Below are positions 1-64,000 of a DNA stretch of 64,000 nucleotides, in pieces. A program made the position numbers and the translations under genes. The notes beneath the pieces are model-generated. The model saw nothing but the letters and a program-made list of their open reading frames with translations. It was not told the DNA's origin and made no database searches. The DNA is from an uncultured Candidatus Saccharibacteria bacterium (GTDB taxonomy: Bacteria; Patescibacteriota; Saccharimonadia; CAILAD01; GCA-016700035). Location of the stretch: contig CAZYFT010000001.1 of assembly GCA_964646575.1 (NCBI GenBank), positions 8,118 to 72,117 of the forward strand, written 5' to 3'. Each line of letters begins with the position of its first letter. Positions within the stretch are counted from its first letter, which is position 1.

Positions 1-41
1 TAATTCGTGCTTTAAGTTACGACTATACACTTTGGGATGAA

Positions 42-971
42 ATGGTTGACGCGATTTCTAGAGAAAATCAGGTGTGGTTTAGAGAAAACATAACGCCTGC
101 ACTTGAGACCTATAAGGTCGATGCAGCTTGGGTGTTTACATCGGATTATGAGCAGATCTATAGGGTTGATCGAGGGGGTCGGGGTCTGGAGTTTCCACTA
201 CAAGATTTTGCACAGGAGCAGGCGCAGCTATTTCGAGATGGTAATTTTGTAAATTTTTATTCTGTAATTCAAGGAGACTTGTATCAAATACTTGGAGCAC
301 CTGCACAGCCTACAATCGATGTTGGGCGAGTAACTAGCCCGCAGGGCTACTTTTTTGTAGCAAGAAAACTTGATAGGCCAGATATTTTGAACCGACTGGA
401 GAGTCTGGGCGATGTTGATGTAAAAATATCAACAAAAACTTCCATTCAAGATAGTTTGATTGTCCCTCGTCAGGGTACATTTATGTTTGAAGACCCTATT
501 TATGGATATAACGGGGAGCAAGTGGGCGTGTATAATGTCTCGGGTTACTCGTCGTACATGGAAAGAACTGCTAATCTCCTGTATGGACAGTACCTTGTGT
601 TTATTGTTGTAATTTTATCATTTTTAATGGTGATTGGTGTAACGATCTATTTGGTAATAACACATCCTTTGCGTCGGCTTTCAAAAGGTATTGCCAATCG
701 TGATCCGAAGGCGCTAGCATACCTTAGGCGACGCCATGATGAGTTAGGCCAAGTTGCAGATCTTATCGTGCAGGAACAGGATCAGGAATTAGCGCTGCAG
801 GCTACCCAAAAGGAGCTTGAGTTAGCACAACTAAAACTTGAAAAACAATTACGTGAGTCCGAAAGGATGAATGATTTGATGGTTGGTCGCGAGCTGAGGA
901 TGATTGAGTTAAAAAATCAGTTATCGGAGTTGAGGAAAGGAAAACCAAAGAAGAAGGGTGAATCTCGATGA
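42..971 (+). CDS. Sensor-like membrane protein. An N-terminal extracytoplasmic-type domain is followed by one TM helix and a C-terminal coiled-coil. The N-terminus may extend upstream of the window. The stop overlaps the start of the downstream histidine kinase.
   Basis: Hydrophobic stretch LVFIVVILSFLMVIGVTIYLVI is followed by a charged heptad-like region (QEQDQELALQATQKELELAQLKLEKQL). The 4-nt ATGA overlap with the HK gene suggests co-transcription. No recognisable catalytic motif. Confidence 0.4.
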   Translation: MVDAISRENQVWFRENITPALETYKVDAAWVFTSDYEQIYRVDRGGRGLEFPLQDFAQEQAQLFRDGNFVNFYSVIQGDLYQILGAPAQPTIDVGRVTSPQGYFFVARKLDRPDILNRLESLGDVDVKISTKTSIQDSLIVPRQGTFMFEDPIYGYNGEQVGVYNVSGYSSYMERTANLLYGQYLVFIVVILSFLMVIGVTIYLVITHPLRRLSKGIANRDPKALAYLRRRHDELGQVADLIVQEQDQELALQATQKELELAQLKLEKQLRESERMNDLMVGRELRMIELKNQLSELRKGKPKKKGESR

Positions 972-2854
972 GCCGTATGGGCATATATTTTGATCGATTA
1001 TTAAGTGCAGGAATTGATCCTCAATCCGTCGAGATGACTGAGCTTCGACGGATTAAGTTTTTCTATGCCTATATCTTTATAGGTATATTTGCCTGTGCCG
1101 GATCGGCATTGGTTTTATTAATGTCTCAGCCGGCAGGCTATAGTTATCTTGCACTCGTTATTACATTGATTATACTTGTCTCGCTCGGGTTGATCTTACG
1201 TTTTCTCAAAAGAACCGACATTGTCGTGCAGTTGTTGTTACTCTTCTTTTGTGGTTTAGCTTGGTTTATATTAACCCAAAGTCAGACTGCTACAGGGATT
1301 TTTTGGCTTTATGTGTATGCCCCAATTGCTGCCTTACTTTTGCCGCGTAAGGTTGCGTTTTTCTGGGTGATATTATTTGCGGCTTGGGTTGTATTGATGG
1401 CGACATTTGCGTGGTTCGGCAAGGTGACTTATTCTGAAATTCAGATCTATGCTTTTCTTGCTTCCTTTTTGCCGATCTCGTTATTCATGATTACATATCA
1501 GCAGATTACAGAGAAAGCAGAACGTGAAGTTTATGAGAAAGATATCCAGCTTCAAGAATTAACTAATAAGCTTGAAGCTGAGTTGCAGTTCGCCTCTCGT
1601 TCTAAGCAGCAGCTAGATGGGTTGAGTGTGGCTCTATCTAAGCAAAACAAAAAGCTTACTAATAGTAAAACTGCACTTCTTAACCTTTTAGAGGATGCAC
1701 GCAAGCTCGAGGGTGAGTTGAAGCGGTCTAAAGCTAATGTTGAGCGCCAAGTGGAGGATCGCACTAAAGAGCTATCAGTAGAAAGGGCTCGTCTTGCATC
1801 AACACTCGAAAGTCTGCCGATTGCCGTGGTGCTTATTGATAGGCATGGTGAAGTTGCTGAGGCTAACGGTAGGGCATATGAGTTAATTGATATTGCTCAG
1901 ACACGTCATGGTACGACGACTGCACGTAAAAAAGTCCAGGCTTTTTTAGATAAAAAATTGAATTTGATGAAATTTATACAGCAATGTTCTCGCTCTGCTT
2001 CCTGTGTGATGATTCCAGAGATTACCTATCAGGGCAATTTTTATAAGATTGCACTCGGTCCTGTCGAGTCACAGGATAGCGATACGCGGGGTGGTGTAGT
2101 AATCGTGATTGAGGACATTACTTCACAAAAACTTCTTGAGCGCTCAAAAGATGAATTTCTGATGATCGCGTCACACGAGTTGCGAACTCCACTGACTGCA
2201 ATTCGCGGTGATGCAGCTGTTTTGGCAAAATACCTAGATGGCGAAATGCATAAAAAAGATGCTCAAGAGCTTATCCAGGACATAAGAGGATCGAGCGATA
2301 GATTACTCGGTGTAGTGAATGATTATTTGGAGCTTTCAAGCTTAGAGCAGGGTAAGATCCCATTTGATATTCAGCGTTTAGACGTTGTGCCACTTTGTAA
2401 GCAAATAGTAGCCGAGAACCGGCCATTGGCACGTGAAAAAAAATTGAAACTAGAGTTTAGGAAACCTCGTAACGCAAGTATGTACGTTGGGGCTGACCCT
2501 AAGCGTGTTGCTCAGATTGTCCAAAACTTACTTTCAAACGCCATTCATTATACCCAGCGTGGCACTGTGACGTTGGAGTTGTCGTCGAGTAACGAAAAAG
2601 TAATCTGTAGAGTTAGAGATACTGGAGTAGGGATTTCAAAACTTAGTCAGAAAAATCTTTTCGATAAGTTTAACCAGGCTCAAGAGAACCTTCTTACTCG
2701 TGACCCTGAACGTAGTACAGGCCTGGGGCTCTATATTGCTAAGTTGTTGGTCGAAAAAATGCAGGGTAGTCTTGTGCTGGAATCTTCGGTACTAAAGAAA
2801 GGTTCAGTCTTTACTTTTAGTTTGCCAGTTTATCAGAAATCTAAGGAACAGTAG
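968..2854 (+). CDS. Sensor histidine kinase. Multi-TM N-terminal sensor region, coiled-coil, PAS-like segment, HisKA and HATPase_c.
   Basis: H-box ASHELRTPLTAIRGDAAVL. G-boxes DTGVGI and GLGLYIAKLLVEKMQGSL. About 6 predicted TM helices at the N-terminus. A PAS-like segment is LESLPIAVVLIDRHGEVAEANGRAYELI. Confidence 0.85.
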   Translation: MSRMGIYFDRLLSAGIDPQSVEMTELRRIKFFYAYIFIGIFACAGSALVLLMSQPAGYSYLALVITLIILVSLGLILRFLKRTDIVVQLLLLFFCGLAWFILTQSQTATGIFWLYVYAPIAALLLPRKVAFFWVILFAAWVVLMATFAWFGKVTYSEIQIYAFLASFLPISLFMITYQQITEKAEREVYEKDIQLQELTNKLEAELQFASRSKQQLDGLSVALSKQNKKLTNSKTALLNLLEDARKLEGELKRSKANVERQVEDRTKELSVERARLASTLESLPIAVVLIDRHGEVAEANGRAYELIDIAQTRHGTTTARKKVQAFLDKKLNLMKFIQQCSRSASCVMIPEITYQGNFYKIALGPVESQDSDTRGGVVIVIEDITSQKLLERSKDEFLMIASHELRTPLTAIRGDAAVLAKYLDGEMHKKDAQELIQDIRGSSDRLLGVVNDYLELSSLEQGKIPFDIQRLDVVPLCKQIVAENRPLAREKKLKLEFRKPRNASMYVGADPKRVAQIVQNLLSNAIHYTQRGTVTLELSSSNEKVICRVRDTGVGISKLSQKNLFDKFNQAQENLLTRDPERSTGLGLYIAKLLVEKMQGSLVLESSVLKKGSVFTFSLPVYQKSKEQ

Positions 2855-2901
2855 CCGACAGAATATGCAAAAACCTATACAATACATGAGAAGGAGTTAT
2901 T

Positions 2902-3273
2902 ATGGCTAAGAAGAAAATTCACTTAATCGAAGATGATCCGTTACTGTCGCGTATGTATGAACGATTGTTTGCTATCCACGGTTATGATTTTCTAGTTGAT
3001 CTAGATTCTCAAGTGGGTTTGGAGCGGGTTAAAACTGAAAAGCCAGATTTAGTTTTATTAGATATTATGATGCCCAATCTCAATGGGCTTGAAGTATTGA
3101 AGCTCTTAAAGTCCGATGATGCTACGAAGGCTATTCCGGTTGTATTAATCACTAATGTAGAGGATGAAGACACGCAGAAGCAGGCAAAGGAGTTGGGTGC
3201 GGATGGTTATTTGATAAAAAGTCGGTTTGATCCAGATGAGACTGTGGAATATGTAGCGAAAAAACTTAAATAA
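2902..3273 (+). CDS. Single-domain response regulator (CheY-like receiver).
   Basis: KIHLIEDDPLLSRMYERLF...DLVLLDIMMPNLNGLEVLKLLK matches the REC domain acidic pocket and phospho-acceptor Asp (LLDIMMP). Also has K at a 'GADGYLIKS'-like position. 123 aa, no output domain. Confidence 0.85.
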   Translation: MAKKKIHLIEDDPLLSRMYERLFAIHGYDFLVDLDSQVGLERVKTEKPDLVLLDIMMPNLNGLEVLKLLKSDDATKAIPVVLITNVEDEDTQKQAKELGADGYLIKSRFDPDETVEYVAKKLK

Positions 3274-3280
3274 TGCGTAT

Positions 3281-4516
3281 TTATAAATAGGTATTAATAT
3301 AGGCTTGGTATGTTTCCTTAAGGTCTTTAGAGGCACCAAAGGGAACACGTTTAATTATCTGGGACTCCATATTCATCATGAGTGCCGGGGTAAGTGTGAA
3401 CTCACCATATGTATTGTTAATAGCATCGGTTGCTTGAGCGACCTGTCGCTGACGAGTGGTTACGGTATCAAAAAGCTCTAGTTGTTCAGGCATGGTGGGT
3501 TCGAGTGCGAAAACAGAGATACCGAGTTTAGCAATTGGTCGTTTACTAGGGCGTTGAGCGAATAATTGCATAATCGTTGTAAAAATATCATTAGTTGAGT
3601 AAATTGTTCGATGGGTTTTAGTCGATTTATGCCAGTAGCTATGGTTGTTGTAGAGAAGCCAAAGGTGAGCACCACGAGCAATCGAATTATGGCGACGCAG
3701 ACGACGGCCAGTCTTTTCAGAAAGTTTCATGAGGTAGCGGGCTAGCTCTTGAGGGTTTTCGGTGGCAATATGAATTGCAAAGTCATTACCGAAGCTCTTA
3801 CGTCCGTAATTTATACTGTCGACCTCCCAGCCTCGCAGTCGATGATACCAGCGATAACCCTCGATGCTACGAAACACTTTGCGATGGAGTGTTTCTGCAG
3901 AGGCGCTAAGGAAATCGAGGGGAGTAAATATACTATATGCATTTAAGCGTGCTTCATAGCGGTAGTTGATACCGCAAAGATCGCGCAACGAGAGTTTCCT
4001 GAGGGTGGTTTCGAGATTTTGCGCATTGATGATGTCTAGGCCATCCGGCTTATGAAGGCCGGCAGCTGTTTTTGCGAGGAACCGGTTGGTTCCGATTCCA
4101 ATATTGACTCGCATATAATTGCCAAGCTCTTTGCGGATGGCCTGTTTGATCTTTCTAGCCACAACCGACAGCGGCGACTTGTGTATCTGTCGGCTCTTAG
4201 AGAAATCGATAACGAACTCATCGATTGAAAGTGGCGTGAGATCGCTTGTGTAGCGATAAAGGAGAGCGTAGAGGCGAGCATTTACATAGAAGTATTTATC
4301 CGGATCGGGCATAAGGAAAATCATATCGGGACAAATAGTTCGGGCTGTACGGACAGGGGTTCCTACGCCGATACCAAGTGCTTTGGCTTCATACGATGCG
4401 GCAAGAACGATACCTCCCGGTGTAGTGTAAGAACACACACCCACGGGTTTGTCTCGTAGCAGGGGGTTGGCTTGCTGCTCAATTGTCGCAAAGGCACTAT
4501 TGAGGTCGATATGCAT
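3281..4516 (-). CDS. Y-family (DinB/UmuC/UvrX-type) translesion DNA polymerase. The likely true start is the internal Met (MHIDLNSAF...); the ORF track extends to 4567.
   Basis: N-terminal MHIDLNSAFATIE (conserved D..F) and catalytic SIDEFVIDFS (DE). Length about 410 aa. Little-finger-like C-terminus. Confidence 0.8.
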   Translation of the reverse strand: MHIDLNSAFATIEQQANPLLRDKPVGVCSYTTPGGIVLAASYEAKALGIGVGTPVRTARTICPDMIFLMPDPDKYFYVNARLYALLYRYTSDLTPLSIDEFVIDFSKSRQIHKSPLSVVARKIKQAIRKELGNYMRVNIGIGTNRFLAKTAAGLHKPDGLDIINAQNLETTLRKLSLRDLCGINYRYEARLNAYSIFTPLDFLSASAETLHRKVFRSIEGYRWYHRLRGWEVDSINYGRKSFGNDFAIHIATENPQELARYLMKLSEKTGRRLRRHNSIARGAHLWLLYNNHSYWHKSTKTHRTIYSTNDIFTTIMQLFAQRPSKRPIAKLGISVFALEPTMPEQLELFDTVTTRQRQVAQATDAINNTYGEFTLTPALMMNMESQIIKRVPFGASKDLKETYQAYINTYL

Positions 4517-4550
4517 AACTTGCGGCTCGGCTTGATTGAGATTTGGGGCT

Positions 4551-4808
4551 TCATTGAGGTAGGCCATCGGATATTGCCTCTAGAGTCCATTGTAGGCTCT
4601 CTGTGTTATAGCTGAGGCGCAGGGCTAATGCACCGGTAGAGCCTTCAAAGATGTGATGCAGTACACGGCCTTCACGCTTAGGGTGCACAAGCCCGATTTG
4701 ATTCATTGAGTAATAGCGATTGCGCCACTTAATTTTTACTGGGACCACAATGCCGCGCCCACGTTTCGAGACGGTAAGTACATCGACTACTTCGTTAACT
4801 TCATGCAT
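4551..4808 (-). CDS. Small protein immediately upstream of the Y-family polymerase, in the positional equivalent of UmuD/YolD. No S24 peptidase Ser-Lys motif is recognisable. Start placed at the Met of MHEVNEV (ORF track 4551..4844).
   Basis: 85-97 aa ORF in operonic arrangement with the polymerase. No recognisable family signature by eye. Confidence 0.35.
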   Translation of the reverse strand: MHEVNEVVDVLTVSKRGRGIVVPVKIKWRNRYYSMNQIGLVHPKREGRVLHHIFEGSTGALALRLSYNTESLQWTLEAISDGLPQ

Positions 4809-4821
4809 AGAATAATTATAC

Positions 4822-4836
4822 GAACATACTACGAAC
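4822..4836. promoter_or_regulatory. GAAC-N7-GAAC direct repeat (cGAACatactacGAACat) in the divergent promoter between the Y-polymerase operon and the SRAP gene. Candidate SOS/LexA-type operator of the direct-repeat class.
   Basis: Read directly from the sequence at 4822-4836. The GAAC/GTTC-N7-GAAC/GTTC direct-repeat architecture is known for LexA boxes in some lineages (e.g. Alphaproteobacteria). Its location between two DNA-damage genes is suggestive. Confidence 0.3.
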
Positions 4837-4869
4837 ATTTTCAAGTGTTAAATCGTGTATTATGGGGGT

Positions 4870-5550
4870 ATGTGCGGACGATTCGCTTTAGCAGATACTA
4901 AGGAATTAAAGAGCCGATTTCATACTCAGAATGCGGCTCCAAGGGACGTGCGCCCAAACTATAATGCTGCTCCAACCCAAAGCTTGCCAGTGATTGTGGA
5001 GGTCGGTGGCCGAGCTGAGATTAAGGTGATGCATTGGGGAATTGTCCCAGCATGGGCAAAGGATAAGCCACGATTTGCTTTTTCTACGTTTAATGCTCGG
5101 GCAGAATCTTTGCTGGAGAAGCCAATGTGGAAGAAAGTATTCCCATCAAGGCGTTGTTTGGTTCCCGCCACTGGTTTTTATGAGTGGCAAAAGAAGGATA
5201 ACGAGACGCGCCCATATTACATTCATGTAGGAGAACGTGAGATTTTTGTAATGGCAGGTCTGTATGATGAATGGGTAGATACAGAAACCGGAGAGGTGTT
5301 TGATTCTTTTACGATTATAACCACGCGACCGAATTCGGTGATGCGTAAGATACATGATCGAATGCCCGTAATCCTTGATGTTGACGAAGAGGCGACGTGG
5401 CTCGATGCAGATGTGAGTAGTCCGGAGGATTTACTCGCCATGTTAGACCCTTATGATGAAAAAGATACCCTAGCTTATCCAGTAGGTCAAAAAGTGGGGA
5501 ATGTTCGTAATAATTCGCCCGATCTCATCCAGCCGCTAGAGACTGCTTGA
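4870..5550 (+). CDS. SOS-response-associated peptidase (SRAP/YedK/HMCES family, abasic-site crosslinking protein).
   Basis: Begins MCGRF (invariant catalytic Cys2 after Met) with the rest of the SRAP/DUF159 fold. The ORF track starts at an upstream GTG (4855); the true start is probably the ATG at 4870. Confidence 0.8.
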   Translation: MCGRFALADTKELKSRFHTQNAAPRDVRPNYNAAPTQSLPVIVEVGGRAEIKVMHWGIVPAWAKDKPRFAFSTFNARAESLLEKPMWKKVFPSRRCLVPATGFYEWQKKDNETRPYYIHVGEREIFVMAGLYDEWVDTETGEVFDSFTIITTRPNSVMRKIHDRMPVILDVDEEATWLDADVSSPEDLLAMLDPYDEKDTLAYPVGQKVGNVRNNSPDLIQPLETA

Positions 5551-5590
5551 AAAAATGCGCTTTTTCAGATATGATAGCCCCGCTTTTATT

Positions 5591-5660
5591 GGGTCCTTAG
5601 CTTAGTTGGCTGTCGCGATACTTTGCGCCGTAGGAGAACGCGCTCTAGCCCATAAAAGAG
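5591..5660 (+). pseudogene. tRNA-Val-derived fragment mosaic. A 21-nt direct copy of the tRNA-Val 5' end (20/21 identical) lies next to an 11-nt inverted copy of its D-arm. It has no 3' acceptor half and is not a functional tRNA.
   Basis: gggtccttagcttagttggct (5591-5611) versus gggtccttagctcagttggct in the tRNA-Val at 5697. gcgctctagcc (5640-5650) is the reverse complement of ggctagagcgc in the same tRNA. Confidence 0.4.
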
Positions 5661-5696
5661 AGCTCGGTGTATGTAGGGGATTTGAAAATTATATGT

Positions 5697-5773
5697 GGGT
5701 CCTTAGCTCAGTTGGCTAGAGCGCTTCCTTGACGTGGAAGAGGTCAGAGGTTCGAGTCCCCTAGGACCCACCA
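5697..5773 (+). tRNA. tRNA-Val (anticodon GAC), with encoded CCA.
   Basis: Cloverleaf folded by hand: acceptor gggtcct/aggaccc, D-stem gctc/gagc, anticodon stem cttcc/ggaag with loop ttGACgt, T-loop ttcgagt, discriminator A, CCA. Confidence 0.85.
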
Positions 5774-5982
5774 TTTGAATAGTTTATACTAAGTACATAA
5801 ATGAATAGGGCGTAAAAAGTAGCCTCACCATCTACTTAAGGCCTCGTAGCTGCGGGCGTAACACGTAGCACAACAGTGATTTACCTTTCCTGGTAAGTAA
5901 GTCTGGTGGAACCCCCCATATTTTTTGGGGCCAGACATATTGGGATAGGTGTTTTTATTTAAATGGAGAAGGAGAAAGGCTC

Positions 5983-7785
5983 ATGAGCAAAGATATTCAT
6001 GCAATGCGACATAGTGCTGCACATGTATTGGCAGCTGCACTGCAAAAGCTCTATCCAGGAGCAAAGTTTGGGGTTGGTCCGGTTATTGAGTACGGCTTCT
6101 ATTATGATGTCGCTTTCCAAGAAGCAATTTCAGATAAGGATCTGAAGAAAATTCAAAAGGAGATGCGCTCAATTGTGAAGCGTAATCTGCCAATTGAACG
6201 TGAGGAATGGCCGATTGAGCGGGCAATAGACTACTTTGCAAATAATGATCAGCCTTTCAAAGTCGAGCTATTGCGAGATTTACAACAGCATGGCACAACA
6301 AGCATAAAAAATATAGACTCTTCTGACTTAGGAATTGATGACACTGATGAAAAAATAACAACGGTTTCAGTATATAAAATCGGTGACTTTGTAGATTTAT
6401 GCCGTGGCCCTCATGTAGTAAGCACAGGAGAAGTAGGCGCATTTGAGCTAACTCGTCTGGCCGGAGCGTATTGGCGTGGTGATGAGGCGAGAGATCAATT
6501 GCAGCGTGTGTATGGCATTGCGTTTGAGTCTGAAGAGGAGCTCGAAAAGCACAAGGCTATGTTAGAGCTTGCTAAAGAGCGAGACCACCGCAAGTTGGGG
6601 CGAGAGCTAGATCTGTTTACTTTTTCAGAATTGGTAGGCCCTGGCTTACCACTATGGACTCCGAGAGGCACAGTAATTCGCAATGAGTTAGATGCGTTTA
6701 TACAAGAGTTGCGGGCGGAGTATGGCTTTGAAGAGGTGACGATTCCGCATATCACAAAGAAAGAACTCTATATGCGGAGCGGGCATTGGGATAAGTTTGA
6801 AGATGAGCTATTTAAGATTACTTCGCGTGATGGGCATGAGTTTGCTTTAAAGCCAATGAATTGTCCGCATCACACCCAGATTTTTGATTCTCGACCACGG
6901 AGCTATCGAGAGATGCCGGTACGTTATCGCGAGACAACCATGGTGTATCGCGATGAACAAAGTGGTGAGCTGCATGGGCTTTCGCGTGTTCGGTCAATTA
7001 CACAGGATGATGCTCACACGTTTTGTCGACCAAGTCAGGTAGAAGATGAAGTAATGAACGTTTGGAATGTGATTGAGCAATATTGGAAGGCATTTGGAGT
7101 AAGCTTGCGAGTGCGTCTATCTACGCATGATCCGAAGAATATGAAGGGTTATCTCGGGACTGAAGAGCAGTGGGAGTCGGCGGTTGCACAATTGCAATCA
7201 GTAATTGTGCGTCAGGGCGTAGAGTTTGAACTTGGAGAAGGTGAGGCGGCTTTCTACGGACCCAAGATCGACTTTATAGGTTCGGATGCGCTCGGTAGAG
7301 AGTTTCAAGCGTCAACTGTTCAGCTAGACTTTAATATGCCAGAACGTTTTGATTTGGCGTGTATTGATGAGAGTGGAGTTCGCGAGACTGTTGTGATGAT
7401 TCACTGCGCCATCGCTGGCTCGGTCGAGCGTAGTATTGTCTTGCTCCTCGAACATTTTGGAGGTAATTTCCCTGTTTGGCTTGCTCCACAACAAGTAGCG
7501 GTTCTGCCAATATCCGAGAAATTTATAAAATATGCTGATAAAATTACAACAGTATTGAAAGAGCAGGGTGTGAGAGTCGATGTGAGTGCTGAGAACGAAT
7601 CGCTAGGCAAGCGTATACGGTCGGCAGAAGTGAGAAAAATACCATATACGCTCATTGTCGGAGAGAAAGAAGTGGCTGACGAGACGGTGGCTGTACGAAG
7701 ATTTGGTGAGGGTGATTTGGGAGCCATGAAAGCAGATGAGTTTACAGAAAAAATCACCAAAGAAATTCACAACCGCAGTCTCTAG
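5983..7785 (+). CDS. thrS: Threonyl-tRNA synthetase (class II). It lacks the N-terminal TGS domain but retains the N2 editing-type domain.
   Basis: Motifs include HSAAHVLAAA, DHRKLGRELDLF, MNCPHHTQIF, TQDDAHTFC and GPKIDF. Anticodon-binding C-terminus. Confidence 0.9.
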   Translation: MSKDIHAMRHSAAHVLAAALQKLYPGAKFGVGPVIEYGFYYDVAFQEAISDKDLKKIQKEMRSIVKRNLPIEREEWPIERAIDYFANNDQPFKVELLRDLQQHGTTSIKNIDSSDLGIDDTDEKITTVSVYKIGDFVDLCRGPHVVSTGEVGAFELTRLAGAYWRGDEARDQLQRVYGIAFESEEELEKHKAMLELAKERDHRKLGRELDLFTFSELVGPGLPLWTPRGTVIRNELDAFIQELRAEYGFEEVTIPHITKKELYMRSGHWDKFEDELFKITSRDGHEFALKPMNCPHHTQIFDSRPRSYREMPVRYRETTMVYRDEQSGELHGLSRVRSITQDDAHTFCRPSQVEDEVMNVWNVIEQYWKAFGVSLRVRLSTHDPKNMKGYLGTEEQWESAVAQLQSVIVRQGVEFELGEGEAAFYGPKIDFIGSDALGREFQASTVQLDFNMPERFDLACIDESGVRETVVMIHCAIAGSVERSIVLLLEHFGGNFPVWLAPQQVAVLPISEKFIKYADKITTVLKEQGVRVDVSAENESLGKRIRSAEVRKIPYTLIVGEKEVADETVAVRRFGEGDLGAMKADEFTEKITKEIHNRSL

Positions 7786-8650
7786 TCCGCAAGGTAAGCT
7801 TTTGGCGATTGTCGGACCAACGGCTGCTGGCAAAACGAGTGTTGTATTGAGTTTAGCCGGACAATACCCAATTGAAATTATTTGCGCAGACTCTCGCACG
7901 ATCTATCAAGGAATGGACATTGGTACAGCAAAGCCAACTTTGGAAGAGCAAGCTCAGGTGCCGCACTGGGGTTTAGATCTTGTTAAACCTGGTGAGTCGT
8001 ATTCAGCGGCTCAGTTTGTAAAATATGCCGAGCAGAAAATGCAGGACATATGGGAGAGGGGTAATACTGCCGTGATAGTTGGTGGAAGTGGGATGTATAT
8101 CGATGCCTTGCTTTTTGGCTATAAGTTTCGTTCGCCTGCTGCGCAGCCACAAGATTTTAGCATGATGCCACATAGTGACTTAGTGGCGTTAGCTCAAAGC
8201 CAGTATCCTGACGAGATACGGCATATTGATGTAGAAAATACTAGACGATTAGTGCAGCTATTAGAGAAAGGGCCCGCAAACAGAGCAGATCGTAATGAGC
8301 TAAAATATCAGGTTACAATTATCGGTATTGACCCATCGAAGGACGATCTCCAGATGAAAATTGAGAAACGTACAGATGAAATGTTGAAACAAGGATTTGT
8401 TCAAGAGTGTAAAACACTAGTTAATGTATACGGAAACAGGTGTTCGACACTCCAGACTACGGGTTACTCGGCTGTTGTCAGCTACTTGCAGGGCGAAGCC
8501 GGCTACGAGGATATGCGGCAAAGAATTGTAATAGATACAAGGAGGCTCGCAAAGAAGCAGCGCACATGGTTTCGTCGTAACTCACACATAGAGTGGTCTA
8601 CCGATGAAGAGAAAGCCCTAGTAATTGCAGCCTCCTACTTGGAAGCGTAA
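7736..8650 (+). CDS. miaA: tRNA dimethylallyltransferase. The real start is probably a downstream TTG/ATG after the thrS stop; the ORF-track start overlaps thrS by 50 nt.
   Basis: P-loop LLAIVGPTAAGKTSV plus CADSRTIYQGMDIGTAKP. Typical MiaA length. Confidence 0.85.
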   Translation: MSLQKKSPKKFTTAVSSPQGKLLAIVGPTAAGKTSVVLSLAGQYPIEIICADSRTIYQGMDIGTAKPTLEEQAQVPHWGLDLVKPGESYSAAQFVKYAEQKMQDIWERGNTAVIVGGSGMYIDALLFGYKFRSPAAQPQDFSMMPHSDLVALAQSQYPDEIRHIDVENTRRLVQLLEKGPANRADRNELKYQVTIIGIDPSKDDLQMKIEKRTDEMLKQGFVQECKTLVNVYGNRCSTLQTTGYSAVVSYLQGEAGYEDMRQRIVIDTRRLAKKQRTWFRRNSHIEWSTDEEKALVIAASYLEA

Positions 8651-8661
8651 CAAGGTACAAT

Positions 8662-10020
8662 ATGTATATGAAGCGTTTGCGAAATGCACTAGGGATAACT
8701 GTCGGTAAAACTACCGGCCGCTCCATGAAGTTGCTTGGTCGACATAGTACCGCACTTCCGGGGTTTGTTGCTGAGCTCATAGGAAATCAGCCGTTGGAAC
8801 ACTACATGCGTAAGCGTTCTTACGCAAAGACCATCTTAGTCACTGGAACGAACGGGAAGACCACCACCACCATGCTGATTGCGAGCGTGTTCCGCGAGGT
8901 CGGCTATGAAGTGGTGAATAATGGCTCTGGATCTAACTTAACTCGAGGGGTACTAACAGCGCTACTAGACGACAAGCGTCAGGGCGATGACTCGGTGCTA
9001 CTTCTCGAAGTTGACGAAGCTAGCATGCCAGCAGTTTGTAAAGCTACGAAGCCGGATATTATTGTTGTATCAAATATTTTTCGAGATCAGCTAGATAGAT
9101 ATGGAGAAGTAGATACGACAAGAAAACTACTTGAACAAGCGCTTGGTTTTGCCACGGATGCACACCTCGTACTCTGTGCTGATGATCCGCATGTAGCTCG
9201 ATTGGGGCTAGATGAGGGCCGAGCCGTGAACTACTTTGGCCTCAATGCATCTGGAATAAGTGCCTTGCCACACGACCATGCCAGTGATGTGCCGCTTAGT
9301 CCGGTGACCGGGGCGCCTCTTGTGTACTCGCGCAGATATTTTGGACATGTTGGCGCATATAAGGCTACCGACGGGAGCTTTGCCCGACCAATTCCAGATG
9401 TATCTGTAGAGGCTATATCGCGTGGATCGCAGGCGCAAGTGGTAACGATGAAGTTGCACGGACACGACCAGCCGTTGGTAGTTCGGAGTAGTCTGGTGGG
9501 GACGTATAACACCTATAATTTGGCTGCCGCAGTGACGGTAGCAGTCACTTGTGGGCTCGATATGAAGCAAGTAACAAAAGCTTTACAGCATAAAAATACA
9601 GCCTTTGGTCGCCAAGAGACGGTGCATTTTGAGGGAAAGCGCTGTACGTTTTTGCTTATTAAAAATCCGACTGGCTTTAATCAAGTAATTCAGTCATTCT
9701 TTCAGGCGAGGACTACTAGGCCGGTTTTGATTGTAATTAATGATAATTTTGCAGATGGGAAGGATATATCTTGGCTGTGGGATGCGGCTCTAGAAGACCT
9801 GGCTACAACCGGTCAAATTATTGTGTCGGGGTTGCGAGCTTACGATATGGCATTGCGCCTTGAGTATGCGGGTAAGAAGTGTCGAGTAATAGAAGATCCT
9901 ATTCAAGCTTTACGTACTCTCTCTAAAAGTGATGCCGAAGAAGTTTTGGTATTGCCGACATATACTGCGCTCTTAGAGATGCGCAAAAAGCTCGCCCTCA
10001 AATTGGAGCATAGATTATGA
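8662..10020 (+). CDS. murT: Mur-ligase-family protein MurT (lipid II isoglutaminyl synthase subunit).
   Basis: Mur ligase P-loop ILVTGTNGKTTTT plus a DUF1727-like C-terminal domain. Immediately followed and overlapped by a GatD-type amidotransferase. Confidence 0.8.
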   Translation: MYMKRLRNALGITVGKTTGRSMKLLGRHSTALPGFVAELIGNQPLEHYMRKRSYAKTILVTGTNGKTTTTMLIASVFREVGYEVVNNGSGSNLTRGVLTALLDDKRQGDDSVLLLEVDEASMPAVCKATKPDIIVVSNIFRDQLDRYGEVDTTRKLLEQALGFATDAHLVLCADDPHVARLGLDEGRAVNYFGLNASGISALPHDHASDVPLSPVTGAPLVYSRRYFGHVGAYKATDGSFARPIPDVSVEAISRGSQAQVVTMKLHGHDQPLVVRSSLVGTYNTYNLAAAVTVAVTCGLDMKQVTKALQHKNTAFGRQETVHFEGKRCTFLLIKNPTGFNQVIQSFFQARTTRPVLIVINDNFADGKDISWLWDAALEDLATTGQIIVSGLRAYDMALRLEYAGKKCRVIEDPIQALRTLSKSDAEEVLVLPTYTALLEMRKKLALKLEHRL

Positions 10021-10736
10021 CGCACCCACAAAAAATCACCATTCTTTACTTGTATCCCCACGAGATGAATACCTATGGCGATTGGGGGAATGTGCTAGTT
10101 TTGCAGAAACGTTTAGAGTGGCGAGGCTACACGGTTGAGGTGGTAGAACATCGGCCCGGTGATACTCTTAAGATTGAGCCAAACTTGATATTTTTTGGCG
10201 GCGGTCAGGACAGTGGTCAAGGTCTAATCTTACAGGATCTTGGCCGCATAGCGGATCGATTAAAAGCTTGGATTGAAGATAGCATGCCGGTGCTGGCTAT
10301 CTGTGGAGGCTATCAGCTATTGGGGCGTGAGTTTATTACATTTTCAGGCGAAGAGCTTCGAGGTGTTGGTGCGTTGCCGGTTACCACTGTTGCTGAATCT
10401 GAACGGTTGATAGGCAATGTAGTGCTCCAAAGTGATTTGTTTGGCGAAGTAGTGGGATTTGAGAATCATTCAGGCCGCACATCTTTTCTTAATGAGGAAT
10501 TGGTAGCTCTTGGGCAAGTTCAAAGGGGAGGCGGAAATAATGGCGTGGATGGGAAAGAGGGGATTATGTATAAATCAACGATTGGCACATACCTCCATGG
10601 GCCTCTGTTACCAAAAAACCCCCAAGTAGCTGACTGGCTGATTGCCAGAGCCTTGGGAGTTTCGAACAAAGAATTAGTTCAGCTACCAGACACTTTTGTT
10701 GCTCAGGCACGGGCTGCAGTAACAAGAAAAAAATAG
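10017..10736 (+). CDS. gatD: CobQ/CobB-type glutamine amidotransferase GatD (partner of MurT).
   Basis: Catalytic Cys in LAICGGYQLLG and His near YLHGPLL. 4-nt overlap with murT. Confidence 0.75.
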   Translation: MTHPQKITILYLYPHEMNTYGDWGNVLVLQKRLEWRGYTVEVVEHRPGDTLKIEPNLIFFGGGQDSGQGLILQDLGRIADRLKAWIEDSMPVLAICGGYQLLGREFITFSGEELRGVGALPVTTVAESERLIGNVVLQSDLFGEVVGFENHSGRTSFLNEELVALGQVQRGGGNNGVDGKEGIMYKSTIGTYLHGPLLPKNPQVADWLIARALGVSNKELVQLPDTFVAQARAAVTRKK

Positions 10737-10829
10737 CTGTGTTCGTTTGAAAAGCAGATAGGTTCATTCTCTTAACCAACTAAACTTCTTGATATATATT
10801 GAGCTTCTGAATCTATTTCGTGTACACTA

Positions 10830-11573
10830 GTGAGTAAGAAAAATATTGAGGGAATCTGCCATATGCAAATCGAGTCGCTTTTTGGTTCAAAGACCCGGGT
10901 AAAATTATTGAGCCTTTTTTATAACAATCCCGAGCGTCCGTTTTATGTGCGTGAGATTACCCGCAAGATTAATGAGCAGATTAACTCTGTACGTCGTGAG
11001 CTTCAGAATCTCCTCAATATTGGGATCGTAAAGTCTGTTAATCAGTCGAATCGGCTTTATTACGAGATAGACCCATCGTTCAAATTTCATAGTGAGCTGA
11101 TGTCGATCTTCCAGCGAATTCCCGCAAAATCTAAAGAGATACGCGAAACGAAGGAAGAAGATCAAATCCTCAAGAAAATTCAGAAGGCCGGCAATGTTAA
11201 AGTGCTCTTTCTCTCGGGTGCGTTTGTGCGTGGCAGCATGCAAAACGTTGATATCTTCATTGTGGGTGATATGAATAAGGCTAAGTTAGCTCAGGTAATT
11301 GGCGATATGGAGTCGGCTATGAATCGAGAACTCAATTACACGGCCTTCCGGTTAGAGGATTTCGATTATCGACGTAATTTGAATGATCGATTCCTGCTCG
11401 ATATGCTCGATGCTCGCAAGATTGTATTACGGGATGACCTTAAAATATTCGATAAAGCAACCAAACAGCCTGCAGATGGAGTGGAGTCAGTCAGTCCGGT
11501 ACAAGTGAATGTTTCAGCGCCGCATCCAGAAATTACCACAGAAGAGGCAATTCGTATGGCGGAGTTAGGTTAG
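10830..11573 (+). CDS. Winged-HTH domain fused to a nucleotidyltransferase-like domain. Putative regulator.
   Basis: N-terminal ArsR-like wHTH (YVREITRKINEQINSVRRELQNLLNIGIV). Central NTase-like motif FLSGAFVRGSMQNVDIFIVGD. Confidence 0.4.
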   Translation: MSKKNIEGICHMQIESLFGSKTRVKLLSLFYNNPERPFYVREITRKINEQINSVRRELQNLLNIGIVKSVNQSNRLYYEIDPSFKFHSELMSIFQRIPAKSKEIRETKEEDQILKKIQKAGNVKVLFLSGAFVRGSMQNVDIFIVGDMNKAKLAQVIGDMESAMNRELNYTAFRLEDFDYRRNLNDRFLLDMLDARKIVLRDDLKIFDKATKQPADGVESVSPVQVNVSAPHPEITTEEAIRMAELG

Positions 11574-11580
11574 GTTTATT

Positions 11581-12648
11581 GTGGCTGCTTCAAAACCATC
11601 TCCGACAATAACGATTCAAATCTCCTGGAAGACCATCTTTGCGATTGCTGGCTTGGTGCTCGGTGCTTGGGTTGTATACACAATCGGCAATTTTCTGATC
11701 TTACTATTTGCAAGTATTGTGGTGGCTACTGCTCTAGCTCCATACGTGCGGTCTCTCGAAAAGAAGGGGCTGCCGCGTTGGGCGGCTGTTGCGGCAATAT
11801 ATCTGGCGATTTTTTTGGTACTTGGCCTGATTTTAGTTTTGGTAGTTCCAACTATCTCAAAGCAAGTGAGTGACTTGATAGAGAATTGGCCAAATATCAA
11901 CCGTTCTTTGCAAGCCAGCCTTAGTCAAAACGATGCCCTGCGAGGGCTTTATGATTCCTTCACGGCGGGATCTGCTGACGGTGGGTCTATATTCTCACAG
12001 GTAGTGAACATCACCTCTGTTTTTGTGAATGGTGTAGCAACTACGGTGCTCTTCTTTGTGCTAACTTTTTACCTATTGATGAACGGTCGGAAGCTAGCCC
12101 ACTTCTTAGTGGGTCTCGTGCCGCAAGGCAAGGAGCGTGAGCGTTATGGCAGGTTAATTGCGAATATGTCTGAGCGTATGGGTTTTTGGTTTCGGGGGCA
12201 GTTTATTATCTCTCTCATGACTTTTCTTGTAGTATGGGCGGCACTTTCTTTGCTGAAGGTGGAGTATGCTTTGACCTTAGCCCTCATAACCGGAGTAGCT
12301 GAGTTCATTCCGCTCGTTGGCTCCTGGATTGGGGCAACCCCCGCAGTGCTTGTTGCCTTTGGTCAGGCGCCGATAGTGGCGTTGTTTGTGGTGATTTTCT
12401 TCTTTGCCTGGCAGTCATTTCAGGGATACATCATTAGTCCGCAAGTAATGCGTCGAGCAATTGGCGTGCCTTCAATTTTTATCCTTATTTCTGTATTAAT
12501 TCTGGCAAATCTGATTGGCTTTGTCGGTGTTTTTTTGGCGGCGCCGATTGCAGCTGCTGTTGCGGTGCTTGTAGAGGAGTATGCAGAGGGTGTTCACTCG
12601 CAGCTCAAGCGGGGCTTGGCTGCTAGAAGTGGGCAACGCAAGAGCTAA
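11581..12648 (+). CDS. AI-2E family (PerM/YhhT-like) membrane transporter.
   Basis: About 8 TM helices with a characteristic C-terminal GFVGVFLAAPIAAAVAVL segment. Confidence 0.75.
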   Translation: MAASKPSPTITIQISWKTIFAIAGLVLGAWVVYTIGNFLILLFASIVVATALAPYVRSLEKKGLPRWAAVAAIYLAIFLVLGLILVLVVPTISKQVSDLIENWPNINRSLQASLSQNDALRGLYDSFTAGSADGGSIFSQVVNITSVFVNGVATTVLFFVLTFYLLMNGRKLAHFLVGLVPQGKERERYGRLIANMSERMGFWFRGQFIISLMTFLVVWAALSLLKVEYALTLALITGVAEFIPLVGSWIGATPAVLVAFGQAPIVALFVVIFFFAWQSFQGYIISPQVMRRAIGVPSIFILISVLILANLIGFVGVFLAAPIAAAVAVLVEEYAEGVHSQLKRGLAARSGQRKS

Positions 12649-12666
12649 TCTGATATACTAGCATTC

Positions 12667-13197
12667 ATGGATATTTCACTCGGAAAAGACACAACTTTAT
12701 TTTTGCACGGGCGCGACGTTACTATGGCTATTGGCCCAAGTCTCGAAATTAAAACAGATGTTTTTTTTACAACAAAAGGCACAGGACCGAAAGCTGAGGT
12801 GGGTAAGTTCTTTCAGGGGGCAGGTGAGTACGAAGTGCAAGGAGTGATGGTCGACGGTGTTTCAACTGGGAAAGGGCTGACCTCATACCATGCCATATAT
12901 GATGGGGTGAGTATTGCAGCGGTCACATTACAAAAAGCCGAAGATCTAACAGATGAAATGCTAGAGCACTTGCAGCCTTCGCATGTGCTGGTACTGTGGC
13001 TTGAAGACGGTACGGCGCAAGATGTAGCTCAGTTAATGGCCCGCTTTGACGCCTATCAGCTGATTCCGGCCCAGGTTCCGTGTGATGGTGAATCTTTGGA
13101 GAAAGAGCTGCAGCTTAAGTCTGAGGGAATTCCAAAACTGAAGCTGTCTACAAAAAATTACACGGACGGCATTCGGTTGCTTACGACCTTAAGCTAG
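12667..13197 (+). CDS. Hypothetical protein.
   Basis: 176-aa ORF in an operonic position. No recognisable motifs. Confidence 0.4.
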   Translation: MDISLGKDTTLFLHGRDVTMAIGPSLEIKTDVFFTTKGTGPKAEVGKFFQGAGEYEVQGVMVDGVSTGKGLTSYHAIYDGVSIAAVTLQKAEDLTDEMLEHLQPSHVLVLWLEDGTAQDVAQLMARFDAYQLIPAQVPCDGESLEKELQLKSEGIPKLKLSTKNYTDGIRLLTTLS

Positions 13198-13215
13198 ATA
13201 TAGATACTGTATACT

Positions 13216-13247
13216 AAAAAACCACCCAAAGTTGCGGGTGGTTTTTT
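13216..13247. terminator. Bidirectional intrinsic terminator between convergent genes.
   Basis: aaaaaaCCACCCaaagttgcGGGTGGtttttt. An A-run and a T-run flank a 6-bp GC-rich stem. Confidence 0.7.
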
Positions 13248-13262
13248 AGTGAAAAAGAGTGG

Positions 13263-13481
13263 CTACGCAGTAGTGAGTTCGTCTTTGCCGAGATCTTTCG
13301 CGTGCTTCTTGAGGGTGCGAATTGTAGAGGCAGCCAACTTAACACGAACCTTCTCACCATTAATGATGAGAGTTTTCTTCTGGAGGTTTGGTTTCCAGAC
13401 CTTTGGGGTGGCGCGCATAGAGTGGCTCACGTTGTGGCCAAATTGCTTACCTTTTCCTGTGATGTCGCATTTGTAAGACAT
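13263..13481 (-). CDS. rpmB: 50S ribosomal protein L28. Start placed at MSYKCDITGKGK; the ORF track extends to 13541.
   Basis: KCDITGKGKQFGHNVSHSMRATPKVWKPNLQKK...VRVKLAASTIRTLKK is the L28 signature. Confidence 0.8.
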   Translation of the reverse strand: MSYKCDITGKGKQFGHNVSHSMRATPKVWKPNLQKKTLIINGEKVRVKLAASTIRTLKKHAKDLGKDELTTA

Positions 13482-13567
13482 AGTAAAAATTCCTAACCCA
13501 AGCATAATAACAGATACAGGCCAGTTTGACAAGTCTGACATAGGTCCAAAGCTGGTATACTAAACCT

Positions 13568-14188
13568 ATGAATTTCTTAGAGATTATTAATTTACTCTTC
13601 ATCTACGTGGTAGCTATCACGATCCATGAATATAGCCATGCTGCGGTGGCGCACAAGCTGGGAGATCCTACCGCGAAGCAGGAAGGGCGGTTAACGCTCA
13701 ACCCTATGGCCCACATTGACCCGCTTACTACATTGGCACTGCCGGTTTTACTGATTTTAGCTGGAAGTCCAGTTATTTTTGGGGCTGCTCGGCCAGTTCC
13801 ATTTACGCCATATCTGGTTCGAGGCGGTAAAAGAGGCGCTGCCTTGATTGCGTTAGCTGGCCCAGTGAGCAACTTGATCTTGGCCGCTCTGGTGGCGATA
13901 GCAATTCGCTTGGTTCCAAGTCTTGCAGCAGCTGGAAGCGGACTGCTTATTTCGATGATGACTGTGAATATTGCTCTGGCACTCTTTAATTTGCTTCCAA
14001 TTCCACCTCTCGATGGATCGAGGGTGCTTTACGCTTTTGTGCCTGCGGGAATGCAAGAAGCGATGGAGCGTTTCGAGCGTACTGGCCCAATTGTGATTCT
14101 CGTAATTTTTCTCGTGGGCTATCCGTTTATTGCGCCGTACCTAGGCACGGCAACGCGGGCAATTACGCGCTTTCTTCTCGGGCTATAG
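13568..14188 (+). CDS. Site-2 protease family (peptidase M50) membrane zinc metalloprotease.
   Basis: HExxH motif within a TM helix (ITIHEYSHAAVAHKLGD). Multiple TM helices, with an LDGSRVL-type motif downstream. Confidence 0.7.
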   Translation: MNFLEIINLLFIYVVAITIHEYSHAAVAHKLGDPTAKQEGRLTLNPMAHIDPLTTLALPVLLILAGSPVIFGAARPVPFTPYLVRGGKRGAALIALAGPVSNLILAALVAIAIRLVPSLAAAGSGLLISMMTVNIALALFNLLPIPPLDGSRVLYAFVPAGMQEAMERFERTGPIVILVIFLVGYPFIAPYLGTATRAITRFLLGL

Positions 14189-14375
14189 GACTGATATACT
14201 AGATATAACCCTCGGGCGCGCGATACAAGCTTATATTTTTTCTGCTTAGAGAATAAAACGGGAGACCTAGATTGCGCTTCATCTTAGCTCGCTAGGAATG
14301 GAGTGGCTGCGGACACCCACCTGGAATTTTTGCCAGGGAAAATATTCTGCTTACCGGCGCCAAGGGGGATTTTAT

Positions 14376-14933
14376 TTACAGCTTAAAGCGCTTCTTCCAT
14401 ACTGTTGGCTGCGATATAGAGTCAGCTCGGAGGATATCAATGTGGGATTCTATTTGGAGGTGTTGGGCAATTTTACGGATTTGCCCGCTAATGTCATAAG
14501 GAAAGATCCAGAGTGCTGAGCTAAAACGTAAAAAACCGAGTCGTTTAAGTTCAATAAGAAACTGATTACGAGCAATTTTGTGTGACTCCGGGATTTGATA
14601 GGTGACAAAAAGCCAGCGTTTATTCCAGTTTTTTGGTGAATGAATCGAGAGAGTCGTGGGCTTATGAAGTTCGCCACGCTTCAGAAGTGCAGTGCCGCGA
14701 CTGGTAATTTTATAGAGCTTCTCTGTATCGATTCGGCCCTGCGTGAGCGCTCCTTGGCGCGAAAGGATGGCTAGAGTGTCTTTGATGCGGGCTCGTGGTG
14801 CGCGGGCAGTATTCCAACTAAAAAGCTCTAAAAGTGCCTTGTCTTCCAGTAGCGAAGTTTCGGTAGCGACGCCTTTTTGAGCAACTTTTTTAAGCAGTTC
14901 CTGGGATTTAGATATTTTTTTCATATTTGTCAT
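14376..14933 (-). CDS. wHTH protein with a C-terminal Cas2-like/PaaX_C-like domain. Likely a transcriptional regulator.
   Basis: The C-terminal WLFVTYQIPESHKIARNQFLIELKRLGFLRFSSALWIFP matches the Cas2 pattern (vlVtYDI..RRkl.k.L...G.RvQ.SVF). N-terminal wHTH-like helices. Confidence 0.4.
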   Translation of the reverse strand: MTNMKKISKSQELLKKVAQKGVATETSLLEDKALLELFSWNTARAPRARIKDTLAILSRQGALTQGRIDTEKLYKITSRGTALLKRGELHKPTTLSIHSPKNWNKRWLFVTYQIPESHKIARNQFLIELKRLGFLRFSSALWIFPYDISGQIRKIAQHLQIESHIDILRADSISQPTVWKKRFKL

Positions 14934-14998
14934 GCTTAAGCATGATTATTATGTATAGAGTACTGATAAGTCAACCTGGTTTGATACAATACAGAGAG

Positions 14999-15075
14999 CG
15001 GGGTGTGGCGCAGTTGGCTAGCGCGTACGGCTGGGGGCCGTGAGGTCGCAGGTTCGAGTCCTGTCACCCCGACCA
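14999..15075 (+). tRNA. tRNA-Pro (anticodon GGG), with encoded CCA.
   Basis: Hand-folded cloverleaf: acceptor cggggtg/caccccg, anticodon loop ctGGGgg, T-loop ttcgagt, CCA end. Confidence 0.85.
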
Positions 15076-15105
15076 GGTTTTATTTGCTACAATAAGTACA
15101 TATCT

Positions 15106-15519
15106 ATGTCAGAAACCTCAGTTTTTACAAAAATTCGTCAAGGTGAACTACCAGGAGAGATTATCTATCAGGATGAGCGGGTATTTGTCATCATGACGAT
15201 TGCCCCGCATAACCCCGGGCATTGCTTAGTTATACCTGTTGATGAAATCGGAAACTTTGAAGAAGTGCCAGAAAATCTCTACTTGCACCTGATGAGGGTG
15301 GCGCAGCAGTTGGCCAGGCTTCAGCGTAAAATCTACATGTCCCCTAAGGTGGCGATGGCTGCAGTTGGGATGTCAGTTGATCATACTCATATTCATGTTT
15401 TTCCTCTCTATGCAGAAAAAGATATGGATCCGGATGGAGCCAAACATCCGCCATCTGAAGAAATAACTGTAGAGGCAGAAAAATTACGAGCAGCCTTGTT
15501 GGAGCATCCAATAGTATGA
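15106..15519 (+). CDS. HIT-family (histidine triad) nucleotide hydrolase. Start placed after the tRNA-Pro; the ORF track starts inside the tRNA at 15040.
   Basis: Histidine triad DHTHIHVFP. Confidence 0.8.
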   Translation: MSETSVFTKIRQGELPGEIIYQDERVFVIMTIAPHNPGHCLVIPVDEIGNFEEVPENLYLHLMRVAQQLARLQRKIYMSPKVAMAAVGMSVDHTHIHVFPLYAEKDMDPDGAKHPPSEEITVEAEKLRAALLEHPIV

Positions 15520-16295
15520 TCTGGGCCTTTTTACTTGGCATTGTTCAGGCAATTACGGAATTTCTACCGATTTCTTCAAGTGCACATCTCCTCATTACCC
15601 CTTGGCTGTTCGACTTTCCGCGCCAGGGCTTGGCCTTTGATGCAGCCTTACATCTCGGCACTTCACTAGCGCTCCTTTTGTTCTTTTGGCGTGATTTTTG
15701 GGGAATGATTCAGAAGAGAGATAAATTTTTGTGGTACATCCTGATTGCCTCCATTCCAGGTGCAGCCATTGGCTTCTTTGGAGATAAGCTTATCGAACAA
15801 TATCTGCATGAGGGGAGCCTCGCTATCCTGATTGCGGCTATCGGCATGATTTTGATGACGGGTGTGATTTGGTATGTAGATGCTACGGCCAAACTTAAGA
15901 AAGACCTTACGCAAATGACACGTAAAGAAGCGTTTTGGGTCGGGTTGGCGCAAGCTTTGGCGCTCATTCCAGGCATGTCGCGGTCTGGGGCTACGATTGC
16001 TGCTGGATTAGCTGCAGGGTACACTCGAGAGGCTGCGGCTCGTTTTAGCTTTTTAATCGGTACGCCTATTGCTTTGGGAGCGGGGCTGTATAAGGCTACC
16101 GACATTATCCAGGCACAACCATCAAGCTCGGAGGTTATGCAGCTGATAATCGGGGTTGTTACAGCGGCGATTCTTGGGTTTGCGGTGATTCGGTGGCTCC
16201 TTGGGTACGTGCAGAAGCATAGCCTGCGAGTGTTCCTAATCTACCGCTTGGTATTTGCTAGTACAGTGATAATTATTTGGTTACTGCGCTCATGA
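15516..16295 (+). CDS. uppP: Undecaprenyl-diphosphatase (BacA/UppP).
   Basis: N-terminal AITEFLPISSSAHL, a PGxSRSG-like motif (PGMSRSGATI), and 7-8 TM helices. Confidence 0.85.
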   Translation: MIWAFLLGIVQAITEFLPISSSAHLLITPWLFDFPRQGLAFDAALHLGTSLALLLFFWRDFWGMIQKRDKFLWYILIASIPGAAIGFFGDKLIEQYLHEGSLAILIAAIGMILMTGVIWYVDATAKLKKDLTQMTRKEAFWVGLAQALALIPGMSRSGATIAAGLAAGYTREAAARFSFLIGTPIALGAGLYKATDIIQAQPSSSEVMQLIIGVVTAAILGFAVIRWLLGYVQKHSLRVFLIYRLVFASTVIIIWLLRS

Positions 16296-16696
16296 CAGGA
16301 CGTGTGCGTATTCACGGCGACGGTGGCTCTCGAGGCAATCCAGGCCCAGCTGCAGGCGCTGCCGTCTTGCTTAGTGTTGATGGTCAAGTGCTTGAAAAGC
16401 GAGCGGAGTATATGGGGGTAGCCACCAATAATCAGGCTGAATATCTAGCAGTCGAGCTTGGGCTGCAGGCAATGCATGACCTGAAGATCTCAGAGGCCGA
16501 TTTTTATTTAGATAGTCAGCTGGTGGTTCGGCAACTTAATGGCCAGTATAAGGTGAAGCACCCTGACATGAAGGCGGCGTTTAATCGGGTCCAGGAGCTC
16601 AAGCAGGGGTTGGATGTGACTTTTACGCATGTGTTGCGGGCGCAGAATACCATAGCCGATACGGCGGTTAACGAATGCTTGGATGCTCACGCCTAG
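16277..16696 (+). CDS. Ribonuclease H (RNase HI-like).
   Basis: GDGGSRGNPGPAAGAAV...NNQAEYLAV...DSQLVV matches the RNase H fold with D/E/D catalytic residues. Confidence 0.7.
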   Translation: MVTALMTGRVRIHGDGGSRGNPGPAAGAAVLLSVDGQVLEKRAEYMGVATNNQAEYLAVELGLQAMHDLKISEADFYLDSQLVVRQLNGQYKVKHPDMKAAFNRVQELKQGLDVTFTHVLRAQNTIADTAVNECLDAHA

Positions 16697-16734
16697 AATA
16701 TAGACATTTCTTGTAAAATCTTGTAAAATAATAT

Positions 16735-17122
16735 AGCAAGTAAGCAGATGATCGCTCCATTTTTGGAGAGGAAAGTCCGAACAGTTCGAGTACAGGATGG
16801 TTGCTAACGGCAACCCGGGGCAACCCGAGGGAAAGTGCCACAGAGACAATACCGCCAGGCGTTAAGCCTGGTAAGGGTGAAAAGAGGGCGGTAAGAGCGC
16901 CCAGCTTGTGCTGGTGACAGCATGAGGAGGTAAACCCCATCTGCTGCAAGGCTTATGGATCCCGACAATGTCAAAGCGTGCTCGCTTTTCCTTGTATGAG
17001 GAGGGATATGTCGCATGATTGTGGGGGAACCACAACACTGTGTTCCACAGAGATAGATGATCATCACCTTTTTAGACAGGCTAAAAGGGGACAGAATTCG
17101 GCTTATCGCTTGCTTGCCCGCA
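16735..17122 (+). ncRNA. rnpB: RNase P RNA (bacterial type A).
   Basis: Conserved GAGGAAAGTCCG, taagggtgaaaagagggcggtaagagcgccc (P10-P12 region) and a 3' ACAGAAttCGGCTTATCG. P1 pairs agcaagtaagc (5') with gcttgcttgc (3'). The ORFs predicted on both strands here are spurious. Confidence 0.8.
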
Positions 17123-17179
17123 AAAGTTCCAGTGCTCTGGGATTTTTGCAGATAACTTTATCCTGGTACAATAGAGAAA

Positions 17180-18592
17180 ATGCGCAAACGTAGCGAGTTA
17201 TTTTTTAACCTTTTATTGGTCCCGCTGGATGCCGCGGCTGTACTTGCAAGCTTTGTAATTGCTTATATTATTCGTGTTGAATATTCATTAAAGCCAACTG
17301 TTTATCAGGTGCCCGGTTGGGAATATTTGTATGCCTTAGTGGCGCTCTTGCCATTTGCAGTCTTCTTTTTTGCACTAGCGGGATTGTATCGTTACGAGTC
17401 AATGCGTAGTCGCTGGCGTGAATATTCCCAGGTTGTGATTGCTGTTTCGGCAAGTACCATGTTTTTAATTATTGTTGACTTTTTCTCAACAAAACCACTC
17501 TTTCCATCAAAGGCAGTAGTTTTTTATGGGTTTGCGCTAGCGATTGTTTTGGTGGTGGCGGAGCGTTTTATTGTGAATCTTTTTCAGCGTTGGCTCTTCC
17601 GCTTTGGTATCGGTATCCGTCAAGTAGTTGTTGTTGGTGTTGGGCGAGTTGCCGATGACGTGACATATGCTCTGCAGCGCAATCCAGGTTTTCGTTTGGT
17701 GCGTGTCCTAGAGCGCAAGAAAGATACTCTCGAAAAGCTTGAGAAGCTCGCAAAGAAGGATCACATTGACGAACTATTTATTGCCGACAAAACTCCAGCC
17801 GAGACAGATCAGCTGGAGTATATACGGTTTGCCCATAATAACCATATTGCCTATAAGTTTATTCCAAGCCTTGCTGGCATTTATCAGACGCGAAGTCAGC
17901 CGTCATTATATGCAGACTATCCGGTACTAGAAATCGTGCGAACGCCGCTTGATGGTTGGTGGCGAATCTATAAAACGGTTTTTGATTATTTAGGAGCGTT
18001 CTTGGGTGTTATTCTACTGAGTCCAGTATTTCTTATAGTGGCAATGGTGATTACGTTAACCGATGGCGGTAAGGTGTTCTACCGTCATGCTCGTATTGGG
18101 AGGCATGGTAGGGTTGTACGAGTTTGGAAGTTTCGTTCGATGTATGCGAAATATTCTACTGGAGGGGCCTTTAGTGGTAAGTCTGACTTGGAAATTCTAC
18201 GCGAAATTGGTGGTGCGAATATGGTTGAAGAATTTAAACGTGACCAAAAACTTAAAAAAGATCCTAGGGTCACTCCGATTGGACGTTTTCTTCGAGCAAC
18301 CAGCATCGACGAATTGCCACAGTTGTTCAATGTACTGATGGGTGAGCTGAGCTTGATTGGGCCACGTCCAGTCACAGAAGCCGAGCTAGCGCGATACAAG
18401 GATAAGGCACCAACTTTTCTCCTTATTAAGCCGGGGATCACTGGTTTATGGCAAGTATCCGGCCGAAACGATGTGAGCTATGATGAGCGCATTAAGCTTG
18501 ATGTGTATTACGTAGAAAACTGGAAGGCATCCCTCGACCTGCGTATTCTCTTCCGTACAATAGGGGTGATTTTTAAACGGAAAGGGTATTAG
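17180..18592 (+). CDS. Polyprenyl-phosphate sugar phosphotransferase (bacterial sugar transferase / WbaP-CpsE family).
   Basis: C-terminal catalytic domain with PGITGLWQVSGR, DELPQLFNVLMGELSLIGPRP and KLDVYYVENWS-like motifs. 4-5 N-terminal TM helices. Confidence 0.85.
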   Translation: MRKRSELFFNLLLVPLDAAAVLASFVIAYIIRVEYSLKPTVYQVPGWEYLYALVALLPFAVFFFALAGLYRYESMRSRWREYSQVVIAVSASTMFLIIVDFFSTKPLFPSKAVVFYGFALAIVLVVAERFIVNLFQRWLFRFGIGIRQVVVVGVGRVADDVTYALQRNPGFRLVRVLERKKDTLEKLEKLAKKDHIDELFIADKTPAETDQLEYIRFAHNNHIAYKFIPSLAGIYQTRSQPSLYADYPVLEIVRTPLDGWWRIYKTVFDYLGAFLGVILLSPVFLIVAMVITLTDGGKVFYRHARIGRHGRVVRVWKFRSMYAKYSTGGAFSGKSDLEILREIGGANMVEEFKRDQKLKKDPRVTPIGRFLRATSIDELPQLFNVLMGELSLIGPRPVTEAELARYKDKAPTFLLIKPGITGLWQVSGRNDVSYDERIKLDVYYVENWKASLDLRILFRTIGVIFKRKGY

Positions 18593-18598
18593 CTTACT

Positions 18599-19753
18599 AT
18601 GGCGGTCCGCGATATTGGCACTTTGCGAGTGGCGGTAGTGCACGATTGGCTTACCAACATAGCTGGTGCTGAAAAAGTGGTGTTTGAAATACTGAGAGTA
18701 TTTCCACAAGCCGAGGTATTTACCAGTGTGTATCGGCCAGAGGCGTTTGGGGATGCTTTGAAGGGGCATAAGGTCCATACATCTTTTCTTCAGAGAGTAC
18801 CTTTGGCTCGAAAGAAGCACCAGCTTTTTCCAGTTCTACGGCGATACGCCTTCGAGAGCTTCGATTTTTCGGGCTTTGATTTGGTGATAAGTTCATCAAC
18901 AGCAGAGGCAAAGGGTATCATCACTCCAGAATCTACGCTGCACATATCATATACCCACACTCCGACGCGATATTTTTGGAGTCATTATGATCAGTACCTG
19001 AAGGATCCTGGGTTTGGGGCACTTGATCCGATTGTTCGTTTTCAGCTCAAGCGCACCATCAAGGCGTCGCGTCAGTGGGATTTTGCTGCAGCGCAGAGGC
19101 CAGATGTGTTGCTGGCAAACTCTGCAACTGTGCAGAAGCGCATAGAGAAATATTATAAGCGTACTGCTGAAGTACTGTATCCACCGGTTGATACGGAGCG
19201 CTTTGCTAAGCCCCATGTAAGACCCAGCGATGCGCCTGATAGCTACTTTGTGGTTGCATCTCGCCTCATCCCATATAAACGCTTTGATATTGCCATACAG
19301 GCATCTCAGAAGGCCGGTAAGCGGCTCGTAGTTGTGGGCGGTGGCAGTGAGCTTAAGAAACTCAAAGAGATGGCCGGTGACAGCGTAATATTTAAGGGGC
19401 ATGCCACAGATAGCGATTTGGTAGCGTATATGCAGCATGCAGAGGCATTGCTTTTCCCTGGCGAGGAAGATTTTGGCATAGCTCCAGTCGAGGCAATGGC
19501 CGCGGGTACTCCAGTAATAGCCTATGCTGCTGGTGGTGCGACCGAAACTGTTATTCCTGGAAAAACTGGCGAGCTCATACCATCTCAATCAGTAGGTGCT
19601 TTTACGCAGGCTCTTAAAGAGTTTGACGCTCAAAAATACTCAAAACAGTCTTTGCAGAAACATGCTCAGAATTTTAGTGAATTGAATTTTAGTGAACGGT
19701 TGCGGCAACTGGCAGGCGAGGGGCTTAAGCGTGCAGGTTCATCTCATACGTAG
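18599..19753 (+). CDS. GT4-family glycosyltransferase.
   Basis: GT-B C-terminal motif EDFGIAPVEAMAAGTPVIAYAAGGATETV (E-x7-E). Confidence 0.8.
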   Translation: MAVRDIGTLRVAVVHDWLTNIAGAEKVVFEILRVFPQAEVFTSVYRPEAFGDALKGHKVHTSFLQRVPLARKKHQLFPVLRRYAFESFDFSGFDLVISSSTAEAKGIITPESTLHISYTHTPTRYFWSHYDQYLKDPGFGALDPIVRFQLKRTIKASRQWDFAAAQRPDVLLANSATVQKRIEKYYKRTAEVLYPPVDTERFAKPHVRPSDAPDSYFVVASRLIPYKRFDIAIQASQKAGKRLVVVGGGSELKKLKEMAGDSVIFKGHATDSDLVAYMQHAEALLFPGEEDFGIAPVEAMAAGTPVIAYAAGGATETVIPGKTGELIPSQSVGAFTQALKEFDAQKYSKQSLQKHAQNFSELNFSERLRQLAGEGLKRAGSSHT

Positions 19754-21128
19754 AAAAACGCTTGCTGTTTCTCTCGTGATATTTGGCTTATTTCTAGTTA
19801 TCACTCAACCTTTGTATAAGGTTCTTGCTCCTACACAATCGCTTCAGCTACAAAAAAAGCCGGCATATCAGCTGTATTCGGCGTTGGCACAGGCTGATCG
19901 ACCCACTCGAACCCTTCTGGTGTTTGCAAATCATGCGGAGCAACGCATCGGCGGCGGGTTTGTTGGTAGTGTTGGGGTTCTTGAGGGAAGGAACGGTTCG
20001 CTCAAGCTCGAATCGGTGCGGAGTGTGTACTATTACGATCACCGTACCGAGGAGAAGGGGGCGTTTGTTGAGCCCCCAGAGTATTTAAAAAACCTTACAG
20101 GTAATTTAGCAGCTCGTGACTCGCTTATTGCCACTGACAGTGGTACGAATGCGCGGCTTTTTAGAGATTTATTTGCACGCGAAACAGGTGAGTATATTGA
20201 TAACGTTGTTATAATTACACCAAAAGTACTCTCATTAATTCTCTATTACACGGGCCCGATTGATTTACCGGAGTACTCGTTGACGGTTACGCGAGATAAT
20301 ATTTTATCTACTCTGCAACAGGAGGTAGAAGCCGGTCAAGATAAAGTTGCAGGTAAGGATCCGAAAACTATATTAAAAGTATTGGCAGATAAGATGTTTG
20401 AAAAATTGCCTCAACTAAATACCACTCAACTAGCTCAACTAGGCGACGACGTTACGGGACTGATGCAAACGCAGCAACTCTACGCATATTTGGACGATGA
20501 AGGAGTCATGAAGGAGTTGTCTAGCTATCAAGCCCCAATCGCTAAGCCTGGTAATTTGAATACGTTACAGGTGGCTGCAGCAAATCATGCGGCAAATAAA
20601 TCCTCGCAGGCAATTGTTCAAGCCGTAAAATTCAGATTAAAGGTTGCGGATGACGGACAAGCGCGACTGCTCGTGGAGATACTTCGTAAGCATCAGTCAG
20701 ACTATGCGGGTTTCTATATAGACCCAAAAAGCGGTGGTCAGAATTTCATTGTGGGTGATGATTTAAGTTGGCTACAGATAACATTGCCGGCTGGTGCCAT
20801 GGATATTTTACCGACGGGGCTCGCGCAGCAGAAAGATCCCACCGTTTTTGGTGCAGATATACTTACAAAACCCCTTACGACAAGTTCCGTGTCGGAAGAA
20901 TTTATGCTGCCGGGGCGCTACGTCATGTCGGATGAGGTGGTGATTGATCAGACGCTTTTAGCGCAGTTTGGATGGTTTGGACAGCAGGTAGACTTTCAGG
21001 TTGAAGTACCAGAAGGATATGCATTTGCAAGGGGTTCTGATGGCGTGCAAGGTGAGGGCCACACAGCTGGTCGCCAGTTTTTTCAGATAGATGATGAAAA
21101 ACTACAGTTTGTATTCATAAAACAATAG
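19692..21128 (+). CDS. DUF4012-like membrane-anchored extracytoplasmic protein. Start uncertain; the ORF track overlaps the upstream gene by 62 nt.
   Basis: N-terminal TM, then LLVFANHAEQRIGGGFVGSVGVL resembling the DUF4012 hallmark (NAELRATGGFIGSYG). Commonly found beside polysaccharide genes. Confidence 0.55.
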   Translation: MNGCGNWQARGLSVQVHLIRRKTLAVSLVIFGLFLVITQPLYKVLAPTQSLQLQKKPAYQLYSALAQADRPTRTLLVFANHAEQRIGGGFVGSVGVLEGRNGSLKLESVRSVYYYDHRTEEKGAFVEPPEYLKNLTGNLAARDSLIATDSGTNARLFRDLFARETGEYIDNVVIITPKVLSLILYYTGPIDLPEYSLTVTRDNILSTLQQEVEAGQDKVAGKDPKTILKVLADKMFEKLPQLNTTQLAQLGDDVTGLMQTQQLYAYLDDEGVMKELSSYQAPIAKPGNLNTLQVAAANHAANKSSQAIVQAVKFRLKVADDGQARLLVEILRKHQSDYAGFYIDPKSGGQNFIVGDDLSWLQITLPAGAMDILPTGLAQQKDPTVFGADILTKPLTTSSVSEEFMLPGRYVMSDEVVIDQTLLAQFGWFGQQVDFQVEVPEGYAFARGSDGVQGEGHTAGRQFFQIDDEKLQFVFIKQ

Positions 21129-21172
21129 TGACCCTTTCGAGGGGTCACTATTGAGTCGGCTATTGTACGGAT

Positions 21173-21523
21173 TTATTTCGAATTAGCTGAAGCTTTTACA
21201 ACTGCCGAGAACGCTTGCGGTTCGCGAGCAGCAATTTCTGCAAGCATCTTGCGGTTGAGGGTAATATTAGCTTTACCTAGGTCAGCAATAAGCTGAGAGT
21301 AAGTGGTTCCTTCTTGGCGTGCAGCCGCATTGATGCGGGCAATCCAAAGTGAGCGGAAGTCGCGCTTTTTATTGCGGCGATCACGGTAGGCGTAGCTCAG
21401 TGACTTAAGTACGGCTTCATGGGCCTTGCGGTAAGAGGCACGACGAGTATGCCCCATACCTTTGGTCATCTTGAGGATTTTTTTATGTCGACGACGGGCG
21501 GTTACAGAACGTTTGACGCGCAT
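21173..21523 (-). CDS. rplT: 50S ribosomal protein L20.
   Basis: [22 protein letters not shown]...[14 protein letters not shown] is the L20 signature. Confidence 0.9.
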
Positions 21524-21720
21524 TATTTGGCTCCCAGCATTTTCTTAATTGCTTTTACATTTGCTGCTTCAACAGCATGCTCCTTCGAGTACATGCGTTT
21601 ACGTGCTCCGCTCTTCGCAATCAGCTTGTGGGTACGATAGGCGCGACGACGAAGTAGAGTACCTTTAGCGGTAATCTTAAAGCGCTTTGCAGCGGTCTTG
21701 CGGGTCTTAACTTTTGGCAT
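21523..21720 (-). CDS. rpmI: 50S ribosomal protein L35.
   Basis: [33 protein letters not shown]. Confidence 0.9.
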
Positions 21721-22291
21721 CTTTTTTCCTTGCTAATACTGTCGACATTTCTCGTCCGCTTAGAGCGATTGGCTGCTCAACGGTAGCTTCGTCCGTAAGC
21801 TGCTCTACAAAGCGCTCGAGAACACCGCGACCCAGATCCGGGTGAGTGATCTCGCGACCACGAAAGCGTAGGTTAATCCTTACCTTATGGCCTTGATTGA
21901 GAAATTTGCGGGCTGCCTTTACCTTAGTTTCGATATCATGCGTATCGGTCTTGAGGCCAAGGCGCACCTGCTTGATGTCGGCTTGTTTCTGATTGCGTCG
22001 ACTTTTTTGCAGGTGTTTATCCTGCTCGTAACGATACTTACCCCAGTCGATGACGCGAACGACGGGTGGAGTTGACTGAGGAGCAACCTCAACTAGGTCG
22101 AGGCCAGCGTTTTCGGCTTCCTGGAGAGCTTTCTCGAGGGAGACGACTCCGAGCTGTTCGGATTCCGCACCAATCAGACGCACCTCACGGGCTGTTATCT
22201 GGCGGTTGATGCGAATGCGCTTCTTATTAATGCTTTCAGTACTCCTGTTCGTTTGTAGCACCATCATACCACTGAACTCCGAGAAAATCAA
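21707..22291 (-). CDS. infC: Translation initiation factor IF-3. The N-terminal start is uncertain; IF-3 often uses a non-canonical start.
   Basis: INRQITAREVRLIGAESEQLGVVSLEKALQEAENAGLDLVEVAPQSTPPVVRVIDWGKYRY. Confidence 0.85.
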   Translation of the reverse strand: MIFSEFSGMMVLQTNRSTESINKKRIRINRQITAREVRLIGAESEQLGVVSLEKALQEAENAGLDLVEVAPQSTPPVVRVIDWGKYRYEQDKHLQKSRRNQKQADIKQVRLGLKTDTHDIETKVKAARKFLNQGHKVRINLRFRGREITHPDLGRGVLERFVEQLTDEATVEQPIALSGREMSTVLARKKDAKS

Positions 22292-23127
22292 TATTTTAAG
22301 ATGTCGTTTTTCTCGGTAATCATCTTGATTGAGAATTTAGCGGGCTCTACGCGGAATTTTTCAGGCAAATTTTTAGAAAAAGCTTCGCTTATGAAGTGAT
22401 GAGGAGTCTGAACATCCATTCTTGAAGCCTGTATATGAAATACATCCTCCGTAGTTTTTTGAACAGTTCTTGTTTTCAATTTATTCTCCAAGAGATTTGT
22501 GTCTTTCTCCTGGAGTTTAGTGGCGTGAATAGTGTGTCTTTTCTCGGCTGTAACTGTAATAACATGCTGTTCTCGACTAGTAATATCTTCGTGAACACTG
22601 ATTGTTACGAGTTCAACCGGAGCGTTAATGCGTAGTTCGCTCCCATTTGGGGTATAAACGAGAAAGCGGCTAGGAGCTTCAGTGGGGGTATCATTTTTGA
22701 TGCGCAAAGTATGGGTAAACCAAATAGTATCTGAGCAGACAAAGGCCTTTTGCTCAGTGATTTTGCGGGCGGCGATAGCCTGTATGGATCGCTTGAGGCC
22801 ACGCTCCATGTACGGAGCGATACGCCAGGTGAGGGCTAGCTTTTCTGGAGGAGAGATGTGAGCAAAAATTGGTGTCCCACTTTGGTGAGCATGCGACAGA
22901 CGGCAGGATTCTGAAATAATGGTATCGAGCCAAGAAAATCCTCCTAGTGCGATGATCGTATTTGGGTTTTTTGACAGGGCTTGCTCTAATTTTTGAGGAA
23001 GCTCTTTTTTGTTTGGCGGCTGAATGATGTCAACTTGCAGGCGAGCCTCAAGGGCAAGCTTTTGCAAGGACTGCACTAATTTTTGGGTGTCAAACGGTAG
23101 ATCTGGCTCTATGAAGAGGCTATTCAT
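22288..23127 (-). CDS. Hypothetical protein. Has a weak DAG-kinase/NAD-kinase-like N-terminal fold signature, probably non-catalytic.
   Basis: IIALGGFSWLDTII sits at the position of the GGDGT motif. Otherwise no recognisable motifs. Co-oriented and overlapping with infC and bactofilin. Confidence 0.35.
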   Translation of the reverse strand: MNSLFIEPDLPFDTQKLVQSLQKLALEARLQVDIIQPPNKKELPQKLEQALSKNPNTIIALGGFSWLDTIISESCRLSHAHQSGTPIFAHISPPEKLALTWRIAPYMERGLKRSIQAIAARKITEQKAFVCSDTIWFTHTLRIKNDTPTEAPSRFLVYTPNGSELRINAPVELVTISVHEDITSREQHVITVTAEKRHTIHATKLQEKDTNLLENKLKTRTVQKTTEDVFHIQASRMDVQTPHHFISEAFSKNLPEKFRVEPAKFSIKMITEKNDILKY

Positions 23128-23495
23128 GCAGTGGGCTCTCTCTTACTGTTTGGCCGTTTTAGGCGTGCATCGATTTCTGATCCAGCATCTATACTGACAC
23201 GGGGTGTAAGCAACACGCCCCGTACTTTTGCTGATTTTTTTACAACAATAGAGTCTCTTCCGGTTACTTCTCCATCTACTACGCCCAACAGGGTGACGTT
23301 GCGTGCCTCAATTGAGCCGTTAAGCTTTCCATTTTCGCTAATCTCGCAAAAACCATTCGTGGTTATCTCGCCGGTGTACTCGCCATCTATAACAATGTCT
23401 TCTTGTTCTTGAATTTTACCTTCTATCTTAGCGAGGGCAGAGAAGTAGAAGCCGGCGGTTTGCCGGTAGTCGAACGGCGATCTTTTAGCTGGCAT
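23124..23495 (-). CDS. Bactofilin-family cytoskeletal protein. Start placed at MPAKRS; the ORF track extends to 23657 in a frame overlapping the DUF4446 gene.
   Basis: Beta-helical repeat pattern IVIDGEYTGEITTNGFCEISENGKLNGSIEARNVTLLGVVDGEVTGRDSIVV. About 123 aa. Confidence 0.6.
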   Translation of the reverse strand: MPAKRSPFDYRQTAGFYFSALAKIEGKIQEQEDIVIDGEYTGEITTNGFCEISENGKLNGSIEARNVTLLGVVDGEVTGRDSIVVKKSAKVRGVLLTPRVSIDAGSEIDARLKRPNSKREPTA

Positions 23496-23979
23496 GTAGT
23501 TCGCGTGGATTTTGCTTATTGGCCTTAGCAAGGGCGGCAGCCTCTTCTTCTGATAAATTGTGGGAGCTATGTCCGTGCTGAATTTGTTTGGCATACACTC
23601 GAGTGCCGGTTCGGGCATGGATACTTGATAGTACGTAGCCGTTTCCGCGGGCATCAATAATTGCTAGGCAGAAGCTTTGATCTCCACCGGTGTCATTAAA
23701 TGGATTAAAGCGTACGAAGCCGAGGCGTGTACCAGCTTTTTCGGCTAGAATAGTTGTTTCTTTCAGGGAATGTTGGAGGTTTTCAATATCTTTTGTTTGT
23801 TGTTGGATCTGGCTAGCGTATTGATTGAGGGCACGCATTACCGGTTGGGGTTGGGCATTGTTAAAGAAAATGCCAAACTCCTTCTCGATTTTGAGTAATT
23901 TATAGATGAGCCAGCCACAGATGCTAGCTAACGCCACCACACACACAATCAAAAAGATATCCAATTCATTCCCCTTCAA
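23485..23979 (-). CDS. DUF4446-family protein with an N-terminal TM and coiled-coil.
   Basis: C-terminal GFVRFNPFNDTGGDQSFCLAIIDARGNGYVLSSIHARTGTRVYAK matches the DUF4446 core. Confidence 0.55.
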   Translation of the reverse strand: MKGNELDIFLIVCVVALASICGWLIYKLLKIEKEFGIFFNNAQPQPVMRALNQYASQIQQQTKDIENLQHSLKETTILAEKAGTRLGFVRFNPFNDTGGDQSFCLAIIDARGNGYVLSSIHARTGTRVYAKQIQHGHSSHNLSEEEAAALAKANKQNPRELHAS

Positions 23980-24053
23980 ACTTTATACTCATTATAGTCC
24001 TTCAGATAAAAGCTTGGCAAGATAAGGAGGAGACCGTAGAATAAAGGGAAATA

Positions 24054-24401
24054 GTGCAGAAGGAGGCTCGCGTGGCACGCAAAAAACAACATTTACGATA
24101 TCAGGCCAAAAAAGGCCGGATGCATACTGTGGCCTCGGCCGACGAAGTCTCAACTCCTGCTGCAGCGTCTCAAGTTGAGACTGAAAAAAGAGATAGCGTT
24201 GATAAAAAAACAATCACTAAAGAGCAAAAACAAGAGTTTACTAAGTTGCCAGAGAGTGAAACTCAGTTTGTTCGCAGGGAGATAATCTATATCGGCTTTA
24301 TCGCATTGGTACTGCTTGCTTTTTACTTAGTGATCTTTCTTGTATTCCGCTTTACAGCTGTGGATGAGTGGCTCAGTGGACTTATTCAGCTAAAAAACTA
24401 G
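24054..24401 (+). CDS. Small hypothetical protein: lysine-rich N-terminus, single C-terminal TM.
   Basis: ORF with TM IIYIGFIALVLLAFYLVIFLVF. No homology recognisable. Confidence 0.3.
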   Translation: MQKEARVARKKQHLRYQAKKGRMHTVASADEVSTPAAASQVETEKRDSVDKKTITKEQKQEFTKLPESETQFVRREIIYIGFIALVLLAFYLVIFLVFRFTAVDEWLSGLIQLKN

Positions 24402-25929
24402 CTGTTTGAGAGAGGCTTTTTCGAGTGAGCCCATTCCTAAACTGAAGAGCCTCAGAGAGGTGCACTGCTTCAATTTTTGATGATCTTTCTAAATCAGCAA
24501 TGGTTCGGCTAATTTTTAAGACGCGAGCTGCGCCTCTTTGTGATATGTGTTGTCTGCGCAGGGCATCCTCTAGAAGATTTTGCGCATCGCTAGAGGCGCC
24601 ACAAAAAGTAGTAAGTTCATGAGAGGGGATTTCACTATTTGTTGTTATTTGATGCATCTTAAAGCGGTGTGCCTGCAAGTCTCTAGCAAGCTCTACCCGT
24701 TTGAGGATCGCGTTAGATGATGTAGCTTCTGAGGCGGTCTCGAATGGACTTGTAATGGACGGTTCAGTAATGGAGCAATGCATATCAAAGCGATCTAGGA
24801 GTGGTCCGGAGATTCTGGCTTGGTAGCGGTTTATGGTGGCGGTGCTGCATGCACAAGCTTGTTTCGCGGACCCGGCGTATCCACATGGACACGGGTTCAT
24901 CGCGGCAATGAGTATGAATTTAGCCGGATAGGTGAGGGCGTTTTGCGCGCGAGAAATATGTACTTCTCCATCCTCAATCGGTTGACGGAGTGCTTCTAAT
25001 ACCGATCGACGAAATTCTGGCAGCTCATCCAGGAATAGTACTCCACGGTGCGCCAAGGTTACTTCTCCGGGCTTTGGTATTTGCCCGCCACCTACGAGTG
25101 CAACGTCGCTAGAAGTGTGGTGGGGTGACCGGATGGGTCTTGATTGAAGGTGCTGGGCACTGGGGTTATGGATGCCGTGGAGGTAGGCTACTTCGGTAAG
25201 CTCGTCTGTATCAAGTTCTGGGAGAATTGTAGGAAAAGCATGAGCTAGGAGGGTTTTACCGCTGCCGGGCGGGCCAATAAATAGCACATTGTGGCCACCA
25301 GCGGCAGCGATTTCTAGCGCTCGCTTAGGCACTTCCAGGCCTTTTATCGATGAAAAATTAACTAATGATGTTTTTTTATCAACATTTTGTGTTGGTTCAG
25401 GATTGTCTGGGCATGGGGCTTCATCGATAAGCCAGCGATACAGTTCCCGGAGATTTTTTATGCGAACCACTGTCGCTTGCGTTTTGATTGATTCTGGAAT
25501 GGGCGGGGCATCACACGCAATAATGAGAGTTTTGCATGCTACTTGTTGAGCTGAAATAACACTGGCCGCACTATCACGAGCTGGCCTCAGAGATCCATCT
25601 AATGAGAGCTCCGCAGAAAACAATATATCTTCGGGCTGTGGTGGTATTTGCTTTGATGCAATCAAGATACCAACTGCCATTGCGAGTTCAAAGCCAGTTC
25701 CGTACTTAGCAGTGTCGGCAGGTGCAAGGTTGAGAACGATTTTACGCATAGGAAATTCTAGCCCGCTATTACGTATGGCGCTTCGTAATCTTTCACGTGA
25801 CTCCTCGACACTTTTTGTGGGTAGGCCGACAAGTGATATTCCGGGCAGACCGGCAAAAATATCGGTTTCAATGGTGATGCGGTGGGGTCGCGCACCATAG
25901 TGGGTGATGGCATGTGTGCGAGCAAGCAT
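24382..25929 (-). CDS. comM: Mg-chelatase-like AAA+ ATPase, YifB/ComM family.
   Basis: Walker A NVLFIGPPGSGKTLLA, Walker B VLFLDELPEF, and an N-terminal Lon-protease-like subdomain. Confidence 0.85.
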   Translation of the reverse strand: MLARTHAITHYGARPHRITIETDIFAGLPGISLVGLPTKSVEESRERLRSAIRNSGLEFPMRKIVLNLAPADTAKYGTGFELAMAVGILIASKQIPPQPEDILFSAELSLDGSLRPARDSAASVISAQQVACKTLIIACDAPPIPESIKTQATVVRIKNLRELYRWLIDEAPCPDNPEPTQNVDKKTSLVNFSSIKGLEVPKRALEIAAAGGHNVLFIGPPGSGKTLLAHAFPTILPELDTDELTEVAYLHGIHNPSAQHLQSRPIRSPHHTSSDVALVGGGQIPKPGEVTLAHRGVLFLDELPEFRRSVLEALRQPIEDGEVHISRAQNALTYPAKFILIAAMNPCPCGYAGSAKQACACSTATINRYQARISGPLLDRFDMHCSITEPSITSPFETASEATSSNAILKRVELARDLQAHRFKMHQITTNSEIPSHELTTFCGASSDAQNLLEDALRRQHISQRGAARVLKISRTIADLERSSKIEAVHLSEALQFRNGLTRKSLSQTASFLAE

Positions 25930-25993
25930 AGCTGTGTTCCTGGTTAATTACGAACACTATACCGAACAAAAAACTACACCACAAGCTTGAGAA

Positions 25994-27055
25994 CTATACG
26001 CTTGAGCGGTACCATTCTGCAGCTGCTTCTGGGGGGATGGTGTTGATAATTATCCCGGTCGAAACTTCTAAGCCACCCCATGGAGAGACTACATTACGCC
26101 CCTTAAACTTAAAAGCTAGGCGCTGGTGGCTCACAAGCCCCTCTTCGATTGAAAGATTAAAATTAATGCTGTTGCTATTAAGCTTTTCAGCAATCTGTTT
26201 AACAAGGGGTGCTAAAGAAGCAATCTCGTGACCCTCAAGATCGCTCATATGGACTTTACTCAGTTTGGGCAGAATCCAGGCTTCCATTTGCCACTGTGGC
26301 GCATAGGGAGCAAATGAGATCCATTCCTGATTCTCGGCGATTATGCGTAAGTTTTCACGTTTTTCAAAGTGGATGATATCGTCATACGGGTCGCGGCTGT
26401 TTTCGAGAACGAATTGCTGTATAGCGTGGGCTTCAGCACGCAAGCGAGGAGGCTCAAAAGGGAGCGCAAAAATTTGTGAGTGGGCATGGGCTAGTGAAGC
26501 GCCGGCTTCAAAGCCATCATTGCGAAAGATGCTGACGTAACGGATATGTGGCATGTCATGTAGGGCCTGTGATCGGGCCCGATAGGTAAGAAGTATTTTT
26601 TCAACTTGTTCCACTGGTAGTTCGCCAAATGCAGTGTTGCGTAGTGGTGTATCAATCACGATTTCCTGAGCACCGTACGCGTCTGGGTTGTCGACGGTGA
26701 GGGCCGGGAATTTGTTTGCCACCACTTTAACTGCCCAGCCGTCCGCTTTGTCATTTGGTAGAGTGTAAACTTCTTCTTGCAGATCGAGACGGGGTGAGCT
26801 TGATGTTTCGACGAGTGGATGGTCGCTAGTGGCTGCATCGTACGGTCGGCCGGCACGTTTAGGGGCGATGAGGACATAGTAGTCATGAATATAGTCACGA
26901 CGTACCTCGGTTTTCATGCCCTCCGTATTCAGATTGAGTCGATTATGATGAGTGTCATCTGGTTTTTGCGGAACCGCAGATAAAGGGGCGCCAGTTTCCT
27001 GATGCCCCCCTGAATGTTCTGTACTGTTAAATGGCTGTGGTATGAATTCATCCAT
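25994..27055 (-). CDS. GalT-like HIT-superfamily nucleotidyltransferase (galactose-1-phosphate uridylyltransferase-like).
   Basis: HAHSQIFALPF resembles the GalT HPHGQ active-site motif. Two half-barrel repeats. The N-terminal ~50 aa are disordered. Confidence 0.5.
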   Translation of the reverse strand: MDEFIPQPFNSTEHSGGHQETGAPLSAVPQKPDDTHHNRLNLNTEGMKTEVRRDYIHDYYVLIAPKRAGRPYDAATSDHPLVETSSSPRLDLQEEVYTLPNDKADGWAVKVVANKFPALTVDNPDAYGAQEIVIDTPLRNTAFGELPVEQVEKILLTYRARSQALHDMPHIRYVSIFRNDGFEAGASLAHAHSQIFALPFEPPRLRAEAHAIQQFVLENSRDPYDDIIHFEKRENLRIIAENQEWISFAPYAPQWQMEAWILPKLSKVHMSDLEGHEIASLAPLVKQIAEKLNSNSINFNLSIEEGLVSHQRLAFKFKGRNVVSPWGGLEVSTGIIINTIPPEAAAEWYRSSV

Positions 27056-27094
27056 TGCCCTTATGATACCCGAACCAGAGAAAAAACGTAAGAG

Positions 27095-28240
27095 CTATGA
27101 TTTTTTGTGCTCGAGACGGCGGGCGAGGAATTCAATAATTAAGCGGGCTGCCTCCGGATTACTGAGAGTCGTAAGCCTGTCCGTGTAGCTGTCGTAGTCC
27201 TTATATATCTCATTGAGGGCCGTTACAATTTCACTACTTTTGCGGGCAATGTGTCCTAATTTATAGCGCTCAACGAGTTCGGCGTTACCTTCTTCTTGTC
27301 CAGGTATGATCTTATTTATTACCAATGGTTTTTTTGCGGCAATACATTCCATGACAGTTGAACCGCCAGCCTTTGTAATGACAATGTCGCTGGCTTTTAT
27401 GAGTTCTGGCATGTTCTGAGTCCAGCCAATGAGGTAGCTGTGGGGTGCTGACCATAGCGCGCCGTTTCGAATTTGTTTATGCAAATCTTTGTCTCGCCCC
27501 GTAATTACTATCAAGCTATGGTCGGGATAATTTGAGATAATTGCGGAGCTAACGCGTCGCACATAAGAAGCACGCAAGGCGGAGGCACTGAACAAAATAA
27601 TTTTTCGATTATTCGGCATTTCTATATCTGTTGGAAAAGGTTTAGCGCTTGAATTATTAGTCAAAAAACTTTCGTGTACTGGGTAGCCTAGGGCGTGAAT
27701 TTTGTCGTTTTTCACCCCAAGGGTATGTAGGCTAGATGCCGTTGGTTCATTGGAGACTATGTAGAAGTCGCTGTCTGGAATAACCCAAGATGAATGTACG
27801 GAAATTGAGTCGGTGATTAGTGTTGCAAATTCAACATCCGGAAAATTCTTCTTAGAAATTTGCAAAGCGAGATATTGCCAAATTGGATAATTAGAAATAA
27901 TGAGATCTGGGTGTTGTGAGGCTAGGAGCTTTTTGAGGTGGCCTTGTCTTAAAGGAAAACTCAAGAGATTGGCAAGACGTATAGGGGTGTGGGTTATATC
28001 TGTTGAGACATACATCCATTTATAAAGAGCGGGTAGGTGTTTTGTATTGATCTCATACATTTTTTTTGAAGTCTTGTTAAAGAGTTTTCCGATTTCTTCT
28101 GAGAAATCGATAATTTTTACATCAATATTATGTTCAGGATGGTTTTGAGCGGCACTTTCTAGGGCACGGGCGGTTGCCATGTGTCCCTGTCCAAAAGAAG
28201 AAGACAGAATTAATATTGTTTTTTTTACACTATTAGCCAT
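27095..28240 (-). CDS. GT28-family glycosyltransferase (MGDG synthase / UgtP-like diacylglycerol glycosyltransferase).
   Basis: N-terminal ILILSSSFGQGHMATARAL and C-terminal ITKAGGSTVMECIAAKKPLVI. Confidence 0.75.
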   Translation of the reverse strand: MANSVKKTILILSSSFGQGHMATARALESAAQNHPEHNIDVKIIDFSEEIGKLFNKTSKKMYEINTKHLPALYKWMYVSTDITHTPIRLANLLSFPLRQGHLKKLLASQHPDLIISNYPIWQYLALQISKKNFPDVEFATLITDSISVHSSWVIPDSDFYIVSNEPTASSLHTLGVKNDKIHALGYPVHESFLTNNSSAKPFPTDIEMPNNRKIILFSASALRASYVRRVSSAIISNYPDHSLIVITGRDKDLHKQIRNGALWSAPHSYLIGWTQNMPELIKASDIVITKAGGSTVMECIAAKKPLVINKIIPGQEEGNAELVERYKLGHIARKSSEIVTALNEIYKDYDSYTDRLTTLSNPEAARLIIEFLARRLEHKKS

Positions 28241-29462
28241 ATTTTTTCAGCGTTCTCATGTAAATTTCTTCAAGTTTGGCTGCCTGTCTATCAATAGTAA
28301 ATTCAGAAGCTTTATTGTGGGCGGCGTCCCCCATCTTTTTGCGTAATTTTGGGTCATGAGCAAGCTTGAGTAGGGCCTTGCTGAATGCTTCAGGCTTTGG
28401 CGGGGCGAGTATACCGGATATAGCATCTTCGGCGACCAGGGAAATGTCGGGATCGGAGTAAACAAGGGGTACACGCATGTAGGCGGCCTCATTGAGCACA
28501 AGTGCTTGGGTATCGGTCATAGATGGGAATGCAAAAATGTCGGCGTAATTATAGCGCTCCAGGGCTTCTTTTCTTGGGAGGCCCCCAGTAGTGACTACGG
28601 CGCGACTGATGCCCAGTTCGCGAACTCGAGAACGCATATGTGGGAGGTATGGGCCTGGGCCCACAACACAAAGCCGAAGAGAGTCATCTTGCCTGTAGGC
28701 AAGAGAGAAGGCCTTTAAGAGTACGTTCATATTTTTTTCTTTCGCTACTCGACCGACATAGAGTATCGTTGTAGTTTTATCATCTTTACGCTGTGTAGAA
28801 TTGCCGTTACGAGGAAATTCATGAGGATTCATCCCTGTTGGGAGAATATTTATTGGTCGAGTTACCCCATAGCTTATGAGTTTGTCTTGCATCTTAGCCG
28901 AAGGAACAATAATTTCGTCGAAGTGGTCCACGGATGCCCGAATGAGATTTTGCACCATTGTTTGGTTCCATTGCTCGAAGGAGCGCTTTGGTCGTACTCC
29001 TTGTAGGGTTTCTGGCCAGGCCTTTGGTTGCTTTACAAGTAGCGGACCGATAAGTGAGGCGGTGAGGATCCCGGCCCACATGCCACGATAGACTTTAGCG
29101 TACTCTTCGTAGTCGGTGTGGTAGCTAAAAACAGACGGAATATTTCCCTCAAACATGAGTCGCATGCCGGCAAGTCCGGTTTGCCCATTGGTATGGAAGT
29201 GGTAGAGGTCGGCGTTAAGCTCCTTAATAATTCGGCCGTATTTTGGTGTGAGAATACCGTCACGCAAGCCTTTATGCCATACACTAGGGATAGAAGGTAG
29301 GCGAATGACGTCAGGATGGTCATGTACGGGTACGTCGCTGCCAGGAGCGACTATATAGACCCTGTGACCTCGGTCGCGCAGAGCGTTGGCAAAGAGATCA
29401 ATGGCGGCAGTAACCCCGTTGAGTGACGGGGTATAAAAATCCGTAAAGAATACTATCTTCAT
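28233..29462 (-). CDS. GT4-family glycosyltransferase.
   Basis: MKIVFFTDFYTPSLNGVTA... plus a C-terminal GT-B domain. Confidence 0.8.
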   Translation of the reverse strand: MKIVFFTDFYTPSLNGVTAAIDLFANALRDRGHRVYIVAPGSDVPVHDHPDVIRLPSIPSVWHKGLRDGILTPKYGRIIKELNADLYHFHTNGQTGLAGMRLMFEGNIPSVFSYHTDYEEYAKVYRGMWAGILTASLIGPLLVKQPKAWPETLQGVRPKRSFEQWNQTMVQNLIRASVDHFDEIIVPSAKMQDKLISYGVTRPINILPTGMNPHEFPRNGNSTQRKDDKTTTILYVGRVAKEKNMNVLLKAFSLAYRQDDSLRLCVVGPGPYLPHMRSRVRELGISRAVVTTGGLPRKEALERYNYADIFAFPSMTDTQALVLNEAAYMRVPLVYSDPDISLVAEDAISGILAPPKPEAFSKALLKLAHDPKLRKKMGDAAHNKASEFTIDRQAAKLEEIYMRTLKKYG

Positions 29463-30481
29463 GAGTAGTCACCAGCAAGGCTCTTGTAGAGGGTTTCGTA
29501 GCGATGTACAAGTGTCTTTGAGGCGTAACGAAGGGCGAGTTCTTCTGAAAATTTCTGTTGTTTTTTATACATCGCAGGTTTTGTAATGAGGTCAACAATG
29601 TGTCCAACAAACTCTTTATTCGTTTTTCCTTGTAAATAGGTGCCAGCAAAAATGTCTTTATATACGGGGATATCCCGCAAGATTACTGGTAGGCCACAGG
29701 CAGCGGCTTCAACTACCACGAGTCCAAATGTTTCTTGGTAGGAGGGTAGCCAAAATACGTCAGCTAGGTGGTAGAGTTTGCGGGCTGTTTCAAGTTCGAC
29801 AACACCTGTAAAGGTTACGTTTTCTGGGGCTGTGGCCATCATCTGTTCCATATCGGCGGTTTTATCAGCGAATTTACCAAACGGAATGCCGCCAATCCAG
29901 AGAAAATGATAATCAGTAAGCTGTTCGGCTACTAAGCGCCAATCAGCCACACCTTTACGCGGTTGTACCTGGCCGCTGCAGACAATCACAGGCTTATCAG
30001 CCGGCACATTAAAGTGGCGACGCAGGGCTGAGAGTTCGTGCTCGGCGGGACGCTTGAAGTGAGATAGCTCCACCATATTTGGTATGACGCTCATAGGTTT
30101 GTGAATACCGAGTTCTCGGAGCTCCATCTCGGTATTGGGGCTCACGCAAATGATGTGGTCGGCCTGATTGTAGACAAACTTGAGGTACCAGCGCGCAAAA
30201 GGTGCCCACAGCTTGGCGGCCTTGAGACTACCGATGAAAGACTCAGGGGTAACGTGGGCATTAATCACTCGCCCGTGGGTGGCTTGGCGGAATTTGCGCC
30301 ATCCGTAAGGCCCGACAGTGTGTACGTGTACAATATCGGTTGGGCGCTTGGAGTTTATTTTTACAGAATAATCGGTATAGCTCTTAAGGGCATTAACATG
30401 CTCTTCGAAGGCCGTGTGAACACCGTGCCCGCGAACAGTAAACACGCTCTCGCTAACGACATTCACGCTAAGTTGTTTCAT
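29459..30481 (-). CDS. GT4-family glycosyltransferase.
   Basis: ETFGLVVVEAAACGLPVILRDIPVYKDI. Confidence 0.8.
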   Translation of the reverse strand: MKQLSVNVVSESVFTVRGHGVHTAFEEHVNALKSYTDYSVKINSKRPTDIVHVHTVGPYGWRKFRQATHGRVINAHVTPESFIGSLKAAKLWAPFARWYLKFVYNQADHIICVSPNTEMELRELGIHKPMSVIPNMVELSHFKRPAEHELSALRRHFNVPADKPVIVCSGQVQPRKGVADWRLVAEQLTDYHFLWIGGIPFGKFADKTADMEQMMATAPENVTFTGVVELETARKLYHLADVFWLPSYQETFGLVVVEAAACGLPVILRDIPVYKDIFAGTYLQGKTNKEFVGHIVDLITKPAMYKKQQKFSEELALRYASKTLVHRYETLYKSLAGDYS

Positions 30482-30540
30482 ACCCTAAATCCTACCATAT
30501 TTCTCCAGAAAGCTTGAGCATTTACGCATTGTTAGTAAAA

Positions 30541-30549
30541 TGGTATAAT
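30541..30549 (+). promoter_or_regulatory. Extended -10 element (TGgTATAAT) positioned about 10 nt upstream of the tmRNA 5' end.
   Basis: Sequence tggtataatg at 30541-30550. A weak -35 (tttacg) sits 17 nt upstream. Confidence 0.45.
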
Positions 30550-30559
30550 GCATGTTCTT

Positions 30560-30962
30560 GGGGCTGACTATTAGCTTCGACAGGGTGATCATTGACAAGC
30601 ATAACTTGCAGGCCGGGTTGAGATGAACGTTATCCGTCTCAAACCAATAAGTGTAAACTCACTTGCAAGCAAGGTACGCAGTGCTTTTTCAGCACCCGCT
30701 CTTGCACCAGCTTTCGCCTAAACCCGAAAGCCATCCAGTAAGCTTACGCCAACTGTAGCTTCGTCGGGTGTTATACTTTTGTTGGCTGCCCATGATGTGT
30801 TCTGCGTCCGCAGCATGGTAAGTTACCAGATTGCAGGAAAGGCTCGGGGATTGGTTCGCTTGTTCTCCCGTCGTCTTTCTCAAAACACGTAAGCGAACTA
30901 AGCTTGTAGACAGTATGCGAGTCACACACTGGACGAGGGTGCGATTCCCTCCAGCTCCACCA
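30560..30962 (+). ncRNA. ssrA: tmRNA (SsrA), one-piece. Predicted tag ORF gca...gcc taa, encoding (ASKVRSAFS)APALAPAFA*.
   Basis: 5' GGGGCTGActattagcTTCGACAGGGtgAT matches the canonical tmRNA 5' end. 3' GGACGAGGGTGCGATTCCCTCCAGCTCCACCA is the tRNA-like T-arm plus acceptor. 5'/3' acceptor pairing ggggctg/cagctcc. Confidence 0.8.
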
Positions 30963-31069
30963 TAAAGAGATCAGCGATTTTTGTTGGTCTTTTTATTTTT
31001 GGTCAAGATTTATTGATATGCCTTCTTGGGGGAAACCAGATATACTAGAAGGTAACAAAGGAGGCGATC

Positions 31070-31924
31070 ATGACAATGCCAATCGATTTAGTCCTGGTTC
31101 GTCACGGCCAGTCAGAGCAGAATAAAGCCTTAAAAGCAGTGAGGAGTGGCAATCAGTCGCTTATTACTCACGGGTTTTTACATACCCCAGATTCTCAATT
31201 TCGTTTAAGTGCGCTTGGGAGAGAGCAGGCTCAGATAACCGGCAGATGGTTACAGGAGAAAGGATTGGGCTTTTTTGATAGGCGCTACGTTTCAGATTAT
31301 GCTCGTGCCAAAGAAACAGCAGCGCTCCTGGATTTGGAGGGTCCAAATTGGTATGTTGAGCCTACTTTGCGTGAGCGTGAATGGGGTGTTCTTGATTCGT
31401 TAAGCTGGGAAGAGCGTGAAGAAAAGATGATTGTTGAATCACGCAAAAAGGAAACGGACCCGTTCTATTGGGTTCCACCTAACGGTGAATCTATCGCTCA
31501 AATGACGGTGCGCCTGCGAGGACTTCTCGACACGCTCCACCGCGAGTGCAGTGATAAGCGGGTTATTGTAGTGTGTCATGGAGAAGTTATGTGGGGTATG
31601 CGTTTTATGCTTGAGAGGATGTCGACTACGAAGTGGATACAATTGGAGCGTTCGCAAGAACCAGGAGTAAGAATATATAATTGCCAAGTACTGCATTATA
31701 CCCGGCGTAATCCCGAAACGGGGAGCTCTCGGCTCACTTTGATTGGATGCGCTCAGAGTGCCCTCAACAGCCAGAGAATTGTGGTCCTGGGTGGCAGCAA
31801 GTCGCGCGCGAGACGTTTTCGAATGAAGAACTCTTGCTGCAAGCTGAAAAATCTCCACATTTGTTTGAGTAAATTCATTATCATGGTGACTCGAAAGAGC
31901 TACTTTTTTATATATAATGCTTAA
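31070..31924 (+). CDS. Histidine phosphatase superfamily protein (phosphoglycerate-mutase-like). The last ~40 codons are low-complexity and may be read-through.
   Basis: LVLVRHGQSEQN (RHG motif) and a downstream catalytic His (VVCHGEVM). Confidence 0.7.
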   Translation: MTMPIDLVLVRHGQSEQNKALKAVRSGNQSLITHGFLHTPDSQFRLSALGREQAQITGRWLQEKGLGFFDRRYVSDYARAKETAALLDLEGPNWYVEPTLREREWGVLDSLSWEEREEKMIVESRKKETDPFYWVPPNGESIAQMTVRLRGLLDTLHRECSDKRVIVVCHGEVMWGMRFMLERMSTTKWIQLERSQEPGVRIYNCQVLHYTRRNPETGSSRLTLIGCAQSALNSQRIVVLGGSKSRARRFRMKNSCCKLKNLHICLSKFIIMVTRKSYFFIYNA

Positions 31925-31926
31925 GG

Positions 31927-31955
31927 TTGTAAAAAACGCATCATAATTGTATAAA
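31927..31955 (+). promoter_or_regulatory. Sigma70-like promoter (TTGTAA-N17-TATAAA) for the downstream small-protein operon.
   Basis: Read from the sequence: ttgtaa aaaacgcatcataattg tataaa, about 25 nt before the 31947 ATG. Confidence 0.4.
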
Positions 31956-32351
31956 TATACTGTTTCGTACCTCGAAGAAAGTAGAATCATGAGCTGTATT
32001 ACTCTCGATATTTGGAAGAACCACGAGGGGACTGGTAGATGGAAGCTCGTTTGCTCTGAAGAGCTATTCGTACCAGATCTACTCCAGAAAACTGATTACA
32101 CCGCTGATGAGTTAGCAAGTTTGGAGAAGGCGCTTTTCCCAGCTGGCAAGCAGATTGTTCTCGCTCTCGGGTTGTTTTATGGCGTCACAACCCACTTCAA
32201 CGTGGATGAGCCATGTGCCGTCGAATTTTCTGTCCCACCAGACGTTGATCCAGCCCTAGTCGAGGTGTCATATCGACAACGTATCGACAGCCTTTCGGTT
32301 TCGATGGTATTCGAATCAGGAAAGACACTTGTAGGAAGTTATCGAGACTGA
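31947..32351 (+). CDS. Small hypothetical protein, paralog A.
   Basis: Shares GRWKLV.., HFNVDEPCAVEFSVPPDVDPALVEV and IDSLSVSMVFE blocks with the protein at 32753. Confidence 0.45.
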   Translation: MYKYTVSYLEESRIMSCITLDIWKNHEGTGRWKLVCSEELFVPDLLQKTDYTADELASLEKALFPAGKQIVLALGLFYGVTTHFNVDEPCAVEFSVPPDVDPALVEVSYRQRIDSLSVSMVFESGKTLVGSYRD

Positions 32352-32360
32352 GGAGGCACC

Positions 32361-32639
32361 ATGTCCTATGCATATCCAATCCTCGATGGATGTACGCGCC
32401 ATGAGAATGGTGAATTCACCCACAATGCATGCGGTACCAAGATCATGACTGCCACTGTGCGTCATTCAGTACATGATGGTCCATTTCCGCTTTCTGGTAG
32501 CGGAGATGTAGAGCTTGAACTTGTGCCGTATTGTCCTACTTGCGAGGAAAAGCCGAGCGAGCATGGCGCCCCGGTGGGCCGACGACAAGTGGATGTTGAC
32601 GAAGCGGCAATTCTGCGACGGATGCGCGAACAGCGCTAA
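32361..32639 (+). CDS. Small Cys/His-rich (zinc-ribbon-like) protein.
   Basis: DGCTRHENGEFTHNAC ... CPTCEE metal-ligand spacing. 92 aa. Confidence 0.4.
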   Translation: MSYAYPILDGCTRHENGEFTHNACGTKIMTATVRHSVHDGPFPLSGSGDVELELVPYCPTCEEKPSEHGAPVGRRQVDVDEAAILRRMREQR

Positions 32640-32752
32640 TTTCTACAGGCAGCTTTATTGAGCTTGCCTGTTTTTTACTTACTGAATTATGTTATGCGAA
32701 ATCTGCTCATGGTTGACTATGGCCTTTTTGAGAGTAAATACTGGGAGGGTTA

Positions 32753-33181
32753 TTGTACCTTTTCCGAGGAGTAGCTATGGAGCAGGCGACCCTTACGGAG
32801 CCGGCAAGACTCATAGTCGAACCCGACTTTACTAGAGATGGTGGTTGGAGGTTGACGTTTTCCAAGCCACTAGTTAACGCGGACAAATGGGCCGCACGCC
32901 GAGCGAGAAAGTTGAGTGCCTGTGAAGTTCAGGAGATGGCGCGTGGAGTACATTTTACCTACGACGGTGGCTTGATATTGCGCACCTTCCTCAATGAGGG
33001 GTGTCGTATCGAGGTGCTGGTTGATCCTGACGCTCCCAACATGTTGTTGATCGAGCCGACCGAAGAGGAGATAGACAGTATCAGCCTTGAAATTAGTTTT
33101 CGTTGCTGCATCAGTATGATTTCTGATGCTTTTAAGTTTGAGCGCCTGCTCGAAGTTGAGGTGCGCTATATCGAGCTGTAG
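32753..33181 (+). CDS. Small hypothetical protein, paralog A'.
   Basis: DGGWRLTFS, HFTYDGG...GCRIEVLVDPDAPNMLLIEP and IDSISLEISFR blocks align with the 31947 protein. Confidence 0.45.
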   Translation: MYLFRGVAMEQATLTEPARLIVEPDFTRDGGWRLTFSKPLVNADKWAARRARKLSACEVQEMARGVHFTYDGGLILRTFLNEGCRIEVLVDPDAPNMLLIEPTEEEIDSISLEISFRCCISMISDAFKFERLLEVEVRYIEL

Positions 33182-33363
33182 CAGGTCGATTCTCACGGGT
33201 AGTCCTATGTATATAGGGCTACTTTTTACTAGTCTGGCGCTTAGCTTCGGTGATGTAGTCGTAGAACTAAACTCAACTTTACTAGACGAAAATCTTCTTC
33301 TGGTAGAAGCTTATGGTGGACGAAGCGCGCATGGTCTTCTCATAATCAGTAATAGGAGAGAAC

Positions 33364-34077
33364 ATGATGGGTTTAGACATCAATATTCACAGCGCTCAGA
33401 CGAGCATCTTGCGAGAGTTGCTATTTCACCCGCAGGCGAACTATGCGGCGCTGCAAAAGCCAACTGGCTTAACTAGTGATCATTTTAATTTTCATATTTC
33501 TCGGTTGGTTGAGCTGGGTCTAGTGAAGAAGACGGCTCGTGGTATGTATTCGCTCACGATTCAGGGTAAGGAGTATGCGAATCGACTGGATACCGATAAT
33601 AATACGGTGGAGCGGCAGCCAAAGACGGCGGTTTTACTGGCGATTGAGCGTGATGTGGGCGGTAAGCGCCAGTGGGTGTTTCAGCAACGCTTAAAGAACC
33701 CGTATTTTGGCTTTTGGGGATTGCCGAGTGGCAAGATTCGTTGGGGTGAAACGGTTGTGCAAACGGCCGAACGGGAAAGCCTGGAGGAAACTGGGTTGAG
33801 TGCGGATTGGCGAGTGGCTGGCGTGTATCACGAGATAGTCGTGCAGAAGGAAACAGGCGAGATGCTGGAAGATAAAATATTCTTTGTGGTGCATGGCACG
33901 AATCCGAAAGGCGACTTACAGGAGGATTTTGAGGGCGGACATAATGAGTGGCTCGTTCGGGAGAGGGCGAATGTGCAAGAAAAGATATTTGATAGCTTTA
34001 ATATCGAGCTCGATATGGTAGACAGTGGTGAGTGGCTGGTAGAGCGGACAACGAGCTATAGCCAGGATGTATTTTAA
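33364..34077 (+). CDS. N-terminal wHTH fused to a NUDIX hydrolase domain.
   Basis: Nudix box GKIRWGETVVQTAERESLEETGL (GX5EX7REUXEEXGU). N-terminal HTH ILRELLFHPQANYAALQKPTGLTSDHFNFHISRLVELGLV. Confidence 0.7.
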   Translation: MMGLDINIHSAQTSILRELLFHPQANYAALQKPTGLTSDHFNFHISRLVELGLVKKTARGMYSLTIQGKEYANRLDTDNNTVERQPKTAVLLAIERDVGGKRQWVFQQRLKNPYFGFWGLPSGKIRWGETVVQTAERESLEETGLSADWRVAGVYHEIVVQKETGEMLEDKIFFVVHGTNPKGDLQEDFEGGHNEWLVRERANVQEKIFDSFNIELDMVDSGEWLVERTTSYSQDVF

Positions 34078-34158
34078 GCTTGCATTCCTGGGGTGAGGGG
34101 CTACAATGGCACAATATAGTTTGTACCTTGTAGCTTCTCACTCCTTGGAGGTCTGACG

Positions 34159-34479
34159 ATGTCGACTGTTGTAGGTTTCTTGATGATTGGTGTGTCGGTG
34201 ACCTGTGCATTTGTGATATTCGCTGCTCTGGATGAGAGGCCTCCGCCATCTGAGAGCGTAGCCCAGAAGCTTAGGGGTGGCTTAGTAGGAGCAGCTTTGC
34301 TGTTAGTGCCGGGGCTAGCCTTACTTGAGAGCCTTTCGCTCATCATGGCAACAGTAGGAGTCTTGTTGTTGATATGGTCTTCACGACGTGAAGATAAGAT
34401 CACTTCATTCGTAGCTGTGGGGTTCATGGGGTTCTCGCTAGCAATTCAATACAGCTGGGTCTTTCAGTCTTCCTCTTAG
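34159..34479 (+). CDS. Small membrane protein (3 TM), hypothetical.
   Basis: Hydrophobic segments throughout. No motif. Confidence 0.3.
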   Translation: MSTVVGFLMIGVSVTCAFVIFAALDERPPPSESVAQKLRGGLVGAALLLVPGLALLESLSLIMATVGVLLLIWSSRREDKITSFVAVGFMGFSLAIQYSWVFQSSS

Positions 34480-34489
34480 TTGAGGAGGG

Positions 34490-36244
34490 CTAATTTGTAA
34501 TTATGACAGTCTTTTCACGGGCCATACTTTGAATACCGGTATTGGTAATAATGAAGTTCTGCAGTATCCAGGTTCCAGTGGAGAGGCTGGCAGTCGAAAT
34601 ATCTTGCCGTAGGCTCCGCGTGCCACTTGGAGTGAGCCCACTAGCAATAGTGATTGATTGATTTGTAGATGTATTTATAGCTCGTGTTGTGCAGGTTACA
34701 TCAACAAGTATAGATGTACAGGTAGAGTTAAATTTATCAAACTCATAATCTGTGAGTTCTGTATCGAGTTCGCTAAGAGATATGCGTGAGGCAGAGAGTG
34801 GTGAACCTATAGACGTTGTAGCAGATACATCATTAAGTGCTCCATAGGTGTTGAGAAGGCCATGCCCGTAGAGATTCGTGAAGTTTATATTGTTCATGGG
34901 TGCAAGTTTAGTGGCAGTTCCCGTTAGAGCGACACTGACTTGAGTGGGTGTAAGCGTGGGGTTTTGCGAAAGCAGTAGCGCTGCAGCGCCAGCAACAAGA
35001 GGGCTAGAGAATGATGTTCCGTTCAAGCCACAGGCGTTAAGGCCGGATTGTGCGGCGTTAGTCCATACTGTTGAGCACAACCCAGCGCCAGGAGCAACTA
35101 GATCTAAATTATTTCCATAATTGGAGAAACTGGCAATTGAATTGTCGGCATTCGTGGCCCCAACTGCAATTACATCTGGATACCGAGCGGGGTAGGAAAT
35201 ACAGTTACAGCCATCGTTCCCAGATGCAGCCACCACGACTACTCCATTTTGTGTTGCGTAATCTATTTGTTCGGACACCAAAGGGTCGTCAGCTTCTGCG
35301 CCTAAGCTCATATTGATGATACTCGCACCTTGGTCTACTGCATAACGTATACCGAGTGCTACAGATATTGTGTAGCCATCTCCATAATCATCAAGAGCTT
35401 GAATGGGCAGGATTTTAGCACCCCAGCTCATACCAGCGCCGCTAGCGTTGTTGTTGGCTTGTGCGGCAATTAGGCTTGATACAGTCGTGGCATGGTATGC
35501 ACCACTGGCGGTAGGGGCGGTTTGGCCGGCACTTACATTGTTGGTGTCGTCGCTAAAATTCCAGCCAAGGTAATTATCTATATAGCCATCGTTATCATCG
35601 TCGAGATTATTACAGCGTTTATCAACAGATAGGGAACGACTGGTACAGTTGGGGGCTGGGCCTTCGGTGGTGGTTGTACCAACTTCAGCAGCGTTTTCTG
35701 CCCACTTATTCGTTAAATCTGTTACTTGCAGGCCAAATCCGGTGTCTATCACTGCTATCGTTACGTCAGAATTGCCAGATTGATGGTTCCAAGCTGGAAG
35801 GGTATTGGTGTTTGTGAGGTGCCATTGGTTTGAAGCGAGGGGGTCAGTTGGAGTGAGAAAAGCAGAATAGCGCTGGTTAATAAAAGTTTTTACCCCTGAA
35901 GTCGCAATAATATTTTGGGCACGCACACCATACACACCCAAGGCTTCAATATATTTTAAATCAGATAGCTCAAGATTGTTTGCAGTGAGGAATTCTTCCT
36001 GCGCTAATTCATCTTGAAAGCGGAGGATGTATTGTGTGTTCTTAGACTCTATGTGGGCCGAATTTCCATCAAGAGATTGGGTGTTTTCTAGGCTTACAGG
36101 TTGTAAGCTTTCTTTAGCAGGGGCATTGGGTGGATTCGGCAGAGGGTCCCCCGGAGCATGAACTGGAGTAGCGAACAGTATAAGGAGTAATCCAGCGCTA
36201 ATCCCTGCCGTTGAGAGTTTTGCGTTTCGCAGGTGTAATTTCAT
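34490..36244 (-). CDS. Secreted subtilisin-like serine protease (peptidase S8) with a signal peptide and a C-terminal extension.
   Basis: Catalytic triad motifs VIDTGF (Asp), HATTVSSLIAA (His) and GTSFSSPLVAGAAALL (Ser). N-terminal signal peptide LLLILFATPVHA. Confidence 0.85.
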   Translation of the reverse strand: MKLHLRNAKLSTAGISAGLLLILFATPVHAPGDPLPNPPNAPAKESLQPVSLENTQSLDGNSAHIESKNTQYILRFQDELAQEEFLTANNLELSDLKYIEALGVYGVRAQNIIATSGVKTFINQRYSAFLTPTDPLASNQWHLTNTNTLPAWNHQSGNSDVTIAVIDTGFGLQVTDLTNKWAENAAEVGTTTTEGPAPNCTSRSLSVDKRCNNLDDDNDGYIDNYLGWNFSDDTNNVSAGQTAPTASGAYHATTVSSLIAAQANNNASGAGMSWGAKILPIQALDDYGDGYTISVALGIRYAVDQGASIINMSLGAEADDPLVSEQIDYATQNGVVVVAASGNDGCNCISYPARYPDVIAVGATNADNSIASFSNYGNNLDLVAPGAGLCSTVWTNAAQSGLNACGLNGTSFSSPLVAGAAALLLSQNPTLTPTQVSVALTGTATKLAPMNNINFTNLYGHGLLNTYGALNDVSATTSIGSPLSASRISLSELDTELTDYEFDKFNSTCTSILVDVTCTTRAINTSTNQSITIASGLTPSGTRSLRQDISTASLSTGTWILQNFIITNTGIQSMAREKTVIITN

Positions 36245-36262
36245 GCCTGCAATGTCGTTAAG

Positions 36263-36300
36263 GTGATCATTACGACCCCACAGACGTAATGATCACCAGC
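36263..36300. promoter_or_regulatory. Perfect 13-bp inverted repeat (GGTGATCATTACG-N10-CGTAATGATCACC) immediately upstream of the S8 protease start. Candidate operator.
   Basis: Read from the sequence. No T-run follows it, so an operator is more likely than a terminator. Confidence 0.3.
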
Positions 36301-36585
36301 TACTTTATATTGCTGTATGAATGAATGATTTTGTACTGAAGACTGGAAGCAAATAGGTCTTACCAGTATTTTTTTATTGTTAAGTTTAGTGTTTTTGTGT
36401 AGCATTTGATGTTTACGTTTAAGCTTGTTGTATGTATTGCTCTCTACTTTATATACATATGACTGCAGAGACAATAGTTTTTATGCTTAAATGAGTTTTT
36501 TTGACGCAAAAAAGTATTCATTTTGTTCTTCTTGGTATGATATAGTGATTGTGAGTTACATAAGCGTTTCATACGCAAAAAAGTC

Positions 36586-39500
36586 ATGAAAGAATCCAAA
36601 AAGCAAATCCCGCAGAAATCTATTCGTTCAGTCGATGCAGTTCGTCAAGCGGCTGTTTCTGTGCGTAAAGACTCACAGTCGTATGCTCCTATCCAGCACA
36701 TGACGAGGCTCGGTGCAGTTTTTATTGCTGTAAGGTGCTTAGTGCGGCGTGCACCCGAAAAGCTTGAGATATTTAAGGACAGAATAAGGCTAAGCAGCCA
36801 GCGCATAGCTAGCAAGTTGGTTTCTAAGCTTCCAAAGGTATCTGTTCCCCGAATACAAACGTCTAACAGGTTAAAAAGTGTTGTAGCCAGTACATCATTA
36901 GCGCTTATGATGGTTCTGATGTTCTTCAATTTGGGAATTGGTAACATTGCACGAGCGTTCGAGGATCTTAACCAGTCTGATTGGTCTGGTGGGGTTGGCG
37001 CCAGTCCAGTTGATCAGTACAGTGCCGGCGAAAATGTTGTAACCACTACACCAAATAGAATAGAGCTTGGCGTCGATCAACAGAACCAGTGGTGTAATAC
37101 TGCGTTATGTGATAACCAGTGGCAGTATCGGAAATCAGTATGGTTACCACAATATTCAGTTGATCTTACTGGACGCAGCTCAGTTCAACTTGAGTTTGAT
37201 TTGGAATACACGGCAGCAATGAAGTCTGACTTTAGTGATGTCCGCTTTGTAAGCGCCAATGACAGTCAAGATATACCATATGTAATCACAAGCAAGACTA
37301 ATGGTGGGAGCGCTCACTTTATTGTTAAGGTGCCGGTAGTAAATGGCGATTCACCCGAGATGCTACGAGTGTATTACGGAAATGCTAATGCCAGCTCAGT
37401 TGAAAATAAGGCAGGTACTCTCGATATATGGGATGAGTTTGATCAAGGGCGGAGCTGCCCTGCCGGCAATCCAATAGGCTGTACTCCCAATACAGCCGTT
37501 GTAAATATGGGTGAATTGGAAATCAATTCCTCCGATTATTATCCGGCGAGTAATTATGTTCTCTCGAAGGGAATTGATAGGATTTTTCAAATCGATATAA
37601 AGCCACGGGATGCATTTGGCTGTGATTACAACAACTATGTGTCTTACATGTCACTAGGGAAAAATAATTGGTGGCAAGATCCTTCTGGTACTGTCAGTAT
37701 GTATACTTACGGGCGTGGTGGTGGTCAGGGGTGTTCTACTGCGAAAAGCCAACATCAACTCGCAATTATCCAGTCCAGCTGGTTCAGGGATAGTCAAAAT
37801 TATGGTGGTGGGGGATGGTTAGATAATGACCAAATACTTAGGCATACTACTGAAGACACCGAGTGGTTGACTATCCGCACAGTGATGAAGGCTGCTGGAG
37901 GGTATGACGTTTATACGAGCACCAATGGGGGTGCTAGTTTTCGTTTAGTTGGCCAAAATATAAGCTCAAAAGAAACTTTCTTGACCGACTTTGATAGATG
38001 GTATATCTCAACGCAGAGCTCGATGCCGCTGAGTGTGAAAAATATTCGCAGCTATAGCTACGTACCGAACGCACAGCCTGTATCTGTAGGTGTGCAAGAA
38101 AAGTTAGGGGGCTATACAGGTTACTTAGATTCAGTAGAATACGATCTTGGTCAGAATGGCGTATATGTTGGTCAAATTACAGCAGAGACGGTCGGTTCGG
38201 GAAAAATTAGTTTTCGTGTTGTTGGGTCTTCTGTGGAGGGTGGGACAAGTCAGTTTGGTGACGCGCGCCATTGTAAGATTATAGAGAACGGTGGGGATGC
38301 AGGGGCGAGTAACTGCATGGAGGCTAATTCGAGGTACGTAAAATATTTAGCAATCATTCAGGATGATGATGGGAATAAGGATTTTGCCGTAACAAATATT
38401 CGTCTTCAATATGGTTTTGATGATCAATCGCCGAATGCAGCGGGAGGGATAAATGTACGTAGAGAGGGTGCAAGTGGACCGCTTGTTACCACTGGCTGGA
38501 TTAATACTTCACCGTACTTTGGCTGGAGTGCAGCTAGCGATAATCAGGGTGGCAGTGGTGTGGTTGGGTATTGTCTCTATTTTGGGAGCGATGAATCTGC
38601 AGATCTAGCAACCACGCAGGGCATACTTCCTGTTTTGAGCCCTCTGGAAACCAATGACCGTTGTCAGTATGCGGTCTCCGGTACCTCACTCAACATGTCG
38701 CAGCTTGATCTGCAGGCGCAATTAAGTAGTGACACAGTCTACTACCTAAAGATACGAAGTATTGATAAAGTTGGGAATTTGTCTAATGAGTCCGTGTTAA
38801 CAATTGGCTATGATACCGAAGAGCCTGAGTTTAATACCTTGGCAACAGGACCAAATGGCGCTGTGAATTCACCGCTTGCTAATATTAACTGGCTAACGAC
38901 ACCGCCGGCAGGTGCGGATGATAGTGGGGGATCTGGTATCGCGGGTGTTAGATATTGTGTTAATTATTTTGGTAGTGTACTTCCGGAGTGTAACTTAGAA
39001 ACTGGAGGTGGCGAAGATACCCCGGACTGGATATGGTTTGGGGCTTCGGGCAATCCGGGCGGACTATATGATTTATCGGATACCATTCCATTTACAGATG
39101 GAGGATTTCAGATATCCACGAACGCACTTTCTCATTTGACGAATGAAGGCATAAATTATGCCTATGTCGTATTGCTTGATAGAGCTGGTAATGTTGGCGG
39201 TGGTGGCGTGGGTTATATTAATACCACCCAACAGACTGCTTCACCACCCCGAAATCTAGTAGTATCTCCGCCTATTAGCAGTCAGAACCAGTTCTCTTTT
39301 AGCTGGGAGGCGCCTTCCAGCCTGACCGGTCCAGCTAGTGAGGTAGATTACTGCTGGACTGTAAACGCTCCAATATTGCAGGACGCTAGCAATTGTAATT
39401 GGACTGGCAAGGGAATTACCCAGCTGGCGAATGGTGCTTATGCGACGCAGCAGGGGGAGAATACGATGTATGTTATGGCGAAAGATCAATCGCAGAACTT

Positions 39501-41085
39501 CTCGAATATGAATGTGGCAACGGTAAAATTTACAGCATTTACGACAGCACCAGGTGCTCCGCAAAATCTTGAGCTGTCTGATGTGTCTACTCGGGCGACT
39601 GCGAGCTGGAAAATTGCCCTAAGCTGGAGCGCGCCACAGCTGCCGGGTTCCGGTGTGACAGGCTATAAGATTTATAGGTCTACCAATAATGTAGATTTTA
39701 CTGAAGTCGGCACCACGTCAAATACCAATCTTAGCTTTATAGATTCTGGTCTCTCGCAAACTGACTACTATTATTATGTAAAAGCCTGCGATAGCGCTAA
39801 TAGCTGTGGTGTAGCCAGTAATACTGAGATAGAGTATCCGAGTGGTCGATATACCACACCAGCTCGACTAACCGATGACACCGATCAGCCGAAAATCCGA
39901 GATATCGGTACGCGTAAAGCTACAGTTTATTGGTTTACTGACCGAGCAAGTGATTCTAAGATAGCTTATGGTACCGCGCCTGGACAGTATTTCCCTGAAG
40001 AGGTCGGTAATTCGGCACAAATTTCTACACATGTTGTAAATCTTACAAATCTTGAGCCTGGTAAAACATATTATTATGTAGCTCGGTGGACAGATGAAGA
40101 TGGCAATATGGGGGTTTCCACAGAGAGATCTTTCACAACGCTACCAGCGCCAACCGTAAAGGAAGTTTCGGCATCAAATCTGACCATAGGTTCTGCTGTA
40201 GTTAATTTTACAACTGATAATGCACATAAGGCTAATGTATATTTTGGAGCCAATGATGCCTTTGGTGGCGTGAAGAGTGTTAATACTTCAACATCATCTT
40301 CTAGCTATAGTTTAAGTTTGGATAATCTGCGGGATGGGCAGAAATACTACTTTAAGATCAGTACGGTCGATGCCGATGGCTATGAATATCAGGGAGATAT
40401 TTATAGCTTTACCACACCAGCTCGTCCACGGATTATAAATTTGCGCTTTGATACGGTCGAAGGTGAGCCAAGTAGCACCCAGAAGATTGTTTGGACGACC
40501 AATGTTCCGACTACTAGTGAGGTGGTGTATGGTCTGAGGGATGGTAAGCAGATCGAAGCCGTAGACTCGGTGCTTGTGGTGGAGCATGAGATGGTGGTTC
40601 GTGGACTTGAAGACGATGCGGATTATCAGCTAGTTGCCCGCTCGCGCGATGCTGCTGGCAATCTGGCAATATCTGATCGGCAATCTTTCCAGACTGCCGA
40701 GGACACGCGTGCTCCAAAGATTAGTAACTTGAAGATTGAGACAGATATTCGTGGATCCGGAGGCGAAGCTCGAGGCCAGGTGATTGTGTCTTGGCGCACC
40801 GATGAGCCGGCGACCAGCCAAGTAGCCTTTGCTAAGGGTCGCACCGATGAGCTAAGTAATCGATCACAACAAGATACACGTCTAACGACTGAGCATGTGG
40901 TGGTGGTGTCAGATCTGACGACCTCGAGTATTTATCAGGTTCAGGCGGTCTCATCTGATAAGGCTGGTAATGAGTCATCTTCGGATGCTCAAACTGCAAT
41001 CATTGGTCGTGGTACAGACAGTATTTTTAGCGTTATCTTTAATGCCCTGCAAGCAATCTTCGGCTTTGGGGATTCTAGTATATGA
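36586..41085 (+). CDS. Giant (~1499 aa) cell-surface protein. It has an N-terminal signal/anchor, a DUF2341-like (concanavalin/LamG-like) domain, and at least 5 tandem FN3 / purple-acid-phosphatase-N-like beta-sandwich repeats. The annotated start may lie downstream.
   Basis: FSDVRFVSANDSQDIPYVI...MLRVYYGNANA is the DUF2341 signature. Repeated modules end in YYYVKA / YYYVARWTD / YYFKISTVD / YQLVARSRD / YQVQAVSSD (FN3-like). Confidence 0.75.
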   Translation: MKESKKQIPQKSIRSVDAVRQAAVSVRKDSQSYAPIQHMTRLGAVFIAVRCLVRRAPEKLEIFKDRIRLSSQRIASKLVSKLPKVSVPRIQTSNRLKSVVASTSLALMMVLMFFNLGIGNIARAFEDLNQSDWSGGVGASPVDQYSAGENVVTTTPNRIELGVDQQNQWCNTALCDNQWQYRKSVWLPQYSVDLTGRSSVQLEFDLEYTAAMKSDFSDVRFVSANDSQDIPYVITSKTNGGSAHFIVKVPVVNGDSPEMLRVYYGNANASSVENKAGTLDIWDEFDQGRSCPAGNPIGCTPNTAVVNMGELEINSSDYYPASNYVLSKGIDRIFQIDIKPRDAFGCDYNNYVSYMSLGKNNWWQDPSGTVSMYTYGRGGGQGCSTAKSQHQLAIIQSSWFRDSQNYGGGGWLDNDQILRHTTEDTEWLTIRTVMKAAGGYDVYTSTNGGASFRLVGQNISSKETFLTDFDRWYISTQSSMPLSVKNIRSYSYVPNAQPVSVGVQEKLGGYTGYLDSVEYDLGQNGVYVGQITAETVGSGKISFRVVGSSVEGGTSQFGDARHCKIIENGGDAGASNCMEANSRYVKYLAIIQDDDGNKDFAVTNIRLQYGFDDQSPNAAGGINVRREGASGPLVTTGWINTSPYFGWSAASDNQGGSGVVGYCLYFGSDESADLATTQGILPVLSPLETNDRCQYAVSGTSLNMSQLDLQAQLSSDTVYYLKIRSIDKVGNLSNESVLTIGYDTEEPEFNTLATGPNGAVNSPLANINWLTTPPAGADDSGGSGIAGVRYCVNYFGSVLPECNLETGGGEDTPDWIWFGASGNPGGLYDLSDTIPFTDGGFQISTNALSHLTNEGINYAYVVLLDRAGNVGGGGVGYINTTQQTASPPRNLVVSPPISSQNQFSFSWEAPSSLTGPASEVDYCWTVNAPILQDASNCNWTGKGITQLANGAYATQQGENTMYVMAKDQSQNFSNMNVATVKFTAFTTAPGAPQNLELSDVSTRATASWKIALSWSAPQLPGSGVTGYKIYRSTNNVDFTEVGTTSNTNLSFIDSGLSQTDYYYYVKACDSANSCGVASNTEIEYPSGRYTTPARLTDDTDQPKIRDIGTRKATVYWFTDRASDSKIAYGTAPGQYFPEEVGNSAQISTHVVNLTNLEPGKTYYYVARWTDEDGNMGVSTERSFTTLPAPTVKEVSASNLTIGSAVVNFTTDNAHKANVYFGANDAFGGVKSVNTSTSSSSYSLSLDNLRDGQKYYFKISTVDADGYEYQGDIYSFTTPARPRIINLRFDTVEGEPSSTQKIVWTTNVPTTSEVVYGLRDGKQIEAVDSVLVVEHEMVVRGLEDDADYQLVARSRDAAGNLAISDRQSFQTAEDTRAPKISNLKIETDIRGSGGEARGQVIVSWRTDEPATSQVAFAKGRTDELSNRSQQDTRLTTEHVVVVSDLTTSSIYQVQAVSSDKAGNESSSDAQTAIIGRGTDSIFSVIFNALQAIFGFGDSSI

Positions 41086-41888
41086 GTCAGGCACTAGTAG
41101 AGTTTCAAAAGGTGTCGCGTGATTTTAGGGCGGTTGATGGCACGATAAGTGTTTTAAAAGATATAAACTTTAAGGTGGAGACTGGTAGCTTTACGATTAT
41201 CTATGGACCTTCTGGTAGTGGCAAGACGACGATTTTAAATATGATCTTGGGGCTTTTACCGCCAACCAAAGGGGATGTTGTGGTAAGCGGAGAGAAGTTA
41301 TATGGTTTGACACAAGATGGTCGTGCAAAATTCAGGGCAGCCCATTATGGTATTGTGAGTCAGGTTAATAACTGGATATTGAGTATGAATGTGCAGGAAA
41401 ATGTAGCTTTGCCGTTGTATCTTTCTGGTACTCCGCGTCATGAAGCGCTTAAGAAGGCTGCTGCCAGCATTGAGCGCGTCGGGCTTGCGAAGTATATGCG
41501 CTATAATCCGGCGGTGTTGTCGGTTGGTCAACAGCAACGTATTTCGATGGCGCGGGCGACAGTTAAAACGCCACGGCTTTTAATTGCTGATGAGCCTACT
41601 GGTAACCTCGATACGACAAATGGCGACATGATAATGCAGCTCATGACTAGCTTTAGAAATCATGAGAATACAACCGTAATACTGGTGACTCATAATTTGA
41701 GTTATCTTTCATTGAGTAGTCATCGACTCTTCTTGAAAGACGGCGTTTTATCAGTGGATGAGGGTGGCTTCCAGCTAGAAGAAGAGCGTCGACGTATGTT
41801 GATGACAAGCTTTTTGGAGGCTAATAAAACGGACACTGCTCAACAGGGCAAGGCGGCGTCTGTGAAGAAAGGCGGCAAGCGTGGCTGA
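41082..41888 (+). CDS. ABC transporter ATP-binding protein (MacB/LolD/FtsE type).
   Basis: Walker A GPSGSGKTT, signature LSVGQQQRISMARA, Walker B LLIADEPTGNLD. 4-nt overlap with the upstream giant protein gene. Confidence 0.85.
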   Translation: MSQALVEFQKVSRDFRAVDGTISVLKDINFKVETGSFTIIYGPSGSGKTTILNMILGLLPPTKGDVVVSGEKLYGLTQDGRAKFRAAHYGIVSQVNNWILSMNVQENVALPLYLSGTPRHEALKKAAASIERVGLAKYMRYNPAVLSVGQQQRISMARATVKTPRLLIADEPTGNLDTTNGDMIMQLMTSFRNHENTTVILVTHNLSYLSLSSHRLFLKDGVLSVDEGGFQLEEERRRMLMTSFLEANKTDTAQQGKAASVKKGGKRG

Positions 41889-43164
41889 GCGTAACCATAA
41901 AACCAATGAGAAAGCGAATGAATTGAAGGTTATGCCTAGGCTAAAAAAGCACCGATTTAAGAGAGAAGGCGTGGTGGCAACATCCATTCTGGTGCGTATG
42001 GCGGCCCAGAATCTTTTCTTTAAGAGGCTACGAACTACGCTGACCATTCTTGGCGTGGTGATTGGTATTGGTGCGGTGATATTTTTGCTCTCGTTTGGGT
42101 ATGGTTTGCAGAATTTAGTTAGCCGTCAAGTGATTGGGGCAAAATCGGTTAAGAGTATTGATGTCAATAAGCCACGCTCGACAGCCATTAAATTTGATGG
42201 TGAAAATATTACTCGGCTCAAAAATATTGGTTCGGTGGAATCGGTGGCTCGCGTTTTTACCGAAGCTGCTAAAGTAAAATCGGGTAGCTCACAGATTGAT
42301 TCGGTGCTGTTTGGCGTTGATTCAGAATATCTAAACCTAGCCTCCGTACGCGTGGTGACTGGCAAAAGTTTATTGGCGGGCGGCTCGACGGATGAGACCC
42401 TAATCAATACTTCACTTGCAAGAGCAGTGGGCTTACCACAAGGCGATGAGGTACTCGGCAAGGTGATTAATATGAGTTTTGATGTTGTGCAGGCTGATGG
42501 GGTCAAGAAAACTGTTCAGAAGGACATGAGAATTATCGGCCTTGTTGAAGGGAGTGGGGGTGCTGAAGTTTTTGTGCGTAGTCAGCTATTTATTGATAAT
42601 GGTGCCCAAGATGCCGGTCAAGTAAAGATACTGGCAACTGATCGGGCGGCTGTACCGCAGATTCGTAAGGAGATTGAAAGTATTGGCTTCGCTACCGCGT
42701 CACCACTTGATACTCTAGACCAGATTTCTCAGGTGTTCGGTTTGCTACAGATGGTCTTTATTGGTTTTGGAGGGATTGGTATGGTGATTGCGATACTCGG
42801 GATGTTTAACACGCTGACTATTTCTTTATTGGAGAGGACTCGGGAAATTGGGCTCCTGATTGAGTTTGGTGCGCGACGACGAGATATTAAACGGCTATTT
42901 ATCATTGAGTCTTTAATGTTATCAATATTGGGTGGCCTAATTGGGTTAATTAGTGCCTTCATGCTCGGTAAGATCGCTGATGTGGCAATTAGTAGCTTTG
43001 CGCGTAGTCGAGGAGTGCAGGAGTCGGTGTCAGCTTTTATGGTGACACCTCAGTTAGCAATTATGACGTTGGTATTGAGCGCATTGTTTGGGCTGGCAGT
43101 TGTTTATTTTCCGGCGCGTCGGGCATCACGAATTGATCCGATTGACGCATTGCGTTACGAATAA
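41881..43164 (+). CDS. ABC transporter permease, MacB/FtsX family. It has a large extracytoplasmic domain between TM1 and TM2.
   Basis: FtsX-type C-terminal 3 TM bundle (EIGLLIEFGARRRDIKRLFIIES...). An N-terminal TM is followed by a ~220-aa loop. Overlaps the ATPase gene by 8 nt. Confidence 0.8.
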   Translation: MAERNHKTNEKANELKVMPRLKKHRFKREGVVATSILVRMAAQNLFFKRLRTTLTILGVVIGIGAVIFLLSFGYGLQNLVSRQVIGAKSVKSIDVNKPRSTAIKFDGENITRLKNIGSVESVARVFTEAAKVKSGSSQIDSVLFGVDSEYLNLASVRVVTGKSLLAGGSTDETLINTSLARAVGLPQGDEVLGKVINMSFDVVQADGVKKTVQKDMRIIGLVEGSGGAEVFVRSQLFIDNGAQDAGQVKILATDRAAVPQIRKEIESIGFATASPLDTLDQISQVFGLLQMVFIGFGGIGMVIAILGMFNTLTISLLERTREIGLLIEFGARRRDIKRLFIIESLMLSILGGLIGLISAFMLGKIADVAISSFARSRGVQESVSAFMVTPQLAIMTLVLSALFGLAVVYFPARRASRIDPIDALRYE

Positions 43165-43475
43165 TTTTTTTGAGACTAGTCGCACAATTAATTTGGGTAC
43201 GACTTTTTTATTTTGAGCCAAGAACTTTGACTGAGCTCTAGTATTAATTATTTTTGTAGCTTTGATTAATGACGTGTTGGTATGCAGTTTGTAAAATATA
43301 TTCTGCGCGTGAATAAGTTAAGAAGAGAATAAAAAGTATGCAATAAAGAAACCAGGTTAGGGTGGTTGTGGGGACCGTCCTAACCTGGAGAAGTGTCTTG
43401 TGTGTTTGTTTTTGAGTAATATATGTGTGCAGCAGCACTACACCGATAATACGGCTTATACATAACCTTTGTCAA

Positions 43476-43506
43476 CAAAAAAGTTGTGGATAACCACAAC
43501 TTTTTT
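43476..43506. terminator. Bidirectional intrinsic terminator downstream of fba (minus strand), also usable from the plus strand.
   Basis: aaaaaaGTTGTGGataaCCACAACtttttt. Confidence 0.6.
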
Positions 43507-43527
43507 GTGTGAATGGGTATTTACAGG

Positions 43528-44571
43528 TTAGCTATCCTGTGTGGCGCTGACAAAGTTATCTGTTGGGCCTGAATTAGCAACCTTAAACTGACCAAGTCGA
43601 GCCTCGGCGCAGGCTTTAGTGAGTTCAAAATAGATTTTCTGAGCCTGACTTACATTTTCATTTTTACCGGCCCACGCTTTCATGGCTGGGTCTTGCACGG
43701 CACGTGAGAACGAAAAGGTGATTGGCCACGGTTGTTTGCCGGCGGCTCCAATGGCCTGGAGGTTATCGCGGGCTTGTTCGGGGGTTTGGCCGCCGGAGAG
43801 GAATACGATGCCACCCATAGTGTCTGGAATGGTCTCATGAAGGGCGGCTAGGGTATGTTCAGCAACCTCTGCTGGCGTGGACTCGACTCCAGACCGTTTA
43901 CCGGCCAACACCATGCTGGTTTTTACGATGCAGCCCGTGAGCTCGACGCGATAGGCCTTAAGCATCTGTACGAGAAGCTTTAGAATGTCTGCTGTCATTT
44001 CGTGGGCCCTTGAGAGGTCCTGAGGGCCGTCGTACAGGACTTCTGGCTCTACAATGGGTACGATGCCGGCTGACTGGCATAACGTGGCGTAGCGCGCCAT
44101 TGTGTGCAAATTAGCATGCATTGCGCCTTGGGTTGGGGTGGTATCGGAAATAGGGAAGGCAGCGCGCCATTTTGCGAATCGAGCACCAAGGTCGTAATAC
44201 TCTTTCAGTCGTTCGGCTAGACCGTCGAGACCTTCTGTAATTGTTTCGCCAGCAAAGTTATCAAGATCAACAAGTCCCTTATCTACTTTAATGCCAGGCA
44301 CAATACCTTTGCTTTGGAGGTATTGGGGGAATGGAGTACCATCGTCCGTAGTTTGGCGGATAGTCTCGTCGTAAAAAATAACACCCGAAAGGTATTCTTC
44401 GATTCCTGGCGCTGTCATGAGCATTTGTCGGTACTGTCGACGAGTTTCGTCGGTGCAAGGTATGCCCAGCGCGTCAAAGCGCTTTTGTGCACTTTTGCTA
44501 CTTTCGTCGGCGGCCAAGAGGCCTTTTTTATCTGCAAATAATGCTTGCACGGTGTCTTGAAGCTGTCCCAT
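43528..44571 (-). CDS. fba: Fructose-bisphosphate aldolase, class I.
   Basis: KGLLAADESSKS (class I aldolase ILAADES motif), plus a Schiff-base Lys region and the IVFLSGGQ motif. Typical 347-aa length. Confidence 0.85.
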   Translation of the reverse strand: MGQLQDTVQALFADKKGLLAADESSKSAQKRFDALGIPCTDETRRQYRQMLMTAPGIEEYLSGVIFYDETIRQTTDDGTPFPQYLQSKGIVPGIKVDKGLVDLDNFAGETITEGLDGLAERLKEYYDLGARFAKWRAAFPISDTTPTQGAMHANLHTMARYATLCQSAGIVPIVEPEVLYDGPQDLSRAHEMTADILKLLVQMLKAYRVELTGCIVKTSMVLAGKRSGVESTPAEVAEHTLAALHETIPDTMGGIVFLSGGQTPEQARDNLQAIGAAGKQPWPITFSFSRAVQDPAMKAWAGKNENVSQAQKIYFELTKACAEARLGQFKVANSGPTDNFVSATQDS

Positions 44572-44692
44572 ATATATTCCTTTACCTTATTACCTATATT
44601 CTAACGAGGGTAGTAAAGGTGGTCAAACTACTTATGGTTACTTCGAGAAAAATGCACAAATTTTACATAAAAATAGTGCTAGAGCATTAATA

Positions 44693-45148
44693 TTATGTAT
44701 TTAATCGACGCTTTGCTTCAAGAGCAGCATCGATTTTCATAGTCTTTTTGCGCGATGCCTCCCGTTTGTCATAATGTTTTTTGCCGCGCCCAAGAGCGAT
44801 TTCTACTTTAATAAGACCGTGCTCCACACCAACAGCAACAGGCACCACCGCCAGTCCAGCCCCGCGTTTTTCGGCTTCGAGGTTGTCAATTTGCTTACGA
44901 TGCAAAAGAAGCTTGCGCGATCGGGTGGGGTCATGCTCTTTCAGATTGGCGGCGTGGCTATACCGTCGTATATGGGCATTCACCAGATAGGCTTCATGAT
45001 TCTGGAAGTGCACAAAGCTGCCCTTGAGGCTAATTTGTCCGGCTCGCACGCTTTTTACTTCATGTCCCAACAGGGAGATTCCAGCCGTGATGCGCTCGAT
45101 AATTTCGTAGTCATGGAAAGCACGACGATTTTTGGCAATAACTTTCAT
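44693..45148 (-). CDS. smpB: SsrA-binding protein.
   Basis: IAKNRRAFHDYEIIERITAGISLLGHEVKSVRAGQISLKGSFV. Confidence 0.9.
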   Translation of the reverse strand: MKVIAKNRRAFHDYEIIERITAGISLLGHEVKSVRAGQISLKGSFVHFQNHEAYLVNAHIRRYSHAANLKEHDPTRSRKLLLHRKQIDNLEAEKRGAGLAVVPVAVGVEHGLIKVEIALGRGKKHYDKREASRKKTMKIDAALEAKRRLNT

Positions 45149-45200
45149 GTCACTAGTATACCTGGTTTGTGGGTAATCTATCAGATATAATGGAGGAGAT

Positions 45201-46814
45201 ATGTTTTTAGCAGCCTATGAAAAGATTCTTGATAATTTACGTTTGGGTGCCGAAAAGGCACTGGGCGATGATTTGGAGAACGAAGATATCGCTCGATCGG
45301 TATCATTTTGCGACATGCGTTTTGGGGATATTGCCACTAATGTTGCGTTGCAGCAAGCGAAAGAAGCCGGTCGTAATCCCCGAGACCTTGCAGAAGCCAT
45401 CGTAAGTGAGCTGCAGAAATTAGACACCTTTGCTTCTGCTGAGGTTGCTGGACCAGGCTTTGTAAATATACGTTTGCATGAAGCTGATTACATACAGCTT
45501 TTGCACGAACTTAAGCCTGGTTTTTTTCGAACCGAAAAGGGAGCGGGACGACGGGTGAATGTGGAGTTTATTAGTGCTAATCCCACCGGTCCATTGGTAT
45601 TGGTGAATGCTTGGGGAGGGTACTACGGCGATATCTTGGCAAGTCTCTACGAAAGTCAAGGATATGATGTTGAGCGTGAGTATTATTTGAATGATGGTGG
45701 CAACCAAATTGCGCAGTTAGGGCGGGCAGTTCAGCAGGCTGCCGGTGCAAAGTTTAGCGCTGAAGAGTCGGCTGAATTGTATCGGGGCGAATATGTAGAT
45801 GTATTAGCACAGAGTTTGGCAGAAGAATTTGGCGGTACTGATCAGCTTATCGCTAAGGATCCTCAAGAAGTGGGCGATAAGGCTCAGGCAATCATTTTGG
45901 CCGATTATATTAAACCTACACTCAAGCGGCTGGGTATTAACCACGACGAAATCTATCCGGAGTCCAGCCTGGACAATCGAGCGACAATCGAGCGACTGCG
46001 ACAGGCGGGGGCTATTCTAGAGAAGGATGGGGCGATATGGTTGAGCGGAGAAAAAGCTGGCCTAGATAAAGATGAAGTACTCGTGCGCTCCACCGATGGA
46101 CAGGAAACATATTTCTTAAAAGATATAACCTATCAACTTACAAAGCTCGAGGATCGACGTTTTGATACCGCAATTACCATTGTGGGGCCAGATCATCACG
46201 GGCAAGAACAGCGGCTGCTCGCGGCATTGAGTCTCTTGGGCCATGATGGTTTCGTCCCACTCTGGACGCAGACGGTACGTCTTACGAAGGACGGCCAGGA
46301 GTACAAGATGAGTAAACGTCGTGGAAATTACATCGTACTTGATGAATTCCTCGATATGGTCCCATCGCAAACCGCGCGGTTTTTCTTTGCCTTGCGAGAT
46401 ACCAATAGTCACTTTGATCTAGATCTAGATTTAGTAGCATCACAAAATAAACATAATCCACTCTTTTACGTTATGTACTCATATGTTCGTGCAAGTTCAG
46501 TGCTAGCTAAATTTGGCGAGATTGCAGAGCCCACTGAGATTGCACTAGACGTTGAGCAAAAGCAAATCTTGAGAAGTTTCATAGAAGTTTCGGAATTAAT
46601 TACCCAGGCGACCGTGACGCAACAAGTGCATTCGGTGTTGCATCGTATGATAGAAATCGCTCGCTACTTCCATGATTGGTATGAGAAGAATCCAGTCCTT
46701 AAAGAAGAATCCGAGGAGCTCCGTATGGCTCGGGCATACTTCGTGGAAAAATATCGTGATAGTCTGAAGAGTCTGCTTAAGCTTATTGGGGTAAAACCGC
46801 AAGAACGCATGTAG
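45201..46814 (+). CDS. argS: Arginyl-tRNA synthetase (class I).
   Basis: HIGH-type EFISANPTGPLVLVNAWGG and KMSKR (YKMSKRRGN). DALR anticodon-binding C-terminus. Confidence 0.9.
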   Translation: MFLAAYEKILDNLRLGAEKALGDDLENEDIARSVSFCDMRFGDIATNVALQQAKEAGRNPRDLAEAIVSELQKLDTFASAEVAGPGFVNIRLHEADYIQLLHELKPGFFRTEKGAGRRVNVEFISANPTGPLVLVNAWGGYYGDILASLYESQGYDVEREYYLNDGGNQIAQLGRAVQQAAGAKFSAEESAELYRGEYVDVLAQSLAEEFGGTDQLIAKDPQEVGDKAQAIILADYIKPTLKRLGINHDEIYPESSLDNRATIERLRQAGAILEKDGAIWLSGEKAGLDKDEVLVRSTDGQETYFLKDITYQLTKLEDRRFDTAITIVGPDHHGQEQRLLAALSLLGHDGFVPLWTQTVRLTKDGQEYKMSKRRGNYIVLDEFLDMVPSQTARFFFALRDTNSHFDLDLDLVASQNKHNPLFYVMYSYVRASSVLAKFGEIAEPTEIALDVEQKQILRSFIEVSELITQATVTQQVHSVLHRMIEIARYFHDWYEKNPVLKEESEELRMARAYFVEKYRDSLKSLLKLIGVKPQERM

Positions 46815-46840
46815 CGAGTGGAGTAGGAGGGGTTATTGTA

Positions 46841-49705
46841 GTGAAAAAAACTACATCAAAGTATATTGAAGGGCTTAACCCTGAACAGAAAGCAGCCGTG
46901 TGTCATCTGGAAGGCCCTGCAATGGTAATCGCCGGTGCTGGCACTGGTAAGACTAAGGTTATTACTTCACGTATTGCGTATCTCATCGAGCAAAAACATG
47001 CACAGCCTGAAGAGATTTTGGCCCTCACATTTACCGAGAAGGCTGCTGTTGAGATGGAAGAGCGAGTGGACATGCTTTTGCCATACGGGTACGTTGATAC
47101 GCATATCAAGACCTTTCATGCACTTGGTTATGAAATCTTGCAGGAATATGGCTTCGAGCTGGGGCTGCCACCAAATCTGAAGGTGATTTCTAGCTTACAG
47201 CAACACATTATCTTGCAGGAGGTTCTTGAGGACTTTGAGGATATCATGCATTTCCGTCCAGCCCACAATCCGGGGCAGTTTCGTGCGGCTTTACTGCAAT
47301 TATTTTCTCGACTAAAAGATGATGGCCTCATGCCAGGGGAGTATGCCGAGCAGCTAAAATCACTTTATGAAGAGCAAACGGAATTGCTAGATGAAGAGGG
47401 CTGGCAAAAATACCACGAGGCTGCCAAAATATACGGACAATATCAAGCGCGTTTGCAGGAAAAAGGCTTGATTGATTATGGTGATCAGCTTTTATATGTG
47501 TATACTTTGCTGCAAAAAAAACAACATATACGTGATATTTATCAAAAAATGTACAAGTTTGTACTCGTTGATGAGTATCAGGATACTAACCGGCTGCAAT
47601 CAAAAATCGTACATCTTTTATTGAGCTCGCAGCAAAATCTCATGGTTGTCGGTGATGACGATCAGTCGATATATCGCTTTAGGGGGGCGGATATAGACAA
47701 TATGCTTGGATTTAAGGAGGCATACCCTAAGACTCAGTTTTTTGTGCTATCCGAGAACTATCGTTCTAGCCAGCATATTGTTGATGCAGCTTATTCACTT
47801 ATACAACACAACAATCCGGCGCGTCTGGAGGTTCAGACAGGTCTAAATAAGAAGCTTCATGCCCAGTCTCGTGGACGTCGGCCGGTGGTACAGCAGTATA
47901 AAGATAGCCATGAAGAATTTCACGCTATTGCTGCTGATATAAAAAAACGGAAATCGGCTGGAGAGGCGTTGGGGGGTGTTGCGATATTGTGTCGGAATAA
48001 TTCCCAAACTGAAGAAATGATACATTATTTACAACATTTAGGTATATCTGTAGCTACGCAAGCCAACGGCAACTTATTACATATACCGGTCGTGCGACAG
48101 TGCATAGATTTCGTACGCGTTTTACACGACGTAGAGGATTCTGCGGCTCTATATCGTTATCTGGTTTCACCAAAGATACTAGCCAGCACGCCAAAAGTTA
48201 TGGAGTTAAGTGCTGAGGCACAGCGTAATAGGATTCCACTGAGTGATGTGATAGTAGATAGGCGCGAAGAAGCTACATATGAATACAATGCGGTGAAAGC
48301 TCTTGAGGCATATCGAGAAATTGCCCACAACCATACCATTGGTGAGATATTGTATAAATTTATAACAGATGGGGGCTATCTTGATAGCCTGGCTAATCAG
48401 GCGCTCTCAGAGAGCCAGGCTGCTCAGTCGGTTCAGCAGCTTGCAGCTTTTTTCACACTAGTTAAAGAATTTGAGGCTGTTGAGAAGCATCGTGATAGTT
48501 ATCATTTTTGGAATTACATTCAGGACATGTATAGCTCCGATGTGCTTCAGGATGTTGAACTTATGGATGAAGCACAGGGTGTTCATGTTCTGACCGTACA
48601 TCGCTCTAAAGGGCTAGAATTTGAAACAGTGTACTTATACGACATGACTGAGGGGAATTTTCCAGCTACTCGAAGATCGGACAGTATTAAAAATCTCACA
48701 GATTTAACGGCAGAGCCCAAGGATGTTGCCTTGCGCCATGAACAAGAAGAGCGTCGCTTAATGTATGTGGCGATGACGCGCGCTAAAAAGAACCTTATAC
48801 TAACTTTCTCCCCCGATCACGGGGGCAAGCGGGCTCGTAAGGCCTCTCGCTTTTTGCTAGAGGCATTTGGGACGAGCCTAGCCGTTCAGGACAACGAGGG
48901 GAGTGGTGGGCTGCCCGCAATTTTAACCCGCTATGGGCCGAAGAGGCAGTCTGGAACCGAATTGCCAGCCTTCCCGGTGTCGGAAGACGGATATATAACA
49001 CTCACACCTAATCAGATAGCAGATTACTTGGCTGATCCTTCGCGGTTTTTTGTACGCCATGTTCTTAGATTCCCCATGCCACCATCACACCAAATGGTAT
49101 ATGGTATCTCGATTCACGCCGCTTTAGAATATTTTTATACCGAGAAACTTTCTGGACGTGTGCCGAGAATCGAGATAATGCTTGATGTTTTTCGTAGTGC
49201 CTGGCGCAGTGAAGGGTTTGTCTCAATCCGTCATGAAAATGAACGTCGTAAGCAAGGTGAAGTGAGCCTAAAGCAGTATTATTCACATCATATAGATGTG
49301 GCCGAACCGATTGTCGCAGTAGAGCAGGAGTTTACTCTGGAGATCGAGGAGTTCAAAGTAAATATTCGGGGAAGGTATGACCTTGTTGTGAAAAATACAG
49401 ATGTTGATGGTGTATCAATTAGGGATTTCAAGACGAGTCATGTTGCCAACGAGCGGGTAGCAAAAGACAAAGTTCGCGACTCGATTCAGATGGGGATCTA
49501 TGCCTTAGCGTGGGACCAGCTCAATACCGATAAAACGGCGTCTATTGCCCTCTACTTTACTGAGTCACAGTTGCTGGCTGAGCGCACTAAGATTGAACAC
49601 GAAAAGACGCTGAAGAAGATAGCCGAGGCGGTGACCGGTATCCGCGATGGGAGATACCCACGTCGCGGAAACCTAACCGATCTGGAGACTGAGGGGCTTA
49701 TATAA
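46841..49705 (+). CDS. UvrD/PcrA-family SF1 helicase with a C-terminal PD-(D/E)XK (RecB/Cas4-like) nuclease domain.
   Basis: Walker A AGAGTGKTKV. Helicase motifs VDEYQDTN, GDDDQSIYRFRGA and VHRSKGLEF. C-terminal GRYDLVVKNTDVDGVSIRDFKTS nuclease core. Confidence 0.75.
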   Translation: MKKTTSKYIEGLNPEQKAAVCHLEGPAMVIAGAGTGKTKVITSRIAYLIEQKHAQPEEILALTFTEKAAVEMEERVDMLLPYGYVDTHIKTFHALGYEILQEYGFELGLPPNLKVISSLQQHIILQEVLEDFEDIMHFRPAHNPGQFRAALLQLFSRLKDDGLMPGEYAEQLKSLYEEQTELLDEEGWQKYHEAAKIYGQYQARLQEKGLIDYGDQLLYVYTLLQKKQHIRDIYQKMYKFVLVDEYQDTNRLQSKIVHLLLSSQQNLMVVGDDDQSIYRFRGADIDNMLGFKEAYPKTQFFVLSENYRSSQHIVDAAYSLIQHNNPARLEVQTGLNKKLHAQSRGRRPVVQQYKDSHEEFHAIAADIKKRKSAGEALGGVAILCRNNSQTEEMIHYLQHLGISVATQANGNLLHIPVVRQCIDFVRVLHDVEDSAALYRYLVSPKILASTPKVMELSAEAQRNRIPLSDVIVDRREEATYEYNAVKALEAYREIAHNHTIGEILYKFITDGGYLDSLANQALSESQAAQSVQQLAAFFTLVKEFEAVEKHRDSYHFWNYIQDMYSSDVLQDVELMDEAQGVHVLTVHRSKGLEFETVYLYDMTEGNFPATRRSDSIKNLTDLTAEPKDVALRHEQEERRLMYVAMTRAKKNLILTFSPDHGGKRARKASRFLLEAFGTSLAVQDNEGSGGLPAILTRYGPKRQSGTELPAFPVSEDGYITLTPNQIADYLADPSRFFVRHVLRFPMPPSHQMVYGISIHAALEYFYTEKLSGRVPRIEIMLDVFRSAWRSEGFVSIRHENERRKQGEVSLKQYYSHHIDVAEPIVAVEQEFTLEIEEFKVNIRGRYDLVVKNTDVDGVSIRDFKTSHVANERVAKDKVRDSIQMGIYALAWDQLNTDKTASIALYFTESQLLAERTKIEHEKTLKKIAEAVTGIRDGRYPRRGNLTDLETEGLI

Positions 49706-50134
49706 ATGATGTCCGTGAGTTATCGTGACCAAGAGTGGCTCGAGAATTTACTGGCTGATATTTGGTATCAGCACTTTCGGGATGTTGAGCAGAACAATGA
49801 TGTGATGATTATTTGGGCTAAGCGCGCCAAGCGCCGTCTGGGCTCCATTGAGATGGATAGTCGTGACGGACGTACCTCGATTATTAAGGTGAATAGGCTT
49901 TTTCAGGATCTTGCCGTACCGGAGTATGTAATACGGGCTACTATTGTTCACGAAATGACGCACTATGCTCATGGTTTTGGTTCGCCTCATGAACAGAAGC
50001 AGAAGCATCCGCATAGTGGAGGCGTGATTCGCAAGGAGTTTGCAGAAAGAGGCTTGGTGGATTTGTATTTGAAGCAGAAGCGCTGGCTGAAGGATAACTG
50101 GCGCGACTTTTTACTGGAACGAGGCATGTTGTAG
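49706..50134 (+). CDS. DUF45/YgjP-like zinc metallohydrolase (SprT/WLM-like HExxH protein).
   Basis: IVHEMTHYAHGFGSPH...WLKDNW. The start codon directly abuts the helicase stop (TAAATG). Confidence 0.45.
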   Translation: MMSVSYRDQEWLENLLADIWYQHFRDVEQNNDVMIIWAKRAKRRLGSIEMDSRDGRTSIIKVNRLFQDLAVPEYVIRATIVHEMTHYAHGFGSPHEQKQKHPHSGGVIRKEFAERGLVDLYLKQKRWLKDNWRDFLLERGML

Positions 50135-50150
50135 GCATTTTGTTCGTTTT

Positions 50151-51254
50151 TTGAGGTATACTGGTAGTGTTATGGAAGTCGTATTAATCATACTTTTGGT
50201 TGTTATCGTAGCAGCCCTTATATTCTTAATTATTCGTAGCCTAAAGCCTGCCAGTGCACCTTCTGCTGAGCTAGATGTGGCATCGGTGCAGCTGCTAAAG
50301 CAAGATTTGCAGGGAATGCAGCAGCTCTTGGCGCAGACTCAGTCAGCCATGCAGGACAGGCTTGATAAGAATAATGCCAATGTACAGGAAAGTGTCCATC
50401 AGCAAATGCGTCAATCATCAGAAATCATCCGGCAGGTTACAGAACGTTTAACCCAACTAGATGAGACCAATAAGCGCGTTGTGGATATTACATCGGAACT
50501 TAAAACCTTACAGAATGTTTTACAAAACCCCAAGCAACGTGGAGTCCTGGGGGAGTACTATCTGTCACAAGTTTTAGAAAATGTTTTACCGCCTACGCAG
50601 TATAAATTACAATATGGCTTCAAAAATGGGGATATTGTTGATGCTGTTATCTTTTTAGATAAAGGAAAGATTTTGCCGGTCGACTCTAAGTTTAGTTTAG
50701 AGAACTATAATCGCCTGGTTGAATGCAAGGATGCTGCCGAACGGGAGCGTCTCGTGCGTCAGTTTAAGCAAGATTTAAAGGGCCGTATAGATGAGACATC
50801 AAAATACATTCGTCCTCATGAGGGCACTATGGACTTTGCTTTCATGTTTATTCCTTCAGAGGCAATTTATTACGATCTATTAGTGAATAAGGTGGGGGCT
50901 GCCAATACTACCGCACGCGACCTTATTGAGTATGCGTTTAGAGATAAGCATGTCATCATTGTGTCCCCAACGTCTTTCATGGCTTACCTGCAGACTGTCT
51001 TGCAAGGGTTGCGTTCTTTGCAGATAGAGGAGCAGGCACGGGAGATTCAGGAGAGGGTTGGTTTGCTTGCACGACACCTGAAGAGTTACGATACGTACAT
51101 GCAGAAGATGGGGAATTCGCTCTCTACAACTGTTGGTCATTACAATACTGCCTATAAGGAGTTTAAGAAAGTAGATAAAGATGTCGTGAAGATTGCTGAG
51201 ACCGAACAGGCAATCGAGCCACTGTTGGTTGATAAACCATCGGCTGAAGACTAA
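50151..51254 (+). CDS. rmuC: DNA recombination protein RmuC.
   Basis: N-terminal TM, long coiled-coil, and a C-terminal RmuC nuclease-like domain (QRGVLGEYYLSQVLE...DAVIFLDKGKILPVDSKF). Confidence 0.8.
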   Translation: MRYTGSVMEVVLIILLVVIVAALIFLIIRSLKPASAPSAELDVASVQLLKQDLQGMQQLLAQTQSAMQDRLDKNNANVQESVHQQMRQSSEIIRQVTERLTQLDETNKRVVDITSELKTLQNVLQNPKQRGVLGEYYLSQVLENVLPPTQYKLQYGFKNGDIVDAVIFLDKGKILPVDSKFSLENYNRLVECKDAAERERLVRQFKQDLKGRIDETSKYIRPHEGTMDFAFMFIPSEAIYYDLLVNKVGAANTTARDLIEYAFRDKHVIIVSPTSFMAYLQTVLQGLRSLQIEEQAREIQERVGLLARHLKSYDTYMQKMGNSLSTTVGHYNTAYKEFKKVDKDVVKIAETEQAIEPLLVDKPSAED

Positions 51255-51269
51255 TTTGAAGGAAGTTTT

Positions 51270-52262
51270 ATGAAAAAACGCGTATTATCAGGAATTAAGC
51301 CAACCGGAGATGTCCATCTTGGAGGATATCTTGGAGCGATGCGTGAGTGGCCTAAATATCAGTCGCCCGACAATGAGGTGTTTTATTTTATCGCCGATTT
51401 GCATGCCCTCAATACTCGCCCTAAACCTAGTGAACTACGAGATAAGACTTATGATTTGGTGGCATGGCTACTGGCCCTCGGTATCGACAGCGAACGCAAT
51501 CCAATCTATTTACAGTCGCAGATCCCGGAGCACAGTGAACTGTGTTGGCTCTTAAATAACTTCGTTACCATGGGTGAGCTTTCGCGTATGACCCAATATA
51601 AGGACAAGGCCAAGAAAGGCGGCTCTGAGGGCCAGCTAGTGGCGTTATTTACGTACCCTGTATTAATGGCTGCTGATATCTTGCTGTATAGTGCTGATGA
51701 GGTGCCAGTAGGTGAGGATCAGACGCAGCATGTAGAGCTCACTCGAGATATTGCACAGCGCTTTAACGGTGTATATGGGGATGATTTCTTGAAGCTGCCA
51801 GCCTTTACAAACCCGGCTCATTCAGCACGAGTGATGATGCTAGATGATCCACTGCGCAAGATGAGTAAAAGTGAAGGAGGGGATGGCTGTGTGTATCTAG
51901 CCGATTCTGATGAGGTTATTATGCGCAAGTTTAGCCGGGCTGTAACTGATTCTGAAGCAACCGTGCGCTTCGATAGGGGGAAACAGCCAGGAGTGAGTAA
52001 TCTTCTCGAGATATTTGCTGCTATAAAGGGTAAGGATACGGAGGAGCTTGAGAGGGAATTTGCAGGAGTAGGTTACGGGGACTTCAAGAAAGCGGTTGCT
52101 CAGGCTGTGCTCACCGAGCTAGGACCAATCAAGGCAGAATATAGCCGCCTGCGCTCAGATGAGGGGTATTTGGATCGCGTTCTTCAGCGTGGTCGAGAGC
52201 GGGTAAGTAGTGAGGCTCGTTCAAGACTCGTTGAGTTGAAGCAAACAATTGGACTATTGTAA
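51270..52262 (+). CDS. trpS: Tryptophanyl-tRNA synthetase (class I).
   Basis: HIGH-type GIKPTGDVHLGGYLG, KMSKS (RKMSKSEG), YPVLMAADIL. Confidence 0.9.
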   Translation: MKKRVLSGIKPTGDVHLGGYLGAMREWPKYQSPDNEVFYFIADLHALNTRPKPSELRDKTYDLVAWLLALGIDSERNPIYLQSQIPEHSELCWLLNNFVTMGELSRMTQYKDKAKKGGSEGQLVALFTYPVLMAADILLYSADEVPVGEDQTQHVELTRDIAQRFNGVYGDDFLKLPAFTNPAHSARVMMLDDPLRKMSKSEGGDGCVYLADSDEVIMRKFSRAVTDSEATVRFDRGKQPGVSNLLEIFAAIKGKDTEELEREFAGVGYGDFKKAVAQAVLTELGPIKAEYSRLRSDEGYLDRVLQRGRERVSSEARSRLVELKQTIGLL

Positions 52263-52314
52263 AAAATACACCAGCTTTTTACAGAGTAAACAGTCGAAAA
52301 ATACCCAAAACTTA

Positions 52315-52343
52315 TTGACAAAGCATAAGGACTTTGCTAAACT
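52315..52343 (+). promoter_or_regulatory. Near-consensus sigma70 promoter (TTGACA-N17-TAAACT) inside an ORF-free region.
   Basis: ttgaca aagcataaggactttgc taaact, read directly from the sequence. Confidence 0.45.
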
Positions 52344-52413
52344 AGAGTCAATCTAGTTCATTCAAAACCAAAAACAAAAACCAAGTTACATTCCTTTTCT
52401 ATAAATAACGCCG

Positions 52414-52454
52414 CAAGTCGCTTGGTCTCAATAAAGAGCGACTTGTATTTTTTA
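52414..52454 (+). terminator. Intrinsic terminator (9-bp stem plus T-run) about 100 nt downstream of the promoter. Together they define a candidate ~100-nt small RNA.
   Basis: CAAGTCGCTtggtctcaataaagAGCGACTTGtattttttat. Confidence 0.5.
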
Positions 52455-52875
52455 TAGCTGAACAGTAGGGTAACTCCGACCTGTAGACACCCCCCTTGTC
52501 TCGGGTCGGGCTTCCCCTACTGTTCTAGGGTGCCTCATCGAGAGAGGCGACCATTCCCGACAGATAAATCCTTGTTTAAAGCACGAGAAGACGAGCATCC
52601 CGCACGCCTCTTTATACGCTTTAAGTCTGATCAGTCAGTCCAAACAACCGAAACTGATCAACGAAGATTTGCCTAGACGAATGGTAGGGAAACCGGAGCA
52701 GACGAAAAAAAAACAACTAAACGCACCTTTCGTCTCGAACAAAGTCTGCACCAAAACTTGGATACCTAGGCTTCATCAAGCTTAGATACCCCTCACCGGG
52801 GCAGCACGTGCCAATTGAATCTTTCTCTTTAGGGCAGATGTGACTGCCCCGTAACCACTTACTTACTCATCAGAA

Positions 52876-52904
52876 ATCACCCGTTTGTCAGGGTGATTTT
52901 TTTG
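52876..52904 (+). terminator. Intrinsic terminator.
   Basis: ATCACCCgtttgtcaGGGTGATttttttt. Confidence 0.55.
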
Positions 52905-53101
52905 TTAGCGAATTGCAGTCCTGTGAGAGCACGTGCATTGTACGCTCTGGCCTCAAACTTATACGGTGCAGGGTCTGCATTGCCATAATGGCAAAAAGGG
53001 AAGAGCGGAATTATTGGGCAATTAGTTTACTCATAAGTATGAATAAAAATAGTAGTCAAAACAAAAATCGAAAATAGAAAAATATATTTAGTGTTCATAT
53101 T

Positions 53102-53563
53102 TTGGCAAAAAGTATTCAAATGTGGATACTGTGGAAAAAGCATTGGAAAATAGAGATAATAGAGTCTATGCGAGACGCATCCTACAAACAGCTAGGGCTC
53201 TACATATCTGTCACAATTTTTTCGCTCATTCTGTCTTTGAGTGTAGTGGCATTTCTCTTGCTAGCAACTTCACCGAGAGACATAGGTGCTTTAGGCGTAA
53301 CAGTTTGGTTTATAGGCCTATTTGTACTGGCTACATCTTCTATTTTGTTGGTGCGTTATAATTTTGGAAGACATCGACATCCTGAGCCCCAGGAGCGTTT
53401 TGCGGTGTATAAACGCTCGCTCAGAGGGAGTGCCGTGATGGGGCTTTTTTTTGCAATTGCTCTTGCGATGCAAAGTTTGAGGATGCTGAATCTGGGGGAT
53501 ATACTGCTCTTCCTGCTAACTCTTGCTATAATTGAACTATATTTCCGCACGAAAAAATCATGA
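53102..53563 (+). CDS. Small membrane protein (3-4 TM), hypothetical. Its stop overlaps the pheS start.
   Basis: Hydrophobic helices SVTIFSLILSLSVVAFLLL, VWFIGLFVLATSSILLV and GLFFAIALAM. No motif. Confidence 0.4.
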   Translation: MAKSIQMWILWKKHWKIEIIESMRDASYKQLGLYISVTIFSLILSLSVVAFLLLATSPRDIGALGVTVWFIGLFVLATSSILLVRYNFGRHRHPEPQERFAVYKRSLRGSAVMGLFFAIALAMQSLRMLNLGDILLFLLTLAIIELYFRTKKS

Positions 53564-54561
53564 ATGACACTCAAACAGAACTGCGTCAGGTTCAATCTGA
53601 CTTTACTGCTCGTTTAGCTGAGGTGAAGACCCAGCCAGATTTGCTTACTTTAAAATCGGACTTTCTCGGTAAAAAGGGGAGGCTGCAGGCCATTTTGAAG
53701 TCTCTGAGCGCGCTTTCAGTAGATGAGCGGCGGGATATTGGCGCTCGGGCCAATGCATTAAAGAAGGAAATAGAGGGGCAGCTAGCGCGGCAAGAGTTTG
53801 TTATTGCAGAGAGCGCTGACGCGTCACTCTCTTCAGTTGATCTATCTTTACCTATACGTAGCGAGCAGCGGGTGGGGCATGGACACCCTACACAGCTTGT
53901 TTTAGACGATATTTATGAAGTGTTCTTGCGCTTGGGCTTCGCGGTTGTTGATGGGCCTGAGGTAGAGACTGATTGGTATAACTTTGAGGTCCTTAATATG
54001 CCGGCAGATCACCCAGCCCGGGATATGCAGGATACGTTTTATTTGGAGGCTGAAGAAGGCGCGGTGCCTTTGGTGCCGAGAACACACACCTCGGCTTCGC
54101 AAATTCGCTATCTGGAGACTCATAAGCCACCGTTTAAGATTATCGTGCCCGGGAAAGTCTATCGCAATGAAGATGAGGATAGAACTCACTCCTGGACATT
54201 TTATCAGGTGGAGGGCTTGGTGGTTGGCGAGGGTGTGAGCATGGCGGATCTAAAGGGCACATTGTTACACTGCGTACAATCTTTGCTTGGTTCAGATGTG
54301 AAGATTCGCTTTAGGCCAAGCTTTTTCCCATATACCGAGCCGTCTGTTGAGGTTGACGTGTGGTATCAAAATGAGTGGCTTGAGGTTGGCGGTGCTGGTA
54401 TGGTGCACCCACATGTTTTGGCGCGTGGTGGAGTGGATCCGGAGCACTTTTATGGGTTTGCTTTTGGGTTTGGTCCAGATCGGTTGGCGCTTATTCGCTA
54501 TGGCTTAACGGATTTGCGCAAGCTATGGCGCCCCAATCTTCTGATGAGTGAGGATTTATGA
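53560..54561 (+). CDS. pheS: Phenylalanyl-tRNA synthetase alpha subunit.
   Basis: Class II motifs FRPSFFPYTEPSVEVDV and GAGMVHPHVL. Confidence 0.9.
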   Translation: MNDTQTELRQVQSDFTARLAEVKTQPDLLTLKSDFLGKKGRLQAILKSLSALSVDERRDIGARANALKKEIEGQLARQEFVIAESADASLSSVDLSLPIRSEQRVGHGHPTQLVLDDIYEVFLRLGFAVVDGPEVETDWYNFEVLNMPADHPARDMQDTFYLEAEEGAVPLVPRTHTSASQIRYLETHKPPFKIIVPGKVYRNEDEDRTHSWTFYQVEGLVVGEGVSMADLKGTLLHCVQSLLGSDVKIRFRPSFFPYTEPSVEVDVWYQNEWLEVGGAGMVHPHVLARGGVDPEHFYGFAFGFGPDRLALIRYGLTDLRKLWRPNLLMSEDL

Positions 54562-57383
54562 AAATAGCAATTGCTACACTTAATCGATACTTGAAAAAGC
54601 CACGATCAACCGACGAAATCGTGGAGCTTATGGCGCGCACAGAAATTGAGGTAGAGGAAATTATTCGCTCGGATAGTTTGGATGCAAAGATTATTTTAGT
54701 GAAGACTGTTGAAGTTGAACCGCATCCCAATGCCGATCGACTTCGCCTTGTGACGGTAACAAATGGCACAGATAAGATTAGGGTTGTGTGCGGAGCGCCA
54801 AATGTTACGGTTGGTCAGCGCGTTGGTTTGGTGCAGCCGGGTGCAAAATTGCCAGACGGAACAAAGATTGGTGTATCGAAGATCCGCGGCGAGGTTTCGC
54901 ATGGCATGCTCGCAAGTGCTCAGGAGCTTGGCTTGAGCGATGATCATTCTGGCATCTTTGTTTTTGAAGAAGACTCACATAGGCTCGGTACATCATTGTG
55001 CGACATTGTGTTTTTCGGGGATGTGCTAGACATAAAGACACCTGCAAATAGATGGGATTACCTAAGTGGGGTAGGGCTAGCGCGCGAATTGGCCGCCCAT
55101 GATGAAGGGCAGGGGGTAGTGGAGCCCGCAGTTGGCGAGTATTCATATAAAAACACCGACTACGTAAATGTCAAGGCGAGGGAAGAGAATAGACGGTTTG
55201 TTTCGGCGAAACTCAGAGTTAAGAATGATGTAAAAAGTCCTGCATGGCTTGTGGATAACTTGGCGGCGAATGGAATCGCCACTCATAATCCAGTTGTTGA
55301 TATTACAAACTTTGTGATGCTTGAACTTGGTCAGCCGAGTCACGCCTATGATGCTACAGCATTGACTGGCCCACTCGAGGTTCGCTATGCCGAGAAAGGT
55401 GAAAAAATTACCACACTCGATGATGAGACGCGTGAATTAACCGAGCAGGATCTTGTTGTATGCGATGCAACTGGTCCGGTTGGCTTGGCTGGCGTAATGG
55501 GCGGAGCTTCTAGCCAAATTGGGATAGAAACTACCGAAATTGTACTTGAGGCTGCACACTGGGATAAGTCGTGCATCCGCAAGACTGCTGTGCGACACGG
55601 TTTGCGCACGGAAGCTTCGTCTCGGTTTGAGCGCCCTATCCCACTCCCCTTGCCACAAAAAGCTTTTTCAAGACTCTTAGATTTGCTCACAGAAATTTGT
55701 GAAGCTGAAATTATTGAAGGACCGTATGATCAGCTGCATGGCTGGCCGTGGCAACAATTTTTGGGCGTTCGAGTTCGTCAAGCCGAACGGTTTTTGGGGA
55801 TTACTCTGGATGAGAAGCAGGTTGTTAAGGACCTAAAGAAGCTAGGATTTTCGGTTGAGCACTTCTCTATCACTAAAGAGCTGAGAAGCCATGTCGGAAA
55901 ACCATATCGTTGGGGTGCGAATTTTCGTCAAGATGGCGAGGAGGCCTTTGATTGCTCATATCTGGTGGATCGCATCTATTCTAAGCTTGGTATTTTTGTT
56001 GGTCATACGGCCTTGGGGCAAATTCATACAGGTCGACCAGTTGAAGCAAACGAGCTCAAGCCTGGAGATGTGTTGTTTTATGAGGGGAAAATTGAGAAAT
56101 CTGTAACTGATCATTATTATTTAATGAATCCTGATGGCACTAAGACCAGATACGATCTGGAGAAGCCAGAAAAAGTTGGACATAACGGCATTTATCTAGG
56201 CGGTGGCCAAGTGGTTCAGGCAGCGCAGTATAAATACCAGCAGGGCGAATGGGTGCGTCGCGATGAGGGCGGTGTGATCATCTCCCCCGTTGAGGAATTT
56301 ATCGAGAACCCCGGCTATCTGGGTGCGCGGCGTTATGTTGAAAGTTTCAATCATATTCTGGCGGTAGAAGTCCCCTGGTGGCGCAGTGACATTCGCTTAG
56401 AGGCGGATATGTTTGAGGAGATTGCCAAGTTGGTTGGATACGACAAGATGTCCGAGACATTGCCTGATATCGCGCCGATGCCGGATTCTAGCCAGTCGCC
56501 ACTAGTTGCAATGCGTGAATTGCGCCGGCGGTTGAGACATATTGGAGGCACCGATGTCGCAACATACAGCTTCATATCAGAGACCGACGCCAAAGCCTCT
56601 AAGTTAGCCATCGATAGTTTGCCTACGGTAGCTAATCCACGCTCCCCTGAACAGAAATATTTGCGGTCTGATCTACTGGCAAGTCATCTGACGATGTGGC
56701 AAAAGAATAGCGTATCTAAGACTGGTCAGGTGGCCTTTGAGCTTTCTAGGGTTTTTGATGGCTCGGGCAGAGACGGCAAGCTACCTAAAGAAAAATGGGT
56801 GTTGGCAATAAGTACTCATGGATCGGACTCTTTGAGTCAATTGCAGGCGTACGTACACCATTTCCTGGCTGGCCTACATGTACAGGCAAAGTTTCAAGTT
56901 GATGAGCGTGCTGATGACAGGTTGGTGCCTCAGCGATCGGCACAGCTGATGGTCGGTGGTGCTAAGCTTGGTGTAATTGGTCAAGTAAGTACTCCTATCT
57001 GGAAGCAGTTCGGCCTCACTCAACCTGCTAGTTATTCACTTCTTGATATTAAGGTGCTTTTGGAGGTCATCGCTACACCACGAGTAAAAACACTCCCAGA
57101 TTATCAGTTGGTACAGCGAGATATGAGCCTAGAAATGAGCGAGGTAACGAGCTGGCAGTCAATTACAGAAGTTGCACTTGAGCAGGCTGGACTCGTAAGC
57201 TGGGAATATCTATCCAGTTACCGCGATGCTGAACTTGAGCAGGCTGGACGAAAGGTAATCACGATAAAGGTAAGATTTGATCTTGGCCCGCGCCCAGAGG
57301 CAAGTGAGATTACGCGTATAGAAACAGACTTGGTGGCTGCATTGCAGTCTGTCTGTCCGTCGGCCGAGTTAGTGGTTCGGTAA
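54558..57383 (+). CDS. pheT: Phenylalanyl-tRNA synthetase beta subunit. Carries a ~160-aa NlpC/P60-type cysteine peptidase domain inserted within the B5 domain (residues ~441-598).
   Basis: PheT modules are all present: tRNA-binding domain (EPHPNADRLRLVTV), B3/4 (ATHNPVVDITNFVMLELGQPSHAYDA), B5 (VPWWRSDIRLEADMFEEIAKLVGYDKM), and FDX-ACB C-terminus. The protein is 941 aa versus ~800 aa typical. The insert carries DCSYLVDRIY...GDVLFYEG...GHNGIYLGGGQVVQA (NlpC/P60 Cys-His-His). Confidence 0.9.
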   Translation: MKIAIATLNRYLKKPRSTDEIVELMARTEIEVEEIIRSDSLDAKIILVKTVEVEPHPNADRLRLVTVTNGTDKIRVVCGAPNVTVGQRVGLVQPGAKLPDGTKIGVSKIRGEVSHGMLASAQELGLSDDHSGIFVFEEDSHRLGTSLCDIVFFGDVLDIKTPANRWDYLSGVGLARELAAHDEGQGVVEPAVGEYSYKNTDYVNVKAREENRRFVSAKLRVKNDVKSPAWLVDNLAANGIATHNPVVDITNFVMLELGQPSHAYDATALTGPLEVRYAEKGEKITTLDDETRELTEQDLVVCDATGPVGLAGVMGGASSQIGIETTEIVLEAAHWDKSCIRKTAVRHGLRTEASSRFERPIPLPLPQKAFSRLLDLLTEICEAEIIEGPYDQLHGWPWQQFLGVRVRQAERFLGITLDEKQVVKDLKKLGFSVEHFSITKELRSHVGKPYRWGANFRQDGEEAFDCSYLVDRIYSKLGIFVGHTALGQIHTGRPVEANELKPGDVLFYEGKIEKSVTDHYYLMNPDGTKTRYDLEKPEKVGHNGIYLGGGQVVQAAQYKYQQGEWVRRDEGGVIISPVEEFIENPGYLGARRYVESFNHILAVEVPWWRSDIRLEADMFEEIAKLVGYDKMSETLPDIAPMPDSSQSPLVAMRELRRRLRHIGGTDVATYSFISETDAKASKLAIDSLPTVANPRSPEQKYLRSDLLASHLTMWQKNSVSKTGQVAFELSRVFDGSGRDGKLPKEKWVLAISTHGSDSLSQLQAYVHHFLAGLHVQAKFQVDERADDRLVPQRSAQLMVGGAKLGVIGQVSTPIWKQFGLTQPASYSLLDIKVLLEVIATPRVKTLPDYQLVQRDMSLEMSEVTSWQSITEVALEQAGLVSWEYLSSYRDAELEQAGRKVITIKVRFDLGPRPEASEITRIETDLVAALQSVCPSAELVVR

Positions 57384-57511
57384 TATTCCCTAAAATCTTC
57401 GAGAAAAAAAGTGACTTTTGGTGCTGCGAGGTATGCTATGATGAGTGCAAGATAAGCACAAGAGGTTTTGTATCATCATGGAGTTGATGCTGAGCTCTAA
57501 CCAAGAGTTGT

Positions 57512-58942
57512 ATGCCTGAGGGAACAAAAAAACAAGTAGTACGCACTAAGCATTGGTTTTTGGTGCTTTTGCCATTATTTTTGCTCTTGCTGGCCAACGC
57601 GATGGCGGCGGCCTATGTAGAAGGCGTGATTTACCCTGGAGTCAAAGTAGCTGGCCAGGATGTTTCGGGTCTCACGCGCCAGCAGGCAGTTTCGCTGTTG
57701 CAGTCAAAGCCGCTGGGTAAACAAGTAAAGCTCACAGTTGCTGGCCAAGAATTTGTGGCGAGCAATGAAACAATTGGCGCGAGTTATGACGTACCAGCCA
57801 CGGTCGAGCTCGCCTACCAAAGCGGTCGCCAACATAAGCTACCGCTTGTTGGGGTTATCGATTCTATGCGTCAATCCGGTGACCTTGGTTACGCCTTTGA
57901 GCTTGATTATCGTAAGTTGAGCGCATTTACGAATCAGGTAGTTGAAAAGGTTGGGCAGCCAGCTAAGAATGCTGCACTAATTGTGCAAAACGGACAGGTG
58001 GTGGTGCAGCCGGATAGTGATGGGCTAGGTCTAGATAAGACCGAAGTTACACAGCTAGTTTCAAGTGCCCTTGCTGAAGCTCAAGATGGTGAGTTCTCGC
58101 TCGAGACAAAGCCAGTCGAAGCGCCTATTCAGGCGGCAGCCGTCGAGCCCGCAAAAATAGAAGCTGAGACATTGCTTACTCGCACTATTAAGCTCACCTA
58201 CAGTGGTCGCGTGTTTCAGCCGAGTGCAGTAAACATTGGCTATTGGGTAACGGCGAACCCAGATGATGAGGTAAATCCAAGCAAGTTACAGGTAGGCTTA
58301 TCTGAAGCTCAGATTAAGGGTTACGTGCAGTCGGTTGCCAACGAGATTGATAAGGCGCCAGTGAATAAAAAAGTTGTCGTAAAAAATGGCACCTCAACCG
58401 TGGAGCGTGAGGGTCAGGATGGTTTAGCCCTCAACCAAGATGTGGCGGCAGCAGAAATACTTCGAGCAATGCAAGAAGGTCGGGATGCTGAAATTGCATT
58501 GCAGACGAGCAGCGTGCCATTTAAGACTGAAACGATTAGAACAACGAGTCTAGATTCGCCAAAGTACATTGAAGTAAATCTTTCTCGGCAGTATATGTGG
58601 GCATATGAAAATGGTCAGGTTGTACATTCGGCACCAATTACCAGCGGGGCGACTGGTGCGGGGCTCGGCACTGTTACTGGGCTATTCGCAATCTACTCGA
58701 AGCGTACGAATACGTATCTCAATGGCTCTCAGTATGGCTATGATTACAACGTGTTTGTAAATTACTGGATGCCCTTCCATAAGGGCTTTGGATTGCATGA
58801 TGCGAGCTGGCGCAATGGTCGTTTTGGTGGTCAGGATTATTACTATAACGGCTCGCATGGTTGTGTAAATCTACCGGCGGGAACCGCGGCGTTTATCTAC
58901 GGGTGGTCGGATATAGGCACGCCAGTGTGGGTGCATAATTAG
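57512..58942 (+). CDS. L,D-transpeptidase (YkuD domain) with an N-terminal signal anchor and a VanW/PG-binding-like region.
   Basis: C-terminal catalytic SHGCVNL with FHKGFGLHDASWR. N-terminal TM WFLVLLPLFLLLLANAMAAA. Confidence 0.8.
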   Translation: MPEGTKKQVVRTKHWFLVLLPLFLLLLANAMAAAYVEGVIYPGVKVAGQDVSGLTRQQAVSLLQSKPLGKQVKLTVAGQEFVASNETIGASYDVPATVELAYQSGRQHKLPLVGVIDSMRQSGDLGYAFELDYRKLSAFTNQVVEKVGQPAKNAALIVQNGQVVVQPDSDGLGLDKTEVTQLVSSALAEAQDGEFSLETKPVEAPIQAAAVEPAKIEAETLLTRTIKLTYSGRVFQPSAVNIGYWVTANPDDEVNPSKLQVGLSEAQIKGYVQSVANEIDKAPVNKKVVVKNGTSTVEREGQDGLALNQDVAAAEILRAMQEGRDAEIALQTSSVPFKTETIRTTSLDSPKYIEVNLSRQYMWAYENGQVVHSAPITSGATGAGLGTVTGLFAIYSKRTNTYLNGSQYGYDYNVFVNYWMPFHKGFGLHDASWRNGRFGGQDYYYNGSHGCVNLPAGTAAFIYGWSDIGTPVWVHN

Positions 58943-58999
58943 CGAGAAGCGTTTTGCTCGGTGCAGAGGTAGGTAAAAACCTCTATAATCATAAGTAGT

Positions 59000-59329
59000 A
59001 TGAATGAAACTCAAAAATCTCAGGTTCAAACAGGTCGGGTGCAGGTAATCAGCAACCCTTTTCCTGAATCTACGTCGCACAATATTGAGTCGCCACCAGT
59101 TGCGGAGCATGATCAAGCTAAGGCACAGCCAGATGCGGCGAATGCGAATTCCTCCACTTCCCCATCGGCAGCCGCAGATAGCGACTTAATAGAGAAAACC
59201 TGGATAAGCGCTGTGGATAAAATTTCTCGTGATCATGGAGACGACCCGTTTACGTTGCAGCAAAAACAGGCTGAACTTACGCGTGATTATCTGAAAAAGC
59301 GGTTTGGTCGGGAGATAAAAGCATCGTGA
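59000..59329 (+). CDS. Small acidic, low-complexity protein. Translationally coupled (GTGA overlap) to the downstream ATPase.
   Basis: ORF with a disordered Ser/Ala/Pro-rich middle and a conserved-looking C-terminus. No motif. Confidence 0.3.
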   Translation: MNETQKSQVQTGRVQVISNPFPESTSHNIESPPVAEHDQAKAQPDAANANSSTSPSAAADSDLIEKTWISAVDKISRDHGDDPFTLQQKQAELTRDYLKKRFGREIKAS

Positions 59330-61818
59330 ATGCAGTGATGGTGCTGGCGACATTTTTGGTATTGGCATTTATTGCCGTTGCAGCAATTGGCGCGGCATTA
59401 TTTGCACGACGTTCGCAGCACGCGAAAGATATTGAGCGCGGCTTAAAAATGGTCCCATTACTACTTAAGCTCCCCCCTGCCGAGGAGGATGAGAGTCAAC
59501 GTGATGATCGTGAAAAAATTAAAGAGAATATTTCTAAAGCCGAGGGAATATTTACGTTACTATCGGGGCTCGCAACAAAGCGTAAGCTCTATTCGCAGCG
59601 ACATATTGCGTTTGAAATTGTGGCCCGTGGCGAGCAGATATATTTTTATGTAGGTGTTCCCGCGGCCTTGACGAGCGCTGTGGAGAAGGCGTTAGTCTCG
59701 GCTTACCCCACTATTCAGATCGAGCAAGCGTCTGAGCATAATATCTTCAGTCAACAGGGCAAACTAGCAGGAGTGGTTGGGGGTGAGCTAAATTTGACTC
59801 AAAAAAATATCTACCCAGTGCAAACCTATAAGACACTCGAGTTTGACCCTATGAGCGGCATGATTGCTTCGTTGTCGAAGCTGACACAAGATGAAGGTGC
59901 TGCAATTCAGATAATGGTTCGTCCAGCTCCTGCTAAGTGGGCGAAGGGTGCCCGTGAGTATGCGAAGGGGCTACTCAATCCCCAGAGAGCCAAATCGAAC
60001 GATCCGATGCACATCGCAACACAAATAGCTAAGGCGCCATTTTCAACACCAGATTGGCAGGCTAAAGAGCAGATGCATGATCCGACTAAGCAGGCCGATA
60101 CTATTGATCAAAAGCAGGCTCAAGCAATCGAAGAAAAGGCCAGTGAACCGGCCTTTGAGACATTAGTGCGGGTTTTGGCGAGTTCGAGCGATCAGGCCCG
60201 CAGCCAGCTTGTTGTTCAGGATATCGTCAACGGTTTTGCGCAGTTTAATCAGCCGGGTAGTAATGGTTTTGTATATGCGCCGGCCAACACACCGCGGGAG
60301 TTAGCGCATGATTTTATATTTCGAATTTTCCCCAGGAATCGTAAGGGCGTTATATTAAACTCTACTGAGCTTGCCACGATCTTTCATTTGCCAGACGTCG
60401 CAGCCGAGATTGGAACTCCCCTGGAGCGCAAAGGCCGGCGCGAGGTTTCAGCTCCAGCCGAGTTACCAAGCCAGGGCGTCGTGATTGGCTCAAACTTCTT
60501 TCAGGGTAAGGAAAAAGTTGTGCGGCTTTCTGATGAGGATCGTAAGCGCCACATGTATATCATTGGGCAAACTGGTACTGGTAAGTCAGTGACGCTAGAA
60601 GATCTTATTGTGCAAGATATGGCGCTTGGCAAGGGGCTGTGTGTGATCGATCCGCACGGTGAGCTAGCTGATGCGGTGCTCGCTAAGGTACCGCGGAGCA
60701 GAATTGATGATGTGATTTACTTTAATCCGGCAGACCTAGCTGTGCCTCTTGGTCTAAATATTATGGAGTTTGATCCTGAGCATCCAGAGCAGAAAGACTT
60801 CATCATTCAAGAAGTAATTAACATGCTCTATAAGCTGTACGACCCAGATAAGCAGGGAATTATTGGACCCCGCTTTGAGCATTGGTTCCGCATGGCGTCG
60901 CTGACAATTATGTCCGACCCTCAGGGAGCGACATTCCTAGAGGTGCCAAAGCCGTTTGTAGATGATGAGTATCTGAAAGAGAAATTTAAGCATGTGAAAG
61001 ATACGACTGTGCAGGATTTTTGGATAAATGAGATGGGTCAGACTTCGGATTACCACAAGAGTGAGATGCTTGGTTGGTTTGTGTCCAAGTGGGGTGCGTT
61101 CCAGTCTAACGAAGTGATGCGCAATATTATCGGGCAACATAAGAGCGCTTTTAATTTTACTGAAATCATGGACTCAAATAAGATTTTGATTGTGAATCTC
61201 TCAAAGGGACAAACAGGTACAGAAAATTCGCGTCTTTTGGGCATGATTTTTGTGATCAAGCTCCTAGCGGCTGCACTTGCTCGATCTGGTCGCGAGAAAA
61301 GTCAGATGCCGCAGTTTACGCTCTATGTAGACGAGTTCCAAAACTTCTCGACGGACAGTTTTGCGACTATCCTCTCCGAAGCCCGTAAATACAACCTGTG
61401 TCTCGTGGTTGCCAACCAGTTTATAGGACAGCTGTCTGAAGAAATCAAAGGCGCGGTGTTTGGTAATGTTGGAACACTGTTTACGTTTCGCTGCGGGCCT
61501 GAAGATGCCGAGTTTTTGGAGAAGCAATTTGAGCCAAGCTTTGATCGCAATGATTTGGTCAATATCCCGAACTTACAAGGTGCCATTAAGCTGATGGCCA
61601 ATGGCCTGCCAACAGTGCCGTTTACGATCCATCCGGTGTTTCCGCCGGTAGGCAAGGCAAATGTAGAAGTTGCGATGCAACTTAAGGAACTGACGCGCAA
61701 GCGGTTTGGTCGTCCAAAAGCCGAAGTTGAAGAAGAAGTCCGCCAGCAATTGCGTACGCGCGATGGTGAAACGAGCACCGCTGCCGAAAAGAAGCCAGCT
61801 CCAGCCCCTGTTGGTTAG
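59326..61818 (+). CDS. Membrane-anchored T4SS-type P-loop ATPase (VirB4/TraC- or VirD4/TraD-like; DUF87/AAA_10-like).
   Basis: N-terminal TM. Walker A IIGQTGTGKSVTL followed by VIDPHGELAD. Walker B/TraM-recognition-like FTLYVDEFQNFS...ARKYNLCLVVANQFIGQL. 830 aa. Confidence 0.6.
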   Translation: MNAVMVLATFLVLAFIAVAAIGAALFARRSQHAKDIERGLKMVPLLLKLPPAEEDESQRDDREKIKENISKAEGIFTLLSGLATKRKLYSQRHIAFEIVARGEQIYFYVGVPAALTSAVEKALVSAYPTIQIEQASEHNIFSQQGKLAGVVGGELNLTQKNIYPVQTYKTLEFDPMSGMIASLSKLTQDEGAAIQIMVRPAPAKWAKGAREYAKGLLNPQRAKSNDPMHIATQIAKAPFSTPDWQAKEQMHDPTKQADTIDQKQAQAIEEKASEPAFETLVRVLASSSDQARSQLVVQDIVNGFAQFNQPGSNGFVYAPANTPRELAHDFIFRIFPRNRKGVILNSTELATIFHLPDVAAEIGTPLERKGRREVSAPAELPSQGVVIGSNFFQGKEKVVRLSDEDRKRHMYIIGQTGTGKSVTLEDLIVQDMALGKGLCVIDPHGELADAVLAKVPRSRIDDVIYFNPADLAVPLGLNIMEFDPEHPEQKDFIIQEVINMLYKLYDPDKQGIIGPRFEHWFRMASLTIMSDPQGATFLEVPKPFVDDEYLKEKFKHVKDTTVQDFWINEMGQTSDYHKSEMLGWFVSKWGAFQSNEVMRNIIGQHKSAFNFTEIMDSNKILIVNLSKGQTGTENSRLLGMIFVIKLLAAALARSGREKSQMPQFTLYVDEFQNFSTDSFATILSEARKYNLCLVVANQFIGQLSEEIKGAVFGNVGTLFTFRCGPEDAEFLEKQFEPSFDRNDLVNIPNLQGAIKLMANGLPTVPFTIHPVFPPVGKANVEVAMQLKELTRKRFGRPKAEVEEEVRQQLRTRDGETSTAAEKKPAPAPVG

Positions 61819-61880
61819 TTGTCAGAACTTGGTTGACGGGCTACAATCTTAAGTAACATAACAGGTAAGGGTGAAAAATA

Positions 61881-63434
61881 ATGCTGTTTCGCGACGTAGT
61901 CTCAAATATTTCGCTTGGTAGAGAAAGCAAAAATGTACTTGGCTTTTACATTAAACGAATTGCCGATGAGCAGTCGACGCGTGTCATCACGGCCGTATTG
62001 GCGCTCATCATGGTCGCTTTTCAGTCGGTGACATTTATTGCGCCACCAAAAATATCAGAAGCCAGTTCGGGTTCGTCAAACGATATACTCTACGGTGGGT
62101 ATAGTTCCAAAAATGATTTGTTGCGTAAGTTTGATTCTAACCCGGAGCTAAGGGCGATATACACCCGGGTTGGTATTGGACGTGATGAAATTGTTCGGGC
62201 GACCAACAGTCGTGTGAATTCATCGTGGGATGTGTGGTCGATGGGGCGAAGGCGTCATGGCGAGCAGAATGTCCAGCTCGATATTCCAGGTGCGCACACT
62301 GCTATTTATTTGCGGCCACTGAGGGTGTGGGGCAATAATAAATGGTTCTCTGGCCTGGAGGGCAAGACGGCTGCCGGGAAGCAGTTTTGGATACTCTATG
62401 ATTGTGGTAACCCAGTGTTTGCTGCTAACACTCCAGGCGAGAAGGTGCCAGCACCATCAACGCCACCTCCACCTCCTCCTCCGCCACCACCTCCACCAAC
62501 TACTCCCCCGCCACCGCCAGCCATAAGCTACGCCTGTCAGAGCTTGGCCGCCTACATAGACACGGCCAATAGCGGCAAGAATCCGCCACTCAAAGTAACC
62601 TTTGCTGGCGTTGCACAAATTGCCAATACTAAACTGAAGAACTACATTTTCGATTTTGGAGACGGAGAACGGATCTCAACTGATAAATCTCAAGTTGAAC
62701 ACACCTATAAAAAGTCAGGAACATATGTTGCTCGCTTGAGGATTGAAACTGCCGCAGGTACAACCAATAACTCAACCGCTTGCTCGCAAACAATTCGTGT
62801 TGTGGATGCCAAACTAACTTACAATAAGCAAGCAGTTAATCTGTCTATTAAGGACAAAAGCGGCAACCCAATACAGGCCAGCGGCACTACGGCTCAGGCT
62901 GGTAACGAAATTCGCTACAGTATCTCGGCGACCAATACAGGTACGGGTATTATTTCTGGGTTTGTATTCGAAGAAGCTATCGCCGATATCCTAGAATACG
63001 CTGACGTGCAGGATTTAGGTGGGGCTCAGCTAATTGAGAAGCCAATTCCGGGACAAGAAGACAAGCTAGTGGAGCGTACATTAGTGTGGGGTAAGGTAGA
63101 CATTAAAGGTGGTGAGACGGTTACCAAGCAGTTTGTAGTTCGGGTAAAAAACCCTATCCCTACCACGCCAACTGGCGTGAGTGATCCAAGCTCTTACGAC
63201 CTCAAAATAGAAAATATATTCTTTAACAACCGAGTCGAAATTCTGTTAGAGCAGCCACCTGTGAAGAGAGTCGAGGAAGTTGCTCAGACGCTGCCGCAAA
63301 CTGGTGTCGGATTGGCAACCACCAGCATGGCATTCTTTACGAGTGGTATGGTGTTCATCTTACTGCGTAATCGATTGATTAAGCGCGAGCTTGAAATTAT
63401 CGCTGTGACTGATCAAGGAGGCACCCATGGCTGA
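61881..63434 (+). CDS. Surface protein with an N-terminal signal anchor, a poly-Pro linker, a PKD domain, a DUF11-like repeat and a C-terminal LPXTG-type sorting signal.
   Basis: PKD motif FDFGDGE...HTYKKSGTYVARL. Linker PPPPPPPPPPPPTTPPPPP. C-terminal LPQTG is followed by a hydrophobic stretch and RNRLIKRE. Confidence 0.6.
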   Translation: MLFRDVVSNISLGRESKNVLGFYIKRIADEQSTRVITAVLALIMVAFQSVTFIAPPKISEASSGSSNDILYGGYSSKNDLLRKFDSNPELRAIYTRVGIGRDEIVRATNSRVNSSWDVWSMGRRRHGEQNVQLDIPGAHTAIYLRPLRVWGNNKWFSGLEGKTAAGKQFWILYDCGNPVFAANTPGEKVPAPSTPPPPPPPPPPPPTTPPPPPAISYACQSLAAYIDTANSGKNPPLKVTFAGVAQIANTKLKNYIFDFGDGERISTDKSQVEHTYKKSGTYVARLRIETAAGTTNNSTACSQTIRVVDAKLTYNKQAVNLSIKDKSGNPIQASGTTAQAGNEIRYSISATNTGTGIISGFVFEEAIADILEYADVQDLGGAQLIEKPIPGQEDKLVERTLVWGKVDIKGGETVTKQFVVRVKNPIPTTPTGVSDPSSYDLKIENIFFNNRVEILLEQPPVKRVEEVAQTLPQTGVGLATTSMAFFTSGMVFILLRNRLIKRELEIIAVTDQGGTHG

Positions 63435-64000
63435 AAAACTTACTCATAATCCCGAGCAAGATGCTGGTAGTAAACATGAAAAGCCAGAGCTTAAGGTGGA
63501 GGCCACGCAGCAGAATGTAGAAAAAGCTCATGAAAAGCCAGAAAATCGACAGGAAAAAGAGAAGTCTGTCGAGAAGAGCCGAGAGAAACTAGAGAAAGCT
63601 CTAGATAAAGAAGCTGAGAAGGCTCGTGAGAAACAGCCTAAGCCACAGGAGGCCCGTGAGCCACAAACGATAACGCGCGCTAAGCGTGATGCGGCCTTTA
63701 ATTCAACTATGAAAACAGTGCGGACACAGCTTTCTCCGGTGCAGCGAGGGTTTTCTAAATTTGTGCATGCTAAACCAGTTGAGGTTGTGAGCGAGCTTTT
63801 AGAGGAAACAATCTTTCGGCCGAGTTTTCTGTGGGGCGGTGTAATTGGCGGCCTAATTTTAGGCGCTAGCTTGTATCTATTCGCTCGAGCGCAAGGTTTT
63901 CGTCTCTCGGGTTCGGAGTTTATCGTTGGCATGTTTATTGGTGGAGTAATTGGGATAATTTTTGAAAAGCTATTTGGACGGAAGAAGTCAGCCAAAAACC
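63427..64000 (+). CDS. Partial CDS running off the window end. Lys/Glu-rich N-terminus with C-terminal TM helices. Overlaps the upstream stop by 8 nt.
   Basis: Open frame from the ATG at 63427 with no stop before 64000. Translation: MAEKLTHNPEQ...FLWGGVIGGLILGASLYLF...IVGMFIGGVIGIIFEKLF. It is not in the ORF track because it lacks a stop. Confidence 0.4.
   Translation, partial: MAEKLTHNPEQDAGSKHEKPELKVEATQQNVEKAHEKPENRQEKEKSVEKSREKLEKALDKEAEKAREKQPKPQEAREPQTITRAKRDAAFNSTMKTVRTQLSPVQRGFSKFVHAKPVEVVSELLEETIFRPSFLWGGVIGGLILGASLYLFARAQGFRLSGSEFIVGMFIGGVIGIIFEKLFGRKKSAKN

What the first reader, a model, noticed from the sequence alone, without database searches (positions are those of the whole stretch)
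3281..5550. Divergent DNA-damage-tolerance module with a GAAC-N7-GAAC direct repeat in the shared promoter
A Y-family translesion polymerase (preceded by a small UmuD/YolD-position protein) is transcribed divergently from an SRAP/YedK-family gene (MCGRF...). The SRAP-TLS polymerase association is established knowledge.

In the ~60-bp shared intergenic region the sequence cGAACatactacGAACat (4822-4836) forms a GAAC-N7-GAAC direct repeat. That is the architecture of direct-repeat-type LexA operators (GTTC-N7-GTTC on the opposite strand). No lexA is visible in the window. The site could define the SOS-like regulon motif for this lineage, or bind a different repressor.
Basis: partly seen in the sequence, partly recalled or inferred. 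Interest (0 to 1): 0.55.

Follow-up and report, generated by a model that had tools for sequence, protein, structure and literature searches.

The report
LexA-type operator in divergent SOS promoter
A perfect 9-bp direct repeat between a translesion-polymerase operon and an SRAP gene in an uncultured Saccharibacteria-like genome is almost certainly a LexA (SOS repressor) operator of the already described direct-repeat type, so the finding is real but ordinary.

Summary
On the polymerase strand it fills the 18-nt spacer of a near-consensus promoter (TTGAAA / TATAAT). In eight diverged relatives, TTCG-N7-T(T/A)CG is invariant at that position while the flanks differ.

An exact scan of 185,579 reference genomes found the 17-base core next to lexA or an S24 gene in 5 of 80 listed hits. 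It was strongly over-represented in Patescibacteria. In Uhrbacteria-type genomes it sits in the lexA promoter at the same spacer position, ahead of a lexA-small protein-polymerase cluster.

The best explanation is one LexA operator repressing two back-to-back, apparently leaderless promoters: small protein plus DinB-like polymerase, and SRAP.

A direct-repeat LexA motif in Patescibacteria is already published (I could not read its consensus), as is the LexA/ImuB-C/DinB/SRAP gene neighbourhood. This is therefore a new member of a known kind.

The main gap is that I could not show a lexA gene in the window's own lineage.

Side observations:
- LexA-DNA methyltransferase fusions.
- A non-coding locus in Saccharibacteria that carries the repeat.
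- An unassigned small partner protein of the polymerase.

The parts
3281..4567 (-). Y-family (DinB-like) translesion DNA polymerase, 428 aa. It overlaps the small gene by 17 nt, so the two form an operon.
   Evidence: Pfam IMS 1.2e-35 and IMS_C 1.1e-16. The best NCBIfam models are DNA polymerase IV, all below their cut-offs; the UmuC model scores only 59 bits. HIDLNSAF and SIDE motifs are visible in the translation.
4551..4808 (-). 85-aa partner protein of the polymerase. It belongs to an unnamed family and is a candidate standalone ImuB-C-like domain.
   Evidence: No Pfam or NCBIfam hit. 19 database homologs are all annotated hypothetical. 45 homologs in fetched loci all lie directly upstream of the polymerase. 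The AlphaFold model is all-beta, pLDDT 66. W74 is invariant. One distant member matches DUF6504 at 22.9 bits against a 24.2-bit cut-off.
4815..4820 (-). -10 box TATAAT of the small-protein/polymerase promoter, 6 nt before the ATG (leaderless inferred).
   Evidence: Promoter scan: TTGAAA-18-TATAAT, 11 of 12 matches. The box is conserved in 8 relatives.
4819..4838 (-). The operator. It reads ATGTTCGTA-GT-ATGTTCGTA on the polymerase strand, a 9-bp direct repeat with an 11-bp period, and is the predicted LexA binding site.
   Evidence: 29.8 bits. Footprint. The same core sits next to lexA genes elsewhere.
4839..4844 (-). -35 box TTGAAA of the small-protein/polymerase promoter.
   Evidence: TTG is invariant at this position in 8 relatives.
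4858..4863 (+). Putative -10 box TATTAT of the SRAP promoter, 6 nt before the ATG (leaderless inferred). Its -35 region would overlap the proximal repeat copy.
   Evidence: A TATAAT/TAAAAT-type hexamer lies 6-8 nt before the SRAP ATG in about 18 distinct related sequences. The promoter scan did not call it, because the -35 is weak.
4870..5550 (+). SRAP/YedK-family protein, 226 aa, starting Met-Cys.
   Evidence: Pfam SRAP 1e-73 over the full length. MCGRF, GFYEW and HDRMP motifs are visible in the translation.

Best explanation
The repeat is an SOS operator. A LexA repressor encoded elsewhere in the genome is predicted to bind the two GTTCG half-sites, which lie one helical turn apart.

The site fills the spacer between the -35 (TTGAAA) and -10 (TATAAT) boxes of the small-protein/polymerase promoter. 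It also overlaps the -35 region of the back-to-back SRAP promoter. One bound repressor would therefore shut off both divergent transcripts.

After DNA damage, RecA-stimulated self-cleavage of LexA would release both. That would give co-induction of a DinB-like translesion polymerase, its small accessory protein, and SRAP, which shields abasic sites. Both mRNAs appear leaderless, with the -10 box 6 nt before each ATG.

Shown here: the sequence, the promoter match, the conservation, and the association of the same motif with lexA genes in other genomes. Inferred: binding by LexA in this organism, repression, damage induction, and leaderless starts.
For: 1. The site fills the 18-nt spacer of an 11-of-12 consensus promoter.

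2. In 8 distinct promoters of the same clade (60-91% small-protein identity), an ungapped alignment anchored on the -10 box keeps TTG at -35 and keeps TTCG and T-T-CG 11 bp apart inside the spacer. The flanks diverge.

3. An exact scan of genome contigs with TGTTCGTANNATGTTCGTA gave 87 hits, against roughly 70 expected by my uniform-composition estimate. Of the 80 listed, 13 are in Saccharibacteria MAGs and 2 more in other Patescibacteria. L115 (Hebobacteria) lies inside an ORF and is probably a chance match. The two free bases are AA in 9 of those 16.

4. Five of the 80 hits abut a lexA or S24 gene. Random placement would give about 0.01.

5. The lexA promoters of L099, L132, L065 and L150 share one layout: -35, a GTT(C/T)G-N6-GTTCG repeat in the spacer, TATAAT, then a second inverted repeat before lexA. 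The spacer repeat has the same position and orientation as in the window.

6. In L099 and L132, lexA is followed by homologs of the same small protein and polymerase.

7. The other targets are SOS-typical: a ribonucleotide reductase in L104, a Y-family polymerase in L116, and an autoregulated LexA-methyltransferase gene.

8. Literature: GTTC-N7-GTTC is the Alphaproteobacteria LexA box (PMC4951493, PMC8565304). Patescibacteria LexA is cited as recognising a direct repeat (PMC7739468). SRAP is a LexA target in other phyla (PMC7739468, PMC8565304). LexA/ImuB-C/DinB/SRAP neighbourhoods are described in PMC3765255.
Against: - No lexA is in the 64-kb window, nor in any locus fetched from the window's own clade or from Saccharibacteria-labelled MAGs.
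- Source names for about 30 LexA cluster representatives gave Uhrbacteria, Parcubacteria, Shapirobacteria, Saganbacteria and Gemmatimonadales, but never Saccharibacteria.
- Most Saccharibacteria hits lie in a non-coding gap of unknown function, not at a recognisable SOS gene.
- More distant relatives (about 50% polymerase identity) keep the SRAP/small/polymerase module with no such repeat.
- I could not read the published Patescibacteria consensus.
- The SRAP promoter has a weak -35 and was not called by the scan.
Confidence: 0.8

Rival explanations
1. The repeat is a real operator, but in Saccharibacteria a regulator other than LexA reads it. That could be a lineage-specific repressor that took over LexA's sites after lexA was lost, or a factor that also acts at the non-coding locus next to ftsQ.
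For: No LexA was found in any Saccharibacteria-derived sequence examined. None of the named LexA relatives is from Saccharibacteria. About 11 of 13 Saccharibacteria hits are at a non-coding locus that also has its own palindrome and a DnaA-like box. Non-homologous SOS repressors are documented in Bacteroidetes (PMC8565304).
Against: The half-site, spacing and promoter position are the same as at autoregulated lexA promoters in other Patescibacteria classes. The identifiable targets are SOS-typical: a translesion polymerase, SRAP and a ribonucleotide reductase. I sampled only about 8-20 kb per genome, so absence of lexA from the sample is weak evidence.
Confidence: 0.12
2. The repeat has no regulatory role. 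It would be a chance or recently duplicated 11-bp sequence in an AT-rich promoter spacer.
For: The bare GAAC-N7-GAAC pattern occurs at chance frequency in the window. Only one site exists in 64 kb.
Against: The extended motif is expected 0.1 times. The half-sites are invariant across 8 diverged promoters, whereas spacer sequences normally drift. The same core recurs at lexA promoters and is strongly over-represented in Patescibacteria.
Confidence: 0.03
3. The repeat is a structural promoter element (spacer or UP-like) or a binding site for an activator of the two leaderless promoters, not a repressor site.
For: It lies inside the promoter spacer, and a -10 box abuts the second copy in every case. 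Similar promoter-embedded copies occur in Pirellulales MAGs.
Against: A site that fills the -35/-10 spacer would typically occlude RNA polymerase. In lexA promoters a second copy covers the transcription start region, which is a repressor layout. Distant relatives have working promoters for the same module without the repeat.
Confidence: 0.05

Closest known systems
Direct-repeat LexA box GTTC-N7-GTTC of Alphaproteobacteria (also reported for Acidobacterium capsulatum)
   Same: Two GTTC cores in direct orientation with 7 intervening bases (an 11-bp period). The site sits in promoters of SOS genes, including translesion polymerases, and in the lexA promoter itself (PMC4951493, PMC8565304; reference list of PMC7739468).
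   Different: Here the conserved half-site is longer (TGTTCGTA) and the host is a Patescibacteria-like organism. Whether the LexA proteins are specifically related was not tested here.
Patescibacteria LexA-binding motif (Sanchez-Osuna, Barbe and Erill 2017, Environ Microbiol 19:3465)
   Same: Later papers from the same group cite it as a direct-repeat LexA motif for this superphylum (PMC7739468, PMC8565304). The lexA promoters I recovered from Uhrbacteria-type genomes carry the window's motif.
   Different: The paper is not held, so I could not check that its consensus equals TGTTCGTA-N3-TGTTCGTA. I also could not check whether Saccharibacteria, SRAP or this small protein were part of its regulon. 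My recollection that its abstract links the LexA to Acidobacteria LexA is unverified.
LexA / standalone ImuB-C / DinB / SRAP gene neighbourhoods (Aravind, Anand and Iyer 2013, PMC3765255)
   Same: A small beta-rich protein with a conserved C-terminal tryptophan is encoded next to a DinB-type polymerase, often with LexA and SRAP. The window has small-polymerase divergent from SRAP. L099 and L132 have lexA-small-polymerase.
   Different: Homology of the window's small protein to ImuB-C is not demonstrated. The only sequence link is one sub-threshold match of a distant member to DUF6504.
umuDC of E. coli and yqjW-yqzH / uvrX-yolD of Bacillus subtilis
   Same: A LexA-repressed operon with a small protein gene preceding a Y-family polymerase gene (yqjW-yqzH tandem LexA sites are mentioned in PMC4951493).
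   Different: The small protein has no S24 peptidase domain and no YolD match. The polymerase scores as DinB-like, not UmuC-like.

Membership tests
Direct-repeat LexA operator (GTTC-N7-GTTC class) | Two GTTC cores in direct orientation separated by exactly 7 bases | tested here: met
   4822-4836 on the plus strand as GAAC-N7-GAAC. It extends to a perfect 9-mer repeat at 4819-4838.
Direct-repeat LexA operator (GTTC-N7-GTTC class) | Position overlapping the core promoter elements of a DNA-damage gene | tested here: met
   It fills the 18-nt spacer of TTGAAA/TATAAT upstream of the polymerase operon. It lies at about -51 to -32 relative to the SRAP ATG.
Direct-repeat LexA operator (GTTC-N7-GTTC class) | Conservation of the half-sites in orthologous promoters | tested here: met
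   TTCG and T-T-CG are invariant in 8 diverged promoters. They are absent from the more distant clade.
Direct-repeat LexA operator (GTTC-N7-GTTC class) | The same motif in the promoter of lexA itself (autoregulation) | tested here: inconclusive
   Met in other genomes: L099, L132, L065, L082, L150 and the LexA-methyltransferase gene in L147. It could not be tested for the window's genome because its lexA, if there is one, was not found.
Direct-repeat LexA operator (GTTC-N7-GTTC class) | A LexA protein encoded in the same genome | not testable with these tools
   None in the window or in the clade's fetched flanks. The other contigs of the source MAG cannot be retrieved.
Direct-repeat LexA operator (GTTC-N7-GTTC class) | Specific binding by purified LexA and derepression after DNA damage | not testable with these tools
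   This needs an experiment.
SRAP / YedK (PF02586) | Full-length SRAP domain with an N-terminal Met-Cys and conserved Glu and His | tested here: met
   Pfam 1e-73 over 1-212 of 214 profile positions. MCGRF, GFYEW and HDRMP are present in the translation. The catalytic roles of these residues come from my own knowledge.
Y-family DNA polymerase | IMS catalytic core plus the IMS_C little-finger domain, with acidic catalytic motifs | tested here: met
   Pfam IMS and IMS_C. HIDLN and SIDE motifs. The protein is below every NCBIfam Pol IV or UmuC equivalog cut-off, so the subfamily is unassigned.
UmuD | S24 peptidase domain in the small protein upstream of the polymerase | tested here: not met
   No Peptidase_S24 hit in the small protein. 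The LexA/S24 profile search of all ORFs finds nothing there.
YolD-like (PF08863) | Match to the YolD family profile | tested here: not met
   No YolD hit in any of 12 diverse members, even at E up to 10.
Standalone ImuB-C domain (Aravind 2013) | Small, mainly beta-strand domain | tested here: met
   The AlphaFold model has six strands and no helices. The core pLDDT is about 80 and the overall value is 66.
Standalone ImuB-C domain (Aravind 2013) | [quoted passage not shown] | tested here: inconclusive
   W74 is invariant across 12 diverse members. No basic position is invariant, although a basic residue (R or K) occupies the column of R64 in 11 of the 12 members, with Q in the twelfth.
Standalone ImuB-C domain (Aravind 2013) | Operon with a DinB-type polymerase, often with LexA and SRAP | tested here: met
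   The window and 45 loci. lexA-small-polymerase in L099 and L132.
Standalone ImuB-C domain (Aravind 2013) | Detectable sequence or profile homology to the C-terminal domain of ImuB | not tested
   No ImuB-C profile was available. There is only a sub-threshold DUF6504 match of one member. No PDB sequence or fold match was found.

The most novel reading that the evidence does not exclude
Saccharibacteria may have lost canonical LexA while keeping its operator, which would now be read by an unrelated regulator. In that case the main target of the regulon would not be a repair gene. It would be the conserved, unannotated non-coding locus beside murG-ftsQ, which is bracketed by two copies of the repeat and could be a damage-controlled small RNA or a sense/antisense pair. 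The polymerase's small partner would then be a new accessory-factor family replacing UmuD.
Probability: 0.12. Interest if true: 0.6.

Novelty: new member of a known kind. Interest (0 to 1): 0.3.

Why it matters
The site adds one well-footprinted operator and two likely regulon members (a DinB-like polymerase operon and SRAP) to the SOS network of an uncultured, host-dependent bacterial lineage. Regulation in such lineages can only be inferred from sequence. It gives a concrete 20-bp probe and a weight matrix for scanning Saccharibacteria genomes.

It does not change current understanding. Direct-repeat LexA boxes, LexA control of translesion polymerases and SRAP, and this gene neighbourhood are all published.

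The side observations may matter more than the finding itself. These are the LexA-methyltransferase fusions, the repeat-bracketed non-coding locus, and the uncharacterised polymerase partner.

Tried and rejected
1. Reading the 2017 Patescibacteria SOS paper. It is not held, and literature searches for Saccharibacteria plus LexA returned nothing relevant.

2. Finding a Saccharibacteria LexA. I tried tblastn and a LexA profile against every held ORF, two homolog searches, one exhaustive representative search and three cluster-name look-ups. None gave a Saccharibacteria-labelled LexA. This is absence of evidence only.

3. Bacteroidetes LexA motifs as an explanation for the roughly 25 Bacteroidetes hits. 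[quoted passage not shown] Many of those hits are tandem arrays of an 11-bp unit.

4. The Saccharibacteria non-coding gap as a known RNA. No Rfam hit at gathering or E-value thresholds.

5. The same gap as oriC. Unlikely, since each gap has only one or two DnaA-like boxes.

6. The same gap as a coding region. No conserved ORF of 30 aa or more.

7. The small protein as UmuD or YolD. Rejected.

8. Fold assignment of the small protein. Foldseek against the PDB gave nothing below E = 0.4, and a profile search of PDB sequences gave nothing.

9. Additional operator copies in the window near uvrD-like, rmuC or comM-like genes. None scored above the shuffled background.
Full report
**What is in the sequence.**
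The region contains three genes:
- 3281-4567(-) encodes a 428-aa Y-family polymerase (Pfam IMS 1.2e-35, IMS_C 1.1e-16).
- 4551-4808(-) encodes an 85-aa protein with no Pfam hit. It overlaps the polymerase gene by 17 nt.
- 4870-5550(+) encodes a full-length SRAP protein starting MCGRF.

The repeat is actually longer: TACGAACAT-AC-TACGAACAT at 4819-4838, two perfect 9-mers with an 11-bp period.

The bare tetranucleotide pattern is not enriched in the window (3 hits against 1.4 expected). The extended pattern is expected 0.1 times even with 3 mismatches allowed. With a weight matrix from 31 related sites, this site scores 29.8 bits. The next best window site scores 13.0 bits, and shuffled-window maxima range from 9 to 20 bits. 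No lexA or recA lies in the window.

**Promoter anatomy.**
On the polymerase strand the sequence reads TTGAAA-ATGTTCGTAGTATGTTCG-TATAAT. This matches the promoter consensus at 11 of 12 positions, with an 18-nt spacer that the repeat fills. The small gene's ATG follows the -10 box by 6 nt.

On the other strand a TATTAT hexamer lies 6 nt before the SRAP ATG. A TATAAT/TAAAAT-type hexamer lies 6-8 nt before the SRAP start in about 18 distinct related sequences. In the window's clade the small gene likewise has TATAAT 6-9 nt before its ATG.

I infer that both divergent transcripts are leaderless. I also infer that the SRAP -35 region overlaps the proximal repeat copy, so one bound protein could block both promoters. 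These are inferences; the scan did not call the SRAP promoter.

**Phylogenetic footprint.**
The window matches metagenome contigs from several sources. Its closest labelled relative is a Candidatus Saccharibacteria MAG (L108), with 75% polymerase, 81% small-protein and 60% SRAP identity.

I compared eight distinct promoters from this clade: the window, L108/L049, L007/L144, L008, L009, L010, L141 and L143. An ungapped alignment anchored on the -10 box keeps TTG at -35. Inside the spacer it keeps TTCG and T-T-CG exactly 11 bp apart. The surrounding sequence and the genomic neighbourhood differ.

More distant relatives (about 50% polymerase identity, L011-L048) keep SRAP back-to-back with the small-polymerase pair. 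Their intergenic region is only about 33 bp, and they have no credible repeat. The operator is therefore a feature of a sub-clade, not of the module as such.

**Who binds it.**
I scanned one genome per species (185,579 species) for TGTTCGTANNATGTTCGTA. This gave 87 hits, of which 80 were listed. My uniform-composition estimate of the chance expectation is about 70. The hits are far from random:
- Thirteen are in Saccharibacteria-labelled MAGs. Two more are in other Patescibacteria, and several unlabelled MAGs show the same context. L115 (Hebobacteria) lies inside an ORF and is probably a chance match.
- The two unconstrained bases are AA in 9 of those 16.
- Five of the 80 listed hits abut a lexA or S24 gene.

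The five lexA/S24 cases are:
- L099 (Uhrbacteria): the motif is 10 nt upstream of a gene with LexA_DNA_bind and Peptidase_S24 domains.
- L132 and L065: LexA 75% and 65% identical to L099's. They are labelled Gammaproteobacteria but are of the Uhrbacteria type.
- L082: a spirochaete LexA.
- L092: an S24-polymerase pair.

The lexA promoters of L099, L132 and L065 share one layout, as does L150, whose LexA is only 52% identical. The layout is a TTATCCACA box, a -35, a GTT(C/T)G-N6-GTTCG repeat in the spacer, TATAAT, and then a second inverted repeat before lexA. The spacer repeat has the same position and orientation as in the window.

In L099 and L132, lexA is followed by homologs of the window's small protein and polymerase. 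Other sites lie in the promoter of a ribonucleotide reductase that also has NrdR-type boxes (L104), and 42 nt upstream of a Y-family polymerase in a Planctomycetia MAG (L116).

This is the pattern expected of an autoregulated LexA box.

**What is already known.**
- GTTC-N7-GTTC is the LexA box of Alphaproteobacteria (PMC4951493, PMC8565304).
- PMC7739468 cites the 2017 Patescibacteria study, together with the Acidobacterium study, as cases where LexA evolved recognition of a direct repeat.
- SRAP (COG2135) is reported as LexA-regulated in Balneolaeota and Bacteroidetes (PMC7739468, PMC8565304).
- Aravind et al. (PMC3765255) described neighbourhoods that combine standalone ImuB-C, DinB, LexA and SRAP.

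I could not read the 2017 paper. The identity of its consensus with this site is therefore unverified.

**The small protein.**
It is neither UmuD (no S24 domain) nor YolD (no hit in 12 diverse members at E up to 10). It has no NCBIfam hit, and its 19 database homologs are all annotated hypothetical. Its 45 homologs in the fetched loci all lie directly upstream of the polymerase.

The AlphaFold model is all-beta (six strands, pLDDT 66, core about 80) and has no significant PDB fold match. W74 is invariant across divergent members. One distant member matches Pfam DUF6504 nearly end to end at 22.9 bits, just below the 24.2-bit cut-off.

These features fit the published description of standalone ImuB-C. 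Homology is not shown.

**The weak point.**
I found no lexA in the window, in the flanks of its relatives, or in any Saccharibacteria-labelled locus. Named LexA relatives were from Uhrbacteria, Parcubacteria, Shapirobacteria, Saganbacteria and Gemmatimonadales. Only a small part of each genome was sampled, so this is weak negative evidence. It does keep alive the rival that another regulator reads the site in this lineage.

**Verdict.**
It is a new instance of a known kind of element controlling known SOS functions, so interest is modest.

Noticed in passing
L064 1164-1846; L070 2810-3610; L084 6869-7560; L110 2560-3349; L126 4919-5488; L131 290-887; also L055, L079, L081, L088, L091, L112: In Saccharibacteria MAGs the repeat (mostly TGTTCGTA-AA-ATGTTCGTA) marks a 570-800 nt non-coding gap between convergent genes, just after murG-ftsQ. 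Every complete gap has a conserved palindrome GTCG(C/T)A-N12-TGCGAC, a GC hairpin, one or two DnaA-like boxes, and a repeat copy 180-250 nt from the palindrome. Several gaps have a second copy 320-410 nt on the other side. There is no Rfam match and no conserved ORF. It may be an unannotated RNA locus under the same operator.
   Followed up: partly
P0268, P0277, P0278, P0287, P0289, P0295, P0326, P0327, P0364, P0403; L147 4001-5848: About 40 of the best 150 LexA cluster representatives are complete LexA proteins (DNA-binding plus S24 domains) fused to DNA methyltransferases of different classes (N6_N4, N6/Eco57I-type, C5). One fusion is a single called gene seen in 106 collection blocks, in a neighbourhood with HicA, AbiEii, NYN and SNase genes. 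It has a TTCG-N7-TTCG repeat and a TGTGGAAAA box in its promoter. I found no literature on these fusions.
   Followed up: partly
L099 about 6577-6585; L132, L065, L150 about 5900; L147 about 3987-3997: A perfect or near-perfect DnaA box (TTATCCACA or TTTTCCACA) lies next to the LexA operators in Patescibacteria lexA promoters, about 10-15 nt upstream of the -35. This suggests joint control of lexA by DnaA and LexA.
   Followed up: no
L060, L062, L063, L072, L077, L096, L098, L102, L111, L120, L122, L127 and others: Many Bacteroidetes hits are tandem arrays of 3-5 copies of an 11-bp unit, ATGTTCGTACC. This is unrelated to the published Bacteroidetes SOS motifs. Their function and flanking genes were not examined.
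   Followed up: no
L057, L085, L100, L117 (Pirellulales MAGs): The same repeat is embedded between a -35 (TTGCAC, TTGAAC or TTGACT) and a TATAAT box, followed by a conserved GGTGC(A/G)GGGG segment. It occurs three times in one MAG. The downstream genes were not identified.
   Followed up: no
L104 2120-2400: A Saccharibacteria ribonucleotide reductase gene has the repeat overlapping its -10 box, with two NrdR-type boxes downstream. This suggests dual LexA-type and NrdR control. An NrdR gene also follows the polymerase in L144 and L146.
   Followed up: partly
L011-L048 (for example L012 about 2940-2975): A more distant clade keeps SRAP divergent from the small-polymerase pair with only about 33 bp between the start codons. 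Here the small gene has a Shine-Dalgarno sequence and there is no repeat. The module is older than its LexA-type control.
   Followed up: partly
window 25930-25968 (minus strand): TGTTCGGTATAGTGTTCGTA, which is GTTCG-N7-GTTCG with a 12-bp period, lies about 20 nt upstream of the ComM-like gene 24382-25929(-). It is one base off register and scores only 7.3 bits, so it may be chance.
   Followed up: no
window 5591-5660: A tRNA-like fragment (GGGTCCTTAGCTTAGTTGGC...) resembles the 5' part of the tRNA-Val gene at 5697-5773 and lies about 100 nt upstream of it. ARAGORN does not call it. It may be a decayed duplicate.
   Followed up: no
window 52262-53102 and 53121-53138: An 840-nt stretch has no ORF of 130 aa or more. 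At its end are two adjacent DnaA-like boxes (GTATCCACA and TTTTCCACA) on the minus strand.
   Followed up: no

Follow-up and report, generated by a model that had tools for sequence, protein, structure and literature searches.

Two or three small, self-contained genes lie between two conserved genes in an uncultured Saccharibacteria genome, within the 64,000-nt stretch of DNA analyzed here (the window). The variable stretch, roughly 1 kb after the tmRNA gene ssrA, extends from a histidine-phosphatase gene to a wHTH-Nudix gene and contains gene A, a gene for a zinc-ribbon protein (Zn) and gene B (Table 1). The open reading frames reported for them in an earlier note are present at its coordinates. 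However, the likely starts of A and B lie further in, as the gene calls of relatives agree on the ATG codons listed and RBS-like sequences (GGAGG/GAGGAG) precede both. Alignment with relatives L005, L006 and L008 revealed a 1-nt deletion near 31717 in the histidine-phosphatase gene of the window that shifts its last ~50 codons; as a result, the mechanically called reading frame extends to 31924. All loci compared here (L numbers) were collected through A, B or Zn themselves, so that sites without all three escape the sampling. Among them, ARAGORN detected a tmRNA in L006, L008 and L048.

Table 1. Features of the variable islet and its flanks (window coordinates)
Feature	Position	Strand	Description
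tmRNA (ssrA) gene	30560..30962	+	Flanking context, kept in relatives; Rfam RF00023, 103 bits
Histidine-phosphatase (His_Phos_1) gene	31070..31873	+	Conserved upstream flank; Pfam PF00300, E=4e-28
Promoter-like TTGTAA-N17-TATAAA, A-Zn unit	31927..31955	+	Read directly; conserved leader reaches the ATG of A
Gene A	31989..32351	+	120 aa, acidic, pI 4.6, cytoplasmic; small family
Zn-ribbon gene	32361..32639	+	92 aa; family alignments
Intrinsic terminator, A-Zn unit	32645..32677	+	Hairpin then U-run; MFE -15.6 kcal/mol, z=-4.7
Promoter-like sites and conserved leader, gene B	32713..32776	+	Promoter scan; aligned B-upstream regions (window, L006, L008)
Gene B	32777..33181	+	134 aa, acidic, distant paralogue of A (by sequence)
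Terminator-like hairpin and U-run after B	33197..33226	+	12-bp stem within MFE -15.9 kcal/mol, z=-2.1
wHTH-Nudix gene	33364..34077	+	Conserved downstream flank; Pfam NUDIX

The A-Zn pair and B each have a separate conserved leader and terminator. The dedicated promoter that had been proposed for the set is present. Four lineages share it, with hardly a change among the window, L001, L006 and L008, and it accompanies gene A, remaining in front of A also where B comes first. Our promoter scan omitted it because the scan accepts only -10 hexamers with T in position 6. In the rearranged relative L006, the leader of B has moved along with its gene, and the A-Zn terminator is retained behind a remnant of Zn in relatives that have only A. 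Zn begins 9 nt after the stop codon of A, with GGAGG before it, and is placed between A and A's terminator, indicating that A and Zn are co-transcribed and probably translationally coupled. These genes constitute two autonomous transcription units, promoter-A-Zn-terminator and promoter-B-terminator, and not a four-gene system. Transcripts are predicted to end at ~32677 and ~33226, with a predicted start near 31962.

Three architectures were found in close relatives: A alone, A-Zn-B' and B-A-Zn, with DNA breakpoints at 32351/33267 and 32794/33267. B' is an allele with only 51-56% amino acid identity to B, located inside flanks that are 84-99% identical. In the A-only relatives, a deletion left the 12-nt Zn remnant AATGCGCGAACA together with the Zn terminator, and B is absent. 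Between close relatives, the units have thus been permuted (B-A-Zn), B has been replaced by an anciently diverged allele, and Zn has been deleted in one lineage. These rearranged, swapped or lost genes support the earlier view of an accessory, variable islet. Its composition is not foreign, however. GC contents of A, Zn and B are 0.479, 0.530 and 0.511, against 0.468 +/- 0.024 for 31 genes of the window; the only slightly elevated values are the GC3 of B and the GC of Zn, and the GC3 of B is matched by that of the core Nudix gene. The shift in GC and codon usage proposed as a check is therefore small and lends no support to a foreign origin.

A-like genes without Zn occur in L001-L004, L046, L048 and L050, and stand alone in three distant genomes. 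In L048, from a distant member of the Saccharimonadales, a monocistronic A-like gene directly follows the tmRNA, nearly as in the window, whereas in L046 and L050 the A-like genes lie in other contexts, without Zn, B or the Nudix gene. The retention of A near ssrA over deep divergence speaks against recent mobility, and we regard A as a long-standing resident of the lineage, ancestral and stand-alone. We also considered a genomic island integrated at the tmRNA gene and rejected it: in no relative do the genes called within 6 kb include an integrase, and the 3' end of the tmRNA is not repeated within 30500-36600. A literature search for a tmRNA island in Saccharibacteria returned nothing relevant.

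To judge by their sequences, A and B are distant paralogues, as the earlier note had claimed. BLASTP aligned them with E=2e-5 (23% identity over 105 aa). In a shuffling test, only 1 of 3000 shuffles scored as high as the real pair (Gumbel p = 2e-5). A profile built from A-like proteins only matched the B' allele with E=5e-7 (26.5 bits over residues 1-118) and the B of the window with E=3e-4. In hhalign, shallow A and B profiles gave just 22% probability, whereas enriched profiles gave 93.7% (E=1.8e-7, 114 columns). Apart from the shallow profiles, these approaches point to similarity beyond chance, and we define the A/B family by a full-length profile match that spans A-like and B-like proteins. 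The three sequence blocks said to be shared by A and B fared differently. Both alignment registers contain G(R/G)W(K/R)L, the only block to stand. In the C-terminal half, the profile alignments are offset by some 10 residues from the BLAST/MAFFT alignment and place the other two blocks in a different register; 'C.(V/I)E..V.PD..P' and 'IDS(L/I)S..' are probably coincidences of quasi-repeats.

The A family is tiny, with 4 clusters among 5.8 billion proteins (its distant members P0023-P0026 were reached by profile search), and is known from Saccharimonadales only; B was seen in this genus only. A-like proteins have pI values of 4.1-4.7. With dN/dS of 0.05-0.15, A, Zn and B evolve under purifying selection, which indicates that they are real genes: the value was 0.07-0.15 for A, 0.05-0.15 for Zn, and 0.11 for B against L006, with dS saturated against B'. 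The earlier statement that the small proteins belong to no recognized family was borne out, because scans of Pfam, NCBIfam, PHROGs and PADLOC gave no usable match for A, Zn or B, nor did any of them match a solved fold. The closest hit, of A to NCBIfam NF011963 (E=0.057, 13.1 bits), was far below the cut-off of 146, and no other Pfam, NCBIfam or PADLOC match for A or Zn appeared at E<=1. Searches of PDB sequences with the Zn and A profiles found nothing below E=0.17, and no DNA-binding domain was detected in A by Pfam, PADLOC or NCBIfam. The AF2 model of A (pLDDT 54.8) is too poor for fold-based claims. Both the A and B families were absent from the viral contigs scanned, and a scan of JGI metagenomes with the distant A-like proteins yielded nothing.

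The 92-aa Cys/His-rich protein between A and B is real, and has the knuckles H21-x2-C24 and C58-P-x-C61. In most homologues the first knuckle is C-x2-C, and C24, C58 and C61 are invariant in the family, whose motif reads C-x2-C...HDGPFPLSGSG...PYCPxCEEKP. Zn is no more than a bare zinc ribbon that includes an invariant Gly-rich hairpin: it has two predicted metal-binding knuckles of the CxxC type, and in its AF2 model (pLDDT 79 overall) beta-strands flank both of them. Confidence was highest in residue blocks 11-30 and 51-70 (pLDDT 89-95) and lower between them (65-81). The model matched no solved fold in the PDB (best E=1.4) and no predicted viral fold in BFVD (best E=0.55). The family comprises 14 protein clusters (30-odd homologues of Zn are available), is covered by no curated family, and a literature search for its motif found nothing relevant.

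All members of the Zn family that turned up came from Patescibacteria, from DPANN archaea or from replication/recombination modules of phages. A strict-pattern search of 185,579 species genomes detected the family in 19, each of them belonging to Patescibacteria or DPANN, and tblastn did not find it in 50,697 deposited phage genomes. Two IMG/VR contigs carry Zn, one of them together with terminase, RecT and exonuclease genes. The gene order in L015 is exonuclease-RecT-...-Zn; in L012, genes for a Cas4-like exonuclease, Rad52, GH25 and a C5-methylase are directly upstream of Zn; and a JGI contig with Zn also encodes a PIF1-type helicase. A precomputed Pfam label, 'Acb5', on the neighbor of a phage-like Zn homologue was not reproduced by hmmscan at E<=0.01. 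These settings recall Lar/RalR, the zinc-ribbon protein encoded downstream of recET in the Rac prophage of E. coli, in that a small Cys-knuckle protein lies just downstream of a phage exonuclease/annealase module (L015, L012). However, RalR has no counterpart of the invariant HDGPFPLSGSG hairpin, profile-sequence hhalign gave a probability of 0.8%, and Pfam Lar_restr_allev did not match; we therefore do not consider the two related.

In cellular genomes (Patescibacteria and DPANN), the neighbors of Zn are ordinary housekeeping genes, such as those for thermosome, IF2, UvrB, Pol III delta, UDG and Alr, and no neighbor is conserved across the family. Zn genes stand alone, without an A-like gene, in 23 distant loci. 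A conserved upstream partner was sought and not found: the ORFs preceding Zn in nine loci are related neither to one another nor to A or B, and for several homologues the upstream gene is a housekeeping gene or lies on the opposite strand. The GC content of the host loci ranges from 26 to 56%. With such neighbors and such a range, a long-resident cellular gene fits as well as a mobile one.

We then considered the flanking Nudix gene. Its product was correctly described as a wHTH-Nudix protein: Pfam NUDIX scored 47.3 bits against a cut-off of 21.1, the N-terminal wHTH matches are weak, and the Nudix box GKIRWGETVVQTAERESLEETG (pattern Gx5Ex7REUxEExGU) is intact as read from the sequence. The combination of Nudix and winged helix in one polypeptide resembles the ADP-ribose-responsive NrtR-type regulators. 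In NrtR, the Nudix domain is N-terminal, whereas in the window protein the wHTH is N-terminal, so that the domain order is reversed. Moreover, NCBIfam NF050029 ('NtrR') scored 11.5 bits against a cut-off of 400, which argues against an NrtR-type repressor, and the gene is a core neighbor rather than part of the islet. The protein is 94-95% identical across all architectures (dN/dS 0.02-0.03), and genes 52-67% identical to it occur in other Saccharimonadia contigs, in unrelated neighborhoods without A, B or Zn, indicating that it lies outside the variable cassettes.

These properties bear on the proposal that the four genes form a Nudix-linked defense module or one for NAD/ADP-ribose signaling, in which the wHTH-Nudix protein regulates or cooperates with duplicated small effectors and the zinc ribbon. 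The four genes are indeed adjacent on one strand, the intact Nudix box is fused to a wHTH, and a Nudix gene adjoins a Zn homologue in L033 and lies 1.7 kb from another in L013; this co-occurrence is weak and post hoc, and such proximity was seen in 3 of ~21 lineages. However, L026, which is syntenic with L013, has no Nudix gene, terminators separate the Nudix gene from the cassettes, and its conservation does not depend on the content of the islet. The PADLOC matches of the Nudix protein are weak and at the level of domains (E 2e-4 or worse; generic Nudix/HTH), and PADLOC-DB 2.0 returned 0 families for A, Zn and B. Beyond the window, the quartet itself was found only in a few contigs of the same genus, with the deeply divergent allele of B, so that the ground for refutation named in the earlier note, no conservation as a unit elsewhere, largely applies: other close relatives have A alone or B-A-Zn, and Nudix, A-like and Zn genes were each found apart. 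These neighborhoods largely refute the proposal, which we consider very unlikely; the likeness to toxin-antitoxin modules suggested in the earlier note is not supported either.

Could A and Zn alone be a type II toxin-antitoxin pair, with the acidic A as antitoxin, Zn as toxin and the A-only loci as orphan antitoxins? As in such operons, A and Zn are small, tightly spaced (9 nt) and co-transcribed from their own promoter to their own terminator, the first product is acidic, and the loss of Zn with retention of A is the order of decay expected for a toxin. Against this, Zn occurs without A in the 23 distant loci and has no conserved upstream partner, while A-like genes occur without Zn in the loci listed above, including the three distant genomes. 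Neither protein has a detectable toxin fold or domain, known antitoxin domain or DNA-binding domain, and Zn is not basic (pI 5.7). Such a pairing is very unlikely. A slightly less remote alternative, though still highly doubtful, would see in A and B orphan immunity-type proteins from a polymorphic toxin system, maintained as an array whose divergent alleles neutralize the toxins of competitors. Small, acidic, cytoplasmic, paralogous proteins with deeply divergent B alleles exchanged by recombination would suit this role, but no toxin gene or remnant of a toxin domain lies within 6 kb in any architecture, and the distant A-like genes are single and placed among housekeeping genes. In practical terms, the chief outcome is that the Nudix-linked defense or toxin-antitoxin reading should be dropped.

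An explanation that we judge to have about an even chance of being right is that the autonomous A-Zn and B units encode three non-enzymatic binding proteins and together form a dispensable, shuffled accessory modulator. A and B, both small and acidic, have no conserved residue of catalytic type in common, and Zn is no more than a ribbon; these features led us to propose, with low certainty, that A, B and Zn act by binding. Because its phage copies lie in modules with RecT, Rad52, exonuclease, C5-methylase and PIF1, Zn may bind DNA or a DNA-transaction protein. Zn is a dispersed, stand-alone type of gene, also carried by phages and here joined to A, and A (and B) might modulate or partner Zn in this genus. 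The islet as a whole could be a dispensable accessory modulator shuffled by recombination, most plausibly acting at the interface with phages or mobile elements. The empty PADLOC and PHROGs results for A, Zn and B, the absence of A and B from viral contigs and that of Zn from the deposited phage genomes count against a phage role.

Alternatively, these may be lineage-specific housekeeping or regulatory small proteins of ultra-small symbionts (nucleic-acid-binding proteins or adaptors, for example), with strain variation reflecting neutral gene flux in rapidly evolving genomes, unrelated to phages or conflict. This is a reasonable possibility that we nonetheless consider somewhat unlikely. It accords with the purifying selection on A, Zn and B, with the lack of a match to any defense family, with the placement of Zn among housekeeping genes in loci of such varied GC, and with the synteny of the A-like gene by ssrA and a glycosyltransferase cluster, which is kept across divergence to ~33% identity. 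On the other hand, Zn has been cleanly deleted and B is absent in one lineage, so neither is essential; the Zn family is present in very few species genomes by strict patterns; phages also carry Zn; and an ancient B allele in young flanks is not readily given by neutral drift. The earlier note had itself offered a 'lineage-specific regulatory unit' as a fallback; its first half is closer to the evidence, whereas nothing points to regulation.

The units are comparable to phage morons and to other accessory cassettes of autonomous promoter-gene-terminator type. A-Zn, B and the A-like gene of L048 each have a promoter-like element, a leader and an intrinsic terminator, and the units sit between unrelated genes, with presence and order varying among close strains. 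Unlike morons, they lie outside any prophage, no integrase or att repeat was found, and an A-like gene has long been at this chromosomal site. A bolder version, which we regard as unlikely, would make Zn the founder of an undescribed family, confined to ultra-small symbionts of both domains and to phages, of small inhibitors or adaptors that act on an enzyme of DNA replication, recombination or modification; with Zn coupled in this genus to A as a lineage-specific acidic partner, and B kept as ancient alternative alleles by balancing selection, the locus would represent a new two-component module of phage-host conflict.

The value of the locus lies in its pieces rather than in a 'quartet', and in particular in the zinc-ribbon family, which is compact and has a Gly-rich hairpin that hardly varies. 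To our knowledge, hardly any gene of the ultra-small symbionts has had its function tested, and small proteins common to two radiations of them and to their viruses are candidate factors for host takeover or genome maintenance. As it stands, the locus is an unexceptional islet of orphan genes that varies between strains, and it shows cleanly, on a small scale, how cassettes are shuffled, an allele is exchanged for an ancient one and a gene is deleted in a reduced Saccharibacteria genome.

Comparison with relatives revealed a recombination-shuffled site that holds autonomous small-gene cassettes. The window comes from a Patescibacteria chromosome, with Saccharibacteria/Saccharimonadales MAGs as the nearest named records. 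We compared architectures among contigs with close homologues, retrieving loci (L numbers) through the small paralogous genes A and B, the zinc-ribbon gene (Zn) between them or the downstream wHTH-Nudix gene, a route by which a cassette-free site could have been missed. Between the same flanks, three architectures were found: His_Phos-A-Nudix (L001-L004), His_Phos-A-Zn-B'-Nudix (L005, L008-L011 and L017) and His_Phos-B-A-Zn-Nudix (L006 and L007), where His_Phos is the upstream histidine-phosphatase gene and B' a deeply diverged allele of B. The Nudix protein is 94-95% identical regardless of upstream content (dN/dS 0.02-0.03), and its homologues at 52-67% identity lie in quite different neighborhoods without A, B, Zn or His_Phos. 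An earlier note had proposed A-Zn-B-Nudix as a unit, which is contradicted by the three architectures and by the Nudix homologues elsewhere. The Nudix gene is a core gene that simply borders the variable site. A Nudix-linked module fails on neighborhood conservation, a toxin-antitoxin system fails the co-occurrence test, and an immunity array has no toxin gene alongside.

Features of the locus and other RNA genes in the window
Feature	Position in window (nt)	Strand	Remark
tRNA gene	5697-5770		ordinary
tRNA gene	14999-15072		ordinary
RNase P RNA (class A)	16736-17121		ordinary
tmRNA gene	30560-30962	+	immediately upstream of locus
His_Phos_1 phosphatase gene	from 31070	+	
Gene A	31989-32351	+	120 aa
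Zn-ribbon gene	32361-32639	+	92 aa
Gene B	32777-33181	+	134 aa
wHTH-Nudix gene	33364-34077	+	
Membrane-protein gene	3' of wHTH-Nudix gene	+	106 aa
S8 peptidase gene	after membrane-protein gene	opposite	

In L001, DNA alignment placed 62 bp where the window has 32352-33266. At the A-only junction the sequence is TGA-AATGCGCGAACA and then the Zn terminator; because AATGCGCGAACA corresponds to the last codons of Zn, the A-only architecture has lost the body of the Zn gene by deletion. Window 32795-33266 could not be aligned with L005, L008 and L017, whose flanks are 84-99% identical. B and B' are 51-56% identical in protein sequence and saturated at synonymous sites, whereas dS for A of the same genome pair is about 0.5, pointing to recombinational replacement by an old allele rather than local acceleration. 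In L006, DNA identity to the window is only 70% over the A-Zn segment, against 91% for His_Phos and 88% for B. A 17-nt imperfect direct repeat (15/17; 32820-32836, AACCCGACTTTACTAGA; 33270-33286, AACTCAACTTTACTAGA) lies near both borders of the segment replaced in the B' relatives. Recombination microhomology or a relic of another B-like 5' end could account for it, but repeats of this size also arise by chance.

All three small genes are genuine, with dN/dS from orthologue comparisons of 0.07-0.15 for A, 0.05-0.15 for Zn and 0.11 for B. The TTG starts at 31947 (A) and 32753 (B), taken from a mechanical listing, are probably not used, since the products called in relatives measure 120 aa (A) and 130-134 aa (B), and the ATGs at 32361 and 32777 have RBS-like motifs (GGAGG/GAGGAG) upstream. 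A and Zn are separated by 9 nt, a strong terminator follows Zn (32645-32677; -15.6 kcal/mol, z=-4.7), and a hairpin with a U-run also follows B. The dedicated promoter of the earlier note (31927-31955) was borne out: together with the leader down to the start codon of A, it hardly varies across four lineages. A separate conserved leader precedes B, and in a rearranged relative each leader travels with its gene. These conserved leaders and terminators give a layout of two predicted units, promoter-A-Zn-terminator and promoter-B-terminator, with the Nudix gene transcribed separately.

Homology of A and B is supported by several comparisons. Pairwise BLASTP gave 23% identity (E=2e-5), a score reached in 1 of 3000 shuffles. 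A combined A+B profile, searched against 1.84 billion representatives, returned nine proteins only, four of them distant A-like proteins (P0023-P0026). With these four included, an A-only profile matched B' over its full length (E=5e-7) and the window B (E=3e-4), and hhalign of the enriched A and B profiles gave 93.7% probability, compared with 22% for earlier shallow profiles. The paralogy, previously argued from three motif blocks, thus stands, but the second and third blocks are out of register: profile alignments set THFNVDEP of A opposite VLVDPDAP of B, and YRQRIDSLSVSMVF opposite FRCCISMISDAFKF, about 10 residues off. Both proteins contain quasi-repeats at these blocks, and the N-terminal G(R/G)W(K/R)L is the sole block common to both registers. 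No curated family or PDB sequence match was found for A or B, and no catalytic-type residue is conserved across them in the alignments. The A-like proteins are acidic (pI 4.1-4.7); the predicted structure of A (pLDDT 54.8) was too poor for use.

B, the paralogue of A, was seen in this genus only, and single, stand-alone A-like genes occur in three more distant Saccharimonadales genomes. In one of these (L048), the tmRNA gene is followed 130 nt later by a 33%-identical gene, which has a promoter-like site and a terminator to itself and lies 3' of a glycosyltransferase cluster; the setting equals the window neighborhood minus His_Phos. This shared neighborhood makes A an old resident of the site. 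A tmRNA-integrated island was rejected, as neither integrase nor att repeats were found at the site; together with the L048 gene directly after tmRNA, this makes the adjacency look like conserved synteny rather than an integration site. About 1 kb from the L048 A-like gene, an 862-aa protein (6316-8904) of this MAG has precomputed major-vault-protein-like Pfam matches (MVP_shoulder, unmarked; Vault_3 and Band_7, weak).

Zn belongs to a different, dispersed family with the motif HDGPFPLSGSG...PYCPxCEEKP and invariant C24, D39, G40, P43, S45, G46, G48, P56, Y57, C58, P59, C61 and P65. A pattern scan of 185,579 species (one genome each) found 19 loci, all in Patescibacteria or DPANN archaea (Pace-, Woese- and Nanoarchaeota). 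In cellular genomes its neighbors are housekeeping genes, none conserved; the same-strand gene upstream differs at every locus, and checking the Zn loci with the A profile found no A-like gene beside Zn outside this genus. Members also occur on two IMG/VR contigs, one with a terminase, a RecT-like protein and an exonuclease. Another adjoins a PIF1-type helicase. A phage-like contig of 62% GC has one directly 3' of a C5-methylase, with Rad52, a GH25 lysin and a Cas4-like exonuclease nearby. As a gene type, Zn is shared with phages; at this site it is co-transcribed with A, and it is dispensable. Its phage copies resemble RalR/Lar of the Rac prophage in position; kinship was rejected, Zn being unrelated to it. 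The Zn model was reasonably confident (pLDDT 79) and matched none of the solved or viral predicted structures. The 79-aa neighbor of a phage-like homologue (L014 1592-1831) carries a precomputed PF26761 (Acb5) label, unconfirmed by hmmscan against Pfam (no match at E<=0.01). In a Paceibacterota genome (L033 4305-4802) the gene directly 5' of the Zn homologue encodes a Nudix hydrolase, and in a second Patescibacteria contig (L013 4251-4709) such a gene lies 1.7 kb upstream of it; L026, syntenic with L013, is without it. Such proximity in 3 of about 21 lineages, window included, is at most a weak hint, noted post hoc.

Tentatively, the products of A, B and Zn would be non-enzymatic binders, and the neighbors of the phage copies suggest that Zn may act on DNA or a DNA-transaction enzyme; the cassettes may have a modulating role in interactions with phages or other mobile elements. 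The strongest rival, nearly as likely, is that the genes serve ordinary cellular functions specific to the lineage and that their flux is neutral. Composition analysis of the islet gave no clear sign of foreign origin. The observations of the earlier note hold apart from motif register, and its interpretation is only partly supported. The site adds a new though unremarkable case of an islet of orphan genes that varies between strains. What stands out most among the by-products is a zinc-ribbon family, so far undescribed, that Patescibacteria, DPANN archaea and phages share.

Three minor features concern the flanks. Within 31700-31924, His_Phos_1 lacks 1 nt of an A-run (around 31717; CCCGA-AACGGGG) that three relatives retain, which shifts the frame over the final ~50 codons; a different frame, ending at 31873, still spells out the conserved C-terminus (...GELSAHFDWMRSECPQQPENCGPGWQQ...LFE*). 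Either the assembly is wrong here or the gene is truly truncated. L005, a 90%-identical relative, has its wHTH-Nudix gene (7470-8184) split between two calls of 78 aa and 177 aa, suggesting a frameshift or assembly error. Between the Nudix and membrane-protein genes lies a very stable long hairpin (34089-34145; region 34075-34160, MFE -38.9 kcal/mol, z=-5.4) without a clear U-run.

Follow-up and report, generated by a model that had tools for sequence, protein, structure and literature searches.

The window analysed here, a 64,000-nucleotide stretch of DNA from an uncultured Candidatus Saccharibacteria bacterium, encodes a giant, predicted secreted protein followed by an ABC ATPase and a MacB/FtsX-class permease. 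These three genes look like an undescribed ATP-coupled surface-protein system of the candidate phyla radiation (CPR), since almost all of the related loci examined across that group carry the same three genes together. The Gram-positive setting in which the initial annotation placed the permease does not apply, as the organism is a Saccharibacteria/Patescibacteria (CPR) bacterium and no classical Gram-positive.

Organization of the locus and its ABC pair

The four open reading frames, the two gene overlaps and the domains (Table 1) are as first annotated, as confirmed from the ORF list, the sequence and Pfam. The stop codon of the giant gene and the start codon of the ATPase gene overlap as ATGA, and the permease gene starts at a GTG and overlaps the ATPase gene by 8 nt. 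These overlaps suggest coupled, roughly stoichiometric synthesis of the proteins. An alternative permease ATG about 17 codons downstream of the GTG would give a 410-aa protein, which is the NCBI annotation in CP064998.1; residues 4-17, upstream of that ATG, are conserved in the related locus L008. A promoter consensus scan of 36245-36585 returned nothing above chance. The concern that the giant ORF might be an assembly chimera is answered by nine full-length homologues (1471-1505 aa, 52-83% identity) with the same layout and start, as well as by an independent assembly (L092) that is 99.98% identical to the window across 24.5 kb. Judged by these comparisons, the ORF is not a chimera in the sense of a false architecture.

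Table 1. Positions of the features within the window
Feature	Position	Strand	Details
S8 subtilase gene	34490-36244	-	584 aa; ORF; Pfam Peptidase_S8, 171 bits
Divergent intergenic region	36245-36585		341 nt, AT-rich; presumed promoter region of S8 and giant genes
Giant secreted protein gene	36586-41085	+	1499 aa; ORF, homologues, Pfam
N-terminal basic tail	36586-36882	+	residues 1-99; 23 K+R vs 6 D+E
Hydrophobic segment	36883-36957	+	residues ~100-121, then ARA (122-124) followed by F125; hydropathy
Variable head	36958-38445	+	residues ~125-620; DUF2341 and further concanavalin-A-like beta-sandwiches
DUF2341	37228-37449	+	residues 215-288; Pfam, inside head
Stalk	38446-41013	+	residues ~620-1476; ~8-9 FN3/Ig-like beta-sandwich modules; AF2, Foldseek
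C-terminal amphipathic helix	41014-41067	+	residues 1477-1494, TDSIFSVIFNALQAIFGF; conserved family signature
ABC ATPase gene	41082-41888	+	268 aa; Pfam ABC_tran
Type VII (MacB/FtsX-class) ABC permease gene	41881-43164	+	427 aa; Pfam MacB_PCD and FtsX
Recent exchange tract	38998-43347		~4.35 kb; FN3 stalk from ~residue 805, ATPase, permease, ~180 nt of 3' flank; vs CP064998.1
Second, independent exchange tract	36862-38860		signal segment and head; 84-98% identical to L008 (JAUPVH010000028.1)

The ATPase has intact Walker A, signature (LSVGQ), Walker B (LLIADEPT) and H-loop motifs. Hydropathy of the permease indicates four TM helices, the first two of them separated by an extracytoplasmic domain of ~220 aa, and Pfam matches MacB_PCD at residues 52-267 and FtsX at 296-420, in keeping with the large MacB/FtsX-type loop that had been proposed. 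The closest solved chains are Spr0695 (5xu1), YtrF (9o9x), MacB, LolF, LolE and LolC, the best sequence matches being Spr0695 (E = 2.6e-23) and YtrF (6.6e-20). Models of FtsE and FtsX score far below their cut-offs, all the equivalog models fall below theirs, and TIGR03608 (lactococcin-972 type) gives a sub-threshold match only.

Linkage and exchange of the three-gene unit

Giant homologues, close and distant, all adjoin an ABC and MacB pair, in differing neighbourhoods and in L004 in reversed gene order. Among the 74 of 80 metagenomic loci that extend at least 900 nt downstream, 70 carry the ATPase and permease genes on the same strand behind the giant homologue, and the giant-ATPase gap is at most 20 nt in 54 and at most 600 nt in 68 of these. 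The pair is present but convergent in a 71st locus (L064), and an adjacent pair is absent from three or four loci (L053, L075, L084). In the reciprocal direction, all three permease homologues picked blind, by permease similarity alone (52, 49 and 44% identity), lie behind a giant FN3 protein, and their neighbourhoods are unrelated. The proposal that the giant gene and the MacB-type pair form one conserved unit is thus upheld, and the pair was not found to keep company with unrelated genes, the finding that would have spoken against it. Two to four tandem giant genes share a single ABC pair in L090 and L094, an arrangement that suits a multi-cargo transporter better than a fixed 1:1 complex. 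Annotation tables for the cultivated S. epibionticum contain MacB pairs without a giant neighbour, and the module is therefore not universal in Saccharibacteria.

It is very improbable that the pair is a generic efflux or resistance pump (for antimicrobial peptides, lipids or drugs, of the MacB/YtrEF/BceAB kind) that shares an operon with the giant gene without mechanistic coupling. Such a pump would fit the label 'ABC-type antimicrobial peptide transport system permease' given to relatives, and Spr0695 and YtrF, the nearest solved relatives, are of the efflux type. However, the linkage holds even where the giant proteins share 30-45% identity and the ATPases 37-50%, with unrelated neighbours and with the gene order reversed, and clustering of all flanking ORFs found no other conserved neighbour family in more than 8 loci. 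The joint transfer of the stalk and the ABC pair also argues against uncoupled function. Compared with CP064998.1, the recent exchange tract has no mismatches over 38998-41392 and one over 41511-43347, with a divergent patch of 118 nt between them (41393-41510), and the genes that flank the tract are ~66-79% identical. The flanks of the second tract are ~74% identical to L008. By this pattern of identity, stalk, ATPase and permease were exchanged as one tract, and the head was swapped separately with another lineage.

The S8 gene lies outside both tracts, and its ~70% nucleotide identity to CP064998.1 corresponds to genome-background divergence. The encoded protein has a predicted signal peptide (…ATPVHA before PGD) and a D167/H251/S411 triad, and the initial annotation had included it in the surface module as a possible processing protease. 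That S8, giant protein and ABC pair form one module in which S8 processes the giant protein is improbable. Both proteins are predicted to be secreted, and the divergent arrangement is kept in L001/L002, L007, L008 and L092, which belong to a close, largely syntenic sub-lineage, and in L010 (46-47% identity). S8 is absent, however, from about 80 other loci that have the giant and ABC unit, among them L003 (56% identity), where an NHL-repeat protein stands in its place. Given this distribution, S8 is a neighbour specific to its lineage and does not belong to the conserved module.

Architecture of the giant protein

The initial annotation placed the real start of the giant protein about 100 codons downstream of the first ATG. 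A signal or anchor segment does lie about 100 residues in, but a start at that point is contradicted by the preceding 99-codon tail, whose frame is open from an identical Met, with its length kept, in all nine close homologues. Since the frame is kept from the same Met and long basic or His-rich tails precede the hydrophobic segment in other family members too, the tail appears to be translated. The first ATG (36586), before which no clear Shine-Dalgarno sequence was found, is therefore the likely true start. Among the close homologues the tail is under weak constraint (24-43% amino-acid identity, dN/dS 0.5-0.7); it is predicted to be cytoplasmic and may be the extended n-region of a signal peptide or the tail of a retained anchor. 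The hydrophobic segment that follows has a dN/dS of 0.04-0.07 and is predicted to serve Sec export, as a signal peptide or as a signal anchor, and to carry an AxA-type site. A single N-terminal segment of this kind is present in each full-length family member, usually with a small-x-small motif after it.

Beyond this segment, AF2 models and fold searches bear out the earlier view that the protein is an adhesin-like fibre, secreted and composed of a lectin-type head and FN3 repeats. The head, which carries a QSDWSGG motif at residues 130-136, consists of beta-sandwiches of the concanavalin-A-like lectin/glucanase fold and is variable across the family; the fold similarity of its model to SiiE and Aap is weak. 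The stalk model (m71bb2a29c3e7, pLDDT 86.1) matches FN3 arrays of titin/MyBP-C, gp130, fibronectin and the GhpA base in Foldseek, with E down to 1e-19, and Pfam places fn3 at residues 991-1070 and Pur_ac_phosph_N at 1110-1185. Giant proteins of the 80 metagenomic loci match mostly at residues ~580-1494. Going by these matches, the family is defined by this C-terminal part, with its FN3-like modules and terminal helix.

It is improbable that the giant protein is an S-layer or main envelope lattice protein whose assembly or remodelling is aided by the ABC pair. S-layers have been reported on CPR cells, and the protein is large, secreted, rich in Ig/FN3 modules and provided with a conserved C-terminal attachment-like element, all of which would suit a lattice protein. 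The range of lengths in the family (about 900 to 6300 aa), the tandem paralogues and the hypervariable, recombining lectin head are traits of an adhesin or receptor-binding protein rather than of a lattice former, however, and the module is apparently missing from some Saccharibacteria.

The FN3-like modules end in a conserved amphipathic helix (…IFSVIFNALQAIFGF), which nearly all family members carry at the very end of the chain and which is always terminal where present. It is not covered by any Pfam or NCBIfam model. Its hydrophobic moment is 0.39-0.45, whereas the N-terminal segment reaches 0.08; in the AF2 model residues 1480-1492 are helical, with only moderate confidence (pLDDT ~50-67); and its dN/dS is ~0.06-0.08 in the comparison with L007, where synonymous divergence is measurable, those with L008 and L003 being saturated. 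Helix subtypes include IIGRxxxxxFxIIFNxLQxIFG[LF], TPKATxxALxLVIxNLSxxFGFL.. and LTPxxxxSxxQIIxxNFExxFGW. The IIGR type occurs with a small permease in 10 of 10 cases and the others with a large one in 33 of 33, a co-variation that is confounded by phylogeny and may be phylogenetic only. The helix may be what docks on the ABC permease or is recognised by it. The link of the giant gene to the ABC pair, as first proposed, is supported by their conserved adjacency; what had been missed is that the C-terminal and not the N-terminal part is the transporter's companion.

Relation to known systems and a proposed mechanism

Several known systems resemble parts of this one. FtsEX, with EnvC, PcsB, CwlO or RipC, is likewise a type VII ABC system without a transport channel, and a secreted protein dedicated to it binds the ectodomain through a helical element and receives ATP-driven movement from it, as proposed here. 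The permease described here differs in having a MacB_PCD (Porter/Sabre-type) ectodomain instead of an FtsX ectodomain, and its partner is a giant lectin/FN3 fibre, fused into the operon, instead of a peptidoglycan-hydrolase regulator. LolCDE and MacAB-TolC/Aat share a detectable sequence relationship and likewise have a MacB-fold permease, which handles Sec-exported cargo from the external side of the membrane. The present organism, unlike theirs, is monoderm and has no outer membrane, and its cargo would be 1000-6300 aa long and recognised by a C-terminal helix rather than by acyl chains. Spr0694-0695 of S. pneumoniae and YtrEF of B. subtilis are MacB-type monoderm pumps with a separate ATPase, but the former works with the membrane-fusion protein Spr0693, the latter belongs to a cell-wall stress operon, and neither is linked to a giant surface protein. 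T1SS adhesins (LapA, SiiE, MpIBP) are also giant, repetitive, adhesin-like proteins encoded beside an ABC transporter and possess an uncleaved functional C-terminal element, in their case a secretion signal. T1SS uses a HlyB-type exporter, whereas the ABC system here belongs to type VII, has four TM helices and lacks a channel; a Sec signal stands at the N-terminus of the giant protein, and MFP, TolC and RTX repeats are absent. Small operons that join a Sec-exported protein to a MacB/FtsX-class ABC pair include those of the lactococcin-972 type (secreted protein, FtsX-type permease and ABC ATPase), to which the sub-threshold TIGR03608 match points, and the 'adhesion component' ABC systems Rv0986-0988 of M. 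tuberculosis and AttE-H of Agrobacterium, all with poorly defined functions. Their partners are small and unrelated and lack an FN3 stalk or C-terminal helix motif. Pam pili are CPR-specific extracellular filaments of Ig-like folds that leave the cell by Sec and have been implicated in contact with hosts, but they are built from small pilins polymerised by donor-strand exchange with membrane-anchored chaperones and no ABC transporter, in contrast to the single-chain fibre with an ABC pair found here (bioRxiv 10.64898/2026.03.03.709456).

No LPXTG motif or C-terminal TM segment was found in the giant protein, nor any wall-binding domain by Pfam at E≤0.01, and an alternative anchor is therefore needed if the fibre stays on the cell. 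A possible though doubtful alternative dispenses with the anchor and makes the transporter serve secretion or maturation: once exported by Sec, the giant protein would associate transiently with the outer leaflet, through its C-terminal helix or an uncleaved N-terminal segment, and the ABC pair would use ATP to pull it free and drive it out, either across the wall or S-layer or into the medium. Type VII systems known to expel Sec-exported proteins or lipid-anchored cargo include LolCDE, MacAB-TolC with enterotoxin STII, and Aat with dispersin. Release draws on the same giant-ABC linkage as the mechanism proposed below, and is consistent with one transporter serving tandem giant paralogues and with the Lys/Arg-rich ends of several helix subtypes (…FGFLKKVSF, …FGWLKKIKS), which are typical of in-plane membrane association. 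The helix in the window, however, has an acidic tail (…FGFGDSSI), and a released fibre would fit poorly with the complex-like stoichiometry suggested by the gene overlaps. No conserved membrane-fusion protein, MacA/HlyD-type adaptor or TolC was found in ~85 loci, and the expelled fibre would have no visible means of retention on the cell.

The best explanation, which we favour with a modest degree of confidence, is that the giant protein, the ATPase and the MacB-class permease form a conserved three-gene machine of the CPR in which an ATP cycle acts on the fibre via the C-terminal helix. The conserved linkage, the protein architecture, and where the helix lies and how well it is conserved are observations, whereas the physical contact between helix and permease and the outcome of the ATP cycle are inferred; the C-terminal module is best read as serving a type VII ABC mechanotransducer, whose dedicated partner or cargo it would be. 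The giant protein would be exported by Sec via its single N-terminal hydrophobic segment, which is probably part of an extended cleavable signal peptide. Were that segment left uncleaved, it would already anchor the protein in the membrane, and the helix would have another role. Outside the cell it would form a long fibre with the variable lectin head, at its N-terminal end, on the conserved FN3-like stalk, and the terminal helix would be engaged, on the external side of the membrane, by the extracytoplasmic domain of the permease or by its outer-leaflet cavity. Because type VII transporters are not known to have a transmembrane channel, the ATPase cycle would take effect through mechanical transmission, as it does in FtsEX-EnvC/PcsB or LolCDE. 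Holding the fibre on the cell and changing its state would be the result, which could amount to loading or anchoring, to actuation or to release.

Gene organization and surroundings of the locus

The four genes at the center of this analysis were found in the ORF listing at exactly the coordinates of the initial annotation, and Pfam returned the same domains: Peptidase_S8 in the protease, DUF2341, fn3 and Pur_ac_phosph_N in the giant protein, ABC_tran in the ATPase, and MacB_PCD plus FtsX in the permease. The overlap reported between the giant and ATPase genes is visible as ATGA at the junction (…AGTATATGAGTC…), and the 8-nt overlap between the ATPase and permease genes holds as well, the permease starting at a GTG located 8 nt ahead of the ATPase stop. 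The permease could alternatively start at an ATG further downstream, yet residues 4-17 are conserved in L008, a homologous locus in JAUPVH010000028.1.

Features of the locus and of the rest of the window
Feature	Position	Strand	Remarks
CHASE4-domain protein and histidine kinase	42-2854	+	309 aa and 628 aa, overlapping genes
tmRNA	30560-30962	+	tag peptide VNSLASKVRSAFSAPALAPAFA
S8 protease	34490-36244	-	584 aa
Giant protein	36586-41085	+	1499 aa
ABC ATPase	41082-41888	+	268 aa
Permease	41881-43164	+	427 aa
Intergenic stretch	43165-43527		3' of the permease gene
smpB	44693-45148	-	tmRNA partner gene
PheT (phenylalanyl-tRNA synthetase beta)	54558-57383	+	941 aa; NlpC/P60 peptidase domain at residues 447-519, E 4e-12
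HerA/TrwB-like ATPase	59326-61818	+	830 aa; DUF87 and TrwB_AAD_bind
PKD-domain protein	61881-63434	+	517 aa; follows the HerA/TrwB-like ATPase

The neighborhood consists of housekeeping genes and includes RNase P RNA, glycosyltransferases, a histidine phosphatase, a NUDIX protein, a class I aldolase, SmpB, ArgRS and an AddA-like helicase. No compositional anomaly was found, and a promoter and terminator scan gave no signal above chance. By the source names of its homologues, the organism belongs to the Patescibacteria/Saccharibacteria. The syntenic reference is CP064998.1, a closed genome of 916 kb. The tmRNA gene and smpB flank the cassette on opposite sides, about 14 kb apart. Further away, the NlpC/P60 domain of PheT is inserted between the B3_4 and B5 domains, an unusual fusion for a PheT, and the CHASE4 protein and histidine kinase form a sensory pair in an otherwise reduced genome. 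The HerA/TrwB-like ATPase and PKD protein at the window edge may belong to a conjugation- or type-IV-secretion-like locus or to a DNA-translocation locus.

The divergent S8 protease is a genuine secreted subtilase, with the signal peptide noted in the initial annotation, the triad D167, H251 and S411 in subtilase order, a PF00082 score of 171 bits, and matches to Subtilisin/Savinase chains at E ~1e-36. Assignment as a mycosin was rejected (TIGR03921 score of 175 versus a cut-off of 278.75). The proposal that the protease forms part of the module was not supported. Divergent pairing of the protease with the giant gene is confined to the close sub-lineage and one further locus (L010, 47% identity); an NHL-repeat protein takes its place in the close homologue L003, and it is absent elsewhere among the loci. 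Moreover, the protease gene lies outside both of the exchange tracts described below, and its ~70% nucleotide identity to CP064998.1 equals the genomic background. At most, the protease might process the head of the giant protein in the close sub-lineage.

Architecture of the giant protein

Nine full-length homologues of the giant protein (1471-1505 aa, 52-83% identity) have a common architecture: in all nine the same Met opens a basic tail of ~95-100 residues, after which come one hydrophobic segment and ARA|F. The tail (residues 1-99) has diverged to 24-43% amino-acid identity with a dN/dS of 0.5-0.7, and the hydrophobic segment (residues 100-125) retains 81-100% identity with a dN/dS of 0.04-0.07. 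The reading frame of the tail is never lost among the close homologues. Elsewhere in the family the N terminus likewise contains one hydrophobic segment, as a rule with a small-x-small motif behind it, and in several members long basic or His/aromatic-rich tails precede the segment. Since the frame is kept and tails occur in other members, the first ATG is the predicted start of the giant protein; a start ~100 codons downstream, one of the options given initially, was rejected. The giant protein is predicted to be exported by the Sec pathway via this N-terminal signal. Its tail would belong to a signal peptide with an extended n-region, in conceptual analogy to the ESPR of large autotransporters, or else would form the cytoplasmic portion of an anchor that is retained.

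The giant protein matches DUF2341 (PF10102) above the gathering score and has a concanavalin-A-like jelly-roll fold. An EFDLE motif (~207-211) in the head resembles the catalytic motif of GH16 but is not conserved, and a GH16-like enzyme was rejected. A type IV prepilin-like signal, an idea prompted by the DUF2341/MJ1470 annotation in PMC11809585, was also dismissed, as no G|FTLxE-type motif is visible in the giant sequence.

The part of the giant protein conserved throughout the family is the C-terminal FN3 stalk together with a terminal motif. An AF2 model of residues 781-1499 (pLDDT 86.1) consists of about seven consecutive FN3-like sandwiches followed by a helix, which is the terminal motif, at residues 1480-1492. 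Foldseek matched this C-terminal half to titin/MyBP-C, gp130, fibronectin, and the base of the Aureispira grappling-hook protein GhpA. The terminal motif occurs in three subtypes: …IIGRxxxxxFxIIFNxLQxIFG[LF], …TPKATxxALxLVIxNLSxxFGFL… and …LTPxxxxSxxQIIxxNFExxFGW…. The helix is under strong constraint (pN 0.074; dN/dS ~0.06-0.08 wherever synonymous divergence can be measured), and no Pfam or NCBIfam model covers it, including those for C-terminal sorting domains. Its hydrophobic moment is 0.39-0.45, compared with 0.08 for the N-terminal segment. A C-terminal transmembrane anchor was rejected because the helix combines low hydropathy, under the threshold in nearly all members, with a high hydrophobic moment. 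Sortase anchoring does not apply either, given that the sole LPxxG match is internal (residue 1019) and the C-terminal helix is amphipathic. Overall, the giant protein has no LPXTG motif, no C-terminal transmembrane segment, and no Pfam wall-binding domain.

When the last 210 residues were compared by phmmer with 1.84 billion representatives, 6818 matches were obtained at E≤1e-3, about 1000 of them at E≤1e-30. At least 62 of the best 147 representatives end in the helix as judged by HMM, and more do so by eye; these proteins span 900-6300 aa. The remaining matches are FN3 proteins with other C-terminal ends, and some of the ~1000 sequence clusters match through the FN3 repeats only. Named members of the family come from Saccharibacteria, Parcubacteria and Uhrbacteria.

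Linkage of the giant gene to a type VII ABC transporter

The initial annotation linked the giant gene to the ABC pair, a link that would be undone by finding the pair next to unrelated genes in relatives. Gene context, a metagenome scan and reciprocal look-ups all pointed the other way. The order giant-ATPase-permease is found throughout the close homologues (L001 in CP064998.1, L003, L007 and L008), and the trio recurs in unrelated neighborhoods with the distant homologues P0011 (2029 aa, LamG_3 head, 42% identity over 64%) and P0012 (39% identity over 61%). The metagenome scan with the giant alignment returned 80 loci, mostly matching residues ~580-1494, which were analyzed by tblastn and ORF analysis. 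At least 900 nt are available downstream of the giant gene in 74 loci, and a same-strand ATPase gene follows it in 70 of these, with the permease gene next; the gap to the ATPase is ≤20 nt in 54 loci and ≤600 nt in 68. The ABC pair is upstream of the giant gene at locus L004 and convergent to it at L064, and it is absent beside the giant gene at L053, L075 and L084. In the reciprocal direction, three permease homologues (52, 49 and 44% identity), picked purely on permease similarity and extent of contig, each followed an ATPase gene and the gene of a giant FN3/PAP_N protein (1394-1706 aa). When 816 flanking ORFs were clustered all against all, just two families came out as conserved, the giant protein at 85 loci and the ABC/permease pair at 78; the next flanking family was found at 8 loci, S8 proteases accounted for 4 clustered loci, and no membrane-fusion protein was among the clustered ORFs. 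A permease scan of the genome collection returned two loci only and gave the group as Patescibacteria. That the pair is a generic efflux pump, its linkage to the giant gene being coincidental, is very unlikely.

The cassette varies among lineages. The ATPase and permease are fused in L056 (12669-15536) and in L090 (207-16788), where four tandem giant paralogues precede a fused ABC-MacB protein of 736 aa, and two tandem giants are present in L094 (1-10263). In some cassettes the permease has an expanded ectodomain and a length of 550-850 aa. One sub-clade (L019, L020, L027, L030, L038, L052 and L074) has an additional ORF of ~130-190 aa between the giant and ATPase genes (e.g., L038 12595-12990); it encodes one N-terminal transmembrane helix plus one PAP_N/FN3-like domain, and its product may serve as an adaptor subunit. 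Two Saccharibacteria loci have a stand-alone response-regulator receiver gene (121-124 aa) overlapping the permease stop (L093 10238-10612, L094 10256-10621), a hint that the module is phospho-regulated in some lineages. In L003 (10613-12859) and L007 (9446-11662) a further secreted protein of 738-748 aa, with NIDO, Ig_Rha78A_N, fn3, Big_1 and CarboxypepD_reg domains, lies between the permease and aldolase genes; it is missing from the window.

The permease has hydropathy-predicted transmembrane helices at ~54-72, 299-317, 347-365 and 392-410, an ectodomain of ~220 residues between the first two, and Pfam matches to MacB_PCD (52-267, 67.6 bits, cut-off 27) and FtsX (296-420, 61.1 bits, cut-off 25.5). 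The Walker A, signature, Walker B and H-loop motifs of the ATPase are intact (GPSGSGKT, LSVGQQQR, LLIADEPT and VTH; ABC_tran 103 bits), and the protein carries a basic C-terminal extension of ~45 residues. The closest solved relatives of the permease are Spr0695 (5xu1), YtrF (9o9x), MacB, LolF, LolE and LolC. By these features the ABC pair is assigned to the type VII ABC superfamily, whose characterized members use mechanotransmission to act on targets outside the membrane. NCBIfam places the two proteins near FtsE, LolD, MacB and LolC, with all scores far under the equivalog cut-offs: TIGR02673 for FtsE at 182.6 versus 264.85, the FtsX models at 28-31 bits versus 225-255, LolD at 181.8 versus 307.75, lolCE at 71 versus 362.45, and the MacB model NF007826 at 84-154 bits versus 966. 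No MacA/HlyD adaptor or outer-membrane factor, as in MacAB-TolC, was found among the conserved neighbors at about 85 loci, and the host is presumably a monoderm of the candidate phyla radiation (CPR) rather than a LolCDE-type diderm with lipoprotein sorting. Judged from these scores, the pair is orthologous to none of FtsEX, LolCDE and MacB. It also differs from the type I secretion of adhesins, which involves an HlyB-type exporter (ABC_membrane), a membrane-fusion protein and TolC. The permease here is of the FtsX/MacB type, and whereas type I substrates lack a Sec signal, the giant protein carries a hydrophobic signal segment at its N terminus.

The proposed family of CPR giant FN3 proteins is defined by one N-terminal signal segment, a C-terminal FN3/PAP_N stalk, a terminal amphipathic helix ending in …FG[FLW], and an adjacent ATPase with a MacB_PCD/FtsX permease. 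All four features are present in the window and in loci L093-L095, and most of the 80 metagenomic loci, by a wide margin, have them too. We rate the ABC pair as a type VII system with a dedicated extracytoplasmic partner that is widespread in CPR bacteria, the partner family and its C-terminal motif being newly defined. Full-text literature searches returned no description of the giant-ABC cassette, which may be described elsewhere. The Patescibacterium danicum paper reports DUF2341 and FhaB domains in CPR proteins of >4000 aa with no link to a transporter, the Pam pilus (bioRxiv 10.64898/2026.03.03.709456) is a different system that is ABC-less, and the S. epibionticum tables contain MacB pairs that lack such giant neighbors. 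SEML1_0890, an essential FN3 protein of S. epibionticum, was rejected as a relative (195 aa, unrelated context).

Module exchange and models of function

Genes flanking the module share 66-79% nucleotide identity with CP064998.1, but a ~4.35-kb tract (window 38998-43347, L001 12431-16780) is virtually identical, with zero mismatches over 38998-41392, one mismatch over 41511-43347, and a divergent 118-nt patch at 41393-41510. It begins within the stalk, at ~residue 805, continues through the ATPase and permease genes, and takes in ~180 nt of 3' flank. Because the tract is identical while the surrounding genes are not, the comparison points to a very recent exchange of the stalk and ABC module between distinct species, in which the stalk moved together with the transporter. 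A second tract covers the signal segment and head (window 36862-38860), which have 84-98% identity to L008 4567-6565 where the L008 flanks have ~74%; just upstream, the 99-codon tail has 24% amino-acid identity to L008. The two tracts meet at ~38860-38998, and their separate histories indicate that the giant gene is a natural mosaic of at least three pieces, made up of independently exchanged modules. An assembly chimera, a possibility raised initially, was rejected in that homologues have the same architecture and that the window and the CP064998 arrangement each recur in an independent assembly (L092, at 99.98%, and L002, respectively). This recurrence argues against an artifact, although the assemblies may come from similar samples.

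On balance we lean toward the giant protein and transporter forming a unit in which the two are coupled through the C terminus of the giant protein. Helix subtype follows permease size, the IIGR type occurring with permeases of ≤440 aa (10/10) and the other types with permeases of ≥550 aa (33/33), a co-variation which may be phylogenetic. A model in which the ABC pair tethers and actuates the giant protein is favored because the mature protein has no other visible anchor, because the genes are translationally coupled, and because helix and permease co-vary. The helix, or the last FN3 modules, would contact the permease, and ATP hydrolysis would act on the fiber; the 20-residue C-terminal helix is the likely coupling point. 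Alternatively, the ABC pair could free the giant protein in a Lol/Aat-like release, which would fit the sharing of one transporter by tandem giant genes and the basic tails on some helix subtypes; this alternative seems doubtful beside the absence of any other visible anchor on the mature protein. Tethering and actuation could be taken further, to an ATP-powered surface machine in which a type VII ABC transporter, permanently coupled via the helix to a giant lectin-tipped fiber, uses ATP to move, tension or free it. This is a long shot. If true, it would equip ultra-small CPR epibionts with a motorized adhesin for grasping host cells or letting them go, and interchangeable heads, swapped by recombination, would change its host specificity.

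CPR bacteria (Patescibacteria) account for a large part of bacterial diversity and have a lifestyle of attachment to other microbes, and to our knowledge how their cells hold on to hosts is largely unexplained. The three-gene unit, widespread and sharply delimited, joins surface proteins that are giant, recombining and lectin-headed to a mechanotransducer driven by ATP. The separate exchange of the head and of the stalk-plus-ABC unit suggests a mechanism for rapid change in binding specificity. Should the fiber and the transporter be physically coupled, type VII ABC systems (FtsEX, LolCDE, MacB) would gain the anchoring, actuation or release of giant adhesins as a further role, and the unit would provide a handle on host recognition in CPR bacteria.
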